In this document: piece after piece, positions 1 to 64,000 of the stretch
Layout: each line of letters opens with the position of its first letter
Numbering within the stretch: the first letter of the stretch is position 1
Source of the DNA: an uncultured Anaerolineaceae bacterium
GTDB lineage: Bacteria > Chloroflexota > Anaerolineae > Anaerolineales > UBA4823
Length of the DNA: 64,000 nucleotides
NCBI GenBank assembly: GCA_964486825.1
Contig: CAZAQS010000002.1
Span: 100 to 64,099, forward strand
Direction: 5' to 3'
Program-made: the position numbers and the translations under genes
The notes under the pieces: generated by a model
Told to the model about the DNA's origin: nothing
The model's input: only the letters and a program-made list of their open reading frames with translations
Database searches by the model: none

Positions 1-143
1 TTCGTAAGTTAGTGACTTGGTATAAATTGTCTCTTTCTAAGGATGAGAGTTAATCGATCATGCTCTGGCAATTAATGCCAGTTCATTGGGAATTTAGAAT
101 AAGTCAGTGGAAGCACTGGTTTGATTAGGTAGGAGGAATCACC

Positions 144-2639
144 GTGGCTGGTATGGAACGGTTTACACAGCGAGCGCGCCGGGTATTGAGCCTGGCTCAC
201 CAGGAAGCAGAACGGATGCGCCACAACTACATAGGCACTGAGCACCTCCTCCTTGGTTTAATTCGGGAGGAAGGTGGGGTGGCTGGCCGGGTTTTACGTG
301 AGTTAGGCCTTGAGGCGGAACGCGTTCAGGAAATCGTGGAACGTCTCACGGGTCCCGGCCAAAATCGGGGGGGAAAACTTGACCTTTCCCCAGGGACTCA
401 ACAGGTATTGGAATATGCCGTCGAAGAAGCCCGTAGGATGGGCCATCATTATATCGGGACAGAGCATCTTTTGCTGGGACTCGTCCGGCACGGGCAGGGT
501 ATTGCCTTAGACGTGCTGCGAAAGCTTGGCGTTACCCCCGAGCAGATTCGGAGACAAACTCGCCGCGTGTTGCAGGAAAGCACAGCTACATCTCGCACTC
601 CAGCAGGCGAGGGGAAAGGCGCCGCCAGGCAGGAGCAGGCTCGTCCCAAGACACCCATGGTCGACCAATTGGCAGTCGATCTGACGATGCACGCCGAGGA
701 AGGCAAGCTCGATCCAGTTATCGGTCGCCAAATGGAGATCGAGAGAGTCATCCAAATCCTTGCCCGGCGAAACAAAAACAACCCGGCTTTGATTGGTGAG
801 CCAGGGGTGGGTAAAACCGCCATCGTTGAAGGATTGGCACAGCGAATCGTGGAGGGCGATGTCCCTGCACCTCTGCTGAACAAACGCCTGCTTCAGCTCG
901 ATGTCGGTTCTCTGGTTGCTGGCACGATGTACCGCGGCCAATTCGAGGAACGGCTCAAGAGGGTGATCGAAGAACTAAAGTCCTCTGGGGCCATCCTGTT
1001 CATAGATGAAGTCCACATGCTGGTAGGCGCTGGCGCAGCCGGCTCCTCGGTGGACGCGGCTAATATCCTCAAGCCCGCCCTTTCGCGGGGAGAGCTCCAA
1101 GTGATCGGCGCCACCACGATGGATGAGTACCGCAAGCATATCGAAAGCGATGCGGCTCTCGAGCGGCGCTTCCAACCGGTTATGGTGGAAGAGCCAACTA
1201 CTGATGAAACTATCGAGATCCTGCGCGGTGTCCGCTCAGCCTATGAAGAGCACCACCGCCTGACCATTTCGGACGAGGCCCTGGAGGCGGCTGTCTCGCT
1301 GTCTGCTCGTTACGTCACCGAGCGCTTCCTCCCAGATAAAGCCATCGACCTGATCGACGAATCTTCTTCTCGAGTACGCATGTACAAGAGCCCGGCGGCA
1401 AAAACCTCGAAAGACCTGATGGGCCAACTGCGGGAGATTCGACACAACCATGCCCTGGCATTGGAAGATGGCCGTTTTGATGACGCTCAAGAGATCCTGG
1501 AGCGACAAGAATCCCTCGAGCGACAGCTCGAGCGTTTACGCACCGGTTGGGACCGTGCAAATGCTCCGGTTGTTACCGCCGATGATATCGCAGAGGTGGT
1601 CTCGATGTGGACGGGTGTGCCGGTCATGCAGATCGCGACCGAAGAATCACAGCGCTTACTGCAAATGGAGGATGAACTCCACAAGCAGATCGTTGGCCAG
1701 GAAGAGGCCATCCAGGCCATCTCCCGGGCTGTCCGCCGCTCTCGGGCCGGTCTAAAGGACCCCCGGCGCCCGATTGGATCCTTTATTTTCTTGGGTCCGA
1801 CGGGTGTTGGTAAGACAGAGCTGACCAAAGCTCTAGCCCGCTTCCTCTTCGGCAGCGAGGACGCACTCATCCAGCTCGATATGTCCGAGTTCATGGAGCG
1901 TCACTCGGTCAGCCGCTTGGTCGGTGCGCCTCCTGGATATGTGGGTTATGAGGATGCCGGGCAGCTCACAGAAGCGCTGCGCCGCCGCCCCTACTCCATC
2001 GTGGTCTTCGATGAGATCGAAAAAGCCCACCCGGAGGCTCATAATATGCTCCTGCAGATCATGGAGGAGGGTCACCTGTCCGATGCGCGCGGCCGTAAGG
2101 TCGATTTCCGCAATGCTATCATCGTCATGACCTCCAACGTTGGAGCGGATATGATCAAGCGCCAGGCAGGCATCGGCTTCGCTCTAAAACGTGATGAGGA
2201 TACCGAAGAACGACTGGCTTATGACGATATGCGCAAGAAGCTGATGGAATCCCTGCGTCGTGTCTTCCGGCCTGAGTTTATCAACCGGGTGGACTCGGTC
2301 ATGGTTTTTCATGCGCTATCTAAGGACAATATCCGTGAGATCGTCAACCTGGAGCTCCAGAAGGTGGCCCAACGCTTGGAAGAGAACGCTATCGTGTTGA
2401 CCTCCTCACCTGAAGCCATTGATAAACTGGCAGAGCTGGGCTACGATCCAGATATGGGCGCTCGCCCTCTAAAACGAGTCATCCAGAATAAAATTGAGGA
2501 TCCTCTCTCGGATGCGCTTCTATCCGGACAGTTCGAAGACGGCGACACCATCCTGGTAGATATCCAGGACGAGGAGATCGTGCTCAAACGAGCTGAAAGC
2601 CAGCCTGCTTCGAACACGGAGGCTGTCGCTACAGCATAG
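144..2639 (+). CDS. clpC: ATP-dependent Clp protease ATP-binding subunit ClpC (AAA+ chaperone)
   Basis: 831-aa ORF; duplicated Clp_N repeat ([11 protein letters not shown] twice); two Walker A loops ([16 protein letters not shown]); short UVR-like middle motif; AGGAGG 7 nt upstream of GTG start. Confidence 0.93.
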
Positions 2640-2667
2640 CGGTTTTCACAGCAAAATAACAACTACA

Positions 2668-2705
2668 GGAGAACGCGGAATTAATCCGCGTTCTCCTTTT
2701 TATTT
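2668..2705 (+). terminator. Rho-independent terminator after clpC
   Basis: 12-bp perfect stem GGAGAACGCGGA / TCCGCGTTCTCC (2668-2679 / 2685-2696), 5-nt loop, followed by TTTTTATTT. Confidence 0.75.
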
Positions 2706-2944
2706 AGTGTTTTTGCACCAAGTACGATCGTGAGCAATTCCAGTGCTGATGTTTTCTCACAAACCTGTGCCAGTACCGCAGCCATGCCAATTAGTGAATC
2801 CAGGACAGCAGGCATAACCTGCGTTGCCCATGCAGTTTCTAAGGCATCCTTGAAACTCCGCTGTGCTTCGGAATATTGACCAATTACGCCAGTTTTACTA
2901 TTGATTGCTCCATCTTGTATATCACTGATACCTACACCAACCAA
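2681..2944 (-). CDS. Hypothetical 87-aa protein (doubtful)
   Basis: ORF only; TTG start; 3' end overlaps the clpC terminator hairpin; no recognisable motif. Confidence 0.25.
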   Translation of the reverse strand: MVGVGISDIQDGAINSKTGVIGQYSEAQRSFKDALETAWATQVMPAVLDSLIGMAAVLAQVCEKTSALELLTIVLGAKTLNKKENAD

Positions 2945-3011
2945 ATTAGATTCGGCTTATATCCGAACAAATGTACTATGCAGCAAATAAGGGCAAGAGT
3001 ATAATTATCGT

Positions 3012-4451
3012 ATGACCAAGCTTCGCACCCAATATGTTTGCCAGAACTGTGGGCGGACCGCTCCTCGCAATATGGGACGCTGCCCACAATGCAACGCCTG
3101 GAACTCAATGGTTGAGGAGGTGATCGCTACGACAACTCCTGCCGCGAGCGCCAGGCTGCGTGGCGTATCATCAGTTTCCGAGCCGCGCCGCCTTTCTGAA
3201 ATTACTACCGACGGTGAGGAGCGCATACCTCTATCCATTGGAGAGTTCTCGCGCGTCCTAGGTGGAGGGATCGTGCCTGGTTCCATCGTTTTGGTCGGTG
3301 GAGACCCTGGCATTGGCAAATCCACCCTCTTGCTTCAACTTGCCCTCGAGATCGCCGGGCGAGCTCAAGTCTTATACGTATCCGGGGAAGAGTCAGAGCG
3401 CCAGATCAAGATGCGCGCTACCCGCCTGCTGCGGGACTCCGATTCCAATTCGGGATCTGAGCGGGGTATGCCCGAATCCCTGTTCCTGGTTACTGAAACC
3501 AACTTGAGCGTGATACTGGAGCATATCGCCAGTGTCCAACCAACCTTGCTGGTGCTCGACTCTGTCCAGACCACTTATTTACCTGAGCTGGAGTCTTCCG
3601 CCGGATCGGTTTCACAGGTCCGTGAAAGCGCTTCCCGCCTGAGAGAGCTGGCTAAATCTTCTGGCATCTCGGTTTTTCTGATCGGTCACGTCACCAAGGA
3701 AGGCGTCATTGCTGGGCCGCGCGTCCTGGAGCATATCGTGGATACGGTGCTCTATCTGGAAGGCGATCGTTTCCAGTCTTACCGCCTGTTGCGGTCTGTG
3801 AAGAACCGTTTTGGGGCCACATCGGAAGTGGGCGTATTCGAAATGGGTGAGCGGGGCATGGATGAAGTGACCAATCCCTCGGAGGCCTTCTTGGCTGAGC
3901 GGATGGTCAACGCCCCCGGTTCGGCGATTGCCGTAACGATGGAAGGCACCCGGCCGTTGCTGGTGGAGATCCAAGGCCTGACCAGCGCCACCTCTTTCGG
4001 CAACCCGCGCCGCACACCGAATGGGGTGGATTTCAACCGCCTGCTGCTTACAGTAGCAGTCTTAACCCGGCGAGTAGGGCTGCGCCTGGGCGAGCAGGAT
4101 GTGTTCGTCAACGTGGTCAGCGGGATTAAGGTGGGAGAGCCGGCGGCTGACCTCGCCATCGCTGCGGCCATCGCTTCCTCGGTGCGTGATGCACCCGTGC
4201 GCGCGGATACTGTCCTGATCGGCGAGATTGGTCTTTCCGGTGAACTGCGTATGGTTGGACAGATGCCGGCCCGCTTGAGGGAAGCTGCCAAGCTTGGTTT
4301 TAGAACAGCCATTGTTCCACACCGGCTGAGGCGGGGAGAACCATGGCCCTCGGATATCGAAGTCGTTGAAGTTCGTTCTTTGAAGCAGGCTCTTAATCAC
4401 GCTTTGCTCTCCGATGAGGCCAGAACGGCTAAAGCCACTCAGCCAGGTTAA
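3012..4451 (+). CDS. radA: DNA repair protein RadA/Sms
   Basis: N-terminal zinc finger CQNCG...CPQC; Walker A GDPGIGKST; KNRFG motif; Lon-like C-terminal domain; clpC-radA synteny. Confidence 0.93.
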   Translation: MTKLRTQYVCQNCGRTAPRNMGRCPQCNAWNSMVEEVIATTTPAASARLRGVSSVSEPRRLSEITTDGEERIPLSIGEFSRVLGGGIVPGSIVLVGGDPGIGKSTLLLQLALEIAGRAQVLYVSGEESERQIKMRATRLLRDSDSNSGSERGMPESLFLVTETNLSVILEHIASVQPTLLVLDSVQTTYLPELESSAGSVSQVRESASRLRELAKSSGISVFLIGHVTKEGVIAGPRVLEHIVDTVLYLEGDRFQSYRLLRSVKNRFGATSEVGVFEMGERGMDEVTNPSEAFLAERMVNAPGSAIAVTMEGTRPLLVEIQGLTSATSFGNPRRTPNGVDFNRLLLTVAVLTRRVGLRLGEQDVFVNVVSGIKVGEPAADLAIAAAIASSVRDAPVRADTVLIGEIGLSGELRMVGQMPARLREAAKLGFRTAIVPHRLRRGEPWPSDIEVVEVRSLKQALNHALLSDEARTAKATQPG

Positions 4452-4590
4452 CCGCTTTTCACTTTCTCTTATACAAAATCTAAGTAAATCTACATTTACG
4501 AAACCCATAGAGTCTGATAAAAATACTCTGGTTCTACGCGCCTGCGTGTGTAGTTCCCCAAAGGATCTAATTTGAATCAAGGGAGGCTAA

Positions 4591-5895
4591 ATGCTGCGTA
4601 AACGACTTCAACTCGGCTTAATCCACGTTGCCGTGGCGATGACTCTTGTACCTATTAACAGTACATTGAACAGGGTGATGATCAAAGAATTGATGCTGAC
4701 GGCCACACTTGTTGCTGTCCTGGCTTCCCTTCCTTACCTTTTTTCACCCATTCAGGTGGCGATCGGTTCGTTCGCTGACCGGCACCCGATCCTTGGACGC
4801 AGGCGCACGCCTTATATCATCGCCGGCCTGTTCTTGTGCGTGGCTGGCGTGATTGTCTCGCCGCATGTCGCTTTCATACTGGCTGAGGACTGGTGGGCTG
4901 GCCTGGGGTTCGGTATCCTGGCCTTCGGGGCTTGGGGAATGGGCTTTAACTTTGCTACCGTCTCCTATCTTTCTCTGGCTAGCGAGATCTCCGGGGAAGG
5001 CGGGCGCGGCCGCACCATCGCCACGATGTTCTTCATGATGATCGTTGGTATCATCATTACTTCCATTGTTTTAAGTAACCTGGTCGATCCATACACCCCG
5101 GAAGCATTGGTGAGCTCCTTCTTATATGTCGGGATAGCGGCTCTTGTCCTGGGATTGGCCGGTTTGGTAAAGCTTGAAGATCGGTTAGAGGCAGGCGCCC
5201 AGCCTGGTGCCAAAGAACATTCCTGGTCGACCATGGCTAAGGCCGTTTTCGCGAACAAGCAGGCTACGCTCTTCTTCTGGTACCTGATCATTTTGCTGGT
5301 AGCCCTTCTTGGACAGGATATCCTGCTAGAACCGTATGGAGGCCAGGCTTTTGGCATGGCAGTGCGTACAACCACCCGTATCACTTCCATTTGGGGTATT
5401 TGTGTCCTGGCTGCCCTGGTCATAGCTGCTGCCCTCGAAAGGAAAGTGGAAAAGAAGACCGTCGCGCGTTGGGGAGGAGTCATCGCCCTGATCGGTTTTG
5501 TCCTGATCGCAGGCAGCGGGGTCATCCATAGTCAAACCGTTTTCTGGGCTGGAGTCATTCTGTTGGGCGGGGGTACCGGCCTTTCGACCGTTTCAAACCT
5601 CTCATTGATGCTCGACATGACAACTCCGAATAATGTGGGCCTATTCATCGGGGCATGGGGCATGGCTAATGCCATATCCCGATTGCTTGGCTTCACCCTC
5701 AGCGGCGCAGTCCGGGATGTTATCACGCACATGACTCAAAGCATGGTGACCGGGTATGTGGTGGTTTTTAGCATCCTCGCTCTGCTGCTCCTGATTTCAT
5801 TAGTGATGCTCAGCCGCATCAATGTCAGCGCCTTCCAAAAAAGAGCCCAGCAGATGGGCATTGTCGAGCGAGCCGCCTTGGTGAACGAAACGTAG
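4591..5895 (+). CDS. BCD/PucC-family MFS transporter
   Basis: 434 aa, about 12 TM segments; N-terminus LGLIHVAVAMTLVPINSTLNRVMI...FADRHPILGRRRTPYI typical of the PucC/LhaA (BCD) family; GGGAGG RBS. Confidence 0.75.
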   Translation: MLRKRLQLGLIHVAVAMTLVPINSTLNRVMIKELMLTATLVAVLASLPYLFSPIQVAIGSFADRHPILGRRRTPYIIAGLFLCVAGVIVSPHVAFILAEDWWAGLGFGILAFGAWGMGFNFATVSYLSLASEISGEGGRGRTIATMFFMMIVGIIITSIVLSNLVDPYTPEALVSSFLYVGIAALVLGLAGLVKLEDRLEAGAQPGAKEHSWSTMAKAVFANKQATLFFWYLIILLVALLGQDILLEPYGGQAFGMAVRTTTRITSIWGICVLAALVIAAALERKVEKKTVARWGGVIALIGFVLIAGSGVIHSQTVFWAGVILLGGGTGLSTVSNLSLMLDMTTPNNVGLFIGAWGMANAISRLLGFTLSGAVRDVITHMTQSMVTGYVVVFSILALLLLISLVMLSRINVSAFQKRAQQMGIVERAALVNET

Positions 5896-5934
5896 TTTAT
5901 TCACCACCTGTAAGACCTTTCTGAGGAGACTTAT

Positions 5935-6561
5935 ATGCCAGGAGAATGGTTGAGCTTAAGCGAAGTAGCTGAAGTCCTTGGCGTCCATCCCAGCACGATA
6001 CGAAGCTGGGCAGATAACGGGCGCTTACCCGTCCACAGGACACAAGGAGGGCACCGGCGCTTCCGCCGCAGTGAAGTCGACCTGTGTATGCAGTCTAATA
6101 GTGCGTACCAATCTATGGAAGTGGATCAGGTCGTGCAGAGCGCCTTAAAAAAGACCCGCATCCAGATCGGAGAGGGACGCCTGGAAGCCGAGCCCTGGTA
6201 CCATAAGCTGGATGAGGAAGCGCGTTACCAGTACCGCCAGAGCGGGCGAGAGCTTTTACAAGGCTTGATCGTGCACCTGGCCTCGCCAGGCTCAGACTCG
6301 AAGGCTGAAGCGCGTGCCCTGGGTTACGAATATGCATCCCGGGGTAGCCGCCGTGGCTTAAGCTGTGCGGAAGCTACCCATGCCTTCCTTTTCTTCCGTA
6401 ATCTGCTGCTCGAATCCATGCTCACGGTCTACGAAAGCGCAGCCGTACAATCGCCCAAGGTGTGGAGTGATATGCTCCGGAAAGTCCAGTCTTTTACAGA
6501 CCAGATCCTGATTACCCTCCTGGAAACTTATGAGGGGTACCGGCGTAGTAACAACAGATGA
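5935..6561 (+). CDS. MerR/excisionase-type HTH DNA-binding protein with unassigned C-terminal helical domain
   Basis: N-terminus WLSLSEVAEVLGVHPSTIRSWADNGRLPVHRTQGGHRRF is an HTH_17-type motif; GAGGAG RBS. Confidence 0.7.
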   Translation: MPGEWLSLSEVAEVLGVHPSTIRSWADNGRLPVHRTQGGHRRFRRSEVDLCMQSNSAYQSMEVDQVVQSALKKTRIQIGEGRLEAEPWYHKLDEEARYQYRQSGRELLQGLIVHLASPGSDSKAEARALGYEYASRGSRRGLSCAEATHAFLFFRNLLLESMLTVYESAAVQSPKVWSDMLRKVQSFTDQILITLLETYEGYRRSNNR

Positions 6562-6698
6562 AACCACCTAGCAAGCGTTTTACACCAAACCGATGGATCG
6601 AGTGGGTAGTTCCGGCTGTCCTGTTGCTTATATTTGCGGCGCTAATCGCCACGCTGGTCATAACCGGCTTATCCGTTTTTTCTGAAGTGATCTACTAA
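6558..6698 (+). CDS. Small single-pass membrane protein (46 aa), absent from the ORF track
   Basis: ATG overlaps the upstream stop as ATGA (6558-6561); translates MKPPSKRFTPNRWIEWVVPAVLLLIFAALIATLVITGLSVFSEVIY with one clear TM helix. Confidence 0.4.
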   Translation: MKPPSKRFTPNRWIEWVVPAVLLLIFAALIATLVITGLSVFSEVIY

Positions 6699-6719
6699 AT
6701 CCTGGTATTGGAGGAAAGC

Positions 6720-7439
6720 ATGCATTATATATCGATTTTTTCTACCATAATCATCGTAGCTTTTGCTGCGGCTGTCTTCAGCCGGTATAAGAAAAGAGGC
6801 GGCATACATCTCCTGCTGTGGGGTGTCGGGTTGATATTTTATGGCTTAGGAACATTCAGCGAAGCCATTATGCTGTTCACCTTCAATACCTCCATCCTAA
6901 AGATATGGTATTTCTCCGGGGCAATGATGACGGCCGCCTGGCTCGGACAGGGAACGGTGCACCTGCTTGTGCGCAAGCGTGGGGTTGCCCCTGCAATGAC
7001 GGTTGGTCTTGGCATCATCTCTCTACTCGCGCTGTGGCTCCTGCTAACTGCACCGGTTACATCTGCGGCAGCTGCATTCGATGTAAACCAGCCCGCCTCG
7101 GCCCAGTACCGGGAAATCCTGGTGCGGGGCACGCCACTGACCATCCTGACCATCCTCCTTAATATATATGGGACAGTTGCTCTGGTGGGCGGTGCTTTGT
7201 ATTCATCCTTTATCTTCTGGCGCAAGCGTGTCCTGGCGGACCGCATGTTTGGCAATATCTTCATTGCTACGGGCGCCATGATGCCTGCCATGGGTGGCAC
7301 CTTTTCAAGGGCCGGCCTGCCGGACTGGCTCTACCTGAGCGAGTTCCTGGGTGCGATCTTGATGTTCGCTGGTTTTATGATCGCCACTTCATCCCAGCGG
7401 GTAAAGAAAGACGCTCCGATCCCCTCGACGGCAAAATAA
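6720..7439 (+). CDS. Integral membrane protein (about 7 TM), unknown function
   Basis: ORF 6708-7439; GGAGGA RBS favours ATG 6720; strongly hydrophobic throughout. Confidence 0.7.
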   Translation: MHYISIFSTIIIVAFAAAVFSRYKKRGGIHLLLWGVGLIFYGLGTFSEAIMLFTFNTSILKIWYFSGAMMTAAWLGQGTVHLLVRKRGVAPAMTVGLGIISLLALWLLLTAPVTSAAAAFDVNQPASAQYREILVRGTPLTILTILLNIYGTVALVGGALYSSFIFWRKRVLADRMFGNIFIATGAMMPAMGGTFSRAGLPDWLYLSEFLGAILMFAGFMIATSSQRVKKDAPIPSTAK

Positions 7440-7536
7440 TAATTCGAGTATAATCAGCCATCTCCCCTTATCAATATAACCGGTCTCCCGTCTGGCAATA
7501 CCTGGCGGGTAACCTGACACATTTTTGGAGGTAATT

Positions 7537-8070
7537 GTGCCTACAGTTCTATCGAAAATCGCCCAAAATATTCTCGGTGCTCCGGCAGTTTCAAGCATCC
7601 GTCGCAACCATGGCCTGGAGCATGCCACATTGAATATACTCTCGCAGCGCTATCCGAAGGCAAACCTGGCAGGCCATTCCAATGCCGGTGGTTTCTGGTT
7701 GTTAGGGAATGTAACCACAGAAGATGTGAAGTCTGCAGTCGAAGAGGCTCTGCGCCGCATGGGGGCTGGAGAGCATAACCTGGCTGTGCATGCCAACTGC
7801 GGTACGAACTTCGTAACAGCGGGAACCATCGCTGGCATCGCCGGCGCGTTGGCAATGGCTGGCGTGGGCAGCCGCTGGAACGAGCGTCTCGAGCGCCTGC
7901 CACTGGCAGCCTCTCTGGCTACCGTAGCTTTGATCCTCTCACAGCCTCTCGGGTTGAAGATCCAGGAGCGCGTTACCACTTGTGGGGAACCTGGGTCGCT
8001 ACAGGTTATCGACATTATCCCGACTCGCCGCGGCCGTATCAAAGCGCACCAGATCATCACACGAGGTTAG
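7537..8070 (+). CDS. Conserved hypothetical protein with His/Cys motifs
   Basis: ORF 7525-8070; GGAGGT precedes GTG 7537; motifs RRNHGLEHAT and AVHANCGTNF; hydrophobic C-terminal half. Confidence 0.55.
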   Translation: MPTVLSKIAQNILGAPAVSSIRRNHGLEHATLNILSQRYPKANLAGHSNAGGFWLLGNVTTEDVKSAVEEALRRMGAGEHNLAVHANCGTNFVTAGTIAGIAGALAMAGVGSRWNERLERLPLAASLATVALILSQPLGLKIQERVTTCGEPGSLQVIDIIPTRRGRIKAHQIITRG

Positions 8071-8071
8071 T

Positions 8072-9061
8072 ATGGTTCAAATCCCGCCGGTAGTGTACCT
8101 GCTGCACGGCGAAGATGAGTATGCGATCACCCAGTTCATCGCCGGGCTTCAGGCGAAGCTGGGTGATCCCGCGCTGGTAGACCTGAATACGACCCGCCTG
8201 GACGGTCGCTCAGTCACTTACTCGGAGATCGAAGCAGCTGTGAGTAGCTTACCTTTTATGGGTAAGCGTCGCCTGGTTTTGATGTCTAACCCCCTCGCTT
8301 ATCTCAATCGGCAGGCAGAAAGCGAGCGCTTTAAGGCTTTGCTCCCGCGTATCCCTGCTGCTGTGGCTTTCGTCCTTTACGAGTTCCGTCCCTTTATGAC
8401 CAAAAAGGATCGGAAGTACCAATGGCTTGAAAAACTTTCCCAGGCTTCAGAGGGTAGGATTTATCTGAAGCTATTCCCTCTCCCGAAAAGCGGTGAGATG
8501 CCCTCTCGCATCCAGAAGCTGGCGAAGGAAGCCGGCGGGGAGATTACTCTCCAGGCAGCCCAGTTGCTGGCTGCTTTGGTAGGCGAGAACCCGCGGCTCG
8601 CCCAGCACGAGCTCAATAAGCTGCTCGCTTATGTAAATTACAGGCGCTCTATTGAAGAGGAGGATGTCCAAAGCTTGACGGCAGATGTCGGCCAGGGGGA
8701 TATCTTCGAAATGGTTGACGCCATCGGCAACCGTGATGGTAAGATGGCCTTGCAAATGCTGCACAGGCTGTTATTGGAACAAGATGTGCCTTTGATTAAT
8801 GGGATGGTTGTGCGCCAATTCCGCCTGCTGCTGCTCTCGCGTGAAATCCTGGATAACGGCGGGCAGCAAGGGGATGTGAACCGCGAGCTAAAGCTGCATC
8901 CCTATGTAGGCGAAAAGATCGTCAAGCAGGTGCGACACTTTACCATGCAGGATTTAGAAACGATTTTCCACCGCTTGCTGGCGATGGATGTGGCTGTAAA
9001 ATCGGGGGAGATCGACCCGGTCCTGGCGCTGGATACCCTTATCGCTGGTATTACCTCTTAG
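8072..9061 (+). CDS. holA: DNA polymerase III delta subunit
   Basis: N-terminus PPVVYLLHGEDEYAI...; overall delta-subunit layout; ATG 8072 follows the upstream stop (8068-8070) and a GAGG RBS; the 7982 extension overlaps the previous gene. Confidence 0.8.
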   Translation: MVQIPPVVYLLHGEDEYAITQFIAGLQAKLGDPALVDLNTTRLDGRSVTYSEIEAAVSSLPFMGKRRLVLMSNPLAYLNRQAESERFKALLPRIPAAVAFVLYEFRPFMTKKDRKYQWLEKLSQASEGRIYLKLFPLPKSGEMPSRIQKLAKEAGGEITLQAAQLLAALVGENPRLAQHELNKLLAYVNYRRSIEEEDVQSLTADVGQGDIFEMVDAIGNRDGKMALQMLHRLLLEQDVPLINGMVVRQFRLLLLSREILDNGGQQGDVNRELKLHPYVGEKIVKQVRHFTMQDLETIFHRLLAMDVAVKSGEIDPVLALDTLIAGITS

Positions 9062-9106
9062 CTATCCATCCAGCTCGTTTGTGACCGGCAGTTTTCTCAA
9101 TTGCCC

Positions 9107-9337
9107 TTATTCTTTGCCATTCACGCCCAACCAGAAGTGGTTTGGCATCACCGATCCATTGGTGCGCACTTCCACTTCTTTGGCTTTGACCGGGTTTCCA
9201 TTGATCATGCTGGGGTGAACAAAGCATAGATTGGGGGAATGCCCGTATTTATCTTTGTAATAGTTGGCGGCGCGCTCGATTTTTGCTACCAAATCGGCTT
9301 TCGGGTCATTGTCAAACCAAAGCATTCCGATGTCCAT
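9107..9337 (-). CDS. 76-aa hypothetical protein, second gene of the putative SOS operon
   Basis: GGGAGA RBS 5 nt before the ATG; only 14 nt after the upstream ATPase stop; no family recognised. Confidence 0.65.
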   Translation of the reverse strand: MDIGMLWFDNDPKADLVAKIERAANYYKDKYGHSPNLCFVHPSMINGNPVKAKEVEVRTNGSVMPNHFWLGVNGKE

Positions 9338-9351
9338 GGATTTCTCCCAAT

Positions 9352-10251
9352 TTAATTCAGGCTAGGTACCCAGAACTGCACCCAATCGCTATCCACCAGT
9401 ACACCGAACTGTGCGCCAGGTATCAGCCTATGTGGATATTGTATCCGCTTCTCGTTACTTGCGCTTGAAAAAATGCCTTCCTGTGGTCTGGCTTGCATAT
9501 ATCCGACCAACCAGGTCCCAAAGCGCTCAAGTACTTCCGGTTGCACCATGTTTTCTTTTTGTACTTCCAGGGTAGCTACCGTCCAGATGCGGAACTGAGG
9601 ACCATTTGCGATAGTCCATAAGAGCAGGTCCAACAATTCGGCATCTAGAGAGTTGGTCAGCTCATCTAGCCCATCTACCGCAAGGATGAAAGCCGGACCG
9701 TGATCACGCCCGTTGCGGCGTTGTTCCAGCAGGTTAGCCAGCTCGTGGATCGTTTCGTAAGCTTTTTCGTTATAGGGTGCAGATATCTTGTAAGCATGCG
9801 GTTTCTGGCTGAGCCAGGCGATATCACCAAGCTGGAAGGTGATGCAACTGAAGCGGAACTTACGTGGGGAATTGACCAGGCAAGCTGAGCTAAGGATGGA
9901 TAGCATCAGCCTGGTTTTACCACTTCCTGGATCTCCGAGGATCAGCAAAGAGCCCGCATCTGAGCTCGACAGATCCATCAAGATCGGTGAGCCGTCCTCC
10001 GATGAACCGATCAGAATGGAGTACTCCGGAACTGTACCCATTTGCCCCAACACCTGTTCCAAAGAAGGAATTTTGATCTGGACGATCGAATTGTGATAAC
10101 GGGGGTCAAGACCAGAGGAGCTCCTGGATCCTTTTTGCAGGCTGTCTAGTGTTTCCCTGGCGCCGTTTGTCAGCTCGGTCGCCAGGCGGGATACGAGATC
10201 TACCCCTATTGCCAGCCGGTTGTTCTTATTGTGGTTTTCGGGCATGACCAT
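9352..10251 (-). CDS. Stand-alone FtsK/SpoIIIE-like P-loop ATPase
   Basis: Walker A LILGDPGSGKT; Walker B FILAVDGLDE; motif order resembles a single FtsK/EssC motor domain; no TM; start set at ATG 10251 (GAAGGA RBS) because the 10308 extension overlaps the promoter. Confidence 0.7.
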   Translation of the reverse strand: MVMPENHNKNNRLAIGVDLVSRLATELTNGARETLDSLQKGSRSSSGLDPRYHNSIVQIKIPSLEQVLGQMGTVPEYSILIGSSEDGSPILMDLSSSDAGSLLILGDPGSGKTRLMLSILSSACLVNSPRKFRFSCITFQLGDIAWLSQKPHAYKISAPYNEKAYETIHELANLLEQRRNGRDHGPAFILAVDGLDELTNSLDAELLDLLLWTIANGPQFRIWTVATLEVQKENMVQPEVLERFGTWLVGYMQARPQEGIFSSASNEKRIQYPHRLIPGAQFGVLVDSDWVQFWVPSLN

Positions 10252-10272
10252 CTTTGAGATCCTTCTGATACT

Positions 10273-10301
10273 ATAATAATAGAACATATGTTCGTTGTCA
10301 A
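10273..10301 (-). promoter_or_regulatory. Sigma-70-type promoter of the ATPase/76-aa operon
   Basis: Minus strand reads TTGACA (10301-10296), a 17-nt spacer, then TATTAT (10278-10273), about 20 nt upstream of ATG 10251. Confidence 0.6.
10281..10294 (-). promoter_or_regulatory. Candidate LexA operator (Cheo-type SOS box)
   Basis: Minus strand CGAACATATGTTCT; core GAACATATGTTC (10282-10293) is a perfect 12-bp palindrome matching GAAC-N4-GTTC; located inside the promoter spacer. Confidence 0.6.
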
Positions 10302-10356
10302 GAGGCAATCGTCCGAAATGATGGCTGGATACCGGATATCTTATGCTTGCTTATAG

Positions 10357-10423
10357 TTCAAATAAATAAACTTTATACAATGCCTATGAACACTAACATT
10401 GGCATTTAGGGAAGTTGTATAAA
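10357..10423 (-). terminator. Probable terminator downstream of the DUF5996-like gene
   Basis: Composite hairpin: outer arms TTTATACAA / TTGTATAAA (10372-10380 / 10415-10423) and inner arms AATGCC / GGCATT; followed on the minus strand by GTTTATTTATTT. Confidence 0.45.
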
Positions 10424-10591
10424 CAGTTTTAGGTCAGCAATAATTGAGAATGTCCGCCTGGGAGGTCCAACACCGGGAAGTCTACATGGTGGAATTCAAA
10501 GTCTGGTTCAACCAAATACTTACGGCGGTAGAAGCAGGCGCCACGATTTCTTCCGGATTGAGTACACCGGTGGGAATTAGTTCAACCCAAC

Positions 10592-11539
10592 CTATTTGTA
10601 AGAATCGGGGGAAATCAGAAAACTTTGCTCCAAAGTGGCGCGATCCCAGCTTGCCAGGTTTGCTCCCGCCTCGTAGGTGGATTGAAAAAAGTCCAGTAAG
10701 ACCTTATCCCAGTCGCCCGACGTGCGTATGGCTTCGTAGGGTAGGATAAACTCTTTTAAATCCGGGTGGTAATAGGCTTGCGCGGTTTGGATATTGTATT
10801 GAGAGTACCCATCAGGTTCCGGGTAGATGTACGCGTAAAATGCAGGCTCCCCCAGGCCAGCGCCGGGCCAAAAACCGATGCTGCTGACTTCGTCAACGTA
10901 CGCCTCTTGCATCACGTATTTAGCGACGTGGTATGCTTTCTCCATGATCGGTGCATTGCGCCCCGAGAAGCGCGAGGCAGCCAGGTCAAAGCTGCCCCAA
11001 AAAAATTGGACCGGGCTGGCTTTCCCACAGAATCGGCCTCGGAAGGATTTCATTACCCGATCCACCTGGAGCAGCAATTGCCAGAAGCGGTGGGCATATT
11101 CCGGGTCGTAAGTGGTGTGGGTCTGATCCTGCTCGAATGGAATCCGCTGCTCCACTTCGACAGGTACCGTCCAAATCTCGACATCGACGCCCAAGGAGTT
11201 CAGCGCTTTCATGATTTCCCGGTAAAAATCAGCCACCGGACGATCCGCCAGCGGGAGGCTGCGAGTGGCGCTGCTGCTGCTCTGGATTTGCAGGACGTGG
11301 TCGATGAAATCGAAATCGATCTGGATCACTTGGCTGCCGTAGGGCATCGGTGAGGTCGTCAGTCCGCGGGCGGTCAGATAGAGAGTCGTGTGCCACCAGT
11401 GGTTGACCATAGGCGCTAACGACAGGCGGATTTTTCCAACGATTTGCATCCACATGTGCAGGCTGGCTTGAGTATCAACCCAGGCTTCCAGCGGTAGTTC
11501 GGGTAAGGCGTTTTTGGGGGTAGTGTCAGAGTCGCTCAT
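10592..11539 (-). CDS. DUF5996-like protein
   Basis: 315 aa; N-terminal segment LHMWMQIVGKIRLSLAPMVNHWWHTTLYLTARGLTTSPMP matches my recollection of the DUF5996 family. Confidence 0.65.
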   Translation of the reverse strand: MSDSDTTPKNALPELPLEAWVDTQASLHMWMQIVGKIRLSLAPMVNHWWHTTLYLTARGLTTSPMPYGSQVIQIDFDFIDHVLQIQSSSSATRSLPLADRPVADFYREIMKALNSLGVDVEIWTVPVEVEQRIPFEQDQTHTTYDPEYAHRFWQLLLQVDRVMKSFRGRFCGKASPVQFFWGSFDLAASRFSGRNAPIMEKAYHVAKYVMQEAYVDEVSSIGFWPGAGLGEPAFYAYIYPEPDGYSQYNIQTAQAYYHPDLKEFILPYEAIRTSGDWDKVLLDFFQSTYEAGANLASWDRATLEQSFLISPDSYK

Positions 11540-11670
11540 AGATTCCGTTTCAAACAGAGTATTGTCGTTCAGGAACGACGTGGTAACATCCTAAAAACAT
11601 GCCTGTGTTCGACGAGCATTCTGTTATGGAACTTTGGATGCGCAAGGATGCCAGTGTTCGGTATATCCTT

Positions 11671-12315
11671 TTAAGGCAAAATCTTGATTGTGCTCCCCCA
11701 ATCGGTACCCATCTGATCCTGCAAGGTAATGTGGAGCAAACCAATTCCTTCTAACTGGCGGGCGCGGCGAAGAGACCCAACATCGATAGGGCGCAGACCT
11801 GCGGAGCCGATCGCATCTGCCAACCGCCTTTTTGCTTCCTTGTCATCCCCAACCATGAATACATCCAGGGATTGGCCTTCAACTTGTCCCTCCATGAGTG
11901 TCCCGGCGAACGTCGTATTGAAGGCTTTGATTACCTTTGCATCTGGAGGCGCCATTTTCGCAATTTCCTCCGCGGCTGATATTCCTGGAGGAGTGGCGAG
12001 ATCATCGAATGTTTCGTTAAGGGGATTGGTAATGTCCACGATGATCTTGCCGGCCAGCTGGTCTCCGAATTGCGAGAGGATTGATGGCACACTTGTATAG
12101 TAAACTGCCAGAACGACAGCCTCGCTTTGAATTGGATCATCGAGAGAAGCCGCCCTGACGCTGGTACCGCCATTGATGGTAGTACGGAGTTCTTCAGCCA
12201 GGTCTTTAGCTTTCTCGTTATCGTGATCGATGATCACGACCGGATTGCCGCCACTCAGCAGGCGGGTAGCAATCCCGCGGCCCATATTGCCCGCTCCAAT
12301 AATCGTAAAGTCCAT
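11671..12315 (-). CDS. NADPH-dependent F420 reductase-like NAD(P)-binding oxidoreductase
   Basis: N-terminal Rossmann motif FTIIGAGNMGRGIA; 214 aa; overall NpdG/F420_oxidored-like layout. Confidence 0.75.
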   Translation of the reverse strand: MDFTIIGAGNMGRGIATRLLSGGNPVVIIDHDNEKAKDLAEELRTTINGGTSVRAASLDDPIQSEAVVLAVYYTSVPSILSQFGDQLAGKIIVDITNPLNETFDDLATPPGISAAEEIAKMAPPDAKVIKAFNTTFAGTLMEGQVEGQSLDVFMVGDDKEAKRRLADAIGSAGLRPIDVGSLRRARQLEGIGLLHITLQDQMGTDWGSTIKILP

Positions 12316-12595
12316 TTCACACCTCTAATCCCTATACCAATAAGTCACGCGTGCAGGCTGGTGTGAGCGTAGTCTGACAGAGCTGCACAATTCCGATATA
12401 AGCCAGATACACTGAATAGTATCTGGAATCTGATTTTATCTTATCGTACACAAAACCTACCGTCAATATCAAAATTAAATCTATTGACGGATGTTTAGAT
12501 AGTAATCGCTAAAAAAATGAAGGGGGACTGCCGAATTCGCTTTCCTGATTCGTCAATGGAGTAGAGATGAGATCAGAGCCCCGTTAACGGTAAAT

Positions 12596-13246
12596 CTAAG
12601 GTTTTTGGGCAAGCACCTGCCAGTTGGAGAAGAACTGCTGTGCACACCGGTTCTCAAAATAGCCTTCATCCTTCGATCTGGAGAGCAATACAAAATCCCT
12701 AAGCAGCTCATCCAGGTCGGCTTCATTGCTGAAATAGTGCATATCTCCGGGAATGATCGACTTCGTTGACAGGTAAGTATGTGGAGCAGCTTCTTCTCCG
12801 AAGCCATACTTTCCGTCTTCCCGGCTGGGGCATGTAAAGTAGAACAAGCCCCCGGGTTTTAGCAACCGGAACACATATTGGATTGCAGCCTCAAACTGTT
12901 CCCGGTAACCGTGATAGATGACGTTGTAGCTCAGTACAATATCGAAGAATTCTTTGGGAAGGCGCGGGTCGAGCACATCTCCGTGCAGTGTCTGGGTATC
13001 TAAACCCAGCTGGCTTGCCCAATCCCTCAAGTGTTTTACGGCTGTTTTAGAGCCGTCGATCGCCGTGACCTTGAAACCGGCCTGGGCAAAAGCGATCGCA
13101 TGCCGTCCCAAACCGCACCCCAGGTCCAGGACCTGTGCTCTTTCATGAGGAGAATTTGCCCCGATCAGCTCAAGCACTTCCTGGGTAGGCTCCTCCCACC
13201 ATTGGCGTTTCTCCGAGTTGCTCCAAAATTGATCCCAGAGCGTCAT
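12596..13246 (-). CDS. Class I SAM-dependent methyltransferase
   Basis: Motif I VLDLGCGLGRHA; motif II-like acidic residue after beta-2 (VTAIDGS). Confidence 0.85.
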   Translation of the reverse strand: MTLWDQFWSNSEKRQWWEEPTQEVLELIGANSPHERAQVLDLGCGLGRHAIAFAQAGFKVTAIDGSKTAVKHLRDWASQLGLDTQTLHGDVLDPRLPKEFFDIVLSYNVIYHGYREQFEAAIQYVFRLLKPGGLFYFTCPSREDGKYGFGEEAAPHTYLSTKSIIPGDMHYFSNEADLDELLRDFVLLSRSKDEGYFENRCAQQFFSNWQVLAQKP

Positions 13247-13298
13247 GAATTTATCTCCTTTTCATATGCGGGAAGCATTATTCGAAAACCACTCATCT

Positions 13299-13679
13299 CT
13301 ATGACCCGATTCGGATTAAGCCTTCCAGCCCCGAGAAAAGCTCGTAAAGGCTGAGCAGCGCCAGGATGAACAAAACGACAAACAACATAACCATCGGCCA
13401 CTGCCCTTTTTGAGCGAAATAACCAGGACTGTTGATCAGGGTATACAGAAGCATCCCCAGACCCAGCAAGGCCAAAGGGTAACCCACCAGGCTCTGTGCC
13501 AGCAATGCAACCCCGGCTAGGACCAGGACTGCTGCGGTCAGGAATTCTGCTACCAGATGAAAACCGATGCGAATTGGTTCGCTAGATAACTCAGCGACAT
13601 TCCGTTTAACCAGGGATACGCCCCACTGGCCTATCATTAGCACCCCAACAGCTATCGAAAATATGGCTGTATACAGCAT
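13299..13679 (-). CDS. Small integral membrane protein (4 TM)
   Basis: 126 aa, hydrophobic throughout; no family recognised. Confidence 0.55.
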   Translation of the reverse strand: MLYTAIFSIAVGVLMIGQWGVSLVKRNVAELSSEPIRIGFHLVAEFLTAAVLVLAGVALLAQSLVGYPLALLGLGMLLYTLINSPGYFAQKGQWPMVMLFVVLFILALLSLYELFSGLEGLIRIGS

Positions 13680-13861
13680 ATGCCCTCCCAGTTATCCATT
13701 TCTACGTAAAATTTTGTTCAGACCTTTGATGTACTATTATAGCTAATCGGTTTATAATTTTCCCTCCAGGAAAATCTTTCGCCTACGTTCTACTTTACCA
13801 GGCAGGCCCGAAGGAGTGGTGGACTAACTTAGGCAGATTTGGATCAGGTGTTTCAGCAAAG

Positions 13862-14620
13862 ATGAAATTCGAAGATCATTTTTCGAGATTAGCGCGTGAA
13901 TATTCAATCTACAGGCCCCAATACCCGGAGGCGCTTTTTAAATTTCTGGCAGGCGTCGCTCCGGAAACCGGCCTGGCATGGGATTGCGGGACCGGAAACG
14001 GGCAAGCAGCTTTGCAACTGGCCGAGCACTTCCAGAGAGTTTACGCTACAGATGCAAGCTCCAAGCAAATAGAACAGGCGGCAGCATACCCAGGGGTTGA
14101 GTTTAAAGTCGAATCTGCAGATAATGTATCTCTGGAGTCGAATAGTGTTGATCTAGTGACTGTGGCTGTTGCTGTACATTGGTTCAACCTGGCCGAGTTT
14201 TACCGGGAGGTCAATCGAGTGTTAAAACCAGCCGGCGTCCTGGCAGTCTGGACCTACCACCTGCCTCAGATCGAGCCTGCTATTGACCAGGTAATTTATA
14301 CGTACTATCGATCTGTTTTGGGGAAATACTGGCCCGAACGCATCCGGTACGTGGATGAGAAATATGAAACGCTTCCTTTTCCTTACCAGGAATTCAAGCC
14401 GCCTCCTTTTGAGATGCATGCTGTGTGGGATTTAAACCGGTTAGTTGGTTTTTTGAGCAGCTGGTCGGCTGTGAATGGATATCAAGAGAAGCATGGAAGC
14501 CATCCTTTGGAGGCAATTTGGAAGGATTTGAGATCGGCCTGGGGCAAAGAGCATGTCAAGCGAGAGGTGCGCTGGGAGCTGTATATGCGCTCGGGCAGGA
14601 AAGTCGATTCAAAGGCATAG
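13862..14620 (+). CDS. Class I SAM-dependent methyltransferase
   Basis: Motif I AWDCGTGNGQAA; YATDAS acidic loop; 252 aa. Confidence 0.85.
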   Translation: MKFEDHFSRLAREYSIYRPQYPEALFKFLAGVAPETGLAWDCGTGNGQAALQLAEHFQRVYATDASSKQIEQAAAYPGVEFKVESADNVSLESNSVDLVTVAVAVHWFNLAEFYREVNRVLKPAGVLAVWTYHLPQIEPAIDQVIYTYYRSVLGKYWPERIRYVDEKYETLPFPYQEFKPPPFEMHAVWDLNRLVGFLSSWSAVNGYQEKHGSHPLEAIWKDLRSAWGKEHVKREVRWELYMRSGRKVDSKA

Positions 14621-14675
14621 GATTAAGAATTCATACTTTGGTTTTTCTTGGTTTCATAATCTGGAGGAAAATGAG

Positions 14676-14993
14676 ATGATCAGTCGAGTTTGGCACGGCT
14701 GGACGAAGCCGGAAAACGCAGATGCATACCAAAGCCTGCTTCTATCTGAGATTTTTGAGGGTATTCAAAACCGGGATATTGACGGCTATTGCGGTATTGA
14801 GCTTTACCGTCGAGAGGATGGGGAAGAGGTGGAGTTTGTCACGCTCATGAAGTTCGATTCACTTGATGCAGTACGCGCATTTGCAGGGGAAGATTATGAG
14901 GTTGCCGTTGTTCCTCCCAAGGCTCGCTCTTTGTTGGCTCACTTCGACCAACGCTCCCAGCATTATGAAGTCATACAGGAAATGAAAGCTTGA
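14676..14993 (+). CDS. ABM-like (dimeric alpha-beta barrel) protein
   Basis: 105 aa from ATG 14676 behind a GGAGGA RBS; pattern RVWHGWT...FVTLMKFDSLDAVRAFAG typical of antibiotic-biosynthesis-monooxygenase-fold proteins. Confidence 0.65.
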   Translation: MISRVWHGWTKPENADAYQSLLLSEIFEGIQNRDIDGYCGIELYRREDGEEVEFVTLMKFDSLDAVRAFAGEDYEVAVVPPKARSLLAHFDQRSQHYEVIQEMKA

Positions 14994-15338
14994 TCGCCTG
15001 GAACCCCAAGATCAGCACGAGCAGCAAGATGAAATATGTCCTTAAGGTATGCAAACAGCTCCAGGCTCAGCAATAAGCAATTATAAGGAAACCCACCCGC
15101 AGTCAAGAAAGCCAGGCCGGTGGCGGACCGATAATTGGCGCCCTCCCCTGGCCTTAATTCCAATATTGAACGGCCCCAGCCACTTTATGCCGGGTCAATT
15201 TCCGGGACCGCAGGCCACTCCTAGGAAGACAGATACTGAGTGTGGCCGGGAACTCGATATAGGTTATCGATCTAAAGTTGTATGAGGAGGATTATTTAAT
15301 GGATACAAAGGATGCGGTAGACAAAGTCGACAATTAAA

Positions 15339-15408
15339 TACCAAAGGCCTCGCGAACGAACCACGAGGCCCTCAGTCGGCGAGGTGGGCGCGGAGGGACT
15401 CGAACCCA
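15339..15408 (-). repeat. Direct repeat copy 1 (tRNA-Val 3' part plus its terminator)
   Basis: 70 nt identical to 15452-15521 except 2 mismatches (15350 T vs C, 15355 A vs G); offset 113 bp. Confidence 0.9.
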
Positions 15409-15433
15409 GCGCGCAGCCCCGCACGGATGTGAA
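15385..15433 (-). pseudogene. Partial tRNA-Val(CAC) copy (anticodon loop to 3' end, altered variable region, no 5' half)
   Basis: Reverse complement reads TTCACATCCGTG-CGGGGCTGCGCGC-TGGGTTCGAGTCCCTCCGCGCCCA; acceptor 5' strand and D-arm absent. Confidence 0.8.
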
Positions 15434-15451
15434 TTCGGAAAACGGTATTAA

Positions 15452-15521
15452 TACCAAAGGCCCCGCGGACGAACCACGAGGCCCTCAGTCGGCGAGGTGG
15501 GCGCGGAGGGACTCGAACCCA
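15452..15521 (-). repeat. Direct repeat copy 2 (3' part of the intact tRNA-Val plus terminator)
   Basis: See copy 1. Confidence 0.9.
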
Positions 15522-15571
15522 CGACCTCACGGATGTGAACCGTGCACTCTAACCAGCTGAGCTACGCGCCC
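15498..15571 (-). tRNA. tRNA-Val (anticodon CAC)
   Basis: Reverse complement folds as a cloverleaf: GGGCGCG-TA-GCTC-AGCTGGTTA-GAGT-G-CACGG-TTCACAT-CCGTG-AGGTC-GTGGG-TTCGAGT-CCCTC-CGCGCCC-A; one U-U mismatch in the T stem; CCA not encoded; downstream G-U-containing hairpin plus TTTGGTATT. Confidence 0.92.
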
Positions 15572-15632
15572 CGACTGTGGCGCAAATTATAGTGTAGTGT
15601 AAGCGTGATTGCAAGGGTATTGAGGACATATA

Positions 15633-15670
15633 CGAAAACAGGCTCATGGATCTCCATGGACCTGTTTTCG
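15633..15670 (-). terminator. Long hairpin terminator after the lipoprotein gene
   Basis: 18-nt arms CGAAAACAGGCTCATGGA / TCCATGGACCTGTTTTCG with a 2-nt internal mismatch and 2-nt loop, 15 nt after stop 15686. Confidence 0.55.
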
Positions 15671-15685
15671 TTATCATGCCCTGGT

Positions 15686-17767
15686 TTACTTCTCTTCGGA
15701 ACCGGTAATCAACCACCAACCATCGATCTTTTCCATGCTAACCAACATGGGGGAGGGGGCGTCTTGCCCTTCGAAATAACGCTCTACTTCCAGGCTTGCC
15801 CTGTCTCCCTCTACTTTAACCTCTCCTACCTCTACCTTCGTGGGAAGCTGTACGGTAAGCAGGATAGGGTTCTTACCCTCCATCATGTGGCTTTCAAGTG
15901 CTGATGCTACATCTTTTAGGTAATCCAAAGAGAGATAAGCTTTAGGCTCGAAGCCATAAACAACCTGCGGGTCTCTCTCCGAGCGCAGCAAGTTTATATA
16001 CCAGTTATAGAACTTGCCCGCCGTCAGCTCTGGTGTGTTCTCGAAATAGACGGTTACGTTATCGATCTTCCAGTAAGGTCCTTCGGCCACCAGGGTGACC
16101 AGGAGGCCTTGCGCGTCGGCGTCTTGGTTTCCCATGCTTAGGTTGCGCAGGAACACGCGCGCTCTGCTCGCGCCGGGTTTGTCACTGGTGGTTTCGTAGA
16201 CTTTTTCCACGTCGAAGGCGTAGAAATCCTCTTGTGCCATCATAATCGGGTCGTAGCCACCGCCTCCGGATTTGGCGAATTCCTCCCGCAGGGCACTTAC
16301 TTGTTCTACGTATCTACCGGTTACCAGGCCGGTGCCAGGGTAGGCTTCGCCAGCATGAGGAGTTCGGCAGCCAGTGGTTCCTTCCAGGCAGCCCTGGTAC
16401 CAGGTATAGAAGGCTTTGACCGTCCCCTCTGGGCTGAACGAGCAGGCCACATCCTCGATCTTCCATTCATCTCCGCTCCCCCCAGGTCGGGTCAAGTCTA
16501 CGGTGAAGATATGCCCGGGGAAGCTGGTACGAACGACGATCGACGCACCTTTGGCCTCACCGTACGGGGAAAGCTTCTCAACGAAGAAGCCGTCTGGGGT
16601 GACGTGGGTGGGAACGTCCTGGGCGCACAAAATTGGATCATAGCCCGGGTCTCTCTGGTCTAGCCTGGCTTTGAAGGATTCGGCAAGGTAGGGCGAATCC
16701 TGGTAGGCCTTGTCCACCAGTGGATTATTGAAATTCCCGTCGGGATCCGCTTTTGTATACTCCAGATACCACCCGTAGAAAGCCTCCACCACTTCGGTTG
16801 GGTTGAGAGGGGCTTCCTCCAGGCTCGTATCCACGATCACCCATGCGCCGTTCGATTTCTCCAGGTGCACAACGAGAGGCTGAGGCCCTGAGCTGTAAAA
16901 ATAACGCCACAGGTACACACTGGCCTTGTCCCCCCTGATCACGGGTTCCTCCAATATCGAGCCTCCAGAGGGGATATCCCAGGAAAGTACAAAGGGGTCA
17001 GGTCCACCCTGGGCTTCAGCCACTCGCTGGATGAACGATTCGCTCAAGTACTCGCTCGATTTGTATGTCCCATCCTGGAGTGGATTCCCGCCCTCCCGGT
17101 AGATACCGAGATACCAATCGTAGAACAGCCTCGTAACCCCGGCAGGTGTGGCGATATTTTCCGGGCGGATATCCTCTATCTTCCAACCGGCTTCTGTCAA
17201 AACCAGGTCCAGGGTTGCGCCGGCCCAAGAGGGCAAATCGTATCCGGTGTACTTGACTGCGATCGTCGCGGCCTGCTCATTCACGGAAACCGGCTCCAGG
17301 TTGAAATCCTTAAGGAAGCCCCAATTATGCATCAGGGGATCGAAGATGCCGCGTTCCAGGACGGGTACTGCCAGGACCTCATCGACCCTGGTGATATAGG
17401 CTTCTGTAAAAAGATCTACCTGCTTGTGGATGCCTTCTTCGAAAGGATAGAGGATCTCTCCGCTGGGGGTTTGGTTGTCCTCCAGGTAGGCGATATACCA
17501 GCCCATGAACGCCTCTGCGCTTCCAAGCGCGTCTGGCCCAACCTGATCAGGAGGGGTTGGCATCTGAGATGATTTTGGAGCGGGTTCACTTAATTGGCTA
17601 GGCTTTGAGCTGGATGACGCATTGCTTCTTGAGGGAACGTCGACGATCTCTACCTTATCGGCTGGCGCTACAACCTCAATAGCGGCCCCTTGTTGGACGC
17701 ATCCTGTTAGCAATAAGAATGCGATTAAAACCAGCCACGGAAGATGGAACTTCATTTTCATGGTCAT
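15686..17767 (-). CDS. Lipoprotein with five DUF3828-like repeats
   Basis: Signal peptide plus lipobox LLLTGC; recurring module signature (FMGWYIAY, FYDWYLGIY, FYGWYLEY, FYTWYQGC, FYNWYINL). Confidence 0.8.
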   Translation of the reverse strand: MTMKMKFHLPWLVLIAFLLLTGCVQQGAAIEVVAPADKVEIVDVPSRSNASSSSKPSQLSEPAPKSSQMPTPPDQVGPDALGSAEAFMGWYIAYLEDNQTPSGEILYPFEEGIHKQVDLFTEAYITRVDEVLAVPVLERGIFDPLMHNWGFLKDFNLEPVSVNEQAATIAVKYTGYDLPSWAGATLDLVLTEAGWKIEDIRPENIATPAGVTRLFYDWYLGIYREGGNPLQDGTYKSSEYLSESFIQRVAEAQGGPDPFVLSWDIPSGGSILEEPVIRGDKASVYLWRYFYSSGPQPLVVHLEKSNGAWVIVDTSLEEAPLNPTEVVEAFYGWYLEYTKADPDGNFNNPLVDKAYQDSPYLAESFKARLDQRDPGYDPILCAQDVPTHVTPDGFFVEKLSPYGEAKGASIVVRTSFPGHIFTVDLTRPGGSGDEWKIEDVACSFSPEGTVKAFYTWYQGCLEGTTGCRTPHAGEAYPGTGLVTGRYVEQVSALREEFAKSGGGGYDPIMMAQEDFYAFDVEKVYETTSDKPGASRARVFLRNLSMGNQDADAQGLLVTLVAEGPYWKIDNVTVYFENTPELTAGKFYNWYINLLRSERDPQVVYGFEPKAYLSLDYLKDVASALESHMMEGKNPILLTVQLPTKVEVGEVKVEGDRASLEVERYFEGQDAPSPMLVSMEKIDGWWLITGSEEK

Positions 17768-17973
17768 ATCTCCTGTTCTTTGAGATTAGCTAAAACACAA
17801 TAACCAGCATAGGCTTTATTACCTGCCTGTTTTCTACACTATACAACTAAGTCTTCCCGGGTACACCAGGCAAATGGGTAATCTATCTCCTGGTCAGTTG
17901 GAGAGTATTTATGAAGGATTAATGTAATATTTTCCTCATTACAGTTTGCTCGAATGCTCATTAGGAAAATCCC

Positions 17974-18002
17974 TTGCCTGTCGCTACCAGGCAAGTTATA
18001 AT
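17974..18002 (+). promoter_or_regulatory. Sigma-70-type promoter of the FMN riboswitch operon
   Basis: TTGCCT (17974-17979), a 17-nt spacer, then TATAAT (17997-18002), about 20 nt upstream of aptamer P1. Confidence 0.6.
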
Positions 18003-18021
18003 AATAACAATCGTATAAGAT

Positions 18022-18175
18022 AACCTTCGGGGCAGGGTGAGGGGTGGACGAGGTGTCCACTACCAATTCCCGATCGGCGGTAAAGCCCGCGAGCGCAAGG
18101 CGAAAAGTACTCGCCCAACGTGCATGATCCGGTGAAACTCCGGGGCCGACGGTACAGTCCGGATGAAAGAAGGTT
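18022..18175 (+). promoter_or_regulatory. FMN riboswitch (RFN element) aptamer
   Basis: P1 AACCTTC / GAAGGTT; conserved blocks GGGGCAGGGTGA, AATTCCC, CGGCGGTAAAGCCCGCGAGC, GGTGAAACTCCGG, GCCGACGGTACAGTCCGGATG, AAAGAAGG in the canonical order. Confidence 0.9.
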
Positions 18176-18251
18176 AATGCCTGAGCATGGTATTGCGCGT
18201 AATCAAGCTTTGTCGCGTAAAGCGCCTGCTCTTCAGGCATACTGGAACCCT

Positions 18252-18285
18252 GCCCCAAACATATAGTTTTGGGGCGTTTGTTTTT
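18252..18285 (+). terminator. Riboswitch expression-platform terminator
   Basis: Stem GCCCCAAA / TTTGGGGC, 8-nt loop, then GTTTGTTTTT; CCCTGCCCC (18248-18256) is complementary to aptamer GGGGCAGGG (18029-18037), giving an antiterminator alternative. Confidence 0.8.
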
Positions 18286-18362
18286 AATCGCAATTTGACC
18301 TTCATGGAGAGGGTTTTCAGATCCTTCAGGCTTTATGAAGCCAAGGAAAAGAGGATAGTTTT

Positions 18363-19199
18363 ATGGAAACGAGCATGTTCAGGAAAATCCCACAACGCTC
18401 GATACGGGGAATACGGCGACACTCGCCTTTCATCTTGATATTCTCTATAGGCCTGGCCATCCTCTTCTGGCAATTGTTGATAGAGTTTCGCGGCTATGCG
18501 CCTTATATCCTGCCTTCTCCAGGGCAGGTATGGGCGCGCTTTGTGCAGGCGTTATTGGATGGCACCCTTGTAAGGCATGGGATGGTGACGTTATCGGAAG
18601 TATTGGCGGGGTTGGCTTTAGGCGTCAGCGCAGCTACCACGCTGGGCTACCTGTTGGCCAAGTCTCCACAACTTGAGCGCTTCCTCTCGCCCTATATTGT
18701 TGCCAGCCAATCGGTACCGATTGTAGCCATCGCTCCCCTGCTCGTCATCTGGTTTGGGACGGGTTTGTATTCCAAGGTGTTGATCTGTGCGTTGATCGTT
18801 TTCTTTCCGGTGTTGATCAATACGGTCGTTGGGATGCGTTCGGTTCCCGAAAACCTGCGCGAACTTATGCGCTCGTTGCAGGCAACCCGCTGGCAGACTT
18901 TCACCATGCTTGAAGTGCCCGCCTCCTTGCCGGTTTTTTTAGGCGGATTGCGGATTGGAGCCACGCTCTCTGTGATTGGGGCGGTAGTGGGCGAGTTCGT
19001 CGGTTCGGACCGAGGTCTTGGTTTTTTGATCAGCGTCGGACGGGGTTTATACGATACCTCCCTGGTATTTGTGGCTGTCTTTACATTGATTGTCATGGCT
19101 ATGAGTTTATACGGATTGGTGCTCCTCATAGAAACACGTCTGCTTTCCTGGCAAAAACGACCAGGCCAGGCTATCTCAACAAATGTAGGAGTTGAATAA
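18363..19199 (+). CDS. ABC transporter permease, NitT/TauT (ThiX/RibX-like) family
   Basis: 278 aa, 6 TM; BPD_transp_1-type EAA loop region (LMRSLQATRWQTFTMLEVPASLP); first gene after the FMN riboswitch. Confidence 0.85.
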   Translation: METSMFRKIPQRSIRGIRRHSPFILIFSIGLAILFWQLLIEFRGYAPYILPSPGQVWARFVQALLDGTLVRHGMVTLSEVLAGLALGVSAATTLGYLLAKSPQLERFLSPYIVASQSVPIVAIAPLLVIWFGTGLYSKVLICALIVFFPVLINTVVGMRSVPENLRELMRSLQATRWQTFTMLEVPASLPVFLGGLRIGATLSVIGAVVGEFVGSDRGLGFLISVGRGLYDTSLVFVAVFTLIVMAMSLYGLVLLIETRLLSWQKRPGQAISTNVGVE

Positions 19200-19200
19200 G

Positions 19201-20191
19201 ATGTCCCGCCATCCCATGCCACTGTTTACCCTGATCTTCGCCCTGTTGTTTTCTGCTTGTGCGGGACCGGCGGCAGCTCCAGCCACTGCTGAGCTTACCC
19301 GAGTTCGTCTTCCGATGGGGTATATTCCGAATGTCCAATATGCTCCCTTCTATGTAGCTGTGGACAAAGGCTATTTTCGGGATGAAGGCATCGAGTTAGA
19401 GTTCGATTACAGCTTCGAAACGGATGGGATGGCATTGGTAGGCGTTAATAACCTTCAGTTCAGCCTTGCCTCCGGAGAGCAGATCTTGCTGGCCCGCTCT
19501 CAAGGTCTGCCCGTTGTCTATGTATATGGGTGGTGGCATGACTATCCTGTCTCGATTGCTGCCAAAGCGGGAAGCGGCATCGATACACCTGCAGAGCTGC
19601 GCGGGATGCGCATAGGAGTACCGATTTTGGCAGGGGCCAGCTATGTAGGCCTGCGCGCCATCCTGGCTGCCAATGGCCTGGAGGAGAGCGACGTAAAGCT
19701 GGAAGTGACCGGTTTCAACCAGGTTGAGGCTTTGATTTCAGACCAGGTGGACGCCGTAGTCGTGTACACCAATAACGAGCCTGTGCAGCTGCGGGCCAGG
19801 GGAGTGGAGGTGAACGAGTTCCGCGTTGTAGACTACGTTCACCTGGCCTCGAATGGCATCGTCACCAATGAGGTGACCATGCAGGAGAATCCGGATCTGA
19901 TAAGACGAATGGCTCGTGCACTGACACGAGGGATCGTCGATACTTTGCAAGACCCAGACGAGGCTTTCGAGATTTGCAAGAAATTTGGAAGGCCTGGCCC
20001 AGGCAGACCAGGACATCCAGGCTGTTCAAAAAGAGGTCCTGGCTACCTCGATCACTTTTTGGCAGAGCGATACATTGGGCAGGACCGACCGCGAGGCCTG
20101 GGAAAATATGCAGTCCGTTTTGCTTGAAATGGGTTTAATTCCTGAGCCTATCGACCTGGATCGGGCTTTCAGCAACGACTATCTGGAGTAA
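19201..20191 (+). pseudogene. NMT1/THI5-like (ThiY/RibY-like) substrate-binding lipoprotein gene, frameshifted near 19984
   Basis: Lipobox LLFSAC; the frame-0 product turns into Gly/Pro/Arg-rich nonsense after ...EAFEICKKF, while the +1 frame (19985-20191) reads LEGLAQADQDIQAVQKEVLATSITFWQ...AFSNDYLE and stops 7 nt before the next gene. Confidence 0.75.
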
Positions 20192-20198
20192 GTAATTA

Positions 20199-20978
20199 AT
20201 GGAAGCAGTCAGAGAAAAACGTCCTAAAGAGCCTGCGCTGAGAGTGCACAATGTAAGTGCTATATTCCCGAATGGGAACGGTGGCTTACGTGTCCTGGAG
20301 CACCTAGCTTTTTCTGTGCTCCCCCAGCAATTCCTATGTGTTTTAGGCCCCTCGGGGAGTGGGAAGAGCACCTTGTTGCGTATAATCTCCGGGCTGCTGG
20401 CGCCAACCGAGGGGGAAGTGCTGTATGATGGAGATAGCATATCCGGTCCTCGCCGTGGTGTGGGCTTCGTTTTTCAAAAAGCAAACCTGATGCCCTGGCG
20501 AACGGTGCTGGAAAATATCATGCTGCCGCTGGAGCTGCAGATGCTTCCCCGGATGGAAGCCCTCCGCCAGGCGCAAGAGTTGGTAGATTTGGTTGGGTTA
20601 GGGGGGTTCGAAGATTCCTTGCCGCGTGACTTGTCGGGGGGCATGGCTCAAAGAGTAGCCATCGCAAGAGCTCTGGTGCACGATCCGGATATCCTGTTAC
20701 TGGATGAACCATTTGGCTCATTGGACGCTCTGACTCGCGAGCGGATGGGGAATGAGCTGCTGCGGATCTGGCAGGTCCGCCGTAAGACGGTCGTGATGGT
20801 TACCCACTCCATTTCTGAAGCCCTCTTCCTGGCAGACAGGGTGGTTGTGCTCAGCCCTCGTCCCGGGCGCCTGCGGTTGGACCTGGAGGTGACCCTGCCA
20901 CGCCCTCGAGACGAGGAGATGATGTATACCACGGAGTTTGGACGGTTGTCGCGCATGCTTCGCTCGGCCATTGGATAG
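20199..20978 (+). CDS. ABC transporter ATP-binding protein (NitT/TauT family)
   Basis: Walker A GPSGSGKST; signature LSGGMAQRV; Walker B LLLDEPF. Confidence 0.9.
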   Translation: MEAVREKRPKEPALRVHNVSAIFPNGNGGLRVLEHLAFSVLPQQFLCVLGPSGSGKSTLLRIISGLLAPTEGEVLYDGDSISGPRRGVGFVFQKANLMPWRTVLENIMLPLELQMLPRMEALRQAQELVDLVGLGGFEDSLPRDLSGGMAQRVAIARALVHDPDILLLDEPFGSLDALTRERMGNELLRIWQVRRKTVVMVTHSISEALFLADRVVVLSPRPGRLRLDLEVTLPRPRDEEMMYTTEFGRLSRMLRSAIG

Positions 20979-21100
20979 GATTTTGCCCTTCAATCTGGTC
21001 CCCTCAGGTAGAGTGAGAAATACGTTACTTTTATAACCTTCCTGATCCGATAACCCCGTGATAAGATTCAGCCCGATTTACACCTGTTCCCGAGGAAAGT

Positions 21101-22030
21101 ATGCCTAAGATCCTGCTCCTGATATTCGTCTTATCAGCTATTCTCAGCCCGCTCTCTCCCGCGCAAGCGCAAAGTCCAGTGGCCATCGAATCCCTCAAAG
21201 TTGAGCTTTGGCCAGAATACGACCAGCCCTCTATCCTGGTCATCTACCGTTTCTCCCTTTCTTCTGACTCCTCCCTGCCAGCCCAGTTGAAGCTTCGCAT
21301 CCCCACAGCTGCCGGGGAACCATTCGCAGTGGCTGTAGGTCCAAGCAGCGATAGGGTAGCGGATGTCCCATATCAGCGTACGGTTATGGGAGAATGGACG
21401 GAGGTCAGCTTTGCAGCGACCATGCCCTTCATCCAATTCGAATACTACGACCCAGGATTGGAAAGGCAAAATTCAGAGCGCTCCTTTGAGTATCACTGGA
21501 CCGGAGATTATGGAGTGCAATCATTGGTTGTTGAGGTCCAGCAGCCGGTTGATGCTACAGATATGAGGATTTCCCCTAGTCTAGGAAGAGGGGAAACCCG
21601 GGGAGATGGCCTGGTTTACTACACATCGCAGGTTGGTTCGTTGAGCGCTGGCCAAACCTTCTCGATCATCTTCGAATACCAGAAACCCCATGAGGTATTA
21701 AGCGCCACGCGTTTGTCTGTTGAACCCAGCCAACCCCTTACTGCCGATACAACCGGTAGGATTCGCCTGGAAAGCTTCTTGCCCTGGGCGCTCGGATTGC
21801 TGGGCTTGGTATTGATCGGAGGGGGAGGCTATTGGTATTGGCAGGTGGGACGCAGGGAGCCTCAATCGAGAGCAAAAACCAGGTCCAGAGGCCGGCGCCG
21901 GCAGGTAGAGCGGGCTGAAGAAGAGGAGGGGGAAATACCAGAGGCGGGTGTTTATTGCCACCAATGCGGCAAACGAGCTTCCTCAAATGATCGTTTCTGC
22001 CGCTCCTGCGGTACCCGTTTGCGGTCCTAA
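21101..22030 (+). CDS. Secreted-domain / TM / zinc-ribbon protein
   Basis: Signal peptide ...SPAQA-QS; extracytoplasmic domain of about 190 aa; TM WALGLLGLVLIGGGGYWYW; Arg/Glu-rich tail; C-terminal YCHQCG-x8-DRFCRSCG. Confidence 0.7.
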   Translation: MPKILLLIFVLSAILSPLSPAQAQSPVAIESLKVELWPEYDQPSILVIYRFSLSSDSSLPAQLKLRIPTAAGEPFAVAVGPSSDRVADVPYQRTVMGEWTEVSFAATMPFIQFEYYDPGLERQNSERSFEYHWTGDYGVQSLVVEVQQPVDATDMRISPSLGRGETRGDGLVYYTSQVGSLSAGQTFSIIFEYQKPHEVLSATRLSVEPSQPLTADTTGRIRLESFLPWALGLLGLVLIGGGGYWYWQVGRREPQSRAKTRSRGRRRQVERAEEEEGEIPEAGVYCHQCGKRASSNDRFCRSCGTRLRS

Positions 22031-22237
22031 GCAGGCGCTCCCGGTTCGTGAAAAGGTTCTCATTTGCTTTTTTACTTCATCTTAGATTGTATTAATCAAG
22101 GGTTATAAAAACTACGTTACACTATAAACGAATTCGCCAAATCTGTCCCTTAGTTTTGTCGTGTAATTCGGACTGATTGTGTAAAATCATAGGCATTATT
22201 AGAATTCTAGCTATCATCCTATTTGGAGGTCTTGGGA

Positions 22238-22747
22238 ATGGAACAGACGCTGAAACGTCCAGGGGGTTTACAAAACCGTGCCAAGTTTCTTGCAGGGGGC
22301 TTATTGATTATAGCCGCCGTTGTGTATCTCATTTTTTCATCCACTCAACTTAATGCCCAATACTTCTTGACTGTAAATGAACTGGCTGCCAGGGCTGAAG
22401 GCGCATATGACAGGCATATCCGGGTATCGGGCGCTGTCCTGGGTGATACTATCCAGTATGACTCTCAATCGCTAACCCTGAGATTTACAGTCGCACATGT
22501 CCCCGGAAGCAACCGCGAGATCAATGAGCAGGGTGGCCTGGCAAAGGTCCTGCACGACGCAGTCAATGACCCCAATCGAGCTCGCATTCCGGTTGTTTAT
22601 AATGGGCCTAAGCCAGACCTTCTCCAGCACGAAGCTCAAGCAATTATGACCGGGCAGTTGGGTGACGATGGAATATTTTATGCAGAAGAGCTGTTATTAA
22701 AGTGCCCGACCAAATACGAAGAATCGGTTGGTGAACAGGCAGGGTAA
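22238..22747 (+). CDS. ccmE: Cytochrome c maturation heme chaperone CcmE, CxxxY variant
   Basis: N-terminal TM anchor, OB-fold-length body, C-terminal LLLKCPTKYEE aligning with the canonical LAKHDENY; ATG 22238 behind GGAGG. Confidence 0.85.
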   Translation: MEQTLKRPGGLQNRAKFLAGGLLIIAAVVYLIFSSTQLNAQYFLTVNELAARAEGAYDRHIRVSGAVLGDTIQYDSQSLTLRFTVAHVPGSNREINEQGGLAKVLHDAVNDPNRARIPVVYNGPKPDLLQHEAQAIMTGQLGDDGIFYAEELLLKCPTKYEESVGEQAG

Positions 22748-22812
22748 ATAGCTCGATAACTAATTGCCATTTAGATGGGTATGCTTTTCGATAGATCTGG
22801 GAGCCATAATTT

Positions 22813-24879
22813 ATGATAGCCAATTTAGGATTCGGTGCGTTATTCATTACTTTCCTGGTTTCGATCTATGGAGTAGCAGCCGCCATTTACGGGGTGCGGA
22901 AAAACGCACATGAATGGGTTGAGAGCGCTCGGATAGCCATGCTGTTGACTTTCCCTCTGCTCACCCTTTCCGCTCTAAGCCTGATCATTCTGCTGATCAC
23001 AGAGCAGTACCAGGTAGAGTATGTGGCTCTGGTAAGCAGCAGAAGCATGCCCATGTATTTGAAGGTGACTGCTCTATGGGGTGGCCAGGCGGGCTCCTTG
23101 CTATTCTGGTCCTGGCTGATGTCTGTTTTCGCATCTGCTGTTACCCTAAGGAAATGGCACCGCGACCGGGAGCTTCTCCCCTGGGTGATCGTGGTTTCTT
23201 TGGTTACACTGGGGTTTTTCCTCGTGATGATCATTTTCTTTGAAAATCCTTTCGACCGGTTGTGGGAGAGCGCGACGGCAATCACAGCCTCGATCTTGCG
23301 GCCAGCGGGTAGCCTTCCGTATATCCCGCGGGATGGAAACGGGCTAAACCCCTTGCTGCGACACCCGGGCATGATTATTCACCCTCCAATGCTGTACCTG
23401 GGATTTGTCGCTTTTGTGATCCCCTTTGCATTTGCGATCGCTGCCCTGGTTACAGGTCGTACCGATGACCGCTGGATCCGAATCACCCGCCGTTGGACGC
23501 TGGTGGCCTGGCTGTTTCTCTCGCTGGGCCTGGTTCTGGGCAGCCGTTGGGCCTACGATGTGTTGGGTTGGGGAGGGTACTGGGCCTGGGATCCGGTGGA
23601 AATTGCTGCGTTCATGCCATGGCTTTCCGGTACGGCCTTTCTACACTCCGTCATGATCCAGGAAAAGCGCGGCATGCTGAAACACTGGAACATGGTCCTG
23701 ATCATCCTAACCTATTCATTGGTAATTTTCGGTACTTTCCTGACTCGATCGGGTGTGCTTTCTTCGGTGCACGCCTTCGCCCAAAGCGCTATCGGGCCGC
23801 TCTTCTTTCTGTTCATCGGGGTCACCTTCGTGACATCACTCGCCCTGCTTTTACATCGTTGGGGTGAGCTGAAATCAGAAGGTTCCATGACATCGATGTT
23901 CTCGAGGGAAGCATTGTTTTTATTGAATAACCTGCTCTTTATGGGCATACTGGTGGTATGTTTTTGGGGTGTCATCTTCCCCTTGATCTCAGAGTTGTTC
24001 AATGGGGAGAAGGTTACGGTTGGACCACCTTACTACCAACAAGCTACCGGACCGCTCTTTGCCGGGTTGCTGCTCTTGATGGGAATTGCCCCTCTGGCAG
24101 CCTGGCGACATTCAAGCTCAAAGACCCTAGGTAAAGCCATTTGGAAGCCTTTCCTGGCTTCCTTGGTTGTTGTTGGTGTAACCCTGTATTCAGGTGTCAG
24201 GCAGCCGGCCGCCCTGCTGGGAATATGGCTCTCAGCGCTGGTCATTTTCGTGACCTTGTATGAGTTCTGGCGGGGAGCTTACGCCCGCCATCGAAAGAAT
24301 GGGGAAAGCCTGCCCGTTGCGTTATGGCGCCTGGCTGGACGTAACCGTAGGAGGTATGGAGGTTATATCATCCACCTGGGGGTGGTATTGATGGCCATTG
24401 GTATCATCGGCATCGAGGTTTTCCAGTCTGAGACCCAGGGCACTGTCCCCCAAGGCGGTGAATTGCGCCTGGGTCAGTACCGCATGACCTACAATTCCCT
24501 GGCTATGTGGGATACGAACGATGGCCGTAATGTTGCCCGGGCAGTTGTCAGTGTGTACAAGGATGACAAGTACATGGGCGACCTGTACCCCCGCCGGGAT
24601 TACTATTATGAATCTCAACAGCCTATGACCATCCCCGGGGTACGCAGTACTCTGGAGGATGACTTCTATGTGCTGTTGGTTGATTGGGAGCCCATTTCTA
24701 CCCAGGGTGCGACCTTTAAGGTCTTTCACAATCCCCTGATCAATTGGCTGTGGATCGGAGGATGGGTTTTCATTCTCGGGACGATGGTGGCAGCCTGGCC
24801 CGAGCATGAGAAGGAACCGGCCAAAGTGCGCGCACGTACTCCCGTTCCCTCTTCCAAGACCTCCAGGACGACTGCTTAA
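22813..24879 (+). CDS. ccmF: Cytochrome c heme lyase subunit CcmF
   Basis: 688 aa polytopic; WWD motif WGGYWAWDPVE. Confidence 0.92.
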   Translation: MIANLGFGALFITFLVSIYGVAAAIYGVRKNAHEWVESARIAMLLTFPLLTLSALSLIILLITEQYQVEYVALVSSRSMPMYLKVTALWGGQAGSLLFWSWLMSVFASAVTLRKWHRDRELLPWVIVVSLVTLGFFLVMIIFFENPFDRLWESATAITASILRPAGSLPYIPRDGNGLNPLLRHPGMIIHPPMLYLGFVAFVIPFAFAIAALVTGRTDDRWIRITRRWTLVAWLFLSLGLVLGSRWAYDVLGWGGYWAWDPVEIAAFMPWLSGTAFLHSVMIQEKRGMLKHWNMVLIILTYSLVIFGTFLTRSGVLSSVHAFAQSAIGPLFFLFIGVTFVTSLALLLHRWGELKSEGSMTSMFSREALFLLNNLLFMGILVVCFWGVIFPLISELFNGEKVTVGPPYYQQATGPLFAGLLLLMGIAPLAAWRHSSSKTLGKAIWKPFLASLVVVGVTLYSGVRQPAALLGIWLSALVIFVTLYEFWRGAYARHRKNGESLPVALWRLAGRNRRRYGGYIIHLGVVLMAIGIIGIEVFQSETQGTVPQGGELRLGQYRMTYNSLAMWDTNDGRNVARAVVSVYKDDKYMGDLYPRRDYYYESQQPMTIPGVRSTLEDDFYVLLVDWEPISTQGATFKVFHNPLINWLWIGGWVFILGTMVAAWPEHEKEPAKVRARTPVPSSKTSRTTA

Positions 24880-24885
24880 GACGTT

Positions 24886-25362
24886 ATGAAACATTTGTCA
24901 TTGTTCTCGCTACTTGTGATTGGTCTGGCGCTCATTTTTACTGGAGCAGCGCTTGCACAAGAAACTGTGCCCTCGGATGATGAGGTGAATGCTATCGCAA
25001 AAGAGATCTACTGTCCGGTATGTGAAAACACTCCCCTGGATGTTTGTCCTACTCAAGTTTGCTCTCAATGGCGTGAGTTGATCCGCGAGCAGCTTGCCAT
25101 GGGGTGGAGCGATTTGCAAATCCGCCAGTATTTTGTCAACCAGTACGGGGATCGGGTCCTGGCTACTCCGCCTGCGCGTGGGTTCAACTGGCTTGTATAT
25201 ATCCTTCCGCCGCTAGCTATTCTAGCGGGCGTCTTCGTCCTGGTCCGGACCATCAGAAATTGGAAAAAGCCACTTACGGATATAGACGTGGAGACAGCAG
25301 TTACGATCGAAGAAGGCGATGAGTATGTGGCGCGCCTGGAACAAGAGCTTCGCAATCGTTGA
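24886..25362 (+). CDS. ccmH: Cytochrome c maturation protein CcmH
   Basis: Signal peptide; CPVC redox motif; ...QYGDRVLATPP...; C-terminal TM. Confidence 0.85.
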   Translation: MKHLSLFSLLVIGLALIFTGAALAQETVPSDDEVNAIAKEIYCPVCENTPLDVCPTQVCSQWRELIREQLAMGWSDLQIRQYFVNQYGDRVLATPPARGFNWLVYILPPLAILAGVFVLVRTIRNWKKPLTDIDVETAVTIEEGDEYVARLEQELRNR

Positions 25363-25416
25363 AGCTTGGCATTCAATTCCCTGGAAAGGCCTGGATAGAT
25401 TGAGAGAAAGAGAAGG

Positions 25417-25998
25417 ATGACTGAATTTTCTCAGGATAAACCTTTACAAAAGACTGAGGTGGAAACGAAAACCGGCGCCCGCCGCACAGGCCATTTGCTG
25501 GCTTGGGGAGGGCTGTTGGTCCTACTTGCCATTTTAGCGCTAGGTCTGGATCGTTCTCAAAAAGGACCTGTCTCTGAGGGACAGCGTGCTCCTAACTTTA
25601 CTTTGACCACCTTCGATGGGGAAGAAATTACTTTGGAATCCCTGCGTGGGAAGGCAGTCGTGGTTAATTTCTGGGCATCCTGGTGTAAACCGTGTGAACA
25701 AGAGGCCGCCGATCTAGAGAAAGCCTGGCGAAATTACGAGCCCACGGGCAAGGTCATGTTCTTGGGCGTAGATTATATCGATACTGAACCGGAAGCAAAG
25801 GCTTACCTGGAAAAGTTTGACATTACCTATCCGAACGGCCCGGATATACGGACGAGGATTTCGCAAGCTTACCGAATTGCAGGCGTTCCAGAAACCTACT
25901 TCATTAATCAGGAAGGCGAGGTTATCTATAAAAAAATCGGTCCCTTCACCCGTTATGAAGACATTACCAGGGTTATCGACTCCATGCTCCAGCCTTGA
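25417..25998 (+). CDS. ccmG: Thiol:disulfide oxidoreductase CcmG/DsbE (TlpA family)
   Basis: TM anchor; thioredoxin motif NFWASWCKPCEQE; position inside the ccm cluster. Confidence 0.85.
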   Translation: MTEFSQDKPLQKTEVETKTGARRTGHLLAWGGLLVLLAILALGLDRSQKGPVSEGQRAPNFTLTTFDGEEITLESLRGKAVVVNFWASWCKPCEQEAADLEKAWRNYEPTGKVMFLGVDYIDTEPEAKAYLEKFDITYPNGPDIRTRISQAYRIAGVPETYFINQEGEVIYKKIGPFTRYEDITRVIDSMLQP

Positions 25999-26031
25999 AC
26001 AGGCTGAACTACCTTCTCTGACTATTCGATT

Positions 26032-26583
26032 ATGGACATTGGCTCAATTTTCCTGATCCTCGCAATGCTGGCAGTTGTTGTCTTGCTGGTCAGCCGCCCG
26101 TTGTTTTCACGTAAAAACTTACCGGTCTTTGAGCTTACTGACCGGCAAGACCACGAGTATTCGGCGCTCCTGGCGGAGCGCGATCGGGTGCTGTTGGCGC
26201 TGGAAGAGCTGGACTTCGACTATACCATGGGTAAGATCCCCGAAGAGGATTATCCATCTCAACGCGCTCAACTACTTCAGACCGGAGCAGAGATTCTCCG
26301 AAGGCTGGATGAGTTTAATGTATCCGGAAAGAGAGCCATTGATGAGAATCCCGAAGCTCGGATAGAAGCTTCCCTTTCAGAGAAGCGCACAGTTCGTCCG
26401 GCTCCTGCTGCTGTCGGGACAGCCATAAATGGAGGTGAAGGCGCGGATGACGATCTGGAGGTATTGATCGCCACCCGTAGACGCGCAAGGGAGGGAAAAT
26501 CCGCCGGGTTCTGTCCTCAATGCGGTGGGGCCCTTCAAAAGGCGGATCGCTTTTGTCCCAAGTGTGGGGCCACGGTCAAGTGA
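26032..26583 (+). CDS. TM protein with CcmI-N-terminal-like motif and C-terminal zinc ribbon
   Basis: N-terminal TM; EYSALLAERDRVLLALEELDFDYTMGKIPEEDYPSQRAQLL resembles the cytoplasmic loop of CcmI/CycH; ends in FCPQCG-x7-DRFCPKCG. Confidence 0.7.
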   Translation: MDIGSIFLILAMLAVVVLLVSRPLFSRKNLPVFELTDRQDHEYSALLAERDRVLLALEELDFDYTMGKIPEEDYPSQRAQLLQTGAEILRRLDEFNVSGKRAIDENPEARIEASLSEKRTVRPAPAAVGTAINGGEGADDDLEVLIATRRRAREGKSAGFCPQCGGALQKADRFCPKCGATVK

Positions 26584-26618
26584 AACAGCTCACCCAAATT
26601 CCTTTTCTTTCCTTTCAG

Positions 26619-28505
26619 ATGTTTATGAAGAGAATCCGATTGGTTCTGATTACGGGCCTTGTGCTGATCCTGTCTGCCTGCTCCATTTCCCTGGCGGAGG
26701 ACATCGCCCCGCCACCTGGTGCGCAGCAACAACCAGCCCCGGCTGAGCAGAGCCAGCAAGTCAGCGGACCTCATTATCCCTTAGTGCCTCCTAACCCAGA
26801 AAATGGCGCTCCCATCTATGCCGAGAAGTGCGCTCCCTGCCATGGGGATACCGGGCAGGGGGATGGCCCCCAGGCTTCTCAGCTGCCCAACCCAACCACA
26901 CCTATTGGCTCCAGAGAAGTAGCCCGCAGGGCATCTCCCCAAGACTGGTATGCTGTCGTAACCAACGGCAACATGGAGCGTTTGATGCCTCCCTTCACCA
27001 GTTTATCCGATACTGAGCGTTGGGATGTGGTCGCGTATGCTTATACGTTAAGCATGACTGAAGAGGAGCTGGCACTTGGTAAGGAAATCTACCAGGCGAA
27101 CTGCGCCGCATGCCATGGCGAGAACGGGAATGGTAGAGGTTCTCAAGCCAGTAGCCTGTCTACTCCACCCTCAGATTTTACAAGCCAGGCATTCATTGCG
27201 CAGTACTCAACTGCCAATTTTTATCAGGCTGTCTCGGATGGATCAGCCGGAGATATGCATGCCTTCGAAGGTGTTCTGGAAGAGGATGAGATTTGGGCAG
27301 TCTCCTCCTATGTACGTAGCCTGGGATTTTCCAGCAGTGACGCATCTGAAATGGCGGAGTCAACCGCCCCCGCTCAACCCTCTTCCGATGAGCCCGCTAC
27401 CACCGCCGAAATGGGGGAGGGCAAAGTTCGCGGTACGATCTTCAACGGTTCCGGTGGAGGGCTGCCTGAAGACCTGATCATCACGCTCCACGCTTTTGAC
27501 GGCATGCAGATCGTATACACCGATACCACTACTCCCCTTGAGGATGGCTCCTACCAGTTTGAAAACGTAGAAATGGCGCCTGAGCGCCGGTTCTTGGTTT
27601 CCACTGAATACGGTCAGGCCACTTATATTTCAAGCCTGGCATCCGTAGACGTGGGAGGCCAGGATATCGCTCTGGATGTGACCGTTTACGATACGACCTC
27701 CGATCTTTCTGGTCTATCCGTCGAGCGGCTGCATATCTTCTTTGAATTTGGTGAGGAAGAGATCGTCCAAGTTGTGCAATTGTTCATCTTTGCCAACGAT
27801 AGTAATAAAACCATCATCCCGTTTCACGACGGTGGACCGGTAGTAGAATTTGCGCTCCCAGAAGGGGCTATGAACCTGCAGTTTCAGGATGGAGTCCTGG
27901 GCGAGCGCTACCTCCAGACACCCACCGGTTTTGCGGATACAGTCGCTGTCCGTCCTGGATCGGGGGAATACCAGGTCTTGTTTGCTTTCGATATGCCTTA
28001 TAAGCGGAAGCTTGATATCGTCCAACCGATCAATCTTCCTGTTGAAGCAGCCGTCGTTATGCTCCCTGAAGATGGGGTGAAAGTACGCAGTGACGTCCTT
28101 GTCGATGAAGGGCCACGTCCTGTGCAGGGAAGGACGTTGCGCATCTTCAGCGCCAATAATTTGGAAGCAGGCAGTATTCTGGATATCAACCTGTCTGGCG
28201 GCCTGGGCTCGGGTTTTTCGCTCACATCAGACTCGAATACCAGCCTCGTGATTGGCCTGGGTTCTTTCGGTCTGGTGATGATTATCGCCGGTGTCTGGCT
28301 TTTCTTCCGGAACCAGGACAAAACTCGTAACCTGGAAGGAGAGCTGGAAGAGGAGACAGAGCAGTACACTGAGGATGACGTCGATAGCTTAATGGATGCC
28401 ATTATCGCCCTGGATGACCTTTATGCCGAAGGGCAGCTGCCTGAAGAAGCTTATCGCAAGCGTAGGGCGGAGTTAAAAGAACGCTTGAAGGAGATTTCGG
28501 GCTAG
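26619..28505 (+). CDS. Membrane-anchored dihaem c-type cytochrome lipoprotein with a large extracytoplasmic extension
   Basis: Lipobox LILSAC; two CxxCH sites (CAPCH, CAACH); CarboxypepD_reg-like segment; a further beta-rich domain; C-terminal TM plus charged helical tail; start set at ATG 26619 (the 26520 extension overlaps the previous gene). Confidence 0.85.
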   Translation: MFMKRIRLVLITGLVLILSACSISLAEDIAPPPGAQQQPAPAEQSQQVSGPHYPLVPPNPENGAPIYAEKCAPCHGDTGQGDGPQASQLPNPTTPIGSREVARRASPQDWYAVVTNGNMERLMPPFTSLSDTERWDVVAYAYTLSMTEEELALGKEIYQANCAACHGENGNGRGSQASSLSTPPSDFTSQAFIAQYSTANFYQAVSDGSAGDMHAFEGVLEEDEIWAVSSYVRSLGFSSSDASEMAESTAPAQPSSDEPATTAEMGEGKVRGTIFNGSGGGLPEDLIITLHAFDGMQIVYTDTTTPLEDGSYQFENVEMAPERRFLVSTEYGQATYISSLASVDVGGQDIALDVTVYDTTSDLSGLSVERLHIFFEFGEEEIVQVVQLFIFANDSNKTIIPFHDGGPVVEFALPEGAMNLQFQDGVLGERYLQTPTGFADTVAVRPGSGEYQVLFAFDMPYKRKLDIVQPINLPVEAAVVMLPEDGVKVRSDVLVDEGPRPVQGRTLRIFSANNLEAGSILDINLSGGLGSGFSLTSDSNTSLVIGLGSFGLVMIIAGVWLFFRNQDKTRNLEGELEEETEQYTEDDVDSLMDAIIALDDLYAEGQLPEEAYRKRRAELKERLKEISG

Positions 28506-28521
28506 CCGGACTTTAGATCCT

Positions 28522-29259
28522 ATGATTGAAGTGCGCCAATTGGTCAAGCGTTTTGGGTTGAAACCTGTCTTGCGCGGATTGGATTTCCATGTCCAGGAAG
28601 GCGAGTTTGTGGCTTTACTAGGACCAAATGGAGCTGGTAAGACGACCTTTTTGCGTATCCTGTCATCGTTGTCTCGGCCTACTTTGGGAGAGGTAGCGAT
28701 TGCGGGATACCGCTTGCCAGCTCAAGCTGCTGCTGTCCGGCAGCGCTTGGGAGTGGTTTCTCACTTGCCCCTGTTGTATGGCGATCTTACAGCGGAAGAA
28801 AATTTGCGTTTTTACGGAAAAATGTACGGCGTAAAGAACCTGGATAAGCGCTCAGATTCCGTCCTGGAGATGGTGGGTCTCGATCACCGCCGTCGTGACC
28901 TGGTGCGTACTTTTTCACGCGGCATGCAACAGCGTCTGGCAATCGGGCGGGCAGTCTTGCATGACCCGGATGTGATGCTCTTTGATGAACCCCATACCGG
29001 GCTGGACCAGGATGCCTGCCGGATGTTGGATAATGTACTAAGAGAAGTAGCTGCTGCTGGGCGAACGGTTGTGATGACATCGCATGACCTGGCTCGGGCA
29101 GCCGATCTGGCCTCGCGCTTTGATGTGATCTCCAAGGGCTTCATCGTTGCCTCAGAGCAGGGATCGGCCATCCCTGTCGATGGCTTGTTGGCTTTCTACC
29201 GGGAGGCTCTCAGCAGTGAGCACCTGCTTTCCAAGGAGGAGGCCGTCCATGCGCTCTGA
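28522..29259 (+). CDS. ccmA: Heme exporter ATP-binding protein CcmA
   Basis: Walker A GPNGAGKTT; signature-like FSRGMQQRL; Walker B MLFDEPH; followed by ccmB and ccmC. Confidence 0.88.
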   Translation: MIEVRQLVKRFGLKPVLRGLDFHVQEGEFVALLGPNGAGKTTFLRILSSLSRPTLGEVAIAGYRLPAQAAAVRQRLGVVSHLPLLYGDLTAEENLRFYGKMYGVKNLDKRSDSVLEMVGLDHRRRDLVRTFSRGMQQRLAIGRAVLHDPDVMLFDEPHTGLDQDACRMLDNVLREVAAAGRTVVMTSHDLARAADLASRFDVISKGFIVASEQGSAIPVDGLLAFYREALSSEHLLSKEEAVHAL

Positions 29260-29965
29260 TATTGCTGTACAGGCGCCCAGAGTGGGAGGATTGGCTGGAT
29301 TCATGCGGGCGTTGTGGGCGGTTGTGTGGAAGGATCTGGCTGCCGAGCTGCGCAGCCGCGAGCTGATATCCGCCATGCTGGTGTTTGCACTGCTGGTCAT
29401 TTTTATCTTCAACTTTGCCCTGGAGCTCGAACCTGGTACCAGCGCTTCTGTGACCTCTGGTGTGCTTTGGGTTACCTTTGCTTTTGCGGGAACCCTCGGC
29501 CTGACTCGTTCGATGGCTATGGAAAAGGACCGTGGATGCCTGGACGGGCTGCTGCTCGCACCCGTTGACCGCAGCGCCATCTATTTTGGTAAAGCTCTAG
29601 GAAACCTGATATTCATCCTTTTGGTGGCGGTGATCGTTTTACCTGTCTACAGCATTCTGTATAATATCAACCTGTTCATCCCGGGTCTCCTGGTCGTGAT
29701 CCTGTTGGGCTCGATTGGTTATGTTGCCGTGGGCACTCTCCTTTCCAGCATGGCGGTTCAAGCTCGTACCCGGGACATGCTCTTGCCAATCTTATTGTTC
29801 CCGGTAGTAATCCCGATCCTGATAGCGGCTGTGAAGAGCAGCAGTGGTTTTATCGCCGGGTTCGAAATGTCCGAGATCTGGCCATATCTTAATTTACTGA
29901 TCGTCTACGACGTCGTCTTTACCTCGATCGCTTTTATGGTTTTTGACTACGTGGTAGAAGAATAA
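29249..29965 (+). CDS. ccmB: Heme exporter membrane protein CcmB
   Basis: 6-TM protein; ATG 29249 behind AAGGAGGA, overlapping the ccmA stop; the 29147 extension lies inside ccmA. Confidence 0.85.
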   Translation: MRSDIAVQAPRVGGLAGFMRALWAVVWKDLAAELRSRELISAMLVFALLVIFIFNFALELEPGTSASVTSGVLWVTFAFAGTLGLTRSMAMEKDRGCLDGLLLAPVDRSAIYFGKALGNLIFILLVAVIVLPVYSILYNINLFIPGLLVVILLGSIGYVAVGTLLSSMAVQARTRDMLLPILLFPVVIPILIAAVKSSSGFIAGFEMSEIWPYLNLLIVYDVVFTSIAFMVFDYVVEE

Positions 29966-30015
29966 CACCTGCCAAAGGTGGAAATCATGAATTCAAACAA
30001 GAGTGGAGTAAGCCT

Positions 30016-30714
30016 ATGGAAGCAAAACCTCGTTTTCTAATGACCCTTGATATCGTCACTGTGGCGCTGTTCCTGGTAGCAACCGCTATGGTGTTTTTTT
30101 ATGCCCCCATGGAAGTTTCTATGGGCCAGGTGCAAAGGGTTTTCTATTTTCATGTTGCCTCTGCCTGGGTGGGCATGCTCGGATTCCTGGTAGCTGCAGT
30201 CGCCGGGATTGGATACCTGCGCACTGGCAAACGTAGCTGGGATAACGTCAGCCTGGCAGCAGTGGAGATCAGTGTGGTCTTTCTCTTGATCGCAATCGTA
30301 TCGGGGTCGATCTGGGCCCGGCCGATCTGGAATACCTGGTGGACCTGGGACCCCCGCCTCACAACCACAACCATTATGGTCCTGATCTATGCTGCTTACC
30401 TGATGCTGCGTTCAGGTATCGAGGACCCAGACAGGCGAGCCCGCTTTGGCGCGGTATACGCTATCGTAGGATTTGTTAGTGTGCCCCTGACCTTTCTTTC
30501 TATTCGCATCTTCCGCACTATCCACCCGGTTGTAATCGGATCCGGAGACCCGACTGCGGAGGGCACTTTCGATATGTCAACTCGCATGCTGCATACCTTT
30601 ATCTTTGGCCTGATCGTTTTCTCGGTGATTTTTGTCAATTTGCTTTGGCATCGGGCTCGCCTGGGTGGCCTGGCCGACAAGGTAGAGCAGCTTAAACTTA
30701 AGCTCGTGGAGTAA
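30016..30714 (+). CDS. ccmC: Heme exporter protein CcmC
   Basis: WWD motif WARPIWNTWWTWDPRLT; 232 aa polytopic. Confidence 0.9.
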   Translation: MEAKPRFLMTLDIVTVALFLVATAMVFFYAPMEVSMGQVQRVFYFHVASAWVGMLGFLVAAVAGIGYLRTGKRSWDNVSLAAVEISVVFLLIAIVSGSIWARPIWNTWWTWDPRLTTTTIMVLIYAAYLMLRSGIEDPDRRARFGAVYAIVGFVSVPLTFLSIRIFRTIHPVVIGSGDPTAEGTFDMSTRMLHTFIFGLIVFSVIFVNLLWHRARLGGLADKVEQLKLKLVE

Positions 30715-30719
30715 TTAAC

Positions 30720-30980
30720 ATGGCTATGAATATTCCCTTATCTCTCTCCGGCTTTAATGAAGCCTTCCGCCTTTTCTTGCAAACCCAACAGGTAACGCCG
30801 GATACAAGTAGTTATATGATCGCCGGCTTCGTCGTGATCTTCGGAACCATGCTGGTCTATATAGCCAGTCTTGTTATCCGCTGGCGTAACTTGCAAAGTG
30901 ACCTGCAGATGCTTCATGAATTGGAGAAAAGACAACAGGCGCCTCTCAGTTCTGCAAGTCAGGTCGAAAAGGTCGCATAA
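30720..30980 (+). CDS. ccmD: CcmD-like small membrane protein
   Basis: 86 aa; single TM YMIAGFVVIFGTMLVYIASLVIRWR followed by a charged tail; position directly after ccmC. Confidence 0.55.
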   Translation: MAMNIPLSLSGFNEAFRLFLQTQQVTPDTSSYMIAGFVVIFGTMLVYIASLVIRWRNLQSDLQMLHELEKRQQAPLSSASQVEKVA

Positions 30981-31089
30981 ACAGTTAAATTGACGTGTTA
31001 TAGAGGCGGGAGGGGGCAACCGTCTCTTGACAGAATCCTATTTAATTTGTATTATTCCGTAAATACAAAATATATATTACAGATATAAG

Positions 31090-31133
31090 AATTTAATGCC
31101 CCGGGGGAAGCCATTTTCCCGGGGCATTAAATT
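31090..31133. terminator. Perfect 16-bp hairpin after the ccm operon
   Basis: AATTTAATGCCCCGGG (31090-31105), a 12-nt loop, then CCCGGGGCATTAAATT (31118-31133); AT-rich flanks. Confidence 0.6.
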
Positions 31134-31340
31134 TGCTGTCCTGGCTGTCCTAATCTATTTTGCTCCTTAATGGCTTTGATGGAGCATTTCAGATTGGTAG
31201 GGTTGGCATAGTTTGTGCACAAACATATGGGGTAGCTGTTTTACTTCTGGTCAGGTCTGGCTGGCTCTTGCTATCCTGATAGAAATGCTGGACTGGCTTC
31301 TATCTTGAGATATTGCCGGCTGAAGGAGATGCCGCCACTG

Positions 31341-33839
31341 ATGAAAAGCCTTCATATATTGGCAGTAGAAGAATCTGGTGAAGAGCTGGATGTGTTTTTT
31401 CAGCAATTGGAAACTGGTGGATACAGCACAGTCGCGCAGAGAGTGAATACCGCTTCTGCCTTATCATCCGCCCTGGATTCTAAAGCATGGGATCTGGTTG
31501 TAGCCCGCTATCCGATGTTCTCGCTCAATGGATCCTCTGCTCTCAGCTTCCTTCAAGACCGGGGTCTGGACATACCCTTGATCCTGGTGGCTGAGAAGGA
31601 ATCCGAAGTGGCTGCAATCCAGGCGATGAAAGCTGGAGCAACGGATTATGTGGTCATAGAAAATCCAGCCCGTTTCCTGCCCATCGTAGAACGGGAGTTA
31701 AGGGACCTACAGGCCAGGCGAGATGGTAAACGGGCAGAAAAGGTATACGCAGCTTCCTACAAGATCTCGGAAAGCGCCAGCAGCGCCGAGAACCTGCAAG
31801 AGCTTTTCCAATCCATTCACGCTATCGTGGGTGAACTCATGCCTGCGAATAATTTTTATATATCCCTCTATGACAAGACAACAGACCTGATCACTTTTCC
31901 TTATTATGTCGATGAAAACGACTCCCCACCTGGCCCCAACCGACCGGGGAAAGGCTTGACCGAATACGTTTTGCGCACTGGTAAACCATTGCTTGCTCCA
32001 GAGGATATTTTCAAGCAGTTGGAGGCTGCTGGTGAGGTTGAGTCGATTGGATCGCCTTCCGTAGATTGGCTGGGTGTCCCTTTAAAAGCTGAGGAAGAAA
32101 TCATCGGCGTCCTGGTTGTCCAGAGTTATACCGGGGGGGTCCACTTTAGTGAAGAAGACCTGAATATCCTGTGTTTTGTATCAACCCAGGTAGCAATGGC
32201 AATTGCCAGAAAACAAGCCGATGAGAAGCTGCGCCAAAGCGAGCTCCGTTACCGCAGCCTGTTTGAAAATTCGCCGATTTCCCTCTGGGAAGAGGATTTT
32301 TCCGGTGTAAGAAAGTTCTTTAATGAATTACGTCTGCAGGGGATCATTGATTTCAAGGCTTACCTCAATAAGCATCCGGAAGCCGTTGACGAATGCCTCC
32401 AACGCATTAAGGTATTGGATGTCAACCAGGCTACCGTCAAACTGTATAAGGCGCACAGCAAAGAAGAGTTGATTTCAAATTTGCCGAGAATATTTGGAAC
32501 AAATGCGAGGAATATTTTCAAGCTGGAGTTGTTAGCAATTGCTGATGGCAAGCGCGAGTTTGAAGGCGTAGGGGTCAATTATAAATTGACTGGTGAACCT
32601 ATCTACTTTATCTTGCGTTGGTCCATCTCGCCCGCCTACGAGCATACCTTATCGAGAGTCATCGTTTCGATATTTGATATCACAGAAAGACAGAAAGCCG
32701 AAGAGCAAATCCAATCCCAACTTCAACGTCTGGCAGCTCTGCGGACCATTGATATGGCTATCACCGCCAGCCTGGATTTGAGGGTCACGCTGGATGTGCT
32801 GTTGGACCAGGTCACCTCCCAGTTGCACGTAGATGCTGCCGGGGTCTTGTTGCTCAACCCTCATACCCAACTGTTGGAATTTGTAGCCGGAAGAGGTTTT
32901 CGGGGGAGTGGGTTGGGTCCCCAAAACCATCTTCTAAGCGAGGATTATACCGGGCAGGCTATTTTGGAACGCCGCACGATAACCATTCAAGAATTAGGAG
33001 AGATGCGCGACCTGCGCAGGGTGCAGCTGTTTCGGGAAGAGGAGTTCAAGACTTATTTTGTGGTTCCCCTGGTTGCAAAAGGGCAGGTCAAAGGTGTCCT
33101 GGAAGTCTTTACCCGCACACATCTCTCACCGGACCCGGAATGGTACGACTTTCTTGAAACCCTGGCAGGCCAGACCGCCATTGCAATTGATAATGCTTCC
33201 CTTTTTGAAAACCTGCAACGATCAAATATCGAGCTGGCCATGGCTTATGATGCGACGATTGAAGGTTGGTCGCGTGCCCTGGATATGCGCGATCGGGAGA
33301 CTGAAGGCCATACGGAGCGCGTCACCGAGATGACTTTGCGATTAGCAGAAGCCATTGGTATCAAAAAAGATTCCATGGTTCATATCCGCCGGGGGGCATT
33401 GCTGCACGATATCGGTAAGATGGGTATCTCCGATAGCATCCTTTTAAAGACCGGGCCGCTCGATGATGAAAAGTGGAAGATCATGCGCATGCATCCGGTA
33501 TATGCTTACGACTTGCTCGCACCCATCACTTATCTAAAACCTGCCCTGGATATTCCTTATTGCCACCATGAGAAATGGGATGGAAGTGGCTATCCGCGCG
33601 GCTTAAAAGATGAACAAATCCCCCTGGCAGCCCGTATCTTCGCCGTGGTGGACGTTTACGACGCTCTGCGGTCCGACCGGCCTTACCGGAAAGCCTGGCC
33701 TGAGGATAAGGTCCGGCAATATATCCGCGAACAATCGGGGAAGCATTTTGATCCTCAGATTGTAGATCTGTTTATGACTTTCCTTGAGAATGGGGGCATT
33801 CAGCATACCGAAGAGAGTTCGACTCCCCTCGATCCATAG
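31341..33839 (+). CDS. Pseudo-receiver / GAF / PAS / GAF / HD-GYP domain protein (probable c-di-GMP phosphodiesterase)
   Basis: C-terminal HD...HDIGK...HHEKWDGSGYPRGL motifs; REC-like N-terminus lacking the acceptor Asp; start uncertain (31329 or 31341). Confidence 0.88.
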   Translation: MKSLHILAVEESGEELDVFFQQLETGGYSTVAQRVNTASALSSALDSKAWDLVVARYPMFSLNGSSALSFLQDRGLDIPLILVAEKESEVAAIQAMKAGATDYVVIENPARFLPIVERELRDLQARRDGKRAEKVYAASYKISESASSAENLQELFQSIHAIVGELMPANNFYISLYDKTTDLITFPYYVDENDSPPGPNRPGKGLTEYVLRTGKPLLAPEDIFKQLEAAGEVESIGSPSVDWLGVPLKAEEEIIGVLVVQSYTGGVHFSEEDLNILCFVSTQVAMAIARKQADEKLRQSELRYRSLFENSPISLWEEDFSGVRKFFNELRLQGIIDFKAYLNKHPEAVDECLQRIKVLDVNQATVKLYKAHSKEELISNLPRIFGTNARNIFKLELLAIADGKREFEGVGVNYKLTGEPIYFILRWSISPAYEHTLSRVIVSIFDITERQKAEEQIQSQLQRLAALRTIDMAITASLDLRVTLDVLLDQVTSQLHVDAAGVLLLNPHTQLLEFVAGRGFRGSGLGPQNHLLSEDYTGQAILERRTITIQELGEMRDLRRVQLFREEEFKTYFVVPLVAKGQVKGVLEVFTRTHLSPDPEWYDFLETLAGQTAIAIDNASLFENLQRSNIELAMAYDATIEGWSRALDMRDRETEGHTERVTEMTLRLAEAIGIKKDSMVHIRRGALLHDIGKMGISDSILLKTGPLDDEKWKIMRMHPVYAYDLLAPITYLKPALDIPYCHHEKWDGSGYPRGLKDEQIPLAARIFAVVDVYDALRSDRPYRKAWPEDKVRQYIREQSGKHFDPQIVDLFMTFLENGGIQHTEESSTPLDP

Positions 33840-34067
33840 AGTTGGTGGTTCGTCGAAGTTATGTTCCCATTTATCCTGCCCGTCGAAAATTGGTGGTTGC
33901 GATAGGCTAAAGTTTGTAATATAGTTAGATGAATCACGCCTGTCTGCTTTGCGCTGTGGTTATATAGCAAGTCTAGGAAGGCCAGCCCTAGTGGGTGTTT
34001 TCGCCATGCTTCCAGGTCTTGCAGGGATAGAGAAGGTTATCTTATCTCACCGTTTGGGGCAATATCG

Positions 34068-35465
34068 GTGGCAACAAAAATTTTTTCCCACATCCAGAAT
34101 AAGTTCCAGGGGGAAGTGAGCGACCGTCCTGCCTGGCTTCCGTTTGGCCTGGCATTGGTTATGTTCCTGTTTTTGTTGATCTATTTCTTTAATAATATCC
34201 TACCATCCATCAACTACCATACCGGTCGCTGGGAGGCCCCGTACCTGTTTCCATTGATGGAGCCGGTAGGGGGGGACTTCCGGGATGGATATTATTATCC
34301 TGCTAGAACCTTATTAGAAGGAAATAGCCCATATCTGGTAAATGGGTTGATTTACCCTCCGTTTTCTGCCCTGTTCTCGGTACCATTTACCCTCTTTCCG
34401 GTAGAAACCTCCTACGCGATCCAGGTTGGGCTGTTGTTCCTTTTGAATATAGCGACCGTTTTGATAGCGATTGAATCTATCCGCCAGGCCTTGAAACAAA
34501 CCGCTCGCTTGTCTGGCCATGTATTCCCGCCTACAGCAGGCTTGCTCTTCGTGCTGATTTCGTTCTACACCCTGACAAGCTACGGTTTTATCTTCAGCGC
34601 AGAGCGTGGGAATTTCGATATCTATCCCCAGTTTTTCTCCGTTTTAGCCCTGTGGGTGCTGGTCAATAAACCGTCTCGTATTTGGCTGCCGGTGATCCTG
34701 ATCTCCCTGGCTGCTCACCTCAAAATATATCCTGCAGCTTTGTTTGCCCTGGTCCTTTGGGTGCACGGGAGAAAAAGCATATTGCCAATCCTGGCGACCA
34801 ACCTGTTCTTGCTCTTCATAACAGGGCCCCTGAATGCTATTGAATTCATCAAAATCATTACTGTTTATGCACTTGAGCCGCACCTGTGGGTAGGCAATCA
34901 CTCAGCGGCCTCATTTACAGCCTATTTGAACCAATACCTGCCGGAAAGGATAGGCATGACCCTACCAGAGTGGTTGTTCTACCTGGCGCCTGTCATCCTG
35001 TGGTCTGGGGGTGTTCTCGTTTTGTGGAATTGGGGAGGTACCTGGAGGCCTCTGTCGACGGTCTTGGTATTCGTATTATCGGTCCCCTTAATGAACCTGC
35101 TCCCCAGTGTCAGTCACGATTATAAACTGGTGCTTTTGAGCGCACCGCTGGCGATCCTGTTGATCCTGAATTTCTGGAAACTTGATAATGCGCGCCGTTT
35201 ATCCGGAGCAACCTTCGAGATTCTAAAAATCATCCTGCTGATGCTTCTCATGTTCGGAATCGCCAGGACAAATGTGTACACCCACCCAATTTTCAAGAAT
35301 AAATATCCCCTGATCCTGTTCTTACAGTTCCTGTCGATCCTGGAAATAGTTTCTATTACGTACTTCCGGCAACCGCTACGCTTTCTCCAATCACATCGGG
35401 CAAGTCCCCCTCCATATTCCGAAGAGGAGGATAAAGAAAACCTATTAACGCTGCGAGCACCGTAA
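34068..35465 (+). CDS. Polytopic membrane protein, possibly a GT-C/DUF2029-like glycosyltransferase
   Basis: 465 aa, over 10 TM; loops and length reminiscent of GT87/DUF2029 proteins; GTG start uncertain. Confidence 0.6.
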   Translation: MATKIFSHIQNKFQGEVSDRPAWLPFGLALVMFLFLLIYFFNNILPSINYHTGRWEAPYLFPLMEPVGGDFRDGYYYPARTLLEGNSPYLVNGLIYPPFSALFSVPFTLFPVETSYAIQVGLLFLLNIATVLIAIESIRQALKQTARLSGHVFPPTAGLLFVLISFYTLTSYGFIFSAERGNFDIYPQFFSVLALWVLVNKPSRIWLPVILISLAAHLKIYPAALFALVLWVHGRKSILPILATNLFLLFITGPLNAIEFIKIITVYALEPHLWVGNHSAASFTAYLNQYLPERIGMTLPEWLFYLAPVILWSGGVLVLWNWGGTWRPLSTVLVFVLSVPLMNLLPSVSHDYKLVLLSAPLAILLILNFWKLDNARRLSGATFEILKIILLMLLMFGIARTNVYTHPIFKNKYPLILFLQFLSILEIVSITYFRQPLRFLQSHRASPPPYSEEEDKENLLTLRAP

Positions 35466-35601
35466 GGGTAGATAACAGGATAAATAATAAGCCTACGCCT
35501 CATGGATCAACCCAATCAGGGCTCCCGCCATCATGGGTGCAGTGATTTGAGCGACAGCTTCGGTTATCTGGATCAATCCACTGGCGCGGCCGAATCCAGG
35601 C

Positions 35602-37836
35602 TCAAGGAGTAGGGAGCACGCTCAAGGGATTGATATAACCGCCCGGGACTCGTACTTCAAAATGCAAATGCGCACCGGTCGAGTTGCCGGAATTGCCAGA
35701 CAGGCCGATCAGTTTGCTCTGTTCGACGCGCGCCCCACAATGGATGCTGACCTGGCTGAGGTGAGCGTATAGGGTCCGGTAGCCGTTGCCATGGTCGATC
35801 AATACGGCGTTCCCATAACCGACCTCGCCCGTCCAGCCCGCGAAAATAACCACTCCCGTGTCTGCGGCGTATACAGGGGAACCGGAGGGAGCGCTCAGAT
35901 CGAGTCCAGGATGACCGACCTTAAAATCTCCTCCCGAAAGCGCCTGGTACTGGCTGGGCCAGATGAACGTACCCGTGCCTTCAACACCTTCAAGCGTAAC
36001 CACACAGGAGGCCGACCCGGCAGTCAGGTCGGCTTTAGTTGGATCCCGGTAGATCTCGGGTGTGGGTATGCCAGGGAAGGGGTTCTCTGTAGGTGTGGCG
36101 GTCGGCTCTGCGACCGGCGTTTCCTGTAAGGCCTCTTCCGGGGTTGGCGCGGGGGTTTCGGTGGGTGCTTCCATGGGCAGCTCTTCCGGTGGTCTGGCAG
36201 TCGGGAGCAGCCCGGGGACGACCTCCTCGACCGGCTGTCCCATCGCTCCTAATGCGGCCTGGGCAATTTCCGCAAAAATCGGAGCAGCCACCTGGGAGCC
36301 TTCACCAGCATTTTCCACCAGAACCACGATCACTACGGATCGCTCGTGGTCTTCGGCAAAGCCCGTAAACCAGGCATGCGGAAGCTGGGAACCACCCACC
36401 TGGGCAGTGCCAGTTTTCCCTCCAACCGTCAAACCGGGCACGCTGGCTCGCCCCGCGCTGCCTTTCTCGACCACCGAAATCATCATCTGGCGCACGGTTT
36501 CAGCGGTATCCGGCTTCATGATGCCGCCAAGTACCTGTCCCTTCGCCTGTCCGTTGGACAGGCCACCGCCTGGTTCGCGTATGCTGTCAACAAAATACGG
36601 AATTGGCATATTGCCATCGTTCAGGACTGTCAGTAACACCATACCCATATTAAGGGGAGAGGTGAGCAGCTCACCCTGGCCGATGGCTGTCACAGCTCTC
36701 AGCAGGTTGTTATCGTATAAGCTGTTGATGTCCCTTGCCAGCACAGAGGGGGTATAGGAGATCTCGATTGGGTAGCGTTCACCCTCCGCCCGGCTGAATC
36801 CAAGCCGGGCAGCGTAATCCATCATTACCTCTGGAGGCATTTCGTCTCCGATGCGGGCAAAGGCTGCGTTGGCTGACTTTGCATAAGAGAGTTCGAGATC
36901 GAGGCGTGCTTCCCGGTGATTTGGATCGGGAATGACTCCCCCATCCACTTCATACACATAATAAATCCCTTCGGGCCCGGTGCGAGGTTCCCCGAAATCG
37001 AATACTGTCTCCGGCGTCACCTGCCCGGTATCCAACGACCCGATCAGGGAGACCGTTTTCCAGGTCGAGCCGGGTGTATAGGCACCTTGGGTAGCCCGGT
37101 TGACCAATGGGCCCCTGCACTCGGGCGCATCCCCGCAGCTTTCGAGCAGGCTGGCCAGGTAGCCTTCATTCAAGATCATGTTAGGGTCGAAGCGTGGTGC
37201 GCTGGCCATCGCTAAAACAGCCCCGCTTCGCCCGTCCAGAACGACGATTGCTCCCGCATGTCCCTGCAAGGCTCTTTCTGCGGCGCGTTGTACCTGGCTG
37301 TCAATGGTGAGTATGATATCGCTGCCTTTAATGGGCTGGTGCAGGATCTGCCCCAGGCGGGCGTCGATCCTGTTCAAGCCCAGGAGCGCCGTGTTATAGC
37401 TCAGCTCCAATCCTGTGATGCCGGTCCTCAGCCCGGAGGTGTAACCAATGACATGGGCCAGGGAGGGTTCTGTATAGAAGCGCAGCCTTTCTCCATCCTG
37501 GTTCTCACCATCGTAGGCCAGTAAACGTCCATTCCGGTCGTGGATCGAGCCGCGCGTGATCGTGGACAGCAAATCCATCGTCCGCTGGATGACGGGTTGC
37601 GGCAGGGAATTCAGCTCGGAAAGGCCGCCCCCTCCTGCCAGATAATCCGCGGCTTCCCGATCGCTTTGAGCTTGGCCTTCACCGGCATAGCTGGCTGCGG
37701 CTGCGATTGGGTCCAGCACCAACGGCGTCAGCTCACTCCCGCGCAACATCTGCCAGTATACAATCCGCAGGGTGAGCACGAGCAAGAGCAAGGCAAACAG
37801 GTTGCCGATATTCCAGATGCGCCTCTCCAGGATCAT
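35602..37836 (-). CDS. Penicillin-binding protein 2 (class B transpeptidase) fused to a C-terminal M23 (LytM-type) metalloendopeptidase
   Basis: TM anchor; SxxK (STWK), SxN (SAN) and KTG (KTGTAQ) motifs; Pro/Glu/Thr linker; then HPGLD (HxxxD) and HLHFE (HxH) M23 motifs; ATGA overlap with rodA. Confidence 0.9.
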   Translation of the reverse strand: MILERRIWNIGNLFALLLLVLTLRIVYWQMLRGSELTPLVLDPIAAAASYAGEGQAQSDREAADYLAGGGGLSELNSLPQPVIQRTMDLLSTITRGSIHDRNGRLLAYDGENQDGERLRFYTEPSLAHVIGYTSGLRTGITGLELSYNTALLGLNRIDARLGQILHQPIKGSDIILTIDSQVQRAAERALQGHAGAIVVLDGRSGAVLAMASAPRFDPNMILNEGYLASLLESCGDAPECRGPLVNRATQGAYTPGSTWKTVSLIGSLDTGQVTPETVFDFGEPRTGPEGIYYVYEVDGGVIPDPNHREARLDLELSYAKSANAAFARIGDEMPPEVMMDYAARLGFSRAEGERYPIEISYTPSVLARDINSLYDNNLLRAVTAIGQGELLTSPLNMGMVLLTVLNDGNMPIPYFVDSIREPGGGLSNGQAKGQVLGGIMKPDTAETVRQMMISVVEKGSAGRASVPGLTVGGKTGTAQVGGSQLPHAWFTGFAEDHERSVVIVVLVENAGEGSQVAAPIFAEIAQAALGAMGQPVEEVVPGLLPTARPPEELPMEAPTETPAPTPEEALQETPVAEPTATPTENPFPGIPTPEIYRDPTKADLTAGSASCVVTLEGVEGTGTFIWPSQYQALSGGDFKVGHPGLDLSAPSGSPVYAADTGVVIFAGWTGEVGYGNAVLIDHGNGYRTLYAHLSQVSIHCGARVEQSKLIGLSGNSGNSTGAHLHFEVRVPGGYINPLSVLPTP

Positions 37837-39230
37837 AGCAGCTGCATCTCCAGTCGTTGGGCGATCGCTAATACGATCCCGATTTCCATCATATTGATCA
37901 TTAGAGCTGCACCGCCCTGGCTGAGGAATGGGATTGTGACCCCGGTTAAAGGCATAATATTGAGGGTCCCGCCCACCATCACAAATACCTGGGTGAACAG
38001 GTGAATGCCTATCCCGATCAGGAGCAAGCGTTCGAAGACCTGGCCGCGTGGCAGCCGCATGGCTACTCTCAAGATTCTCAGGAGCAGGATAATGAAGAGT
38101 ACAAGGATGACGATGCCGGTTGCGGCGCCCATCTCCTCGATGATAGCAGCAAAGATAAAGTCGGACGAGGCCAGTGGCACGTAACCAGGGGAGCCGAAGC
38201 CCAGTCCAGTACCGGTGAGTCCGCCGGCAACGATAGCGTAGATGGCCTGTTGGATTTGGTAGCCTGGCCCTTCAGCGATGGTGATCCCGGTGGGACGGCC
38301 GTCGATGATGATCTCAGCTGTGCTCCAGGGGTCAACGAAGGCGATGAAACGGTGCTGGATCACCGTTGGTATCTCCCAGGTGAAGGCCAGTACCAGGCCC
38401 ACCAACAGCGCCAGGATCAAGCCAATCCCCGCGATGGTTGCGAACAGGCGAGTTTCGAATCCGGCGTACAGCATGGTTACGAAGAGAAATCCTAAGATCA
38501 GCACGGCGCCGAAATCGGACATTTGAACCAGGGCCAGGGTAGCCATGGACACAAACAAGATTCCCGGAATGAAGTGGCGAATGGCCGGCATGCGCAGCCA
38601 TCCCAAGACCACCCGGGCGCGCCCCTCAACCTGTTCGCCCTCGCGGTCGACGAACCAGGCCAGGAAGATCACCAGGGCTATCTTGATCATCTCAGAAGTC
38701 TGAATGGCTGGCAGCGGTCCCAGCTTTAAAGCCAGCCGGGCGCCAGTCTCATCCACAACCCCGAACAGGGCGGTTGCAAAAGGCAGCAATAATCCGAACA
38801 CGCTGATCGGGAGAGTCCAGCGCCGGACCTGCTCGACCAACTGAGGCTTCAGGATAAAAGCACTGGCGATGGCTAACCCAGGAAGAAAACCGCGCAGGAT
38901 CTGCTGCCAGACCCCTTCTGAGCCTCTCAACCGGAAGATCATTGCCAGGCCAATGGCGAGCAGGATGCCGACGATGGGCAGGATGATCTGTTCGATCTCT
39001 ACCCGGCGCATCCGCATGAAGACATGCAGGCAGACCAGGCCGGCAACCACCAGCAGCGGTGGTATCATGTCAGCCAGCGTCGCCCCGCTAATGGAAAGCA
39101 GAGGGTCGATCCCCTGGCGTACCTGGATTGCGGCCGCCACCAAAAGGTAGCTCAGGATGGCGATCAGGCTGGTGAAAACCAGTAGCAGCGCTTCTGATTG
39201 GCGGTAGGATCGTTGGTAGGATCTTTGCAT
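37833..39230 (-). CDS. rodA: SEDS-family peptidoglycan polymerase RodA/FtsW
   Basis: 465 aa, about 10 TM; FtsW/RodA/SpoVE-type C-terminal motif ...GVTIPFLSQGGAAL; paired with PBP2. Confidence 0.9.
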   Translation of the reverse strand: MQRSYQRSYRQSEALLLVFTSLIAILSYLLVAAAIQVRQGIDPLLSISGATLADMIPPLLVVAGLVCLHVFMRMRRVEIEQIILPIVGILLAIGLAMIFRLRGSEGVWQQILRGFLPGLAIASAFILKPQLVEQVRRWTLPISVFGLLLPFATALFGVVDETGARLALKLGPLPAIQTSEMIKIALVIFLAWFVDREGEQVEGRARVVLGWLRMPAIRHFIPGILFVSMATLALVQMSDFGAVLILGFLFVTMLYAGFETRLFATIAGIGLILALLVGLVLAFTWEIPTVIQHRFIAFVDPWSTAEIIIDGRPTGITIAEGPGYQIQQAIYAIVAGGLTGTGLGFGSPGYVPLASSDFIFAAIIEEMGAATGIVILVLFIILLLRILRVAMRLPRGQVFERLLLIGIGIHLFTQVFVMVGGTLNIMPLTGVTIPFLSQGGAALMINMMEIGIVLAIAQRLEMQLL

Positions 39231-39232
39231 GG

Positions 39233-39688
39233 TCAGTCAAGCAACTCGAAGATCATGTCTCCAGCCTGCAGGTGAGAGCCAACCGGCAGTAGCTGCCTTG
39301 TCTTCGGGGTGCAGCGGATCAGATTGATAAATGTGCCGTTACGGCTGCCCAGGTCTTCCACCCACCAGTTTGCCCCGTCCCACTGTAAGCGGGCATGATG
39401 GCGTGAAATGTATTTGTCTTTGAAGACGAGGTCATTATTGATTTCCGAGCCAAAGCAGGTATCTGGTTTGAGGTTTATGGTATCCCCTGTCCGTGACTTC
39501 AGATCGCTGCCCGGGTTGATGATCTTCAAACGACCTGGGACTACCGAAGTGGACACCTGGTTCTGCCCAAGATGCAAAGAGACTTCTCTCCGGACTGCCA
39601 TTAACAGCAGGAATAAGACGAAATAGATCAGCCCGATCAATACCCATTTCAGGGCGAATAAGAGGGAGTTCCAGGCCAGGAAATCCAT
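39233..39688 (-). CDS. Membrane-anchored FHA-domain protein (FhaB-like)
   Basis: N-terminal TM; FHA core GSE...VFKDKYISRHHARL...WWVEDLGSRNGTFIN; TGATG junction with the upstream gene. Confidence 0.8.
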   Translation of the reverse strand: MDFLAWNSLLFALKWVLIGLIYFVLFLLLMAVRREVSLHLGQNQVSTSVVPGRLKIINPGSDLKSRTGDTINLKPDTCFGSEINNDLVFKDKYISRHHARLQWDGANWWVEDLGSRNGTFINLIRCTPKTRQLLPVGSHLQAGDMIFELLD

Positions 39689-40494
39689 CAGGAGCAATCC
39701 CGGTTGAACCGAAAGCTTGCTACTCCTGGCGTATCCGGCCGGGGATGCTCAGGATCGAGGGCAGCCAGGGTGATTTGGTCGCCATCCTGGAGCAATTGAC
39801 CTTCGGGTGGTACCGGGACTCCATTGATATATGTTCCGTTCGTTGAAGGTTTCCCGTTCGGAGACCCATCAAATAGCCGCCAACTGGTCTCGTCATTGGT
39901 GATATAGGCGTGCTGTCCGCTTATCAGTCGCTTTTCCTGGACATCCGCTCGAGTCAGGTGGATCTCGCTGGTTTTTTCTCGCCCTATCGTGGTGATTCCT
40001 GGCGCCAGGTACCAGCGCTGCCCGTTGCTGATCAGCTCCAGGCAAGCCGGGAGGACGGCAGGTGGAGGCTGGACCGGGGCGCTTTCTGGCTGGATGCAAG
40101 ACAGGATGCGGGCCTGAGAGTCGGTCAGGTCAGGGACAGGCCTTATCGCGATGGTAATCGGTCCCCCAAAACGGTATTCTTTGCGTCCCATCCGGCTGTT
40201 GGTGGTCATCAGGTGTTCCAGCAACTTGTCTGCCCACTGCTTCAAGACCCTCTCTTCGATCGGGTGGTATCTGCGGGCATAGTTATCCTGTCCCAGCTCG
40301 ACCAGGTAACGGTTGGGTACGATCTTGTTATAGTTGACATCCTCCAGGAGATTTTCCCGCGCCAGCATAACGCTCATTAGAGCTTCGCTCAACTCTGCCG
40401 GACGTAGAGGACCCTTGCTCCAGCGCAGGCGGGGTTGGATCAGCCTGCTTCGCCACCGGTTATCATTTCTCTCAGTTTGCATGCTGTTTACCAT
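39688..40494 (-). CDS. FhaA-like protein (DUF3662-like N-domain plus FHA domain)
   Basis: N-terminal PAELSEALMSVMLARENLL...VPNRYLVEL pattern; C-terminal FHA TTIGRE...ISGQHAYI...LFDGSPNGKPSTNGTYING; start uncertain (40494 or 40482). Confidence 0.78.
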   Translation of the reverse strand: MVNSMQTERNDNRWRSRLIQPRLRWSKGPLRPAELSEALMSVMLARENLLEDVNYNKIVPNRYLVELGQDNYARRYHPIEERVLKQWADKLLEHLMTTNSRMGRKEYRFGGPITIAIRPVPDLTDSQARILSCIQPESAPVQPPPAVLPACLELISNGQRWYLAPGITTIGREKTSEIHLTRADVQEKRLISGQHAYITNDETSWRLFDGSPNGKPSTNGTYINGVPVPPEGQLLQDGDQITLAALDPEHPRPDTPGVASFRFNRDCS

Positions 40495-41155
40495 TAATCT
40501 CAACTTTCAAGACCGATATTCCAATCCGTACCTGGTCTCCTGTTTTCAAGCATTCGTCACCGATAGTTTGGCCGTTCACTTGCGTGCCATGGCTGCTCTT
40601 CAAATCCATGACGTACAGCTCCCCGGCGCGCTCGTAAAGCTCAGCGTGCCGCCGGGAGACACCCAGATCATTGTCCAGGCGGATGAAGGATTGCGAGCCC
40701 CTACCGATCAAGGCAGGCAGCTTCCGCAGACTGAAAACCTCCCCTGTATGAGGGCCTTCGATTATCGATATTGTGTAATCCTGGGAAGCCTTACGGAGGG
40801 TGCGTTCATCCACAGACGCCTTACGCTCTACTGGATGGGCTGGTTTTGGCGGGACGGCTGCCATGACGGTATACTGGCGCTGCTCTGCTGGCCTGGGTAG
40901 GGTAGAGCCGCGCGGTTCAAGTGCTCCTAACGATCCAGGGGAGATAAAACGCGACAGGCCGCGCGCGAATAGATAAGCTAGAAAACCAATCAAAGGCAGC
41001 AACGCTGCCAGCAATACCCAGATAAATTGTTCGCCTCCGGAAATCCCCCGGCGGTTTGAATCCAGGTAGACATATGCGATGGATAAAGCCCATACGAGCA
41101 TGGCTGCCAGGGCGCCTGCTGCGATCCAGATAATTTGGGAAATTTGTTCAGGCAT
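40472..41155 (-). CDS. PLDc_N-like 2-TM domain plus FHA domain protein
   Basis: N-terminal AYVYLDSNRRG...WVLLAALLPLIGFLAYL; C-terminal FHA LIGRGSQSFIRLDNDLGVSRRHAEL...YVMDLKSSHGTQVNG. Confidence 0.75.
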   Translation of the reverse strand: MPEQISQIIWIAAGALAAMLVWALSIAYVYLDSNRRGISGGEQFIWVLLAALLPLIGFLAYLFARGLSRFISPGSLGALEPRGSTLPRPAEQRQYTVMAAVPPKPAHPVERKASVDERTLRKASQDYTISIIEGPHTGEVFSLRKLPALIGRGSQSFIRLDNDLGVSRRHAELYERAGELYVMDLKSSHGTQVNGQTIGDECLKTGDQVRIGISVLKVEINGKQHAN

Positions 41156-41285
41156 TTCGTTGTTCAATTCTAAAGCATATAATTAAATTCTACCTGAAAA
41201 ATCGATCTCTCTACATCTAAGTATTGGTAAATGTGCTTACCATAGGTGTTATTAAAGCAGCCTATTGGGTATAAGTCAACCATCT

Positions 41286-41314
41286 TTGACCTGGCTCTCG
41301 AATTTGGTTATAGA
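41286..41314 (+). promoter_or_regulatory. Possible promoter of the Ser/Thr kinase gene
   Basis: TTGACC, a 17-nt spacer, then TATAGA. Confidence 0.3.
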
Positions 41315-41415
41315 ATAATACGACACAGATCAAATGCTTTCAACCTGGTAAGGTTGGCCAAAGAAACCAATCCGCCTCGCTTGCCCACATCTTAGGAGTA
41401 TGGCATAATGGAAAA

Positions 41416-43164
41416 ATGCCACCAATTGACACCCTGATCGGCCACCAGTTGGCCAATTTCCGGATCGAGCGGCTTCTAGGCCGGGGGGGCATGGCCAAGG
41501 TCTATTACGGTTGGGATGTCAAGCTGGAGCGACCTGTCGCTGTAAAGGTCATCGACGAGCGCTACCGGGGAGACCACGCCTATACAGATCGTTTCGTACG
41601 AGAAGCACGCGCCGTAGCAAGCTGGAACCATCCCAATATATTGCAGGTATACCATGCGGGAGATGAGAATGGTATTTATTATTTTGCCATGGAATATGTG
41701 CGCGGCTTGGACCTGGGGAAGATCATCCAGCATTACGCAGATGCCGGTGAGCTCTTACCGCTGGCGGACGTGCTTAAGGTGGGCCGCGCGGTTGCAAATG
41801 CCTTAGATTACGCGCATCATATGGGCGTGGTTCACCGCGATATCAAACCCTCCAATGTGCTTGTTTCAGAAGATGAGCGGGTCGTTTTGGCCGATTTTGG
41901 CCTGGCCTTGACCGTAAGCCAGGGCACCGTCGGAGAGGTGTTCGGCAGTCCCCATTATATCTCCCCTGAGCAGGCGCGCAATTCTGCTGAAGCGGTGCCT
42001 CAATCGGATCTGTACTCCTTGGGGGTGATGCTTTACGAGATGCTGGTGGGGGCATTGCCCTTTGACGATCCTTCTCCCGCCTCGCTGGCGCTGATGCACC
42101 TTACCCAGGAGCCACCCGCACCACGCACGATTAACCCAGAGATTAGTCCAGCCGTACAGACCGTATTGCTAAAAGCCCTGCGCAAGTTGCCGGCTGAGCG
42201 TTACCAGACAGGCCGGGAGCTGGTGGATGCCCTCGAGCGGGCTTTGATGGAAGGTTTGCCTGCCGACACCCAACCGGTTACCATGCCTGTGCTTGTTGGT
42301 GAGGCGCCCTCCGTAGTTCCACGCACCCTCTCGAAAGTATCCGTAGCGGAGAGAGTCACGGCTTCCATCCTGGCAACCCCACCACCCACGGCCCCGGGAA
42401 AAGCAAGCCCAGCGCCGCCTGGAAACCGCCCTACCACTGGCTCCCTGTTGAGTAGCCCTTTTACGAAAGCCGGAGCAGGTTGCACGATCGTAGCTCTACT
42501 GGCAGCCTTCTTTTTGATCGTTGTCGCTGCCTCAGCCCTGATCCGGGGGGCCAGCCGGGCGGAGGCAACCCCTCCTTCGGCGGTCTCACTGGCTTCGGAG
42601 TCAGCTCCCTTGCCCACCATTTCCCGGACCCCGGATCTATCCACAAACCTAGGCCCTACCTTGCCTGTCGTGTTCCCTCCCGATCATAATCCAACCGCCT
42701 CTCCAACCACCACATTCTCACCAACGCCTACCCAGACCCCCTCGCCTACATCAACATTCACTTCCACACCTACTGCCACGCCCACCAATACCCCGACACG
42801 GGAATTGAACCTGGAGATCAACCTGCTGCTTGCGAAATATAAGGATGACAGTCTTCTCGTGGTTAACCGCAGCTCAACTCCGCTGCCTCTCGAGCCGCTG
42901 TTGCTCTCCAATAGCATTGGAGGGGTTTCAGGAGAAGCCTGGGGAATAAGCACCCTAAATCGGGGTGAGTGTGTAGCGGTCTGGAAGGATACCGGCCGAC
43001 CGAAACGGGCAGACGATGTAGAGTGTAAAATTGTCGGTAAGCGGCTGGTGCGCGAGGCTGGCAAGCGTTTCTGGACATCGACTTACAAAGTTTATTATGA
43101 TGAAATAGAAATCGGCTCCTGTAGCTCCTCTAAAGATGAGTGCCGGTTACAATATCCAGATTAA
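41416..43164 (+). CDS. Hanks-type Ser/Thr protein kinase with TM and a Cys-containing extracytoplasmic domain (no PASTA repeats seen)
   Basis: GRGGMAKVY...VAVK; HRDIKPSNVL; DFGLA; SPEQ; TM CTIVALLAAFFLIVVAASALI; Pro/Thr linker. Confidence 0.92.
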   Translation: MPPIDTLIGHQLANFRIERLLGRGGMAKVYYGWDVKLERPVAVKVIDERYRGDHAYTDRFVREARAVASWNHPNILQVYHAGDENGIYYFAMEYVRGLDLGKIIQHYADAGELLPLADVLKVGRAVANALDYAHHMGVVHRDIKPSNVLVSEDERVVLADFGLALTVSQGTVGEVFGSPHYISPEQARNSAEAVPQSDLYSLGVMLYEMLVGALPFDDPSPASLALMHLTQEPPAPRTINPEISPAVQTVLLKALRKLPAERYQTGRELVDALERALMEGLPADTQPVTMPVLVGEAPSVVPRTLSKVSVAERVTASILATPPPTAPGKASPAPPGNRPTTGSLLSSPFTKAGAGCTIVALLAAFFLIVVAASALIRGASRAEATPPSAVSLASESAPLPTISRTPDLSTNLGPTLPVVFPPDHNPTASPTTTFSPTPTQTPSPTSTFTSTPTATPTNTPTRELNLEINLLLAKYKDDSLLVVNRSSTPLPLEPLLLSNSIGGVSGEAWGISTLNRGECVAVWKDTGRPKRADDVECKIVGKRLVREAGKRFWTSTYKVYYDEIEIGSCSSSKDECRLQYPD

Positions 43165-43364
43165 CCTTTTCCTACTCGTACGTACAGTTTTCCTTCTTCT
43201 CCCAAGCTATCCAGGTTATTGTCTCACTTTTTGTGCTAGTATCTGTACGATGTACTTGCACCTTTTTGGTCAGGTATATCTTATTATTGCCTATGGTTGC
43301 TTGAGGGCAGTAGAGCCGGGAATTTAGCGGTTAATGGAATTTCAGGAGGTGTTGAGGAAAGTTG

Positions 43365-43841
43365 ATGGCTGGTTTCTCAGATTTCGGTATAAAAAATCCT
43401 GACGACAGGCAAAACTCTTGGAATAAAGTTCTAGAGTTTTCTTTAAAGGCCATTCCCGGCTATGATCTGCGTGCGGTCGAGAAAATCGCTGCTCTCCTTA
43501 GCAGCTATGAGCTCCGTCCCAACCGTTTATCTAAGCTCAAAGAAGCCGTTCGAGTAGCAGCGAGCAAATTGATCGAAGATGCTTCGTTATTTACCGGCGA
43601 TCAAATGATAAATTTCCAAGTGCTCTTATCGGACGTGGTCGTTGCTTTGCATCCCCATCTTGAGCCGGTGAACGATGAGTCTACCAAGCTTGGTTGGGGC
43701 TTTTTCCTGGTTCAAATTCTGGATGGAGCACAATCCGGGTTGGAGACCAGGGAATCCGGCCACCTGTTACGGTTATATATTTATGTAGAAGGAGATCAGG
43801 CGAGTACCCCTCAAAGTAGCTTCAGAACATTGAATGAATGA
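43365..43841 (+). CDS. Hypothetical protein, possibly a degenerate RsbW/SpoIIAB-like GHKL fold
   Basis: 158 aa; GAGGA RBS; KLGWGFFLVQILDG resembles the G2-box region of anti-sigma kinases, but the N-box Asn is not evident. Confidence 0.5.
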   Translation: MAGFSDFGIKNPDDRQNSWNKVLEFSLKAIPGYDLRAVEKIAALLSSYELRPNRLSKLKEAVRVAASKLIEDASLFTGDQMINFQVLLSDVVVALHPHLEPVNDESTKLGWGFFLVQILDGAQSGLETRESGHLLRLYIYVEGDQASTPQSSFRTLNE

Positions 43842-43864
43842 TCGGGAACAGGATAAGCTAATAC

Positions 43865-43907
43865 GATAAACCGCACCGGCAGCTTATTTCGGCCTGTGCG
43901 GTTTATC
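43865..43907. terminator. Bidirectional terminator between convergent genes
   Basis: 12-bp perfect stem GATAAACCGCAC / GTGCGGTTTATC. Confidence 0.7.
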
Positions 43908-43927
43908 ATGAATGATTTGGGAAAAAA

Positions 43928-44551
43928 TTAAGACCGCGCCAGTACCTGCTCCAAGACTGCCCCGGATCTGGCCTCGATCTCGGCGTGCAAGCTACTGCCG
44001 TGCGAATCCATGGTAACGACAACCGGAAAATCTTTGACCTCGATCACCCAGATCGCTTCCGGTACGCCAAAGGTCATTTTGTACACTCCCAATACTCGCT
44101 CCACGGTTTGGGCTATCAGGGAGGCTGCCCCACCCACCGCATGCAGGTAGGCCCCGGGGACTTCCTGGCAGGCAGCCAATGTTTTCGCTCCCATGCCGCC
44201 TTTGCCGATGACGCCTTTGATATTGAAATGGCGCATGATCTCTCCCTGGTATGGCTCCTCGCGAATGCTGGTGGTGGGCCCGGCTGCTACGAAGCGGTAA
44301 TCCCCGCCTTCCAGGCCAGAAACCACCGGCCCACAGTGGTAAATGATCCCACCATCCAACAGAGGCAGGACCGATTCGTACACTTCTAAATCATCTCCCT
44401 CAGGAGCTCGGGTTTTCTTAATAAAAGTGTCATACAACCACTTATGCACCGAATCCCGTCCGGTCAGCATGACGCCGCTCAACAAGACCGGCTCGCCTAC
44501 TTTAAGGCCGCGGACCACCTGGTCGCTCATTGGTAGCTTCACCTGTCGCAT
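43928..44551 (-). CDS. Class I (Fe-S) fumarate hydratase / tartrate dehydratase, beta subunit
   Basis: 207 aa; FumA C-terminal/TtdB-type sequence (GPTTS...IKGVIGKGGM). Confidence 0.87.
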   Translation of the reverse strand: MRQVKLPMSDQVVRGLKVGEPVLLSGVMLTGRDSVHKWLYDTFIKKTRAPEGDDLEVYESVLPLLDGGIIYHCGPVVSGLEGGDYRFVAAGPTTSIREEPYQGEIMRHFNIKGVIGKGGMGAKTLAACQEVPGAYLHAVGGAASLIAQTVERVLGVYKMTFGVPEAIWVIEVKDFPVVVTMDSHGSSLHAEIEARSGAVLEQVLARS

Positions 44552-44561
44552 TCCGCCCTCC

Positions 44562-45434
44562 TTATGTATACTCTACTTGCCCGTCTCGTAGGGTCATCAC
44601 CCGGCGCCGGTATGCCCAGCACATATAGGAAATGGAAACGAAGAAGCTAGCTGGCAGGCGGTTGAGGCTGGTGATGCGGGTTCCCAATAAGGTGGTCGCT
44701 CCACCAAAGCCCATTGGCCCGATGCCTAGCTCGTTCGCTTCCGAGGTCAGCCGTTCTTCGAGCTCTGCTAGTTGGGGTACCTGGTTCGGCTCGTCCATGT
44801 TCCGGTATAGGACTTCTTTAGAGGCCATGTAGCTTGAGCCGCGGTCTCCGCCGATAGCAACTCCCAGGATGCCCGGCGCGCAGCCTTTACCCTGGGCCTT
44901 GTGGACTGCGTCCAGCACAGTCTTTCTTACACCCGCCAGGTCTCTTCCCGCCCCCAAGCGCGAATCCGGCAGGGAATATTGCGCTCCAACGTTCTCGCAA
45001 CCTCCGCCTTTAAGCATCAGCTCAATCCTAAGGGTATGCCCTTTTACTTCTTCGAAATGGATGCTGGGAAAGTGTTTCCCACCCAGGTTGTTGCCGCTGT
45101 TTTTGCCGGTCAGCGAGTCGACTGAGTTCGGCCTCAGATAGGAGCAGCGGGTGGCCTCTGCGACGCTTTCCTCGATCTGCTGGCGAAGCTGGCGGGTGCT
45201 CCAGCCAGCCGGGTGGTAAATGTAAAAGATAGGTGTGCCGGTGTCCTGGCAGATAGGGGTGGAGTTCTGCCTGGAAAGTTCGATATTCGCCAGGATGGTG
45301 TCCAGCGCGCCCCGGGCTGCCGATCCAGCTTCTTCCTGCTGGACGGCCTTCTGGAGCGCAGACTCAACATCGGGAGGCAGGTCCGTCGAGGCCAGGCGGA
45401 TTAATTCCAGGATTTGCGCCCTCAAATCTTGCAT
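44562..45434 (-). CDS. Class I (Fe-S) fumarate hydratase / tartrate dehydratase, alpha subunit
   Basis: 290 aa; CQDTGTPIF motif; adjacent to the beta subunit. Confidence 0.87.
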   Translation of the reverse strand: MQDLRAQILELIRLASTDLPPDVESALQKAVQQEEAGSAARGALDTILANIELSRQNSTPICQDTGTPIFYIYHPAGWSTRQLRQQIEESVAEATRCSYLRPNSVDSLTGKNSGNNLGGKHFPSIHFEEVKGHTLRIELMLKGGGCENVGAQYSLPDSRLGAGRDLAGVRKTVLDAVHKAQGKGCAPGILGVAIGGDRGSSYMASKEVLYRNMDEPNQVPQLAELEERLTSEANELGIGPMGFGGATTLLGTRITSLNRLPASFFVSISYMCWAYRRRVMTLRDGQVEYT

Positions 45435-45624
45435 ATTTCCTCCTTTTTACACTGGTAACGTTCTCCTTTATCCTAATCTTACAAGAATTACGCACAAAAG
45501 CGAGTGACAAAGCGCCTCTTGATCTGGGAAGGGCGTCATCATTAATTCAAGGACGGAGGAGCACTTCAAAGACTTGCCGGATGGGAAGTTTGTCGAGAAA
45601 AAATAAAAGCCATCAGCCAGGAAT

Positions 45625-48117
45625 ATGGTACACTCGCGGGCAATGGATGAGAAGACCCTGCACACACTCGAATATTTTAAAATCCTGGACCGGCTGGCAG
45701 ATTATACCGCCTTTGCTGGTTCCCGTGACTTAGCCCTGGCCCTCCGCCCAACCAGTGATATTTTTGAGGCTCGTATGCGCCAGGCGGATACTGGCGAGGC
45801 CGTACGATTCCTGTCCACCCGCCCCGATTTCAGTATCGGTGGCGTGCGCGATGTGCGCGCCCCCGTAAATTTGGCCAGCCATGGCGGCGTGCTTACACCG
45901 GGTGAGCTGCTGGATATCAAATCTACATTGGTGGCTGCTCGCAATATCGCGCGCGCCTTCGAGCACTTCAAGGTGGAATTTCCAAATCTTTCATCGATTG
46001 TAGGACAGCTCCCACCCCCGGTAGGTCTGGTTGATTCCATCTCCCGGGCTATCTCTGACCGGGGCGATATCCTCGATTCGGCTTCTCCCAAGCTGGGTAC
46101 CATCCGCCGCGACATCCGCGTCGCCCACGACCGGTTGATGTCCAAGCTCCAACGCATGGTGGGTGATCCGAACACCAGCTCGTATTTGCAAGACGCTATT
46201 ATCACGCAGCGTGATGGACGCTACGTGCTGCCATTGCGATCCGAGTTCAAGGGGCGCATCAAGTCCATCGTCCACGACCAGTCCGCCTCTGGGGCAACCT
46301 TGTTCGTAGAGCCGATCGCGGTGGTTGAGCTGAACAACCAATACCGTGAGCTTCAGCTCGCCGAGCGAGACGAAGAGCGGCGTATCCTGGCGGAGCTGTC
46401 TTCCCAGGTCGGCTCCCATTCAGCCGAGATCCAGAAGGTGATAGAGATCGTAGCTGCCCTCGATCTGGCCCTGGCCTGTGCCAAGTACGCCGAAGATACA
46501 GCCTCTAGCGAACCCGTTTTGCATTCTTTACGGGAGCGCCGGCAGCAAGCTCATAAAACGAGGGCTTCTGAGTGGGTGAAGGCTGAGGCTGGCGCTCATC
46601 CAGGTAGCCTGATCCGCCTGTTCCAGGCCCGTCACCCGCTGCTTGACCCGAATACGGTGGTGCCGATCGATGTCGAGCTGGACCCCCAAACCTACGCCAT
46701 GATCATTACCGGCCCGAACACCGGTGGTAAAACGGTGACTTTGAAGACGGTCGGTTTGCTGGCCCTGATGGCACAGTCCGGACTGCATATCCCGGCTCAT
46801 TCTGGATCCGAGATCAGCCTGTTTGAGGAAATTTATGCCGATATCGGTGATGAGCAATCCATCGAACAGTCCCTGTCCACTTTCTCCGGCCATATCACCA
46901 ATATCATCCGCATCCTTAAGCAGGCCGATCGAGAATCCCTGGTCATCCTGGATGAATTGGGCGCGGGCACAGACCCTCAGGAAGGCGCTGCCCTGGCGCG
47001 AGCCATCCTGGACCACCTGCTGGAGCGAGGCATTACCACCCTGGTGACAACCCACCACCCAGAGCTGAAGACCTACGCCCACAGCACTCCTGGCGTGGTC
47101 AATGCCAGCGTTGAGTTTGATTTAGAAACCTTAAGACCTACCTTCCACCTGACCGTTGGGCTACCCGGCCGCTCCAATGCCCTATCCATCGCCCAACGCC
47201 TGGGTCTCCCGGCTCCTATAATTGAATCTGCCCGCTCAGGGCTCAGCCTTGAGGATTTGCGGGCTGAGGATATGTTGGACGAGATCCATCGCCAACGGGA
47301 TGTTTCCCGCCGCGCCCGTGCGGAAGCAGAGCGGCTTCGCAAGGAAGCCGAGGCCTTGCGTCTCGACCTGTCTCTGCGTCTGGAAAAGATCGATGAAGAG
47401 CGACGCCAGGTGCTAAGCGAAGCCAGGCGGGAAGCTGAAAACCAGTTGATGGAGCTCCAGGATGAAATCCGTCGCTTGCGGTCTGCGCTGTCTCGCGCCC
47501 GCCAACCCCTTGAAGTGATCGAATCGATCGAGCAGGAGATCGAGGACCTGGAAGAGGTGCTTGAACAGCCGGTAGAGCGGCTCGACCCCGATCTTCCCGG
47601 TCGTGAAGAACCGCGACCCCTGCGCCCGGGCGACAAGGTTTACCTGCGAACCCTCAAGACCCAGGGAGTGCTTACCTCTTTGTCAGAGGATGAGGTCGAA
47701 GTTCAGGTTGGTGTACTGCGCGTCCGAGCCCGCCTGGATGAGCTGGAGCCGGCTGGAGCTGCTGTTCAGGTCACTATCCCGGGTGTTCAGCAGTCGTCTC
47801 GAGCACGGGTCCGTAAAGCGGCAGAAAATGTATCTCGCCAGCCAGTTGAGGTTCCACCGCCTGTCTCACCGGGTATCGAGCTTGACCTGCGCGGACAGCG
47901 AGCAGAAGAGGCTCTTGACGCCCTGGACCGTTACCTGGACGCTTCCTACCTGGCAGGCTTACCGTTTGTGCGCATCATTCACGGCAAAGGCACAGGCAGG
48001 CTGCGCCAATCGGTGCGAGAGGCCCTATCCCATCACCCGCACGTAAGCTCCTACGAAGCAGGTGGGGATAAGGAGGGCGGCGACGGAGTAACTGTTGCCA
48101 GATTGAGGACCAGTTGA
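45625..48117 (+). CDS. mutS2: Endonuclease MutS2
   Basis: Walker A GPNTGGKTV; MutS domain V; long coiled coil; C-terminal Smr domain (LDLRGQRAEEAL...IIHGKGTGRLR). Confidence 0.92.
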   Translation: MVHSRAMDEKTLHTLEYFKILDRLADYTAFAGSRDLALALRPTSDIFEARMRQADTGEAVRFLSTRPDFSIGGVRDVRAPVNLASHGGVLTPGELLDIKSTLVAARNIARAFEHFKVEFPNLSSIVGQLPPPVGLVDSISRAISDRGDILDSASPKLGTIRRDIRVAHDRLMSKLQRMVGDPNTSSYLQDAIITQRDGRYVLPLRSEFKGRIKSIVHDQSASGATLFVEPIAVVELNNQYRELQLAERDEERRILAELSSQVGSHSAEIQKVIEIVAALDLALACAKYAEDTASSEPVLHSLRERRQQAHKTRASEWVKAEAGAHPGSLIRLFQARHPLLDPNTVVPIDVELDPQTYAMIITGPNTGGKTVTLKTVGLLALMAQSGLHIPAHSGSEISLFEEIYADIGDEQSIEQSLSTFSGHITNIIRILKQADRESLVILDELGAGTDPQEGAALARAILDHLLERGITTLVTTHHPELKTYAHSTPGVVNASVEFDLETLRPTFHLTVGLPGRSNALSIAQRLGLPAPIIESARSGLSLEDLRAEDMLDEIHRQRDVSRRARAEAERLRKEAEALRLDLSLRLEKIDEERRQVLSEARREAENQLMELQDEIRRLRSALSRARQPLEVIESIEQEIEDLEEVLEQPVERLDPDLPGREEPRPLRPGDKVYLRTLKTQGVLTSLSEDEVEVQVGVLRVRARLDELEPAGAAVQVTIPGVQQSSRARVRKAAENVSRQPVEVPPPVSPGIELDLRGQRAEEALDALDRYLDASYLAGLPFVRIIHGKGTGRLRQSVREALSHHPHVSSYEAGGDKEGGDGVTVARLRTS

Positions 48118-49524
48118 ATGCCCCCACTCATAAATGCTGTTCTAATCGGCGCCGGACAGCGCGGCGCAGAAGCATTCGGCCCGTACGCTTTAGAATATCC
48201 GGATCGCCTGCGCTTCGTGGCTGTCGCAGAGCCCGACCCTGCTCGCAGGGTTGACTTCGCTGCCCAGCATCATATCCCTACAGAAGGCCACTTTGAAAGC
48301 TGGGAATCCCTTCTGAGCAAGCCGGCGATGGGACAGGCGGCCCTGGTTTGCACACCGGATCGTGAGCATTACGGGCCAGCCCTGGCTGCCTTACAGGCCG
48401 GATATCACGTGTTGCTTGAAAAGCCGATGGCTTCCACAGAAGATGAATGTCGCAGATTGGTAGATGCGGCAGGTAGCTCTGGACAGCAATTGCACGTGGC
48501 CCATGTCCTGCGCTATACACGCCATTTTCAAAAGATGCGTGAGCTTATCCATTCTGGCGTGTTGGGTGATATCGTTAACGTCTCGCATCGCGAGAACGTT
48601 TCCTGGTGGCATATGGCTCATAGCTATGTGCGCGGTAATTGGGCCGATGCGGCCGAGAGCAGTCCAATGATACTGGCGAAATGCTGCCATGATTTCGATA
48701 TCCTGGTCTGGTTGCTAGGCCGGGACTGCGAATCCTTGAGCAGTTTTGGAAGCCTGATCCATTTCAGGCCGGAGAATGCGCCAGAGGGGGCTACCGCTTA
48801 CTGCCTGGATGGGTGTCCGGCGGCCGATAGCTGCCCGTATTATGCTCCATTTATATATATCGATCTAATACCTTTAATGCGTTCCTTCGCCGGTACGGCT
48901 CCCCGGCTGCCAGGCTTACTGGCGCAGGCCCGGGAAAAAACTCCTGGCCTGGTGAAAACGCTCAGCCTGGTTGTGCCATCCTTGCGCCAGGCGGTCGATT
49001 ATCGTGGATGGCCACGTTCTGTTGTCAGCCGTGATCCGACCCCAGAGAACTTGCTGAAAGCCCTTCAGAAAGGCCCCTACGGGCGCTGTGTGTACCATTG
49101 TATGAACGATGTCGTCGATAACCAGGTCGTGGCGATGCAGTTCGAAGGAGGTCTTTCCGTCACGCTGACCATGCACGGCCATTCGCACCTGGAAGGTCGC
49201 ACGACCCGAATAGAGGCTTCGCGTGCTACTCTGATGGCTCATATGGGAGTGGGTGGTTCCTGGATCGAGGTGAATGAACACCGCAGCGACCGCTGCACTC
49301 GTTACAATACCAGTGCGCCTCTTGGAGAAGGACATGGCGGAGGCGATCGGGCTTTGCTGGAAGCCTTTTTGAAAAGTATCACCGGTGATGGGAAATCTGC
49401 ATTGAGCCTGGCTGACCAGGCTCTGGAGAGCCACCTGTTAGCCTTCGCTGCGGAGGTCTCCCGCCTGGGAAAGCAGGTGGTTGATATGCGCCAGTTTCGA
49501 GAAGGGTTAGAACCTAAGGATTGA
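48118..49524 (+). CDS. Gfo/Idh/MocA-family oxidoreductase
   Basis: N-terminal Rossmann VLIGAGQRG; EKPM motif; starts directly after the mutS2 stop (TGAATG). Confidence 0.87.
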   Translation: MPPLINAVLIGAGQRGAEAFGPYALEYPDRLRFVAVAEPDPARRVDFAAQHHIPTEGHFESWESLLSKPAMGQAALVCTPDREHYGPALAALQAGYHVLLEKPMASTEDECRRLVDAAGSSGQQLHVAHVLRYTRHFQKMRELIHSGVLGDIVNVSHRENVSWWHMAHSYVRGNWADAAESSPMILAKCCHDFDILVWLLGRDCESLSSFGSLIHFRPENAPEGATAYCLDGCPAADSCPYYAPFIYIDLIPLMRSFAGTAPRLPGLLAQAREKTPGLVKTLSLVVPSLRQAVDYRGWPRSVVSRDPTPENLLKALQKGPYGRCVYHCMNDVVDNQVVAMQFEGGLSVTLTMHGHSHLEGRTTRIEASRATLMAHMGVGGSWIEVNEHRSDRCTRYNTSAPLGEGHGGGDRALLEAFLKSITGDGKSALSLADQALESHLLAFAAEVSRLGKQVVDMRQFREGLEPKD

Positions 49525-49541
49525 TCTAGTCAGGAGGTCCC

Positions 49542-50786
49542 ATGCGGGAGGGCGGAAAGGTTGTCAAGGTCTTGTTGACACTCTTCGTATTGGCAAGCCT
49601 GCCGGCTTGTGGTGGCGCCTCCAGCATCCCTCGAGCAGTGGGTACACAACCTCCAGGCCCTTCAGCCAGCGTACCGCCAGCCACTGCCCCTGATTTACCG
49701 GCAGTCGTTACCGCTACCAGCATGCCTTCAAAGCTTGTGCTGACTCACACTCCCTCTCCTACTGCCACCCCGACTGCTTCGCCTGCAGTAATCCCAACCT
49801 CCGGCCCGCTGGCCTTCGAATTTGGGCCCTGGGACCACGTTCTAAGCCTGGCCTGGTCTCCGGAAGGCGACCTGTTGGCAGCCGGTGTTGGCCGTAAGGT
49901 CTACCTTTATAATTCCCTGGATCTATCCCAACCCCATATCCTGGAGACAGGCGGATGGGCCACCAGCCTGTCTTTTTCACCATCGCTGGCGCAGGCTTAT
50001 CCTGCTGGTCGCTTGCTGGCAATCTCATTGCGGGATGGGAGTGTGCAGATTTGGGACACCGGCACTCACCCGGGCGCTAGCGAAAGCCGCCCGATTTGCA
50101 AGTTGGAGGTCCACCGCAAGGGAGCCAACCAGGTCGCCTTCAGCCCGGATGGCCTGACCATGGCAACCACGGGTAATGATGCCATGGTACGCTTATGGGA
50201 TATCCCTGATTTGCTGGAGCAGGGCTCCTGTAAGCTCGAGCTCAGGGCCGAGATGATCGGAGGGGCGCGTTCGGTTCCTGATATCCAATTCCACCCGCAG
50301 GGGTTCAACCTGGCTTCAGTGGATCTGGCGTTGGTCCGCATCCGCGAGGTAGCCAGCCAACGCCTGGTGATCACCTTGCGCGCCGAGCAAATGCTGCGTA
50401 CGATTGCTTTTAACCGCACCGGAGATTTGCTGGCCTCAGGCGGGGTTGGGGACCAGGTCCAGGTCTGGCAAGTGGATTCTGGCGAGCTGCTCTACTCACT
50501 CCGCCTGGCGCCATCGATTACCCCCTCATCGAGTGCATTCGTTTGGGAATTGGCTTTCAGTCCGGACGGGGAATTTTTGGCCGCAGCCGCTAATGATGGG
50601 CGCATCCATTTATGGAAAATGGAGGGCGATTTTGTAGCAGGCGATGGGTATCCCTTTTTCGACTTCCAGGCCCACCAGCGCCCCGTGACCTGCCTGGCAT
50701 TCAGCCCGGATGGGAATATGCTTGCTTCTGGAAGCCTGGATGCTTCAATGCGGATCTGGACAATGGAGGAGATTTTTGGCCATTAA
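49542..50786 (+). CDS. WD40-repeat lipoprotein
   Basis: Lipobox LASLPAC; Pro/Thr linker; repeated ...SPDG..LA(S/T)...D..V(R/Q)(L/I)W motifs. Confidence 0.85.
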   Translation: MREGGKVVKVLLTLFVLASLPACGGASSIPRAVGTQPPGPSASVPPATAPDLPAVVTATSMPSKLVLTHTPSPTATPTASPAVIPTSGPLAFEFGPWDHVLSLAWSPEGDLLAAGVGRKVYLYNSLDLSQPHILETGGWATSLSFSPSLAQAYPAGRLLAISLRDGSVQIWDTGTHPGASESRPICKLEVHRKGANQVAFSPDGLTMATTGNDAMVRLWDIPDLLEQGSCKLELRAEMIGGARSVPDIQFHPQGFNLASVDLALVRIREVASQRLVITLRAEQMLRTIAFNRTGDLLASGGVGDQVQVWQVDSGELLYSLRLAPSITPSSSAFVWELAFSPDGEFLAAAANDGRIHLWKMEGDFVAGDGYPFFDFQAHQRPVTCLAFSPDGNMLASGSLDASMRIWTMEEIFGH

Positions 50787-50913
50787 AACAGCCTCCCGTA
50801 AGATCGCGAGGGCGTTCTTACGGGATTTTGCTGGGATTCAACCCTGAGGAGAGGACTCCCGAGCGTTCACTCGGGAGAAAAGAGAAGAGGAAAATTGCTC
50901 TATTCGTAGCGAA

Positions 50914-51141
50914 TTAAGCTTCTAGAAAAGGATCGTAGGCGGGGTTTGTGCCTGCCCAGATACAGCTTGGCCGGTTGTCCAGGTTGCATGCGAAGGCGTG
51001 CGAACAGCGGTGAGCCTTTACACGTGGTGGTTGGTCAGGAAGGATTTCGGCAGGGTAAATCACCTCTGCCTCCAGGCCTACTTCGCTACCTGCATGCTCG
51101 CAATACCGTACACGGATCACTTCCCAGGTCTTTACAGCCAT
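50914..51141 (-). CDS. Small Cys/His-rich protein (75 aa)
   Basis: AAGGAG RBS 6 nt before ATG 51141; CEH...HRCSH..C...C pattern; no family recognised. Confidence 0.55.
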   Translation of the reverse strand: MAVKTWEVIRVRYCEHAGSEVGLEAEVIYPAEILPDQPPRVKAHRCSHAFACNLDNRPSCIWAGTNPAYDPFLEA

Positions 51142-51561
51142 TTCGATCTCCTTAGGGTTTATCACTTAACTTTGCCGTTCGTGGTTAATTGCTTAACGAA
51201 TCGGGATGGAACGATTCCAGGTTTACCGGCGCAGTGTTTTTATGATATTATCGAGAGTATACTCCCTCTCGGGTAGCGCGAATAGTGTCAGGTGTCAGGT
51301 GTTAAAGTAGACAAAAAACCCCTTTATGGGTGACAACAAGAAGGGAATCCTGAATTCGGGACACAATTTGCTGATTCCGGATGAACCCAGGTGAAATAAT
51401 GAACCTTTGGAAGCATGATATAGTATAATCAGAAACTAATTTTTCTCCCTTGCCTAAGGAAAGGAGGTGCGTCCCCGGGGATATCCAATCTAACACTAGC
51501 ATCCTAGTTTCCAGCAAGTAGCAAGTTTCAACAAATCAGTTACTTCAATCTTGGAGGAGAG

Positions 51562-53361
51562 ATGAAACCCAAACCGTTTTACGTTGTCATCGCGGTTTTT
51601 GTGATGGCGAGCATGTTGCTGGCGGCTTGTGCACCAGCTGCAACCCCCGAAGCGCCGGCGCCCGCTCCAGTTGAACCCGAAGCCCCTGCTGCTCCGGCCG
51701 ACACGCCGGTTCCCGCAGCGCCTGAGCCAACCGAGCCTGCTGAACCCGCCGAACCGACCGAGCCAACCGAACCCCCGATGGAATTTGAAGGGATGACGGT
51801 TAGCGCAGACAACTGCGATTACGGTGGTAAGATCTTGGATATCACCGCTGTGGACGAATTGACTGTCCAGTTTAACCTGTGCAAGCCCGACCCGGCCTTC
51901 CTGGCCAAGGTCGCCTTTACTCCCTTTGGAATTCAACCTGCTGAATATTTAGAAGAAGTAGCCGGGACCACCCAGCTTCTCGAGGCGCCTATCGGCACCG
52001 GCCCTTACCGCCTGGAGCGATGGGACCGTGGCAACCAGATCGTATACCAACGTTTCGATGATTATTGGGGCGATCCTGCCAGGGCCGCTACCGCCGTCCT
52101 GCGTTGGAATCAGGAGGGCGCTGCCCGCCTGCTCGAGCTGCAGTCCGGCACCGTACATATGATTACCAATGTCAGCCCGGACGATTTCGAGGTTGTGGAG
52201 AACGATCCAAACCTGGATCTCATCATCGATGAAAACCCCAATATCTTTTATCTGGGTTGGACGAACACCTTCGAGCCCTGGGATGACCCGCTTGTTCGCC
52301 AGGCTCTGGCAATCGGCATCGACCGCCAGCGTATTGTCGACAACTTCTATCCTGCTGGCTCCGAAGTTTCTGGATACTTTACCCCCTGCTCTATCCCGAA
52401 CGGTTGCCAGGGTGAAGCCTGGTATGATTTCGATGCAGAGCAAGCTCGCGCGCTGCTGGCTGAAGCCGGTTACCCCAACGGTTTCACGACCTCCATTTAC
52501 TACCGGGACGTCTTCCGAGTTTACCTGCCTGAGCCCGGTCGAGTTGCAGAGGAAATCCAGGCTCAACTGGCGCAAAACCTGAATATCACTGCTGAAGTTG
52601 TCGTGATGGAGTCTGGTGAGTTCATCGCCGCATCCACCGACGGGCAGTTGGAAGGCCTGTACCTGCTCGGTTGGGGCGCCGATTACCCGCACGTGACCAA
52701 CTTCCTCGACTTCCACTTTGGGGCCGCTAACCCGCAATTCGGTGACCCGTTCCCCGAGATCTATGAGGTGCTCGAGCGCGCTTCACAGGTCGCTGACGAA
52801 GACGAAGCTGCTCCTCTGTACGAAGAGGCCAACAACGCCATCCGCGAGCTGATCCCCATGGTGCCCATTGCCCACGGCGCTTCCGCGGATGCGGCCCTGG
52901 CTACCTTGGGCGGCGCTTATGTCCCGCCCTTCGGCGCCACCATGCTGTCCGAGCTCGAGCCGGCTGACGGGGATACGGTCGTCTTCATGCAGAATAACGA
53001 GCCCATCAGCCTGTTCTGCGCTGACGAGACCGATGGTGAGTCCCTACGGCCTTGCCAACAGGTGGTCGAAACCCTGCTGCAATACGGCAAGGACACTGGC
53101 GATACCTTCCCCCTGCTGGCCACCTCCTGCGAAAGCAATGAAGACGCTACCGTCTGGACCTGCTTCCTGCGCGAGGGCGTCCTGTTCCACGATGGCTCCT
53201 CCCTCGACGCTAATGACGTCGTCGCCACCTGGGCGGTTGGAATCGATGCTTCCAATCCTCAACATTGCCCGGCGGCTCAAGGTGGACAATGTGTCGCCAA
53301 CACCGGTGGTTTTGACTACTATGCCTACCTGTGGGATAACTTGATGAACCTGCCTGAATAA
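51562..53361 (+). CDS. ABC transporter substrate-binding lipoprotein, family 5 (peptide/nickel type)
   Basis: Lipobox LLAAC; Pro/Glu/Thr linker; SBP_bac_5-type body (GTGPYRLERWDRGNQIVYQRFDDYWG). Confidence 0.9.
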   Translation: MKPKPFYVVIAVFVMASMLLAACAPAATPEAPAPAPVEPEAPAAPADTPVPAAPEPTEPAEPAEPTEPTEPPMEFEGMTVSADNCDYGGKILDITAVDELTVQFNLCKPDPAFLAKVAFTPFGIQPAEYLEEVAGTTQLLEAPIGTGPYRLERWDRGNQIVYQRFDDYWGDPARAATAVLRWNQEGAARLLELQSGTVHMITNVSPDDFEVVENDPNLDLIIDENPNIFYLGWTNTFEPWDDPLVRQALAIGIDRQRIVDNFYPAGSEVSGYFTPCSIPNGCQGEAWYDFDAEQARALLAEAGYPNGFTTSIYYRDVFRVYLPEPGRVAEEIQAQLAQNLNITAEVVVMESGEFIAASTDGQLEGLYLLGWGADYPHVTNFLDFHFGAANPQFGDPFPEIYEVLERASQVADEDEAAPLYEEANNAIRELIPMVPIAHGASADAALATLGGAYVPPFGATMLSELEPADGDTVVFMQNNEPISLFCADETDGESLRPCQQVVETLLQYGKDTGDTFPLLATSCESNEDATVWTCFLREGVLFHDGSSLDANDVVATWAVGIDASNPQHCPAAQGGQCVANTGGFDYYAYLWDNLMNLPE

Positions 53362-53530
53362 GGCCATCGATAGAATTAACAACTCAAGTTTTATAGCAAG
53401 TATAATGAAAGTGCGGGATGGCCAGAATATGTAAGACGCCTGTGCCATCCCGCACTCTTGAAAACTCAAGTATGAATTTCAAAACCTTCCTAATTTGATA
53501 AGAAGTATCTAGTATAGAGATTGAGGAAAG

Positions 53531-54610
53531 ATGGCTCAATACATCATTCGAAGGATCTTGCTCGCCATACCGGTTATTATCGGTATCCTGATTGTGACCT
53601 TTGCGATGGCGCGCCTGATCCCTGGAGATCCCTGCCGTGCTATCCTGGGAGAGAAAGCCACCCAGGCTGCTTGCGAAAGGTTCACAAGAGAATTCGGCTT
53701 AGACCAGCCAATCCCGGTCCAGTTCTGGATCTATATCAAAGACCTGGCTCGAGGAGATTTTGGTGATTCGATCCGTTTCGGCCGTCCAATCACCACCATC
53801 CTGATCGAGAGGCTGCCCTTGACCATCGAGCTGGGTTCGATCGCTCTACTTATTGCAGTCAGCATTGGTGTTCCATTGGGGATTCTCTCGGCAGTGCGCA
53901 GGAATTCGCTGGTCGATGTATTTACCATGATCGGGGCCAATATTGGGGTGTCCATGCCTGTATATTGGTTGGGATTAATGCTGGCCTATGTGTTTGCGCT
54001 TCTGCTCAGAGATACCCCATTTTGGCTTCCACCGACAGGGCGTTTGACTGCCGGGTTATCGCCCACGCCTTTCTACCAGGTATACGATCTGGAGATCGCG
54101 CGTGATTCCTTCCTATACGGCGCCAGCCAGTTTATTTCGAATATGTATATCCTTAATTCCATTATCACTCGGAATTGGGTCATCTTTAAGGATGCAATTC
54201 GACATCTGATCTTGCCCTCGTTGGCGCTTAGCACCATCCCGCTGGCGATCATTGCCCGGATGACTCGCTCCAGTATGCTGGAGGTCTTGAAGCAAGACTA
54301 TATCCGTACCGCGCGCGCCAAGGGTCTGCTTGAAAAATCGGTCGTCTTGAAGCATGCTTTCCGCAATGCGATGCTCCCTGTCGTCACGATTGTGGGGCTA
54401 CAAGTTGGGGCGTTGTTTGCGGGCGCCGTCCTAACCGAGACTATTTTCGGCCTGGCCGGTGTGGGTCGCATGCTGTTCGAAGGCATTACCGCGCGTGACT
54501 TCCCCATCATCCAAGGCTTCACCATTGTGATTGCGGTCAGTTATGTCTTTATTAACTTGTTGATCGACCTTTCATATATCTTCATTGACCCGCGTATCCG
54601 GCTGGATTGA
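53531..54610 (+). CDS. ABC transporter permease (DppB/OppB-like)
   Basis: N-terminus YIIRRILLAIPVIIGILIVTFAM; EAA-loop region YIRTARAKGL. Confidence 0.9.
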   Translation: MAQYIIRRILLAIPVIIGILIVTFAMARLIPGDPCRAILGEKATQAACERFTREFGLDQPIPVQFWIYIKDLARGDFGDSIRFGRPITTILIERLPLTIELGSIALLIAVSIGVPLGILSAVRRNSLVDVFTMIGANIGVSMPVYWLGLMLAYVFALLLRDTPFWLPPTGRLTAGLSPTPFYQVYDLEIARDSFLYGASQFISNMYILNSIITRNWVIFKDAIRHLILPSLALSTIPLAIIARMTRSSMLEVLKQDYIRTARAKGLLEKSVVLKHAFRNAMLPVVTIVGLQVGALFAGAVLTETIFGLAGVGRMLFEGITARDFPIIQGFTIVIAVSYVFINLLIDLSYIFIDPRIRLD

Positions 54611-54618
54611 GAGTGATT

Positions 54619-55566
54619 ATGGCTATACCCGACCTTGCTACCGCTAAACCCCTCCGCACCGCCGATTTCCGCTCCAATAGCCTGGGTCGCCTCATGCTCA
54701 GGCGACTGGTACGGCAGCGCTCTGCCGTTGTGGGGATGACTCTATTAGGGTTCCTGTTGTTTGTCGCTATCTTCGCTGATGTGATCGCTCCATACGGTCC
54801 CACGGATGTGCTGATAGGTATAGAACCTGTAAGAAGAAGAGAGGCGCCCTGTATCCACTTGTTGGGTTGCCCAACGGACCGCCCTCAGCATATCATGGGC
54901 ATCGATGGGAACGTGCGCGACCAGTTTAGCCGCGTCGTCTTTGGAACGCGTGTCTCCCTTTTTATCGGCATCACCACGGTTAGCTTCGCGATTGTTGTCG
55001 GGACGATCTTGGGCTCCCTGGCAGGCTATGTCGGGAAATCGCTGGACAATATCATCATGCGTTTTATGGATGTTTTGCTTGCCTTCCCCTCCTTGCTCCT
55101 GGCGATTGCGATTGTATCTGTTTTGTCGAGGGGCTTGCAAAGCGCCTTGTTGGCGATTGCCATCGTCACCATACCGGTCTATGCGCGCGTGGTGCGCGCT
55201 AGCGTCCTATCCGTAAAGGAACAGGAATATATCGAAGCCACACGGGCCCTGGGAGCAAGCCATTTTGTAATCCTCATCAAGCATATTCTGCCCAATGCTG
55301 TACCCCCATTGATCGTCGCTGCCACATTGGGAATCGCATCCGCTATCCTGGATGCCGCAGCCCTCTCCTTCCTGGGGCTTGGAGCGCAACCACCGATGGC
55401 AGAATGGGGCACCATGTTAGGCGCCGAGCGCAACCAGGTCTTTACCTCGCCTCACCTGGTATTCTTCCCCGGGATTGCCATCATGATCACCGTTTTGTCC
55501 TTCAACTTGCTTGGGGATGGGTTGCGAGATGCAATTGACCCACGCCTGGCTCAAAGCGGCTATTAG
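54619..55566 (+). CDS. ABC transporter permease (DppC/OppC-like)
   Basis: OppC_N-like N-terminus; EAA region YIEATRALGAS; ATG 54619 after the upstream stop. Confidence 0.88.
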   Translation: MAIPDLATAKPLRTADFRSNSLGRLMLRRLVRQRSAVVGMTLLGFLLFVAIFADVIAPYGPTDVLIGIEPVRRREAPCIHLLGCPTDRPQHIMGIDGNVRDQFSRVVFGTRVSLFIGITTVSFAIVVGTILGSLAGYVGKSLDNIIMRFMDVLLAFPSLLLAIAIVSVLSRGLQSALLAIAIVTIPVYARVVRASVLSVKEQEYIEATRALGASHFVILIKHILPNAVPPLIVAATLGIASAILDAAALSFLGLGAQPPMAEWGTMLGAERNQVFTSPHLVFFPGIAIMITVLSFNLLGDGLRDAIDPRLAQSGY

Positions 55567-55623
55567 CCAATAAGGTACGATCTAGCCATTACACGATTCG
55601 AAAAAAGTGGGCAATAATAAACT

Positions 55624-55665
55624 AAAGGGTTCACCAGATAGCTAGCGGTGAACCCTTTTTGATTT
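55624..55665 (+). terminator. Rho-independent terminator after the permease genes
   Basis: Stem AAAGGGTTCACC / GGTGAACCCTTT followed by TTGATTT. Confidence 0.75.
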
Positions 55666-55740
55666 CCTCAAGCTTATGATCTGGTTAGAGGTGCGCCAAT
55701 TGATGAGCTTTTTGCAATTTCGATATACAATTAACTACCT

Positions 55741-55769
55741 TTGACATTCTAGATTACCCCAGCTACAAT
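55741..55769 (+). promoter_or_regulatory. Sigma-70-type promoter upstream of coaE
   Basis: TTGACA (55741-55746), a 17-nt spacer, then TACAAT (55764-55769). Confidence 0.5.
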
Positions 55770-55846
55770 GGTAATCATCGTGTGGATTCCTTAAGGAATA
55801 TACTTATGAGCTTGTATTTTCGACATCTCATCCAGCCCCGGCAAGA

Positions 55847-57001
55847 TTGGGTTATAGCGCGAAGGATGCTACCTTGAGCGCCTGGCCTGGCAAATTTGTG
55901 ATCGGGTTGACAGGTAATATTGCCACAGGCAAAAGCGTCGTGCGCAAAATGTTCGAGCACTTAGGCGCCTATGGGATCGACGCAGACGCGCTCGCTCACC
56001 GCGCCATTGCCAAGGGCGCGCCCGGTTATAAGCCTGTGTTGGACATGTTCGGGAAGTGGTTGTTGGATCCCGATGAACAGATCGACCGGTCACGCCTTGG
56101 GAAAATCGTCTTTGCTGATGCGGGCGCTTTAACCGGCCTGGAAACCATTGTTCATCCCCTGGTTCGAGAAGCGGTGGACATCCTGGTGCGTCGTTCCAAG
56201 CAGAACGTCATCGTCCTCGAAGCCATTAAGCTGCTCGAATCCCCTGTGCGAGAGAAATGTGACCGGATCGTAGTAACCTACGCACCGGAAGGCGTTCAAC
56301 TCAGCCGCCTGGTGGATAAACGCAAGATGACGCCTGAAACTGCCAGGGAGAGGATCGCAGCGCAACCTCCTCAAAGAGAAAAGATTACCGCCGCCGATAT
56401 CGTGATCCGTAACGACGGCACGTTCGAGGATACCTGGCTCCAGGTAAGCGCAGCCTGGCAAGAACTCTTCCCGCAGGAGGAGATGGCCTCGGATCTGCCT
56501 TCAGAGCGCAGAGAAATGCTGGTTGAGCGAGCCCGTCCCAGCGAGGCGGCAGAAATCGCTGCTTTTATTAATCGTTATCCTGATAAAAAGCATCCTTTAA
56601 GCGCTGCGGATATCATGGCATGCTTTGGAGAGAAAGCATTCTTACTGCTAAAGGTCAGCGGCAAGCTGTCAGGGTTGGCAGGTTGGCAAGTGGAAAATCT
56701 GGTCTCCCGAACGGATTCTGTTTACCTGGACCCTGCTTTGCCGGCACCGGAAGGGATGCGCCTTATCCTGAATGAAGTAGAGCGTTCCTCCCGAGATCTT
56801 CAATGCGAGGTTTCACTCTTGTTCTTACCGCCCAAGCTCGCCCGCCGGGAAGACACCTGGCGCGGGTTGGGATATGAAGCTCGCACTATTCAAAGCCTTG
56901 GGGTGCGGGCATGGCAGGAAGCTGCTCAGGAATCCATGCCAGATGGAACAGTGTTATTGTTCAAGCAATTGCGTAAGGACAGGGTGTTACGGCCGGTATG
57001 A
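55847..57001 (+). CDS. coaE: Dephospho-CoA kinase fused to a C-terminal GNAT-like domain of about 180 aa
   Basis: P-loop GLTGNIATGKS and CoaE-like first 200 aa; extra C-terminal domain; true start may be TTG 55874 (GAAGGA RBS). Confidence 0.85.
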   Translation: MGYSAKDATLSAWPGKFVIGLTGNIATGKSVVRKMFEHLGAYGIDADALAHRAIAKGAPGYKPVLDMFGKWLLDPDEQIDRSRLGKIVFADAGALTGLETIVHPLVREAVDILVRRSKQNVIVLEAIKLLESPVREKCDRIVVTYAPEGVQLSRLVDKRKMTPETARERIAAQPPQREKITAADIVIRNDGTFEDTWLQVSAAWQELFPQEEMASDLPSERREMLVERARPSEAAEIAAFINRYPDKKHPLSAADIMACFGEKAFLLLKVSGKLSGLAGWQVENLVSRTDSVYLDPALPAPEGMRLILNEVERSSRDLQCEVSLLFLPPKLARREDTWRGLGYEARTIQSLGVRAWQEAAQESMPDGTVLLFKQLRKDRVLRPV

Positions 57002-57047
57002 GCTTACCTGATCTGCTATTGGCTATCCAAAGTTCAAGTCAAATAGC

Positions 57048-57965
57048 ATGGGGAAACGTCCGGACAGCAGGATTTGTTCTGTGTATGATTTGATCATTGC
57101 CTTTTATAATAACTTGGTTTTCCTTTTTGAACGTTTAGATTGGGTAGACGTGGTCGACATCATGTTGGTCACCATGATCTTCTTCAGCATACTGCTCCTT
57201 CTGCGAGGCACCCAAGCCATGGTGCTGTTGAGGGGCGTGCTCCTGCTGGTAGCCCTGGTAGGTCTACTGAATAGCCTGGAGGTCCTGCCAGCATTTTCAT
57301 GGCTGGCCAGCAACGCTTTGCCTGCCCTGGTTATCGCCATCCCGGTGATCTTTGCGCCTGAAATCCGCCGGGGATTAGAACGCCTCGGCCGAGCTGGCAC
57401 CCTGCTCTCAACAACCAATGCCAGTTCGGATAGTGAGAGCGCCATTTCAGCTGTTGTTACGGCTGCCATCCGGCTTTCTGACCGCAAGCACGGAGCTCTG
57501 ATCGTCATCCAACGCCTGGACAGCCTGGATGAGTACGTTCGTACAGGAGTTCCCTTGAACGCTCGAGCGACGCCAGACTTGCTTATGCAGATCTTTTTCC
57601 CGAACACTCCATTGCATGATGGGGCTGCTATTATCGCCGGATCACAAATTCTAGCTGCTTCCTGCGTGATGCCCTTATCTGCGAGTGGTGTCCTGACCCG
57701 TTCTCCCGAGCGGCGTATGGGGTTGCGCCACAGGGCTGCCCTGGGTATTTCGGAGGTCAGTGATGCGGTTTCTGTGATCGTATCTGAAGAAACGGGCATT
57801 ATCTCCGTCGTGCACGGTGGTCGAATGATCCGCAGGCTGGATTCGGAGCGCCTGGAGAATATCTTAAGAGCTTTCTACTGGCCTCTAAAAAGCAAGAAAG
57901 GCATGAGTCGCTTAATATCGCGCCTTATTCCGGAACAACCTCGCCGTAAACGAGAGGAAGGATAG
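57048..57965 (+). CDS. cdaA: Diadenylate cyclase CdaA
   Basis: Three N-terminal TM segments; DAC motifs HDGAAII (DGA) and GLRHRAALG (RHR). Confidence 0.9.
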   Translation: MGKRPDSRICSVYDLIIAFYNNLVFLFERLDWVDVVDIMLVTMIFFSILLLLRGTQAMVLLRGVLLLVALVGLLNSLEVLPAFSWLASNALPALVIAIPVIFAPEIRRGLERLGRAGTLLSTTNASSDSESAISAVVTAAIRLSDRKHGALIVIQRLDSLDEYVRTGVPLNARATPDLLMQIFFPNTPLHDGAAIIAGSQILAASCVMPLSASGVLTRSPERRMGLRHRAALGISEVSDAVSVIVSEETGIISVVHGGRMIRRLDSERLENILRAFYWPLKSKKGMSRLISRLIPEQPRRKREEG

Positions 57966-57971
57966 ATAGAA

Positions 57972-59249
57972 TTGGTAGTCTTGAGATGGTTAGGTAAAAA
58001 TGTCGGTACTTTGGTGATGGCATTCATCTTATCGATGGTTGTCTGGATTTCTGCAGTTGTGGCAGCCGATCCAAATGTGGAACAGGCCTTGAACAGGCCT
58101 GTGACCTTGGAAGTTGAAGATCTCCAGCCGGGGCTCTTGATTATGAATGAGATCCCAGGCCAGGTGCGCATCACGTTGAACGCGCCGAACTCTCGCTGGC
58201 GTGTTCTGACCGGCGACCCCCGCTCGGTCCGGGCCTGGATTGACCTGGAAGGCATGGGCCCCGGAGAGCATTTGGTTCAAGTTGATGTTCAGCCTGCCAT
58301 TAGCCCGGTAAGGGTAGCTAGCGTGGACCCGGCTGAAATCCTGATTGTCCTGGAGCCTGAAGTGATGCGGGTTGATCCAATCGAGCTGGTGGTGGAAGGT
58401 GAGCCAGCCTTGGGTTATATGGCAGCGCCTGCTACAATAGAGCCTGAGGAGGTGACGATCACCGGTCCATCCAGCCGGGTGAGCCTGGTACAGGAAGTAC
58501 AGGCTTATCTTGAGATCGCTGGAGAACGACAAACCGTTGAGGCGAGTCTTCCCCTGCGTGCTCTAGATGCCCAAGGAGAAGAGGTCGAAGGCGTTACTTT
58601 GACGCCTGCTTCGGTATCTGTCGTCCAGCCGATCACTTTGCTAGGAGGCTACCGCAACGTCATCGTCCGGGTGGATACCCAGGAGACTTCGCCTGCTCCG
58701 GGGTACCGGCTGACAAATATCGTCGTTACCCCTCCTTCCGTGATTGTATTTTCCAGCGACCCTCGCCTGGTGGAGGCGTTACCCGGATATATCGAGACCC
58801 AACCCCTTGACCTGACCGGAACAGAAGAGGATATCGAAACCTTGCTGGAATTGATAACCCCGGAGGGTATTACGGTGGTTAACGATCAAAAAGTCCTCGT
58901 GCAGGTCAGCATTTCGCCCATCGAAAGCAACTTGAGGATAGCTGTGCCTGTAGAGGTGATCGGCTTGGCGCCCGGAGAGATGGCTTTGGTTTCCCCTCAG
59001 TTGGTGGATGTAATTCTTTCCGGCCCGGTGCCTGTCCTGGACGGCCTCAAACCGGGTGATATCCGGGTGGTGGTCGATATCAACGGCCGTGAGGATGGAG
59101 TTTACCAGCTCAATCCGACAGTCTCGCACCTCCCGAATCGCCTTCGAGTGGAGTCCATCCAACCTTCCAGTGTGGAGGTTACGATAGGGCCTGAGCCTAC
59201 CCCAACGGTTACGCCCGCTGTAACCGTGACCCCGACGGTCTCACCATGA
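57972..59249 (+). CDS. cdaR: CdaR-like YbbR-repeat protein
   Basis: N-terminal TM; repeated beta-rich YbbR-like modules; position directly after cdaA; start codon uncertain. Confidence 0.78.
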   Translation: MVVLRWLGKNVGTLVMAFILSMVVWISAVVAADPNVEQALNRPVTLEVEDLQPGLLIMNEIPGQVRITLNAPNSRWRVLTGDPRSVRAWIDLEGMGPGEHLVQVDVQPAISPVRVASVDPAEILIVLEPEVMRVDPIELVVEGEPALGYMAAPATIEPEEVTITGPSSRVSLVQEVQAYLEIAGERQTVEASLPLRALDAQGEEVEGVTLTPASVSVVQPITLLGGYRNVIVRVDTQETSPAPGYRLTNIVVTPPSVIVFSSDPRLVEALPGYIETQPLDLTGTEEDIETLLELITPEGITVVNDQKVLVQVSISPIESNLRIAVPVEVIGLAPGEMALVSPQLVDVILSGPVPVLDGLKPGDIRVVVDINGREDGVYQLNPTVSHLPNRLRVESIQPSSVEVTIGPEPTPTVTPAVTVTPTVSP

Positions 59250-60619
59250 GAAAGCCAGTCGTTGCATTGGTTGGGCGACCGAACGTGGGAAAGAGCACCC
59301 TCTTCAACCGCCTGGCAGGCGAGCGCCTGGCTGTTGTGGATGCTACTCCCGGTACCACGCGTGACCGTTTATTCGCGGAAGCGGATTGGGCAGGGGTTGT
59401 TTTTGATATTATCGATACGGGGGGAATCGATCCTACGCAAACCGGTCCTGGGCGAAAAACCGAGCCTCTATCAGTTGGCTCTGCGGATTTCATCCAACAG
59501 ATCCGAGAGCAGGCGGAGGTTGCTGTCCGTGAGGCCGACGCAGTTATCCTGGTAACCGACGCAGAAAGCGGAGTGACGCCTGCTGACCAGGAAGTTGCCG
59601 CCATCCTGCGCCGGTTGCAGAAAGAGGTGGGGGGAGAGAAATTACCGCCGGTTCTCCTGGCAGTCAATAAAGCAGATAGCGAGACGCGTCGGGTGCAGGC
59701 CTTACAGTTCTACGAGCTGGGCCTGGGCGACCCCTATCCAATCTCTGCACTGCACGGAACGGGGACGGGAGACCTCTTGGATGCTTTGGTAGCTACGTTT
59801 AAAGATCAGGGTGTCGAAGAAGAGGATGAATCGGTCAAGATTGCGATCGTTGGAAAGCCTAATGTCGGCAAATCCAGCCTGTTGAACCGTCTGCTGGGCC
59901 AGGAGCGCGCCATCGTCAGCGACATCCCTGGGACAACCCGCGATGCTGTTGATACACAGCTCATTTTTGAAGGCGAACCCCTTACCTTAATCGACACGGC
60001 TGGTATTCGGCGCAGGGGTCGGATCGATCCGGGAGTCGAGAAGTACTCGGTTTTACGCTCCTTGAAGGCCATCGAGCGCTCGGATGTTGCCCTGCTCCTA
60101 GTGGACGCCACCAGCGGGGTAACAGCTCAGGACGCTCATATCGCAGGCTTTATCCTGGAAGCCTGGAAATCAACCGTTGTGCTGGTGAATAAATGGGATG
60201 CCATCGTGAAAGACACCTATACCATGGATGAGTTCACCAAACACGTCCGCCAGGAGTTGAACTTCCTGGATTATGTGCCCGTGCTCTTTATATCGGCATT
60301 AACCGGGCAGCGAGTGAACCAGGTATTGCCACTCGCGTTGCGAGTGCAGGAGCAGCGTCTCGTGCGGATGTCCACCTCGCAGATCAACCAGGTCCTGCAA
60401 AAAGCGCAGGACCAACATGCTGCCCCATCCCATGCAGGACGCCAACTCAAGATCTATTACGGGACCCAGGTCCGCAGCGACCCGCCAACATTCCTCATGT
60501 ATGTCAATGATCCTAAGCTGGTCCACTTTAGTTACCAACGATTCTTGGAAAACCGCTTTCGAGAAGCCAACAATTATCTAGGGACTCCTATCAGGCTGGT
60601 TTTCCGCGCCCGACGGTGA
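59246..60619 (+). CDS. der: Ribosome-biogenesis GTPase Der (EngA)
   Basis: Two G domains (GRPNVGKST, GKPNVGKSS; DTGG, DTAG; NKAD, NKWD) plus a KH-like C-terminus; ATGA overlap with cdaR. Confidence 0.93.
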   Translation: MRKPVVALVGRPNVGKSTLFNRLAGERLAVVDATPGTTRDRLFAEADWAGVVFDIIDTGGIDPTQTGPGRKTEPLSVGSADFIQQIREQAEVAVREADAVILVTDAESGVTPADQEVAAILRRLQKEVGGEKLPPVLLAVNKADSETRRVQALQFYELGLGDPYPISALHGTGTGDLLDALVATFKDQGVEEEDESVKIAIVGKPNVGKSSLLNRLLGQERAIVSDIPGTTRDAVDTQLIFEGEPLTLIDTAGIRRRGRIDPGVEKYSVLRSLKAIERSDVALLLVDATSGVTAQDAHIAGFILEAWKSTVVLVNKWDAIVKDTYTMDEFTKHVRQELNFLDYVPVLFISALTGQRVNQVLPLALRVQEQRLVRMSTSQINQVLQKAQDQHAAPSHAGRQLKIYYGTQVRSDPPTFLMYVNDPKLVHFSYQRFLENRFREANNYLGTPIRLVFRARR

Positions 60620-60770
60620 TCATATTTATTACAATTAAGCACAATCAAGCCCCTTTCGGATTTGTTAGGTATTCATGGGGGATTCCCAACGAACCTCTCA
60701 ATATCCCTTGCTCAGCCTGTCTTCCGGTTATATAATGCCAGTATCTTTTTCCTTGTAGGTACCTGAGTCT

Positions 60771-61373
60771 GTGGATGATATAAAGTCTAAACCCATTACT
60801 GAGCCAGGTTTGCTTCGGGAACGGCGATCGGGGCTTCCTAGCTTTATCATCGATATACTTGAAACGTTGATCTTAGCGGTGATCTTATTCGTCGCCATCA
60901 ACGCTATATCTGCCCGTATCCGTGTGGATGGTTCCAGCATGGAACCCACATTACATGGCGGGGAGTACGTCCTGGTAAATAAATTGAGCTACCGCTTGGG
61001 GCAGCCCGAATATGGCGACGTGATCGTGTTTTATTACCCCCGTGACCCCCAACAAGAATATATCAAGCGAGTGATCGGGTTGCCGGGTGACAAGGTCGAC
61101 ATCAGCGATGGTAGTGTGTTTGTTAATGGCGTCCTGCTGGAGGAACCCTATATCGCAGCTGCACCCATTTATCCTGGTAGCTGGTTGGTGCCCGATCACT
61201 CACTTTTCGTACTTGGAGATAACCGCAACAACTCATCCGACTCGCATAGCTGGGGAGCGGTTCCCGTCAGTTACGTTGTGGGAAAGGCAATTCTCGTTTA
61301 TTGGCCTCCCCCGGCCTGGGGTATGATAGAACATCAAGGGTATGCTGCAGTAGAACAGGAGCTAAATCGATGA
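60771..61373 (+). CDS. lepB: Signal peptidase I
   Basis: SMEPTL (catalytic Ser), KRVIGLPGD (catalytic Lys) and GDNRNNSSDS motifs. Confidence 0.9.
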   Translation: MDDIKSKPITEPGLLRERRSGLPSFIIDILETLILAVILFVAINAISARIRVDGSSMEPTLHGGEYVLVNKLSYRLGQPEYGDVIVFYYPRDPQQEYIKRVIGLPGDKVDISDGSVFVNGVLLEEPYIAAAPIYPGSWLVPDHSLFVLGDNRNNSSDSHSWGAVPVSYVVGKAILVYWPPPAWGMIEHQGYAAVEQELNR

Positions 61374-61654
61374 CAAACGTGGAAAATGGGACACAAGAAA
61401 TTCCTGTTTTGTGCTCCGAATGTAAGGCCGGCCTCCTACGGCTGCGCTACCTGACCTATTTTACCTGGCTGGACGAGGAACTGATAACCGTTCCAAACTT
61501 TCCCGCCTGGGTATGTGATATGTGCGGGCGGCGTGATTACGACGCGCGCGCCATCAGCTGGCTGAACACGATCCTGAACCCGGTTGCCGGGCGTAAACTC
61601 TCCTCCCGGCGTCGTAAGAGCACGCCTTCTCATCTAGATCTATCGCAAACGTAA
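61370..61654 (+). CDS. YgiT-type zinc-finger protein
   Basis: CSEC...NFPAWVCDMCG pattern; ATG 61370 overlaps the lepB stop (ATGA). Confidence 0.65.
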   Translation: MTNVENGTQEIPVLCSECKAGLLRLRYLTYFTWLDEELITVPNFPAWVCDMCGRRDYDARAISWLNTILNPVAGRKLSSRRRKSTPSHLDLSQT

Positions 61655-61670
61655 CAATTCTAGCAGCGCC

Positions 61671-62219
61671 TTATTCCTGGTTGATGAAGGTCAGCAGGAG
61701 TGGGCGCGCCAGCAACAACGCCGCCAGCGTTTTACCATCCTGGATCTCGCCTCTTTCAGCCATTTCATATAACTGTTTTACTGGCATCTGTTCCACTTCC
61801 AGAAACTCGTCATCGTCCATTTCAAGCGGGGCCGGTTTTAAACCGGTCGCCAGGTAGATATACATATATTCTGTAGAATACCCGGGGGCCAGAAAGAACT
61901 CTCCGATATTCACCAGGTCAGTAGCTGACATTCCGATCTCTTCCCGGATCTCCCGGTGGGCGCACACCTCCGGGAGTTCCTGCTCATCCAGCGTGCCTGC
62001 CGGCAGCTCTACGAGCACCTCTCCCCCAGCATGCCGGTACTGCCGGACCAGCCAGATGCGTCCTTCACCGTCCAACGGGATGATGGTAACAGCATTACTG
62101 TGTTGAACGATATCTAACGTACCTTGCCTGCCGTCCGGCATTTCCACCAGGTCTTTACGGACTTTGAAAGCCCGGCCATGATAAACCGTATCGGATTGAA
62201 TTAATTCAAATTTGTCCAT
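61671..62219 (-). CDS. NUDIX hydrolase (ADP-ribose pyrophosphatase-like)
   Basis: Nudix box GTLDEQELPEVCAHREIREEIG; start set at ATG 62219 because GTG 62255 lies inside the upstream terminator hairpin. Confidence 0.85.
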   Translation of the reverse strand: MDKFELIQSDTVYHGRAFKVRKDLVEMPDGRQGTLDIVQHSNAVTIIPLDGEGRIWLVRQYRHAGGEVLVELPAGTLDEQELPEVCAHREIREEIGMSATDLVNIGEFFLAPGYSTEYMYIYLATGLKPAPLEMDDDEFLEVEQMPVKQLYEMAERGEIQDGKTLAALLLARPLLLTFINQE

Positions 62220-62234
62220 GGTATCAAATTTAAG

Positions 62235-62258
62235 GTGTGCGGCGCAACGTCGCACACC
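62235..62258 (-). terminator. Hairpin after the LysM gene
   Basis: 8-bp stem GGTGTGCG / CGCACACC; T-rich tail TTAAATTT on the minus strand. Confidence 0.45.
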
Positions 62259-62294
62259 CTAATTCCTTATATAAGAAAGGGTTTCGTACAATCC

Positions 62295-63026
62295 CTAGGG
62301 GATATACAGGGTTTGCCCGGCCGAGAGCGTAAATGGTTCGCTAAGCTCGTTTGCCCAAGCGATCCGATAGGGATCCACGTCTCCAAATTGGCAGGCAATC
62401 GAGAAGATGGTGTCACCGGCTCGCACCGTGTAATCCGTAGGATGGGATTGTAAAGCGCGCGGCCCTGGCCATTCACCGGCCGACTGCGGGATCCTTAATA
62501 CCTGTCCAGGTTGGATTTGAGAGTTTGGTCCCAGGCTGTTAGCGCTGAGAAGGTCGCTCGGATTGATATTGAACCTACGGGCCAGGCAGAAGGGGAATTC
62601 ACCCTTTTGTACGGTGTAGGTTTCAGGCACTCCCTGCGTTGGCTCGGGTATTCCACCTCCCCGTGGAGCTGGAGGCTCGGGCTGTGGCTCAGCTACCTGC
62701 TCTTGGGCAGCGGGCGCTTCAGCAGGTTGTTCGGCCGGCGGCTCACTGGGTTGTCCTTCAACCGGTTCGGTGGTGGGAGCTTCTACGGCTGGGGCTTCTG
62801 GCGTGACTTCTTGAATGGGAGCTCCACCGCCCATGGCAATGGCTGTTTGAGTGGCGATCGTCTCAAAAAGCCCCATAGTTTCTGTGCCCGCTCCTGGTAT
62901 CGGAAATCCCCCTTCCTCCACCGTTGCAGTAGGCTCAGGCGCTGTCGAGGCCGGAAGCCGGCAGCCTGCCAACCCGATTGCAAGCAAACCAATCAGGAAA
63001 ACCAGGAGGAAGTGCTTTATCTTCAT
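62295..63026 (-). CDS. Lipoprotein with two LysM domains
   Basis: Lipobox GLAGC; Pro/Glu/Ala linker; YTVQKGEFPFCLARRF...GQVLRIP and YTVRAGDTIFSIACQF...GQTLYIP. Confidence 0.85.
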   Translation of the reverse strand: MKIKHFLLVFLIGLLAIGLAGCRLPASTAPEPTATVEEGGFPIPGAGTETMGLFETIATQTAIAMGGGAPIQEVTPEAPAVEAPTTEPVEGQPSEPPAEQPAEAPAAQEQVAEPQPEPPAPRGGGIPEPTQGVPETYTVQKGEFPFCLARRFNINPSDLLSANSLGPNSQIQPGQVLRIPQSAGEWPGPRALQSHPTDYTVRAGDTIFSIACQFGDVDPYRIAWANELSEPFTLSAGQTLYIP

Positions 63027-63202
63027 CTTTCTATCTCCTTAGCTGTTGTTAGGTCACAATTCTGACCGGAAAATCAAAATGCTGTGAGTAGAGCACTAAA
63101 CAAGCAAATTATTTTCGCTACTTGCATGATACTAGCACAATCCAATACCTCCGTCAAGCGAGTAGTGGATTGCATTTTTGTGTAGTTAAAGTTGATAGCG
63201 GC

Positions 63203-63997
63203 TTAACGGTTCCAGTAACCGAACTCGCTTACTCTTACCGTCAGTTGGTCTGTCTCGTCCGAGCCAATATAGATACCCAGGTAGCCTTCTGGGAAGGAGT
63301 CATCTTGAAATTCAGCGACTTTGACCCCGTTCACATACAGCTCGAACAGGTTCCCGGTTGCCATGACGCCGACCCGGTTCGTTTGTCCGGCGCCGCGAAG
63401 GATGGCAGAATGCTCGGTCCAGTTGATATGGGTGGTCCATAGGCCGCGCGGTTCCACGCTTCCATCCCATTCGCTGAAGGAATATCTACCATCGCAGCTT
63501 ATGCCAAACAGGTATCCGCGGTCGGCTGGGTTGCGTTCGGGAATGCGCACGATCAAGCCAAAGTGATCGGAACCCGAGCAAGCTTCAAAGGCCCCGGAAA
63601 CCTCGGCATAAAAATTTACCAGGCTTGGCAGGGTAGCCAGGCGCCAGCCAGCCGTTCCCGTCAGTGCGGTGACATACATGCGCTCGTCACGAAAACTAGC
63701 GCTGGTGAAGTCGTCAGCGCCGGTCGGCCAATATTGGCTGCTGCTCATCGTATCCCTCACAGTTGGAGCGCCAAGCTGGTCGCGGGGGTCAGTTCCGGCG
63801 GGCAGGGCCGTGGCAGCCACCATGGTTGCGGTTGGAGGGCTGGTGGGGCTGGGTTGAGGGGTGGCGGTAGGCTCCTGGGTGGGCGTAGGTTCCAGGGTAG
63901 GGGAAGGGGATGGAACGAGAGCCTCGGTAGGGACCGGGGTGGGGGGCGCTTCTGTGGGTAGAGCTGCTAGCGTTTGTTGGACGATGGTGGCGATCAA
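63203..63997 (-). CDS. Secreted protein with Pro/Thr linker and a jelly-roll (LamG/DUF1080-like) C-terminal domain; N-terminus beyond the window
   Basis: Open to the window edge; C-terminal beta-rich domain ending ...LTVRVSEFGYWNR. Confidence 0.65.
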   Translation of the reverse strand: MIATIVQQTLAALPTEAPPTPVPTEALVPSPSPTLEPTPTQEPTATPQPSPTSPPTATMVAATALPAGTDPRDQLGAPTVRDTMSSSQYWPTGADDFTSASFRDERMYVTALTGTAGWRLATLPSLVNFYAEVSGAFEACSGSDHFGLIVRIPERNPADRGYLFGISCDGRYSFSEWDGSVEPRGLWTTHINWTEHSAILRGAGQTNRVGVMATGNLFELYVNGVKVAEFQDDSFPEGYLGIYIGSDETDQLTVRVSEFGYWNR

Positions 63998-64000
63998 ATC

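Follow-up and report, generated by a model that had tools for sequence, protein, structure and literature searches.

Two minus-strand genes in the 64-kb stretch of Anaerolineaceae DNA analysed here (the window) raise a double question: whether the perfect palindrome in their promoter is an operator for the SOS repressor LexA, and what the SOS response would then control through an FtsK-like ATPase and its small partner. The promoter (Table 1) scores 11 out of 12 in a sigma-70 promoter scan, and the 17-nt spacer between its two hexamers reads ACGAACATATGTTCTAT. This spacer contains the perfect 12-bp palindrome GAACATATGTTC (10282-10293), the core of the putative operator. As the box lies inside the spacer it overlaps the core promoter elements, which is a geometry of repression. 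The hexamers, palindrome, ribosome-binding sites and ATG 10251 were all found where the initial annotation had placed them, and this start codon is confirmed by orthologues P0002-P0021. A background count was less favourable, the lone GAAC-N4-GTTC box being at chance level in the 64-kb window (1 observed against 0.76 expected; not significant). The combined -35/box/-10 pattern occurs once in the window and in none of 100 shuffles. A further site upstream of radA (2964-2977) was considered as a second regulon member; it is missing from the radA promoters of L282, L283, L079 and L071 and, being unconserved, was dropped as support.

Table 1. Features of the operon and its neighbours in the window
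Feature	Position	Strand	Evidence
DUF6391 gene	7525-8070	plus	Pfam
holA (DNA polymerase III delta)	7982-9061	plus	Pfam
76-aa conserved protein, invariant member of the module	9107..9337	minus	homologues, clusters, AF2
Ribosome-binding site GGGAGA of the small gene, in the 14-nt gap after the ATPase stop	9343..9348	minus	sequence read
299-aa soluble FtsK/SpoIIIE-family P-loop protein	9352..10251	minus	Pfam, PDB match, hhalign, motifs
Ribosome-binding site GAAGGA, 8 nt 5' of ATG 10251	10260..10265	minus	sequence read
-10 hexamer TATTAT	10273..10278	minus	sequence read and promoter scan
Putative LexA (SOS) operator CGAACATATGTTCT within the promoter spacer	10281..10294	minus	sequence, PWM, conservation
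-35 hexamer TTGACA	10296..10301	minus	sequence read and promoter scan

The module was compared across 80 related Chloroflexota loci, 78 of which are testable for the operator, i.e. have upstream sequence. Relatives of Anaerolinea or Levilinea are represented among the loci. The small gene is invariant across these loci. The ATPase accompanies it in 37 of the 80, and in the other 43 the small gene is the only one of the pair behind the box. At the solitary loci the upstream open reading frames are unrelated housekeeping genes (RNA methyltransferase, PPDK). Where orthologues of both genes occur they are separated by between -29 and +36 nt, a 4-nt overlap being frequent. More than 562 homologues of the 76-aa protein share 60-73% identity, and the family comprises at least 2,169 clusters at 50% identity and at least 551 species-level genomes. 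Its residues D9, D11, C38 and H67 are invariant and may form a site. Judged by this comparison, the 76-aa protein is the conserved core of the module, a place that had first been given to the ATPase.

The small protein had been described as belonging to no recognizable family, and this description stands, as no family or structure library matches it: there is no match in Pfam (for which 24 members of the family were also run), NCBIfam, PHROGs or PADLOC. The AF2 model (pLDDT 82.5) has a predicted βαβββ fold, and a fold search with it gave nothing significant in PDB (best E=0.16) or BFVD (best E=0.013). The best fold matches in both libraries resemble the HK97 capsid A-domain, a weak likeness that was treated as noise, as were the antibody light-chain matches from a profile sequence search of PDB. 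An FtsK gamma domain was rejected on the predicted secondary structure, which is β-rich and not that of a winged helix, and relatives of WXG100, LysM/YneA, DinI or YebG were rejected on finding no profile or fold match.

The 299-aa protein was originally assigned to the FtsK/SpoIIIE family, and the assignment is real. It matches PF01580 (FtsK_SpoIIIE) over residues 79-180 with 43.6 bits (cut-off, 24), the match spanning only profile positions 20-121 of 221, and its best PDB sequence match is the EccC/FtsK-family entry 4nh0 (3.3e-15), with 7np7 also found. Residues 13-294 align with the long-type FtsK alpha-beta proteins (hhalign, 98.9%), so that the first ~110 residues, thought to be unassignable, correspond to the alpha-domain region of these relatives. 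In agreement with the first reading, the protein has no transmembrane segment and no match to the gamma domain (PF09397). In sequence and position it is a diverged homologue of the soluble FtsK alpha-beta paralogue that is linked to lexA elsewhere in the phylum.

The catalytic motifs of the short-type ATPases, which evolve fast (25-41% identity between genera), have decayed. The window copy retains an intact Walker A (GDPGSGKT), its Walker B is AVDGL and its sensor region WTVATLEV; the catalytic Glu is missing, because Walker B reads VDG. With the exception of L019, the short types have the Walker B Asp-Glu replaced by DD or DG and contain no aTQRP, and the Walker A Lys is gone from roughly one in four of those aligned. 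The long types have a canonical Walker A, a DE Walker B and ATQRP, and as proteins they are 70-87% conserved. The AF2 model of the ATPase (pLDDT 46) is too poor for a fold search, and the loss of activity is therefore argued from the motifs alone. Of the features of a functional motor, the Walker B glutamate, aTQRP, a membrane anchor and a gamma domain are all lacking, and the 299-aa protein is probably not a motor.

The initial annotation had offered a DNA translocase, and in its fullest form this alternative would make the 299-aa protein an active, SOS-induced, soluble FtsK/SftA-like translocase that clears or segregates DNA once damage has occurred; the small protein would regulate it or stand in for gamma as its DNA-recognition subunit. 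We regard this as improbable. It draws on the family membership, the Walker A of the window copy, the fully canonical motor motifs of the long-type relatives that adjoin lexA, and the SOS induction of E. coli ftsK (PMC4080785), yet nearly all short types have the altered Walker B and no aTQRP, several have no Walker A lysine, and the ATPase is dispensable in more than half of the genomes. Nor does the β-rich prediction for the small protein resemble the winged-helix gamma domain, and a canonical alpha-beta-gamma FtsK exists separately in the class, being encoded in L021.

The operator is far better conserved than the ATPase. A box of at least 12 bits on a position weight matrix (PWM) is present at the module promoter in 78 of 78 testable loci, as the initial annotation had proposed to check, and none of this score was found elsewhere in the 817 kb of related loci scanned. 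The PWM was trained on the same sites that it scores; a regular-expression count, independent of it, places 78 of the perfect boxes within the 86.5 kb of the promoter zone and 5 in the other 731 kb of the 80 loci, a 132-fold enrichment of GAAC-N4-GTTC at the module promoter for a zone whose boundaries were set after the data were seen. The box tracks the module: measured from the start of the small gene, it lies at -30 to -160 in loci without the ATPase and at -840 to -1000 in those with it. The arrangement TTGACA-box-TATxAT is kept in the close orthologues L001, L282 and L283, and at the testable loci the operator is kept despite an ATPase identity of 25-40% and a GC content that varies from 0.44 to 0.66. 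The consensus at the related loci is tAGAAC-N4-GTTCTa, and the window operator scores 26.1 bits on the clade PWM. By its conservation, the window site is in excess of chance.

The identity of the repressor is indicated by the company that the box keeps. No lexA or recA was found by tblastn in the window or the 80 genome loci; the operator preference of the host is therefore deduced from relatives, and autoregulation is documented through metagenome and MAG loci. Among 120 metagenome matches to the same promoter-plus-box pattern, 56 precede lexA. These genes are bona fide (LexA_DNA_bind and Peptidase_S24 domains), and about 42 of 54 of the LexA proteins retrieved are of the Chloroflexi type, for which the reference was the LexA of L256, encoded divergently from a short-type ATPase (44-64% identity). 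The pattern is also found 5' of recA, uvrB and dinB-like, imuA/B-like and LysM yneA-like genes. Several viral contigs carry it as well.

In HGW-Chloroflexi-1 (L279) the lexA promoter, TTGACAtCGAACAAATGTTCTggTATAAT with a second box, has the same design as that of the window, and the motif is found at lexA's own promoter in L256, L274, L243 and L281 too. The check on lexA and recA promoters thus succeeded in relatives, while the window and the 80 loci offered neither gene for it. Furthermore, in other Chloroflexota the module lies directly behind lexA: clusters of lexA, an FtsK-like gene and the small gene, with holA/DUF6391 neighbours as in the window, occur in L243, L274, L279 and L281. No publication on a LexA regulon in the Anaerolineae turned up in literature searches. 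Among the Chloroflexi, the LexA of Dehalococcoides reportedly uses the same type of operator, CGAAC-N4-GTTCG. GAAC-N4-GTTC is also the established LexA motif of B. subtilis and other Gram-positive bacteria (PMC3323433). On these comparisons LexA is very probably the protein for which the palindrome serves as operator, in a position suited to repression, and LexA regulation of the operon is well supported, as is the earlier view of a two-gene module of the DNA-damage regulon.

A real operator could still be bound by a different regulator, another HTH protein or a prophage-type LexA-like repressor, which would place the operon outside the SOS response. The lack of lexA in the window would fit this, as would the viral contigs, since phage repressors of the S24 family can share LexA-like sites. 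We nevertheless consider it very unlikely, given that the same promoter and box precede bona fide lexA and classic SOS genes, that the module adjoins lexA in several lineages, and that the motif is the known Gram-positive box.

The surroundings of the module bear on its origin. The convergent holA and the DUF6391 gene (7525..9061, plus strand) serve as a synteny marker that is found in about 47 of the 80 loci as well as in L243, L279, L281, L282 and L283; owing to these common neighbours the window locus is regarded as orthologous to the lexA-linked clusters. DUF5996 also neighbours the module in the window (Pfam). Synteny with holA, DUF6391, MerR, MFS, radA and clpC is conserved across genomes. 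The module is class-wide and vertical in the Anaerolineae and reaches at least Ca. Limnocylindria, so that the ATPase is not the orphan it had been called. Close relatives differ in what lies upstream of the module, which in L283 includes AbiEii.

The initial annotation had also entertained a decayed mobile element, which would be either a TraB/FtsK-type conjugative pump with an accessory protein or a type VII secretion (T7SS)-like EccC/EssC with a small substrate. We hold this to be highly improbable, in spite of the EccC ATPase domains being the best PDB sequence matches and of the changeable upstream sequence. No integrase, relaxase, Rep or T7SS membrane genes were found near the module, the protein has a single ATPase domain and no transmembrane segment, its partner is unlike the helical hairpin of WXG100, and searches of PHROG and PADLOC gave only generic FtsK-like matches; the conserved synteny and vertical, class-wide distribution likewise oppose it. 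The least credible reading is that the palindrome arose by chance or only serves the structure of a strong promoter, without regulating it, for although the lone box is no more frequent than expected in the window, the positional enrichment, the presence at every testable locus across divergent ATPases and GC contents, and the shuffles that never produced the combined pattern effectively refute it.

Taken as a whole, the locus is probably a LexA-repressed SOS operon found throughout the Anaerolineae, with the 76-aa protein as effector and the 299-aa protein as a degenerate, FtsK-derived adaptor. In the undamaged cell a LexA dimer on AGAAC-N4-GTTCT between the -35 and -10 hexamers would block RNA polymerase. 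We infer that LexA binds this site in the host of the window and that damage induces the operon: RecA-stimulated self-cleavage of LexA would free the near-consensus promoter, and the short-leader mRNA would yield the 299-aa protein and then, by close coupling, the 76-aa protein. The latter would be the conserved effector and the former most likely a nucleotide-binding adaptor or scaffold for it, not a DNA pump; the two proteins may form a physical complex.

The loci can be arranged as a series that may reflect the history of this putative adaptor. It would start with lexA-ftsK(alpha-beta, DE)-TM-orf-small, pass through lexA-ftsK-like(DQ)-small to box-short ATPase(DD/DG)-small, which is the window arrangement, and end with box-small alone. 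The locus would thereby illustrate the stepwise decay of an FtsK motor paralogue to a pseudo-ATPase under LexA control.

As to function, the pair might, by analogy with YneA, SosA, ChiZ, DivS and SulA, delay cell division or chromosome segregation during repair, a suggestion we make tentatively. Strong conservation combined with a large unannotated family usually marks direct contact with a core cellular machine. Apart from lexA, the small gene alone has retained a LexA box at all the related Chloroflexota loci that could be tested. A bolder proposal, equally speculative, makes the 76-aa protein the first member of a new family of SOS effectors that spans the phylum and has no counterpart among solved folds; it would act as a checkpoint that arrests division, septation or segregation through a highly conserved target, and the FtsK-derived pseudo-ATPase would have been recruited as its adaptor and later repeatedly lost. 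As checkpoint effector of filamentous Chloroflexota, the small protein would represent a new kind of SOS inhibitor acting on division or segregation; should its function prove mundane, the annotation of hundreds of genomes would still be corrected. The SOS response of the Chloroflexota is almost unstudied, and the locus provides the phylum with a well-defined operator consensus, a clear promoter layout and a regulon member that model organisms lack.

The predicted control of the operon resembles that of the Gram-positive LexA promoters (the Cheo box of B. subtilis lexA, recA and yneA), with which it has in common the palindromic core (PMC3323433). In both, the boxes lie over the promoter, within the spacer and/or directly past the -10, and frequently come in pairs 22-30 bp apart. 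The flanks differ, being CGAAC...GTTCG in the Gram-positive box, whereas the related Chloroflexota loci favour tAGAAC...GTTCTa. The described regulons of Firmicutes and Actinobacteria contain no counterpart of the module genes, and the LexA site here is predicted from sequence.

The statement that no described SOS member has this architecture must be qualified, because the dinH promoter of E. coli places ftsK under SOS induction (PMC4080785). LexA there controls an FtsK/SpoIIIE-family gene (PMC4080785), as it is predicted to do in the window. The two proteins differ: that of E. coli is an alpha-beta-gamma translocase of 147 kDa, anchored in the membrane and essential for division, whereas the window protein has 299 aa, is soluble, lacks gamma and the catalytic Glu, and is a separate paralogue of canonical FtsK with a small partner.

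The small gene also invites comparison with the inhibitors of cell division. YneA, SosA, ChiZ/Rv2719c and DivS are SOS inhibitors of division encoded next to lexA, and SulA is a further SOS inhibitor. The lexA-adjacent inhibitors are small LexA-repressed proteins, and the small gene is likewise adjacent to lexA in the putative ancestral cluster arrangement; LysM yneA-like genes are, moreover, retrieved by the same promoter pattern. However, the 76-aa protein shares no sequence or fold similarity with any known inhibitor of this functional class (SulA, YneA, SosA, ChiZ, DivS, SidA), has no transmembrane segment or LysM, and is far more conserved across the class than inhibitors of this type usually are.

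The T7SS ATPases EccC/EssC, to which the best solved-structure matches belong, offer a parallel in that EccC contains regulatory ATPase domains and has small proteins as partners. The window protein differs in having a single domain and no membrane anchor, with no Ecc/Esx genes nearby, and scores 36.9 against the NCBIfam EccC/EssC models, far under the cut-off of 346; its partner has the predicted βαβββ fold in place of the WXG100 hairpin and does not match WXG100. The closest counterpart is the soluble FtsK alpha-beta paralogue of the Chloroflexota (~355-395 aa, PF17854 and PF01580), annotated as 'DNA translocase FtsK' in HGW-Chloroflexi-1. This paralogue keeps Walker A, DE and aTQRP, whereas the window type has lost catalytic motifs, and both occupy the same position, between the LexA box or lexA on one side and the small gene with holA on the other.

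The module is preceded by a candidate promoter that holds the box in the spacer between its -35 and -10 hexamers. A sequence read, a consensus scan scoring this promoter at 11/12, and Pfam, where the larger protein matched FtsK_SpoIIIE over residues 79-180 (43.6 bits), bear out the initial annotation in its description of the promoter, the box, the ribosome-binding sites and the two ORFs. The palindrome by itself is no proof, since GAAC-N4-GTTC occurs once in the window against 0.76 expected by chance; the combined -35/box/-10 pattern was obtained in 0 of 100 shuffles. P0007, a database homologue (317 aa) of the product of 9352-10251, is an over-extended gene call whose N-terminus, ...PLDNEHMFYYY, is the -35 hexamer and LexA box in translation, and a 318-aa TTG-start ORF in the window (9352-10308) is likewise over-extended through both.

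Features of the window and of related loci (L-numbers)
Feature	Sequence	Position	Strand	Remarks
Promoter with box	window	10301-10273	-	cTTGACA-ACGAACATATGTTCTAT-TATTAT; sequence read
RBS GAAGGA	window	10265-10260	-	sequence read
299-aa ORF	window	ATG 10251, end 9352	-	sequence read
76-aa ORF	window	9337-9107	-	14 nt past 299-aa ORF, GGGAGA in front
LexA-box-like site	window	2964-2977		CGAACAAATGTACT, 16.3 bits
radA/sms	window	3012-4451	+	
tRNA-Val(CAC) gene	window	15496-15571	-	
FMN riboswitch	window	18019-18178	+	96.5 bits
Canonical FtsK	L021	8595-11093		alpha, beta, gamma; 832 aa
Extra cluster gene	L243	6448-6834		
Extra cluster gene	L268	2721-3083		
Extra cluster gene	L279	7246-7599		
Extra cluster gene	L197	329-781		
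Extra cluster gene	L268	3080-3691		
lexA-to-ftsK spacer	L279	5716-6000		285 nt

A scan covering a single genome from each species detected at least 551 DNA stretches that encode a relative of the small protein, and the best 80 of these loci were compared. All 80 belong to Chloroflexota, mostly Anaerolineae, one being from Ca. Aquidulcis (class Ca. Limnocylindria). An ATPase homologue (25-41% identity) lies directly upstream of the small gene in 37 loci, frequently with a 4-nt overlap, and the small gene occurs without it in 43. Convergent holA-DUF6391 genes face the small gene in about 47 of the 80, with the ATPase present or absent, which makes these loci orthologous. Full downstream synteny with the window (small gene, holA, DUF6391, a TM protein, MerR, MFS, radA, clpC) is seen in two close orthologs, L282 and L283, whose flanks upstream of the module differ.

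The box is conserved at these loci. The 86.5-kb zone upstream of the module contains 78 perfect GAAC-N4-GTTC sites, and the other 731 kb contain 5 (0.90 versus 0.0068 per kb, a 132-fold enrichment). Nineteen loci have no perfect box; at the corresponding position 17 of them have a box with one mismatch that scores at least 12 bits, and in the other two the upstream sequence is missing. Elsewhere in the 817 kb there are no sites of at least 12 bits, a partly circular count because the PWM training set consisted of these sites; the regex count of perfect boxes is free of this circularity. Measured from the small-gene start, the box is at -840 to -1000 in loci that have the ATPase and at -30 to -160 in those that lack it. 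Its consensus is tAGAAC-A(T/A)A(T)-GTTCTa, and two promoter forms recur, the second often accompanying the first: TTGACA, 2-3 nt, GAACnnnnGTTC, t-nn, TATAAT; and TATAAT-TA-GAACATAAGTTC. The promoters of L282 and L283 are TTGACAACGAACATTTGTTCTATTATGAT and TTGACAAAGAACATTTGTTCTATTATTAT. The second-best LexA-box-like site in the window lies about 35 nt upstream of radA/sms, within a stretch of about 300 nt that separates radA from the clpC terminator hairpin (context 2640-3012). This stretch is absent from L282 and L283, where radA looks leaderless because TATAAT and ATG directly follow the hairpin, and the radA-upstream box is not kept in L282, L283, L079 or L071.

GAAC-N4-GTTC is the LexA motif of Dehalococcoides. 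The LexA of B. subtilis and that of Gram-positive bacteria have this motif too (PMC3323433). The promoter-plus-box pattern was searched in IMG/VR and metagenomes. Among at least 120 metagenome loci, lexA is immediately downstream in 56 of the 120 listed, and about 42 of 54 LexA proteins share 44-64% identity with that of L256, against just 35-39% with the B. subtilis protein; six appear Firmicute-like. In L256 the genes for LexA and a short-type ATPase are divergent, and boxes lie between them. In IMG/VR recA directly follows about 15 of 78 matches. Other genes behind the pattern include uvrB, a dinB-like polymerase, imuA-/imuB-like genes and many 79-aa LysM/TM yneA-like genes. The pattern therefore marks SOS promoters. 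Regulation in which LexA would occlude the module promoter, and RecA-stimulated cleavage of LexA would relieve the repression, is strongly supported by these sequence comparisons.

In the IMG/VR recA loci the box occupies the spacer of the recA promoter. These loci are on about 15 'viral' contigs of GC ~0.44 (L091, L094, L096, L099, L104, L110, L111, L116, L119, L131-L133, L136, L142 and L143); the contigs probably represent host DNA or sequence flanking a prophage. In six metagenome loci (L165, L173, L174, L185, L271 and L278), genes for 79-82-aa TM and LysM proteins (MFGKLL...VVRPGDTLW...) start 8-9 nt past the pattern; the proteins look like YneA/ChiZ-type SOS division inhibitors of high-GC bacteria.

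Elsewhere the module is linked to lexA itself. The order in L274 is box, lexA, box, an FtsK-like gene (407 aa) and a small gene (73 aa, ATGA overlap). L243 has two boxes, lexA, an FtsK-like gene, a 2-TM protein, an ORF and the small gene, then the same convergent holA-DUF6391 neighbours as the window; this five-gene cluster also occurs in HGW-Chloroflexi-1 (GCA_002842085.1, L279) and a second MAG (L281). LexA_DNA_bind and Peptidase_S24 domains confirmed LexA in L279, L274 and L256, and the L279 lexA promoter, cTTGACAtCGAACAAATGTTCTggTATAATagcgaATAGAACAAACGTTCG, is identical in design to that of the window. In a dozen metagenome loci the FtsK-like gene adjoins lexA or follows its own box. By gene order, the window locus thus looks like a cut-down version of an ancestral cluster headed by lexA; its variable upstream flank is consistent with the loss of lexA from this position. 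The lexA-linked clusters of other Chloroflexota also hold two unannotated genes missing from the window module, both lacking a Pfam match: one for a protein of about 120 aa that has two TM helices plus a Pro-rich tail, the other, directly after the LexA boxes, for a Cys-rich protein of 150-203 aa (CxxC-type motifs). The lexA-to-ftsK spacer of L279 consists of short tandem repeats, (CGCAACA)n and (GCGGCAATCCCGATT)n, with an inverted repeat.

The lexA-linked long type (355-395 aa, 70-87% conserved) combines FtsK_alpha and FtsK_SpoIIIE domains and lacks both a TM segment and a gamma domain; its annotation in MAGs of Chloroflexi and Anaerolineae is 'DNA translocase FtsK'. Residues 13-294 of the window protein align to long-type residues 43-317 in a profile-profile comparison (98.9%, E=1.5e-17), so the N-terminus that had been called unassignable is a decayed alpha-domain region. 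Walker A is GTTGSGKT in the long type and intact in L274 (GDEGAGKT) and the window (GDPGSGKT); its Lys is gone in about a quarter of aligned short-type copies. Walker B is VDEL in the long type, VDQA in L274 and DD or DG in short types (window AVDGL), with L019 the sole exception. The sensor motif (ATQRP; LSTER in L274) is absent from short types, including the window. Judged by these motifs, the short type is a putative hydrolysis-deficient FtsK derivative, for which a role as adaptor is likelier than one as pump. By sequence, its closest relatives of solved structure are EccC ATPase domains; the AF2 model was of too low quality to use. In L021 a canonical FtsK gene lies 2.4 kb past a small gene that stands alone, which shows that Anaerolineae retain an ordinary FtsK in addition to the SOS-linked paralogue. 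No LexA box precedes this FtsK gene.

Homology searches were unequal, returning 22 relatives of the ATPase and more than 562 of the 76-aa protein, the latter at 60-73% identity. An exhaustive profile search placed 2,169 clusters (50% identity) in the small-protein family, nearly all stand-alone proteins of 75-100 aa. Invariant or near-invariant are G4-M-L-W-F-D9-N-D11, K19, R22, Y26, Y27, K30-Y-G32, C38, H41-P42, P65-N-H67 and W69-x-G71; the D-x-D, C38 and H67 positions are retained in the distant copies of L274 and L243. The AF2 model is confident (beta-alpha-beta-beta-beta, pLDDT 82.5) and had no significant structural match in PDB or BFVD. Searches of Pfam, NCBIfam, PHROGs, PADLOC and PDB sequences gave zero matches, and examples on NCBI contigs had no accession or name in the searched collection.

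We infer that the small protein is the selected component, with an effector role, and the ATPase its accessory, translationally coupled partner. A division or segregation checkpoint is a tentative working hypothesis, proposed because the SOS division inhibitors known from Gram-positive bacteria are small proteins repressed by LexA and encoded beside lexA, the ATPase descends from a divisome-type DNA translocase, and a small 2-TM protein is present in related clusters. Other possible roles include modulating RecA or the replisome. Being convergent, and lost in about 40% of the 80 loci, the holA adjacency is weak evidence on function. The mobile-element origin suggested initially was dropped, the features defining one being absent; a T7SS reading of the pair was rejected on the same ground.

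What is new is an apparent FtsK-derived pseudo-ATPase under predicted LexA control, a highly conserved, unannotated small protein as the constant regulon member, and first operator and regulon evidence for Anaerolineae, for which literature searches found no earlier report of a LexA operator or regulon. The regulatory device is classical, and SOS control of an FtsK gene has a precedent in E. coli dinH-ftsK (PMC4080785).

Follow-up and report, generated by a model that had tools for sequence, protein, structure and literature searches.

Operon composition and conservation

What takes the place of the helper protein CcmI in the cytochrome c maturation (ccm) operon of Anaerolineae (Chloroflexota), and do the two genes that lie between ccmG and ccmA, here called B and C, have a part in it? 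We investigated this question in a 64-kb stretch of DNA (the window), in which the operon reads as follows.

22223–22747, + strand: ccmE, CPTKY cysteine variant (Pfam, NCBIfam, CcmE motif)
22813–24879, + strand: ccmF (Pfam, NCBIfam)
24886–25362, + strand: ccmH (Pfam, NCBIfam)
25417–25998, + strand: ccmG/ResA-like gene (Pfam, NCBIfam)
26032–26583, + strand: gene B, 183 aa (open reading frame)
26619–28505, + strand: gene C, 628 aa (open reading frame)
28522–29259, + strand: ccmA (Pfam, NCBIfam; position conserved across loci)
about 29255–29965, + strand: ccmB (as for ccmA)
30016–30714, + strand: ccmC (as for ccmA)
30720–30980, + strand: small ccmD-like transmembrane gene (as for ccmA)

The CcmE of the window carries the CPTKY motif that marks the System I* variant (PMC3601427), and the operon is of this CcmE-cysteine type. 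B and C are tightly packed into it, with intergenic gaps of 33 bp (ccmG-B), 35 bp (B-C) and 16 bp (C-ccmA); in locus L003, the called genes overlap. The order ccmE-ccmF-ccmH-ccmG-B-C-ccmA-ccmB-ccmC-ccmD was conserved in L001–L003 and in all 80 species-representative loci. Among the 81 Anaerolineae loci with enough contig to reach the B/C region, B lay between ccmG and ccmA in every case and C in 79. The frequency of both genes across the loci was equal to or greater than that of any canonical ccm gene, and the next commonest flanking family was found in at most 24 loci. Among GTDB species genomes, at least 353 carry B. B and C are therefore fixed parts of the System I* operon of Anaerolineae, specific to this lineage, as a preliminary description of this DNA had proposed from the window alone. 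That description had also reported no TPR-type CcmI near the cluster, and neither the 64-kb window nor the flanks of any related locus yielded one.

Domain architecture of genes A, B and C

A third gene, A, lies upstream of ccmE and had been described together with B and C. The three open reading frames were found at the coordinates first given for them, with all of the motifs quoted. Their features are listed below.

18363–20978, + strand: NMT1-type ABC transporter (permease, binding protein, ATPase), conserved upstream partner of A (Pfam)
21101–22030, + strand: gene A, 309 aa; signal peptide, beta ectodomain, transmembrane helix, arginine-rich linker, C-terminal zinc ribbon (open reading frame)
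21173–21745, + strand: A ectodomain, aa 25–215, two beta-sandwich subdomains (model strands E28–E194; Foldseek; hhalign against C)
21767–21823, + strand: A transmembrane helix, aa about 223–241 (hydropathy, flank charge; model helix 223–251)
21953–22021, + strand: A zinc ribbon, aa 285–307, CHQC-x10-CRSC (PF13240, 27.7 bits, cutoff 25)
26038–26094, + strand: B transmembrane helix, aa 3–21, nearly invariant across the family (flank charge)
26149–26316, + strand: B cytoplasmic helical segment, aa 40–95 (hhalign to the C tail; TIGR03142 below cutoff; GvpG)
26509–26574, + strand: B zinc ribbon, aa 160–181, CPQC-x10-CPKC (PF13240, 24.1 bits)
26619–26678, + strand: C lipoprotein signal peptide, lipobox LSAC, modified Cys at residue 21 (LPAM_1 matches)
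26793–27323, + strand: C dihaem class I cytochrome c region, aa 59–235, CcoP-like (Pfam, TIGR00782, PDB sequence matches)
27414–27686, + strand: C CarboxypepD_reg-like beta sandwich, aa about 266–356 (PF13620; fragment-model strands E7–E97)
27714–28199, + strand: C ectodomain, aa about 366–527 (hhalign against A, AlphaFold2 model, PDB matches)
28245–28301, + strand: C transmembrane helix, aa 543–561 (hydropathy and flank charge; helix 283–317 of the modelled fragment)
28380–28499, + strand: C cytoplasmic helix-turn-helix hairpin, aa 588–627, LMDAIIALDDLYAEGQLPEEAYRKRRAELKERL (fragment-model helices 329–344 and 350–368, pLDDT about 90)

Homologues number about 1,506 for A in Anaerolineae, more than 2,000 for B and about 712 for the C-terminal part of C. 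B and C are unannotated genes, and their operon setting is that of soil Anaerolineae.

B consists of an N-out transmembrane helix, a cytoplasmic helical hairpin, a variable linker and a cytoplasmic zinc ribbon. Its N-out, C-in orientation is predicted from the flanks of the helix (MD on the N-terminal side, RPLFSRK on the C-terminal side). The helical segment, with the consensus LLAERDRvLxALxELDFDxxxGKIPEEDYPxQRAxLL, carries LDFDYTMGKIPEEDYPSQRAQL at residue 60, and the ribbon was matched in 106 of 118 diverse family members (best E 1e-9).

C starts with a lipoprotein signal, followed by the dihaem cytochrome c, the CarboxypepD_reg-like domain, a ribophorin-like ectodomain, the transmembrane helix and the cytoplasmic hairpin, which carries LDDLYAEGQLPEEAYRKRRAEL at residue 598. 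Alternative starts exist: the longest reading frame begins at 26520 and the public gene call at MKRIR, 26625. The cytochrome region (PF13442, E 1.6e-27; PF00034, E 4e-24) has the two haem sites, CAPCH (71) and CAACH (162), and resembles CcoP in its match to the TIGR00782 ccoP model and in its PDB sequence matches, 6h5l_B and the CcoP chain 3mk7_C. Among full-length homologues, 65/73 have the lipobox and 62/73 the two CxxCH sites. The CarboxypepD_reg-like segment noticed earlier was borne out by PF13620 matches in 34/64 family members (best E 3e-7). The tail is predicted to be cytoplasmic because RNQDKTR follows the transmembrane helix, and that of A because the C-terminal flank of its helix is arginine-rich. 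By topology and the positive-inside rule, the hairpins of B and C and the ribbons of A and B were all placed in the cytoplasm.

Modules shared among the three proteins

The B helix and the C tail were identical at 15 of 38 positions (BLASTP E 0.001), and their family profiles matched with an hhalign probability of 93–95% (P 4.5e-7 to 5.9e-8). The likeness first noted in these PEE-x-Y helices thus holds, and by sequence the two hairpins are judged homologous. The zinc ribbons of A and B were also alike (BLASTP E 1e-5; hhalign P 1e-17), although the spacers of eight and seven residues initially given for them were not recovered: both ribbons are CxxC-x10-CxxC, with six residues from CG to DRFC in each. 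The ribbon is present in 62/62 A family members, and both ribbons are ordinary members of the generic Pfam family Zn_Ribbon_1.

For the ectodomains of A and C, BLASTP gave no significant match. Profile comparison with hhalign gave a score of 31.8 (P 3e-4), compared to 9.9–19.1 for 30 column-shuffled controls, 12.8–13.1 for one-sided reversals and 16.5 for one unrelated beta domain, and the relaxed alignment was colinear across the entire ectodomain. Independent AlphaFold2 models of A (pLDDT 87.8) and of the C fragment (pLDDT 84.1) shared their six best PDB matches, each of them a ribophorin I/Ost1 chain; the best Foldseek matches of the A ectodomain were Ost1/RPN1 chains with E 5e-8. Searches with family members of either ectodomain returned no Pfam family. 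Profiles and models together indicate that the two ectodomains are homologous, with a ribophorin I/Ost1-like double beta-sandwich fold, in agreement with the alignment originally drawn by eye. A is accordingly a single-chain paralogue, combining a C-type ectodomain, a transmembrane helix and a B-type zinc ribbon. Similarity was thus found for all three pairs that had been described as sharing swapped modules, but the ribbon and the helix are both generic modules (Zn_Ribbon_1 for the ribbon, a resemblance to GvpG/SHOCT for the helix) and weak evidence for recent swapping.

Genomic context of gene A

The permease, NMT1-type binding protein and ATPase genes lay directly upstream of A in 6/6 A-centred look-ups; in the window, the binding-protein gene is frameshifted. 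The neighbours of this unit in the look-ups were ccm or multihaem cytochrome genes, with ccm alongside in only one of the six, and of the 80 B-centred loci only about 15 had A adjoining ccmE. A belongs, as fourth gene, to an NMT1-type ABC transporter unit near cytochrome c clusters, and is not a core ccm component. The accessory set for System I once proposed to include all three genes therefore loses A, which is not tied to ccm, and retains the operon members B and C.

Comparison of B with CcmI

The model of the CcmI N-terminus, TIGR03142, was the most frequent match among B members other than zinc ribbons. It aligned to residues 7–82 of B, with 14.8 bits for the window protein, and matched 22/40 members at E ≤ 1 and 25/118 at E ≤ 0.1 (best E 3.7e-5), never reaching the curated cutoff, 29.3 bits. 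B also aligned without gaps to the loop of a Rhizobium CcmI and matched the N-termini of four CcmI proteins with an hhalign P of 0.0018. The proposed likeness to CcmI is consistent with these recurrent matches and the gap-free loop, but all model matches lie below the cutoff and the B hairpin matched GvpG about as well (E 0.019). GvpG also matched the C tail in 63/64 members (best E 3e-6), SHOCT more weakly in 3/64, and coiled-coil models, among them GspM, CpoB and Rad50, scored on the hairpin helix as well. This breadth of matches means that the motif may be a generic hairpin for oligomerisation.

The zinc ribbon of B had been suggested to replace the TPR domain of CcmI. This candidate was rejected: the ribbon is cytoplasmic by the positive-inside rule and therefore cannot stand in for a periplasmic domain. 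The C ectodomain is a better extracytoplasmic candidate for that role.

Proposed role of B and C

We tentatively propose, from sequence, that B and C together act as a two-chain substitute for CcmI, with a probability of about 0.4. The two proteins would pair through their homologous cytoplasmic hairpins. In Rhodobacter capsulatus, CcmI-1 associates with CcmF/CcmH, and by analogy the membrane and cytoplasmic part of B would do the same. The candidate ectodomain of C would substitute for the TPR domain on the periplasmic side and handle unfolded apocytochrome outside the membrane, although ribophorin-like beta domains are not known to bind apocytochrome. The dihaem domain of C might serve as a built-in first client or as an electron-input module. 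If B and C cooperate, a C ectodomain and a B ribbon joined in one chain, as in A, would be expected.

The CcoP-like dihaem domain is equally compatible with an ordinary respiratory role. C could be mainly a membrane-anchored dihaem electron carrier, resembling CcoP or the tethered cytochromes of monoderms, with B as a small assembly or regulatory partner and neither protein involved in haem ligation; C would then be co-transcribed with ccm because it is the main ccm client. The strong CcoP-like, class I character of the cytochrome region, the retention of its haem sites and lipobox, and the sub-threshold scores of B against CcmI all fit such a carrier. However, it leaves unexplained the large conserved ectodomain, the transmembrane helix and the hairpin of C, as well as the sharing of that hairpin with B, and the two genes lie within the operon, not at an end of it, at every locus. 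We consider it somewhat unlikely.

A lower likelihood is given to a device of ectodomain, transmembrane helix and cytoplasmic zinc ribbon that regulates or scaffolds ABC transporters, A serving the NMT1-type importer just upstream and hairpin-joined B and C the CcmAB(CD) haem-release complex downstream. An ABC ATPase gene directly precedes A in all six A-centred look-ups and at most B-centred loci, C ends just ahead of ccmA, and the architecture of A suits this scheme. B and C also directly follow ccmF-ccmH-ccmG, however, so gene position cannot separate it from a CcmI substitute; moreover, loci L026 and L031 have an A beside ccmE without ABC genes, and we are aware of no ABC ATPase that is controlled by a zinc ribbon.

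It is improbable that the dihaem domain of C passes respiratory-chain electrons to CcmG/CcmH or to haem, supplementing or replacing the CcdA/DsbD route. Such a function has a parallel in Shewanella, where the dihaem cytochrome c NapB restored maturation in a dsbD mutant, with data that suggested to the authors that NapB reduces CcmG (PMC8782879). It would suit the succession of ccmG, B and C, and searches of the 64-kb window and the 10-kb flanks of the loci gave no homologue of the CcdA/DsbD membrane domain. With the search confined to these stretches, CcdA may lie elsewhere in the genome; furthermore, maturation of C itself requires the Ccm system, and the ectodomain, the hairpin and B are left unexplained. 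Least probable of all is that the ribbon, the GvpG/SHOCT-like hairpin and the beta sandwich are common building blocks in functionally unrelated proteins: both ribbons match a generic Pfam model (24–28 bits), GvpG is as good a match for the hairpin as its partner is, and the gene context of A is unlike that of B and C, yet B and C are adjacent at every locus, cytochrome c genes always lie near A in the A-centred look-ups, and the two ectodomains, although outside every Pfam family, score much higher against each other than the controls do and have their best PDB matches in common.

The preferred reading of B and C as a two-chain CcmI substitute is best set against CcmI itself, whose N-terminal (CcmI-1) part is resembled by the transmembrane helix and cytoplasmic helical hairpin of B. 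If it is true, B and C replace the missing CcmI helper in the haem-attachment operon of Anaerolineae, a variation on a known system.

Gene Organization and Conservation

The genes of interest are all on the forward strand. They comprise a transporter unit, the gene for a membrane protein with a zinc ribbon (A, 309 aa), and a ccm operon that also encodes two further proteins, B (183 aa) and C (628 aa):

18363-19199, +, permease of an NMT1-type ABC transporter
19192-20127, +, binding protein of the NMT1-type ABC transporter
20199-20978, +, ATPase of the NMT1-type ABC transporter
21101-22030, +, A
22223-25998, +, ccmE, ccmF, ccmH and a ccmG/ResA-like thioredoxin gene
26032-26583, +, B
26619-28505, +, C
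28522-30980, +, ccmA, ccmB, ccmC and a small ccmD-like gene

From ccmE onward, intergenic distances were −5 to 65 bp, and A was set off by wider gaps of 122 bp upstream and 192 bp downstream. Scanning for promoters and terminators yielded 12 promoter-like sites versus 10.2 expected, with no convincing site between A and ccmE. The public sequencing runs containing the window sequence were all classed as probable DNA and came from soil or volcano metagenomes; no RNA run was present among the indexed runs.

A, B, and C each represent a large family found exclusively in Chloroflexota assemblies of the Anaerolineae type; B gave >2,000 clusters, A about 1,506, and the C-terminal part of C about 712. 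B is encoded in at least 353 GTDB species genomes, and its N-terminal part had 752 representatives (50% identity) at E ≤ 1e-10. The gene order ccmE-F-H-G-B-C-ccmA-B-C-D was observed wherever the contig reached in 80 species-representative loci and three others. Clustering of flanking ORFs recovered B in 81 of 81 loci, ccmG in 80, C in 79, and the other ccm genes in 68–77, the last counts being limited by contig ends; the next commonest families occurred in at most 24 of the 81. B and C are therefore as fixed in the ccm operon as the canonical genes. Their position between ccmG and ccmA is the one given in the preliminary description, and their co-occurrence with ccm genes in relatives supports the lineage-specific membership inferred there. 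The CcmE of the window (22223-22747) ends in LLLKCPTKYEE, with CxxxY in place of HxxxY. KCPTKY was found in 59 of 67 related loci, with CcmH present alongside. This cysteine variant of CcmE (CPSKY type) has been named System I*, and Chloroflexi are listed among its carriers (PMC3601427). By its CcmE motif the operon belongs to System I*.

Several other features were recorded. The NMT1-family binding-protein gene (19192-20185) has a frameshift near 19980: similarity to an orthologue in a related locus (L003) goes on in another frame to about 20185, and the tail of the called ORF (GRPGPGRPGHPG...) is out of frame, reflecting either an assembly error or a pseudogene. Directly 3' of the ccm operon (31305-33839, +) is an 844-aa protein that combines a receiver domain with two GAF regions and an HD domain (Pfam HD_5, HD). 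On the reverse strand, 15686-17767 encodes a 693-aa predicted lipoprotein with repeat units of about 120 aa and one weak DUF3828 match, and 35602-37836 encodes a penicillin-binding transpeptidase with a fused C-terminal M23 peptidase domain, adjoining an FtsW/RodA-family gene (37833-39230). A HisKA_3 kinase and GerE-type response regulator pair recurs just 5' of ccmE or beside A (22–23 of 81 ccm loci; for example L001 3358-5625, L096 4032-6165, and L098 11727-12936) and may regulate these cytochrome gene clusters.

Genomic Context of A

A had been grouped with B and C in a single accessory set of the ccm system. Among the 80 loci fetched around B, A was upstream of ccmE in only about 15, and in two B-centred loci it stood next to ccmE without transporter genes. 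In six A-centred look-ups, the permease, NMT1 binding protein, and ATPase were directly upstream of A in all six and the ccm operon was beside A in one, the other five having no ccm genes nearby. Those five had convergent multihaem cytochromes instead, and the loci in which the ABC unit and A adjoin such a convergent cluster include L091, L093, L095, L096, and L098. Among the cytochromes near A were NapC/NirT-type proteins and an MtrC-like protein of about 730 aa; some A loci also had a Rieske/cytochrome b complex to which cytochrome c domains are fused. From these contexts, A is the fourth gene of a transporter unit that tends to adjoin cytochrome c genes and not a fixed ccm component; its place in the proposed set was not supported.

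Domain Architecture and Topology

The zinc-ribbon model Zn_Ribbon_1 (PF13240, cutoff 25 bits) was matched by A at 27.7 bits and by the B of the window at 24.1 bits, just below the cutoff; across the families it was matched by 106 of 118 B members (best E 1e-9) and by all 62 A members. All motif strings first quoted for these proteins were found in the sequence. The ribbon spacers needed correction from eight (A) and seven (B) residues to six between CG and DRFC in each, so that both read CxxC-x10-CxxC. The ribbon profiles of A and B matched each other with an hhalign P of 1e-17. This likeness shows membership of the very large Zn_Ribbon_1 family and no special relationship, because both ribbons fit the generic Pfam model.

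C contains two class I cytochrome c domains above cutoff (PF13442/PF00034, 96.1 and 86.2 bits; PF13442 E 1.6e-27), with haem sites CAPCH at residue 71 and CAACH at residue 162. Pfam and NCBIfam did not recognize residues 25–280 of A, 1–150 of B, or 240–628 of C in the proteins of the window, and profile searches of PDB sequences with the three proteins returned only zinc-ribbon noise and cytochromes. The CarboxypepD_reg-like segment first described in C gained partial support: the C of the window had no PF13620 match at E ≤ 0.1, but the model matched 34 of 64 C-family members (best E 3e-7), and the region forms an eight-strand sandwich in the AlphaFold2 model. C homologues without the cytochrome domain, such as the protein P0342, were considered as a natural variant and rejected. 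Their apparent form results from frameshift errors, of which the contig of P0342 (L092) is full. Gene calling there broke ccmE, ccmF, C, and a GH3 gene into two or three pieces apiece, and the upstream piece of C holds the cytochrome part.

Topology was deduced from hydropathy and flanking charges. B has a single hydrophobic segment, an N-terminal transmembrane (TM) helix at residues 3–21 preceded by MD and followed by RPLFSRK, which would place its helix and zinc ribbon in the cytoplasm. C carries the lipobox LSAC (Cys21), and RNQDKTR follows its C-terminal TM helix (543–561), so its last 65 residues are likewise predicted to be cytoplasmic. A begins with a cleavable signal peptide, and its TM helix, near 223–241, is followed by an arginine-rich cytoplasmic linker and the ribbon. 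In one A-family protein of 487 aa (P0213), two tandem copies of the ectodomain precede the TM helix and zinc ribbon.

A Hairpin Common to B and C

The cytoplasmic parts of B (residues 40–95) and C (residues 588–627) have a helical element in common. The helices aligned by BLASTP with 15 of 38 identities (E 0.001). Using hhalign with family profiles enriched with sequences from 80 species, the two matched over 42–48 columns with a probability of 93–95% (P 4.5e-7 to 5.9e-8). In the AlphaFold2 model, the C tail is a helix-turn-helix hairpin with its turn at G-x-L-P, not a single helix. The GvpG model (PF05120; cutoff 30.6 bits) scored below cutoff for the B (15.6 bits, E 0.019) and C (13.8–14.9 bits) of the window, and it matched 63 of 64 C-family tails (best E 3e-6) and 22 of 118 B-family members. 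SHOCT (PF09851), likewise with scores under its Pfam cutoff, matched 3 of 64 C-family members, and the hairpin also occasionally matched coiled-coil models. No gas-vesicle genes were found near the hairpin genes. A conserved cytoplasmic motif after the TM helix of CcmH (25240-25362; DEYVxRLEEELRKR, kept in the homologues inspected, 83 aligned) was compared as a possible relative of the hairpin and had no detectable relation to it.

Ectodomains of A and C

Plain BLASTP between A and C was not significant (E 0.76), and profiles and structure models were therefore needed to compare their beta-rich extracytoplasmic regions (ectodomains; A residues 25–215, C residues about 366–527). The profile comparison (hhalign) gave a score of 31.8 (P 3e-4), versus 9.9–19.1 for 30 column-shuffled controls, 12.8–13.1 for one-sided reversals, and 16.5 for an unrelated beta control, the CarboxypepD_reg-like part of C. 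At a relaxed threshold, the alignment was colinear from the first strand (LWPEYD/FFEF) to the last (SIIFEY/LDINLSG), which bears out the correspondence originally drawn by eye. From the profiles and models, we regard the two ectodomains as homologous members of a family without a Pfam model.

The AlphaFold2 models (pLDDT 87.8 for A and 84.1 for C residues 260–628) were each searched separately with Foldseek against 350,542 PDB chains. Both retrieved the same six top matches (8pn9_E, 6s7o_E, 6s7t_E, 8b6l_O, 6c26_1, and 6ezn_A), all of which are the ribophorin I/Ost1 (RPN1) subunit of the eukaryotic oligosaccharyltransferase (probability 1.00, E 2e-8 to 1e-4; modest TM-scores of 0.30–0.45). The N-terminal beta domain of M1 aminopeptidases and 3kd4_A came next. 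The Ribophorin_I family (PF04597) had no match at E ≤ 1 in A or the C fragment of the window and was not one of the 25 families that the 62 A and 64 C members matched most often, and profile searches of PDB sequences with A and C retrieved no Ost1 chain. At the level of the models, this shows a fold resemblance, for which we claim no homology. An earlier profile search for prokaryotic Ost1 homologues gave no promising candidates (PMC4973528).

Comparison of B with CcmI

CcmI/CycH is the TPR-type apocytochrome chaperone of System I. Using phmmer with four CcmI/CcmH queries, no TPR-type CcmI was found in the window or in any locus flank, in line with its absence from the ccm cluster as first described. 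The CcmI N-terminal domain model (TIGR03142) matched residues 7–82 of the B of the window at 14.8 bits (E 0.027). At E ≤ 1 it matched 22 of 40 B members, and in a more diverse set of 118 it matched 25 at E ≤ 0.1 (best E 3.7e-5). It was the commonest B-family match apart from the zinc ribbon; all reported matches were under the curated cutoff of 29.3 bits. CcmI sequences from Pseudomonas, Rhizobium, and Serratia, taken from plasmid records, have a TM helix, about 15 residues, and then a helix, as B does; the E. coli CcmH linker is without a CcmI-type helix and allowed no comparison. The Rhizobium CcmI loop LLELDREVETNQLGRNEYEYARAEV aligns gap-free with LEELDFDYTMGKIPEEDYPSQRAQL of B, whose helix carries the motif L-x-E-L-D-x6-G-x-[IL]-x3-[DE]-Y-x3-R-A-x-[LV]. 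Against a four-sequence CcmI profile, hhalign gave P 0.0018 for B and P 0.001 for the C tail, with GvpG matching the hairpin at a similar level. A library search with B residues 1–98 gave 2,973 matches, and the best 150 of these were all B-family proteins. Pfam, NCBIfam, and hydropathy found no second TM helix and no TPR match in the B of the window.

Given the sub-cutoff TIGR03142 scores, the weak hhalign P values, and the GvpG matches, B bears a recurrent but weak resemblance to the CcmI-1 part of CcmI and falls outside formal membership. The suggestion that B is a CcmI surrogate thus stood in part: the recurrent TIGR03142 matches and the gap-free loop favour it, whereas every match lies below 29.3 bits and the profile P is 0.0018. 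The further idea that the zinc ribbon replaces the periplasmic TPR domain had to be dropped, since a cytoplasmic ribbon could not do so topologically.

Proposed Function of the B-C Pair

We tentatively propose, at a probability of about 0.4, that B and C together are the equivalent of CcmI in Anaerolineae System I*, because paired hairpins would reproduce the CcmI layout. The distribution of modules is best read as a single device that occurs in two versions. A has the ectodomain, TM helix, and zinc ribbon on one chain; in the two-chain version, C has the ectodomain, TM helix, and hairpin, and B the TM helix, hairpin, and zinc ribbon. Pairing of the homologous hairpins would let B and C reproduce the layout of A, and equally that of CcmI, which has two TM helices, a helical element in the cytoplasm, and a domain outside the membrane. 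B might then dock with CcmF/H and the C ectodomain handle the apocytochrome, with the dihaem domain serving as a built-in client or electron input.

A somewhat unlikely alternative is that C is an ordinary tethered respiratory cytochrome, co-transcribed with its own maturation genes. Its two above-cutoff cytochrome domains would suit that role; the hairpin that it shares with B would stay unexplained. It is unlikely that the proteins are ABC-transporter accessories, A for the NMT1 importer and B-C for CcmAB, a reading that fits the position of A behind its transporter and is weakened by the two loci in which A stands next to ccmE without transporter genes. Within its membrane enzyme, which modifies polypeptides just after their export, ribophorin I has no catalytic role, and A and the B-C pair could conceivably be its bacterial counterparts in working principle. 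In this coupling model, which we regard as distinctly unlikely, a beta-saddle ectodomain would capture unfolded apocytochrome c leaving the Sec channel and hold it for the membrane-embedded CcmF/H haem lyase, while the TM helix and zinc ribbon would provide a link on the cytoplasmic side, to the ribosome, the translocon, or an ABC ATPase, thereby coupling export to haem attachment.

That C provides reductant input is very unlikely. No DsbD/CcdA membrane-domain homologue was found within the window or the locus flanks, and the dihaem cytochrome NapB rescues maturation in a dsbD mutant, the authors suggesting that NapB reduces CcmG (PMC8782879); this reading leaves the ectodomain and hairpin of C unexplained. 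Least likely of all is a coincidence of generic modules in A, B, and C, which would account for the ribbons and the GvpG-like hairpin and is countered by the adjacency of B and C in the ccm loci and by the ectodomain scores.

Significance and Comparison with Known Systems

Of the pathways for cytochrome c maturation, System I is the most elaborate. Its apocytochrome handling and the true contribution of CcmI are still debated (PMC3601427). The ccm genes described here are themselves ordinary; B and C are new to the literature searched, in which no description of either was found. In databases they carry nonspecific or incorrect names ("zinc ribbon domain-containing protein", "rubrerythrin", "NudC", "mono/diheme cytochrome c family protein"). 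For annotation this means that thousands of entries under the first three of these names are really ccm-operon genes. CcmI appears to be replaced by two different proteins in a large, environmentally abundant bacterial class, one of these putative replacements being a cytochrome c fused to a beta-rich ectodomain outside annotated families. If B and C do substitute for CcmI, an unrelated fold would be able to take the place of a TPR chaperone, the ectodomain would be a new domain family with a testable ligand, and the pair would offer a naturally split system for examining the membrane and periplasmic roles of CcmI one at a time.

Among known systems, System I* is similar in that the CcmE of the window has Cys for His, and differs in that CcmH is present here. 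Residues 59–235 of C resemble CcoP, with two class I domains carrying CxxCH that match TIGR00782 and PDB 3mk7_C; however, the score of 64.6 bits is far under the ccoP cutoff of 180 bits, the domains are fused to about 390 more residues (beta domains, TM helix, and hairpin), and the gene for C lies in a ccm operon instead of an oxidase operon. The hairpins resemble GvpG and SHOCT as short helical motifs, helix-turn-helix in the C model, whereas those of B and C follow a TM helix in two adjacent ccm-operon proteins. Ribophorin I/Ost1 has a comparable two-lobed beta ectodomain, single TM helix, and cytoplasmic tail, although A and C are bacterial, their setting is unrelated to glycosylation, and the M1 aminopeptidase domain is nearly as good a match. 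Finally, B resembles CcmI/CycH in its predicted N-out TM helix followed by a cytoplasmic helix, the motif of which also matches GvpG, and it sits in a ccm operon with no other CcmI candidate. In contrast to CcmI, B has one TM helix rather than two, no TPR domain, and a C-terminal cytoplasmic zinc ribbon; what lies outside the membrane belongs to a second protein, C, and is all-beta in structure instead of TPR.
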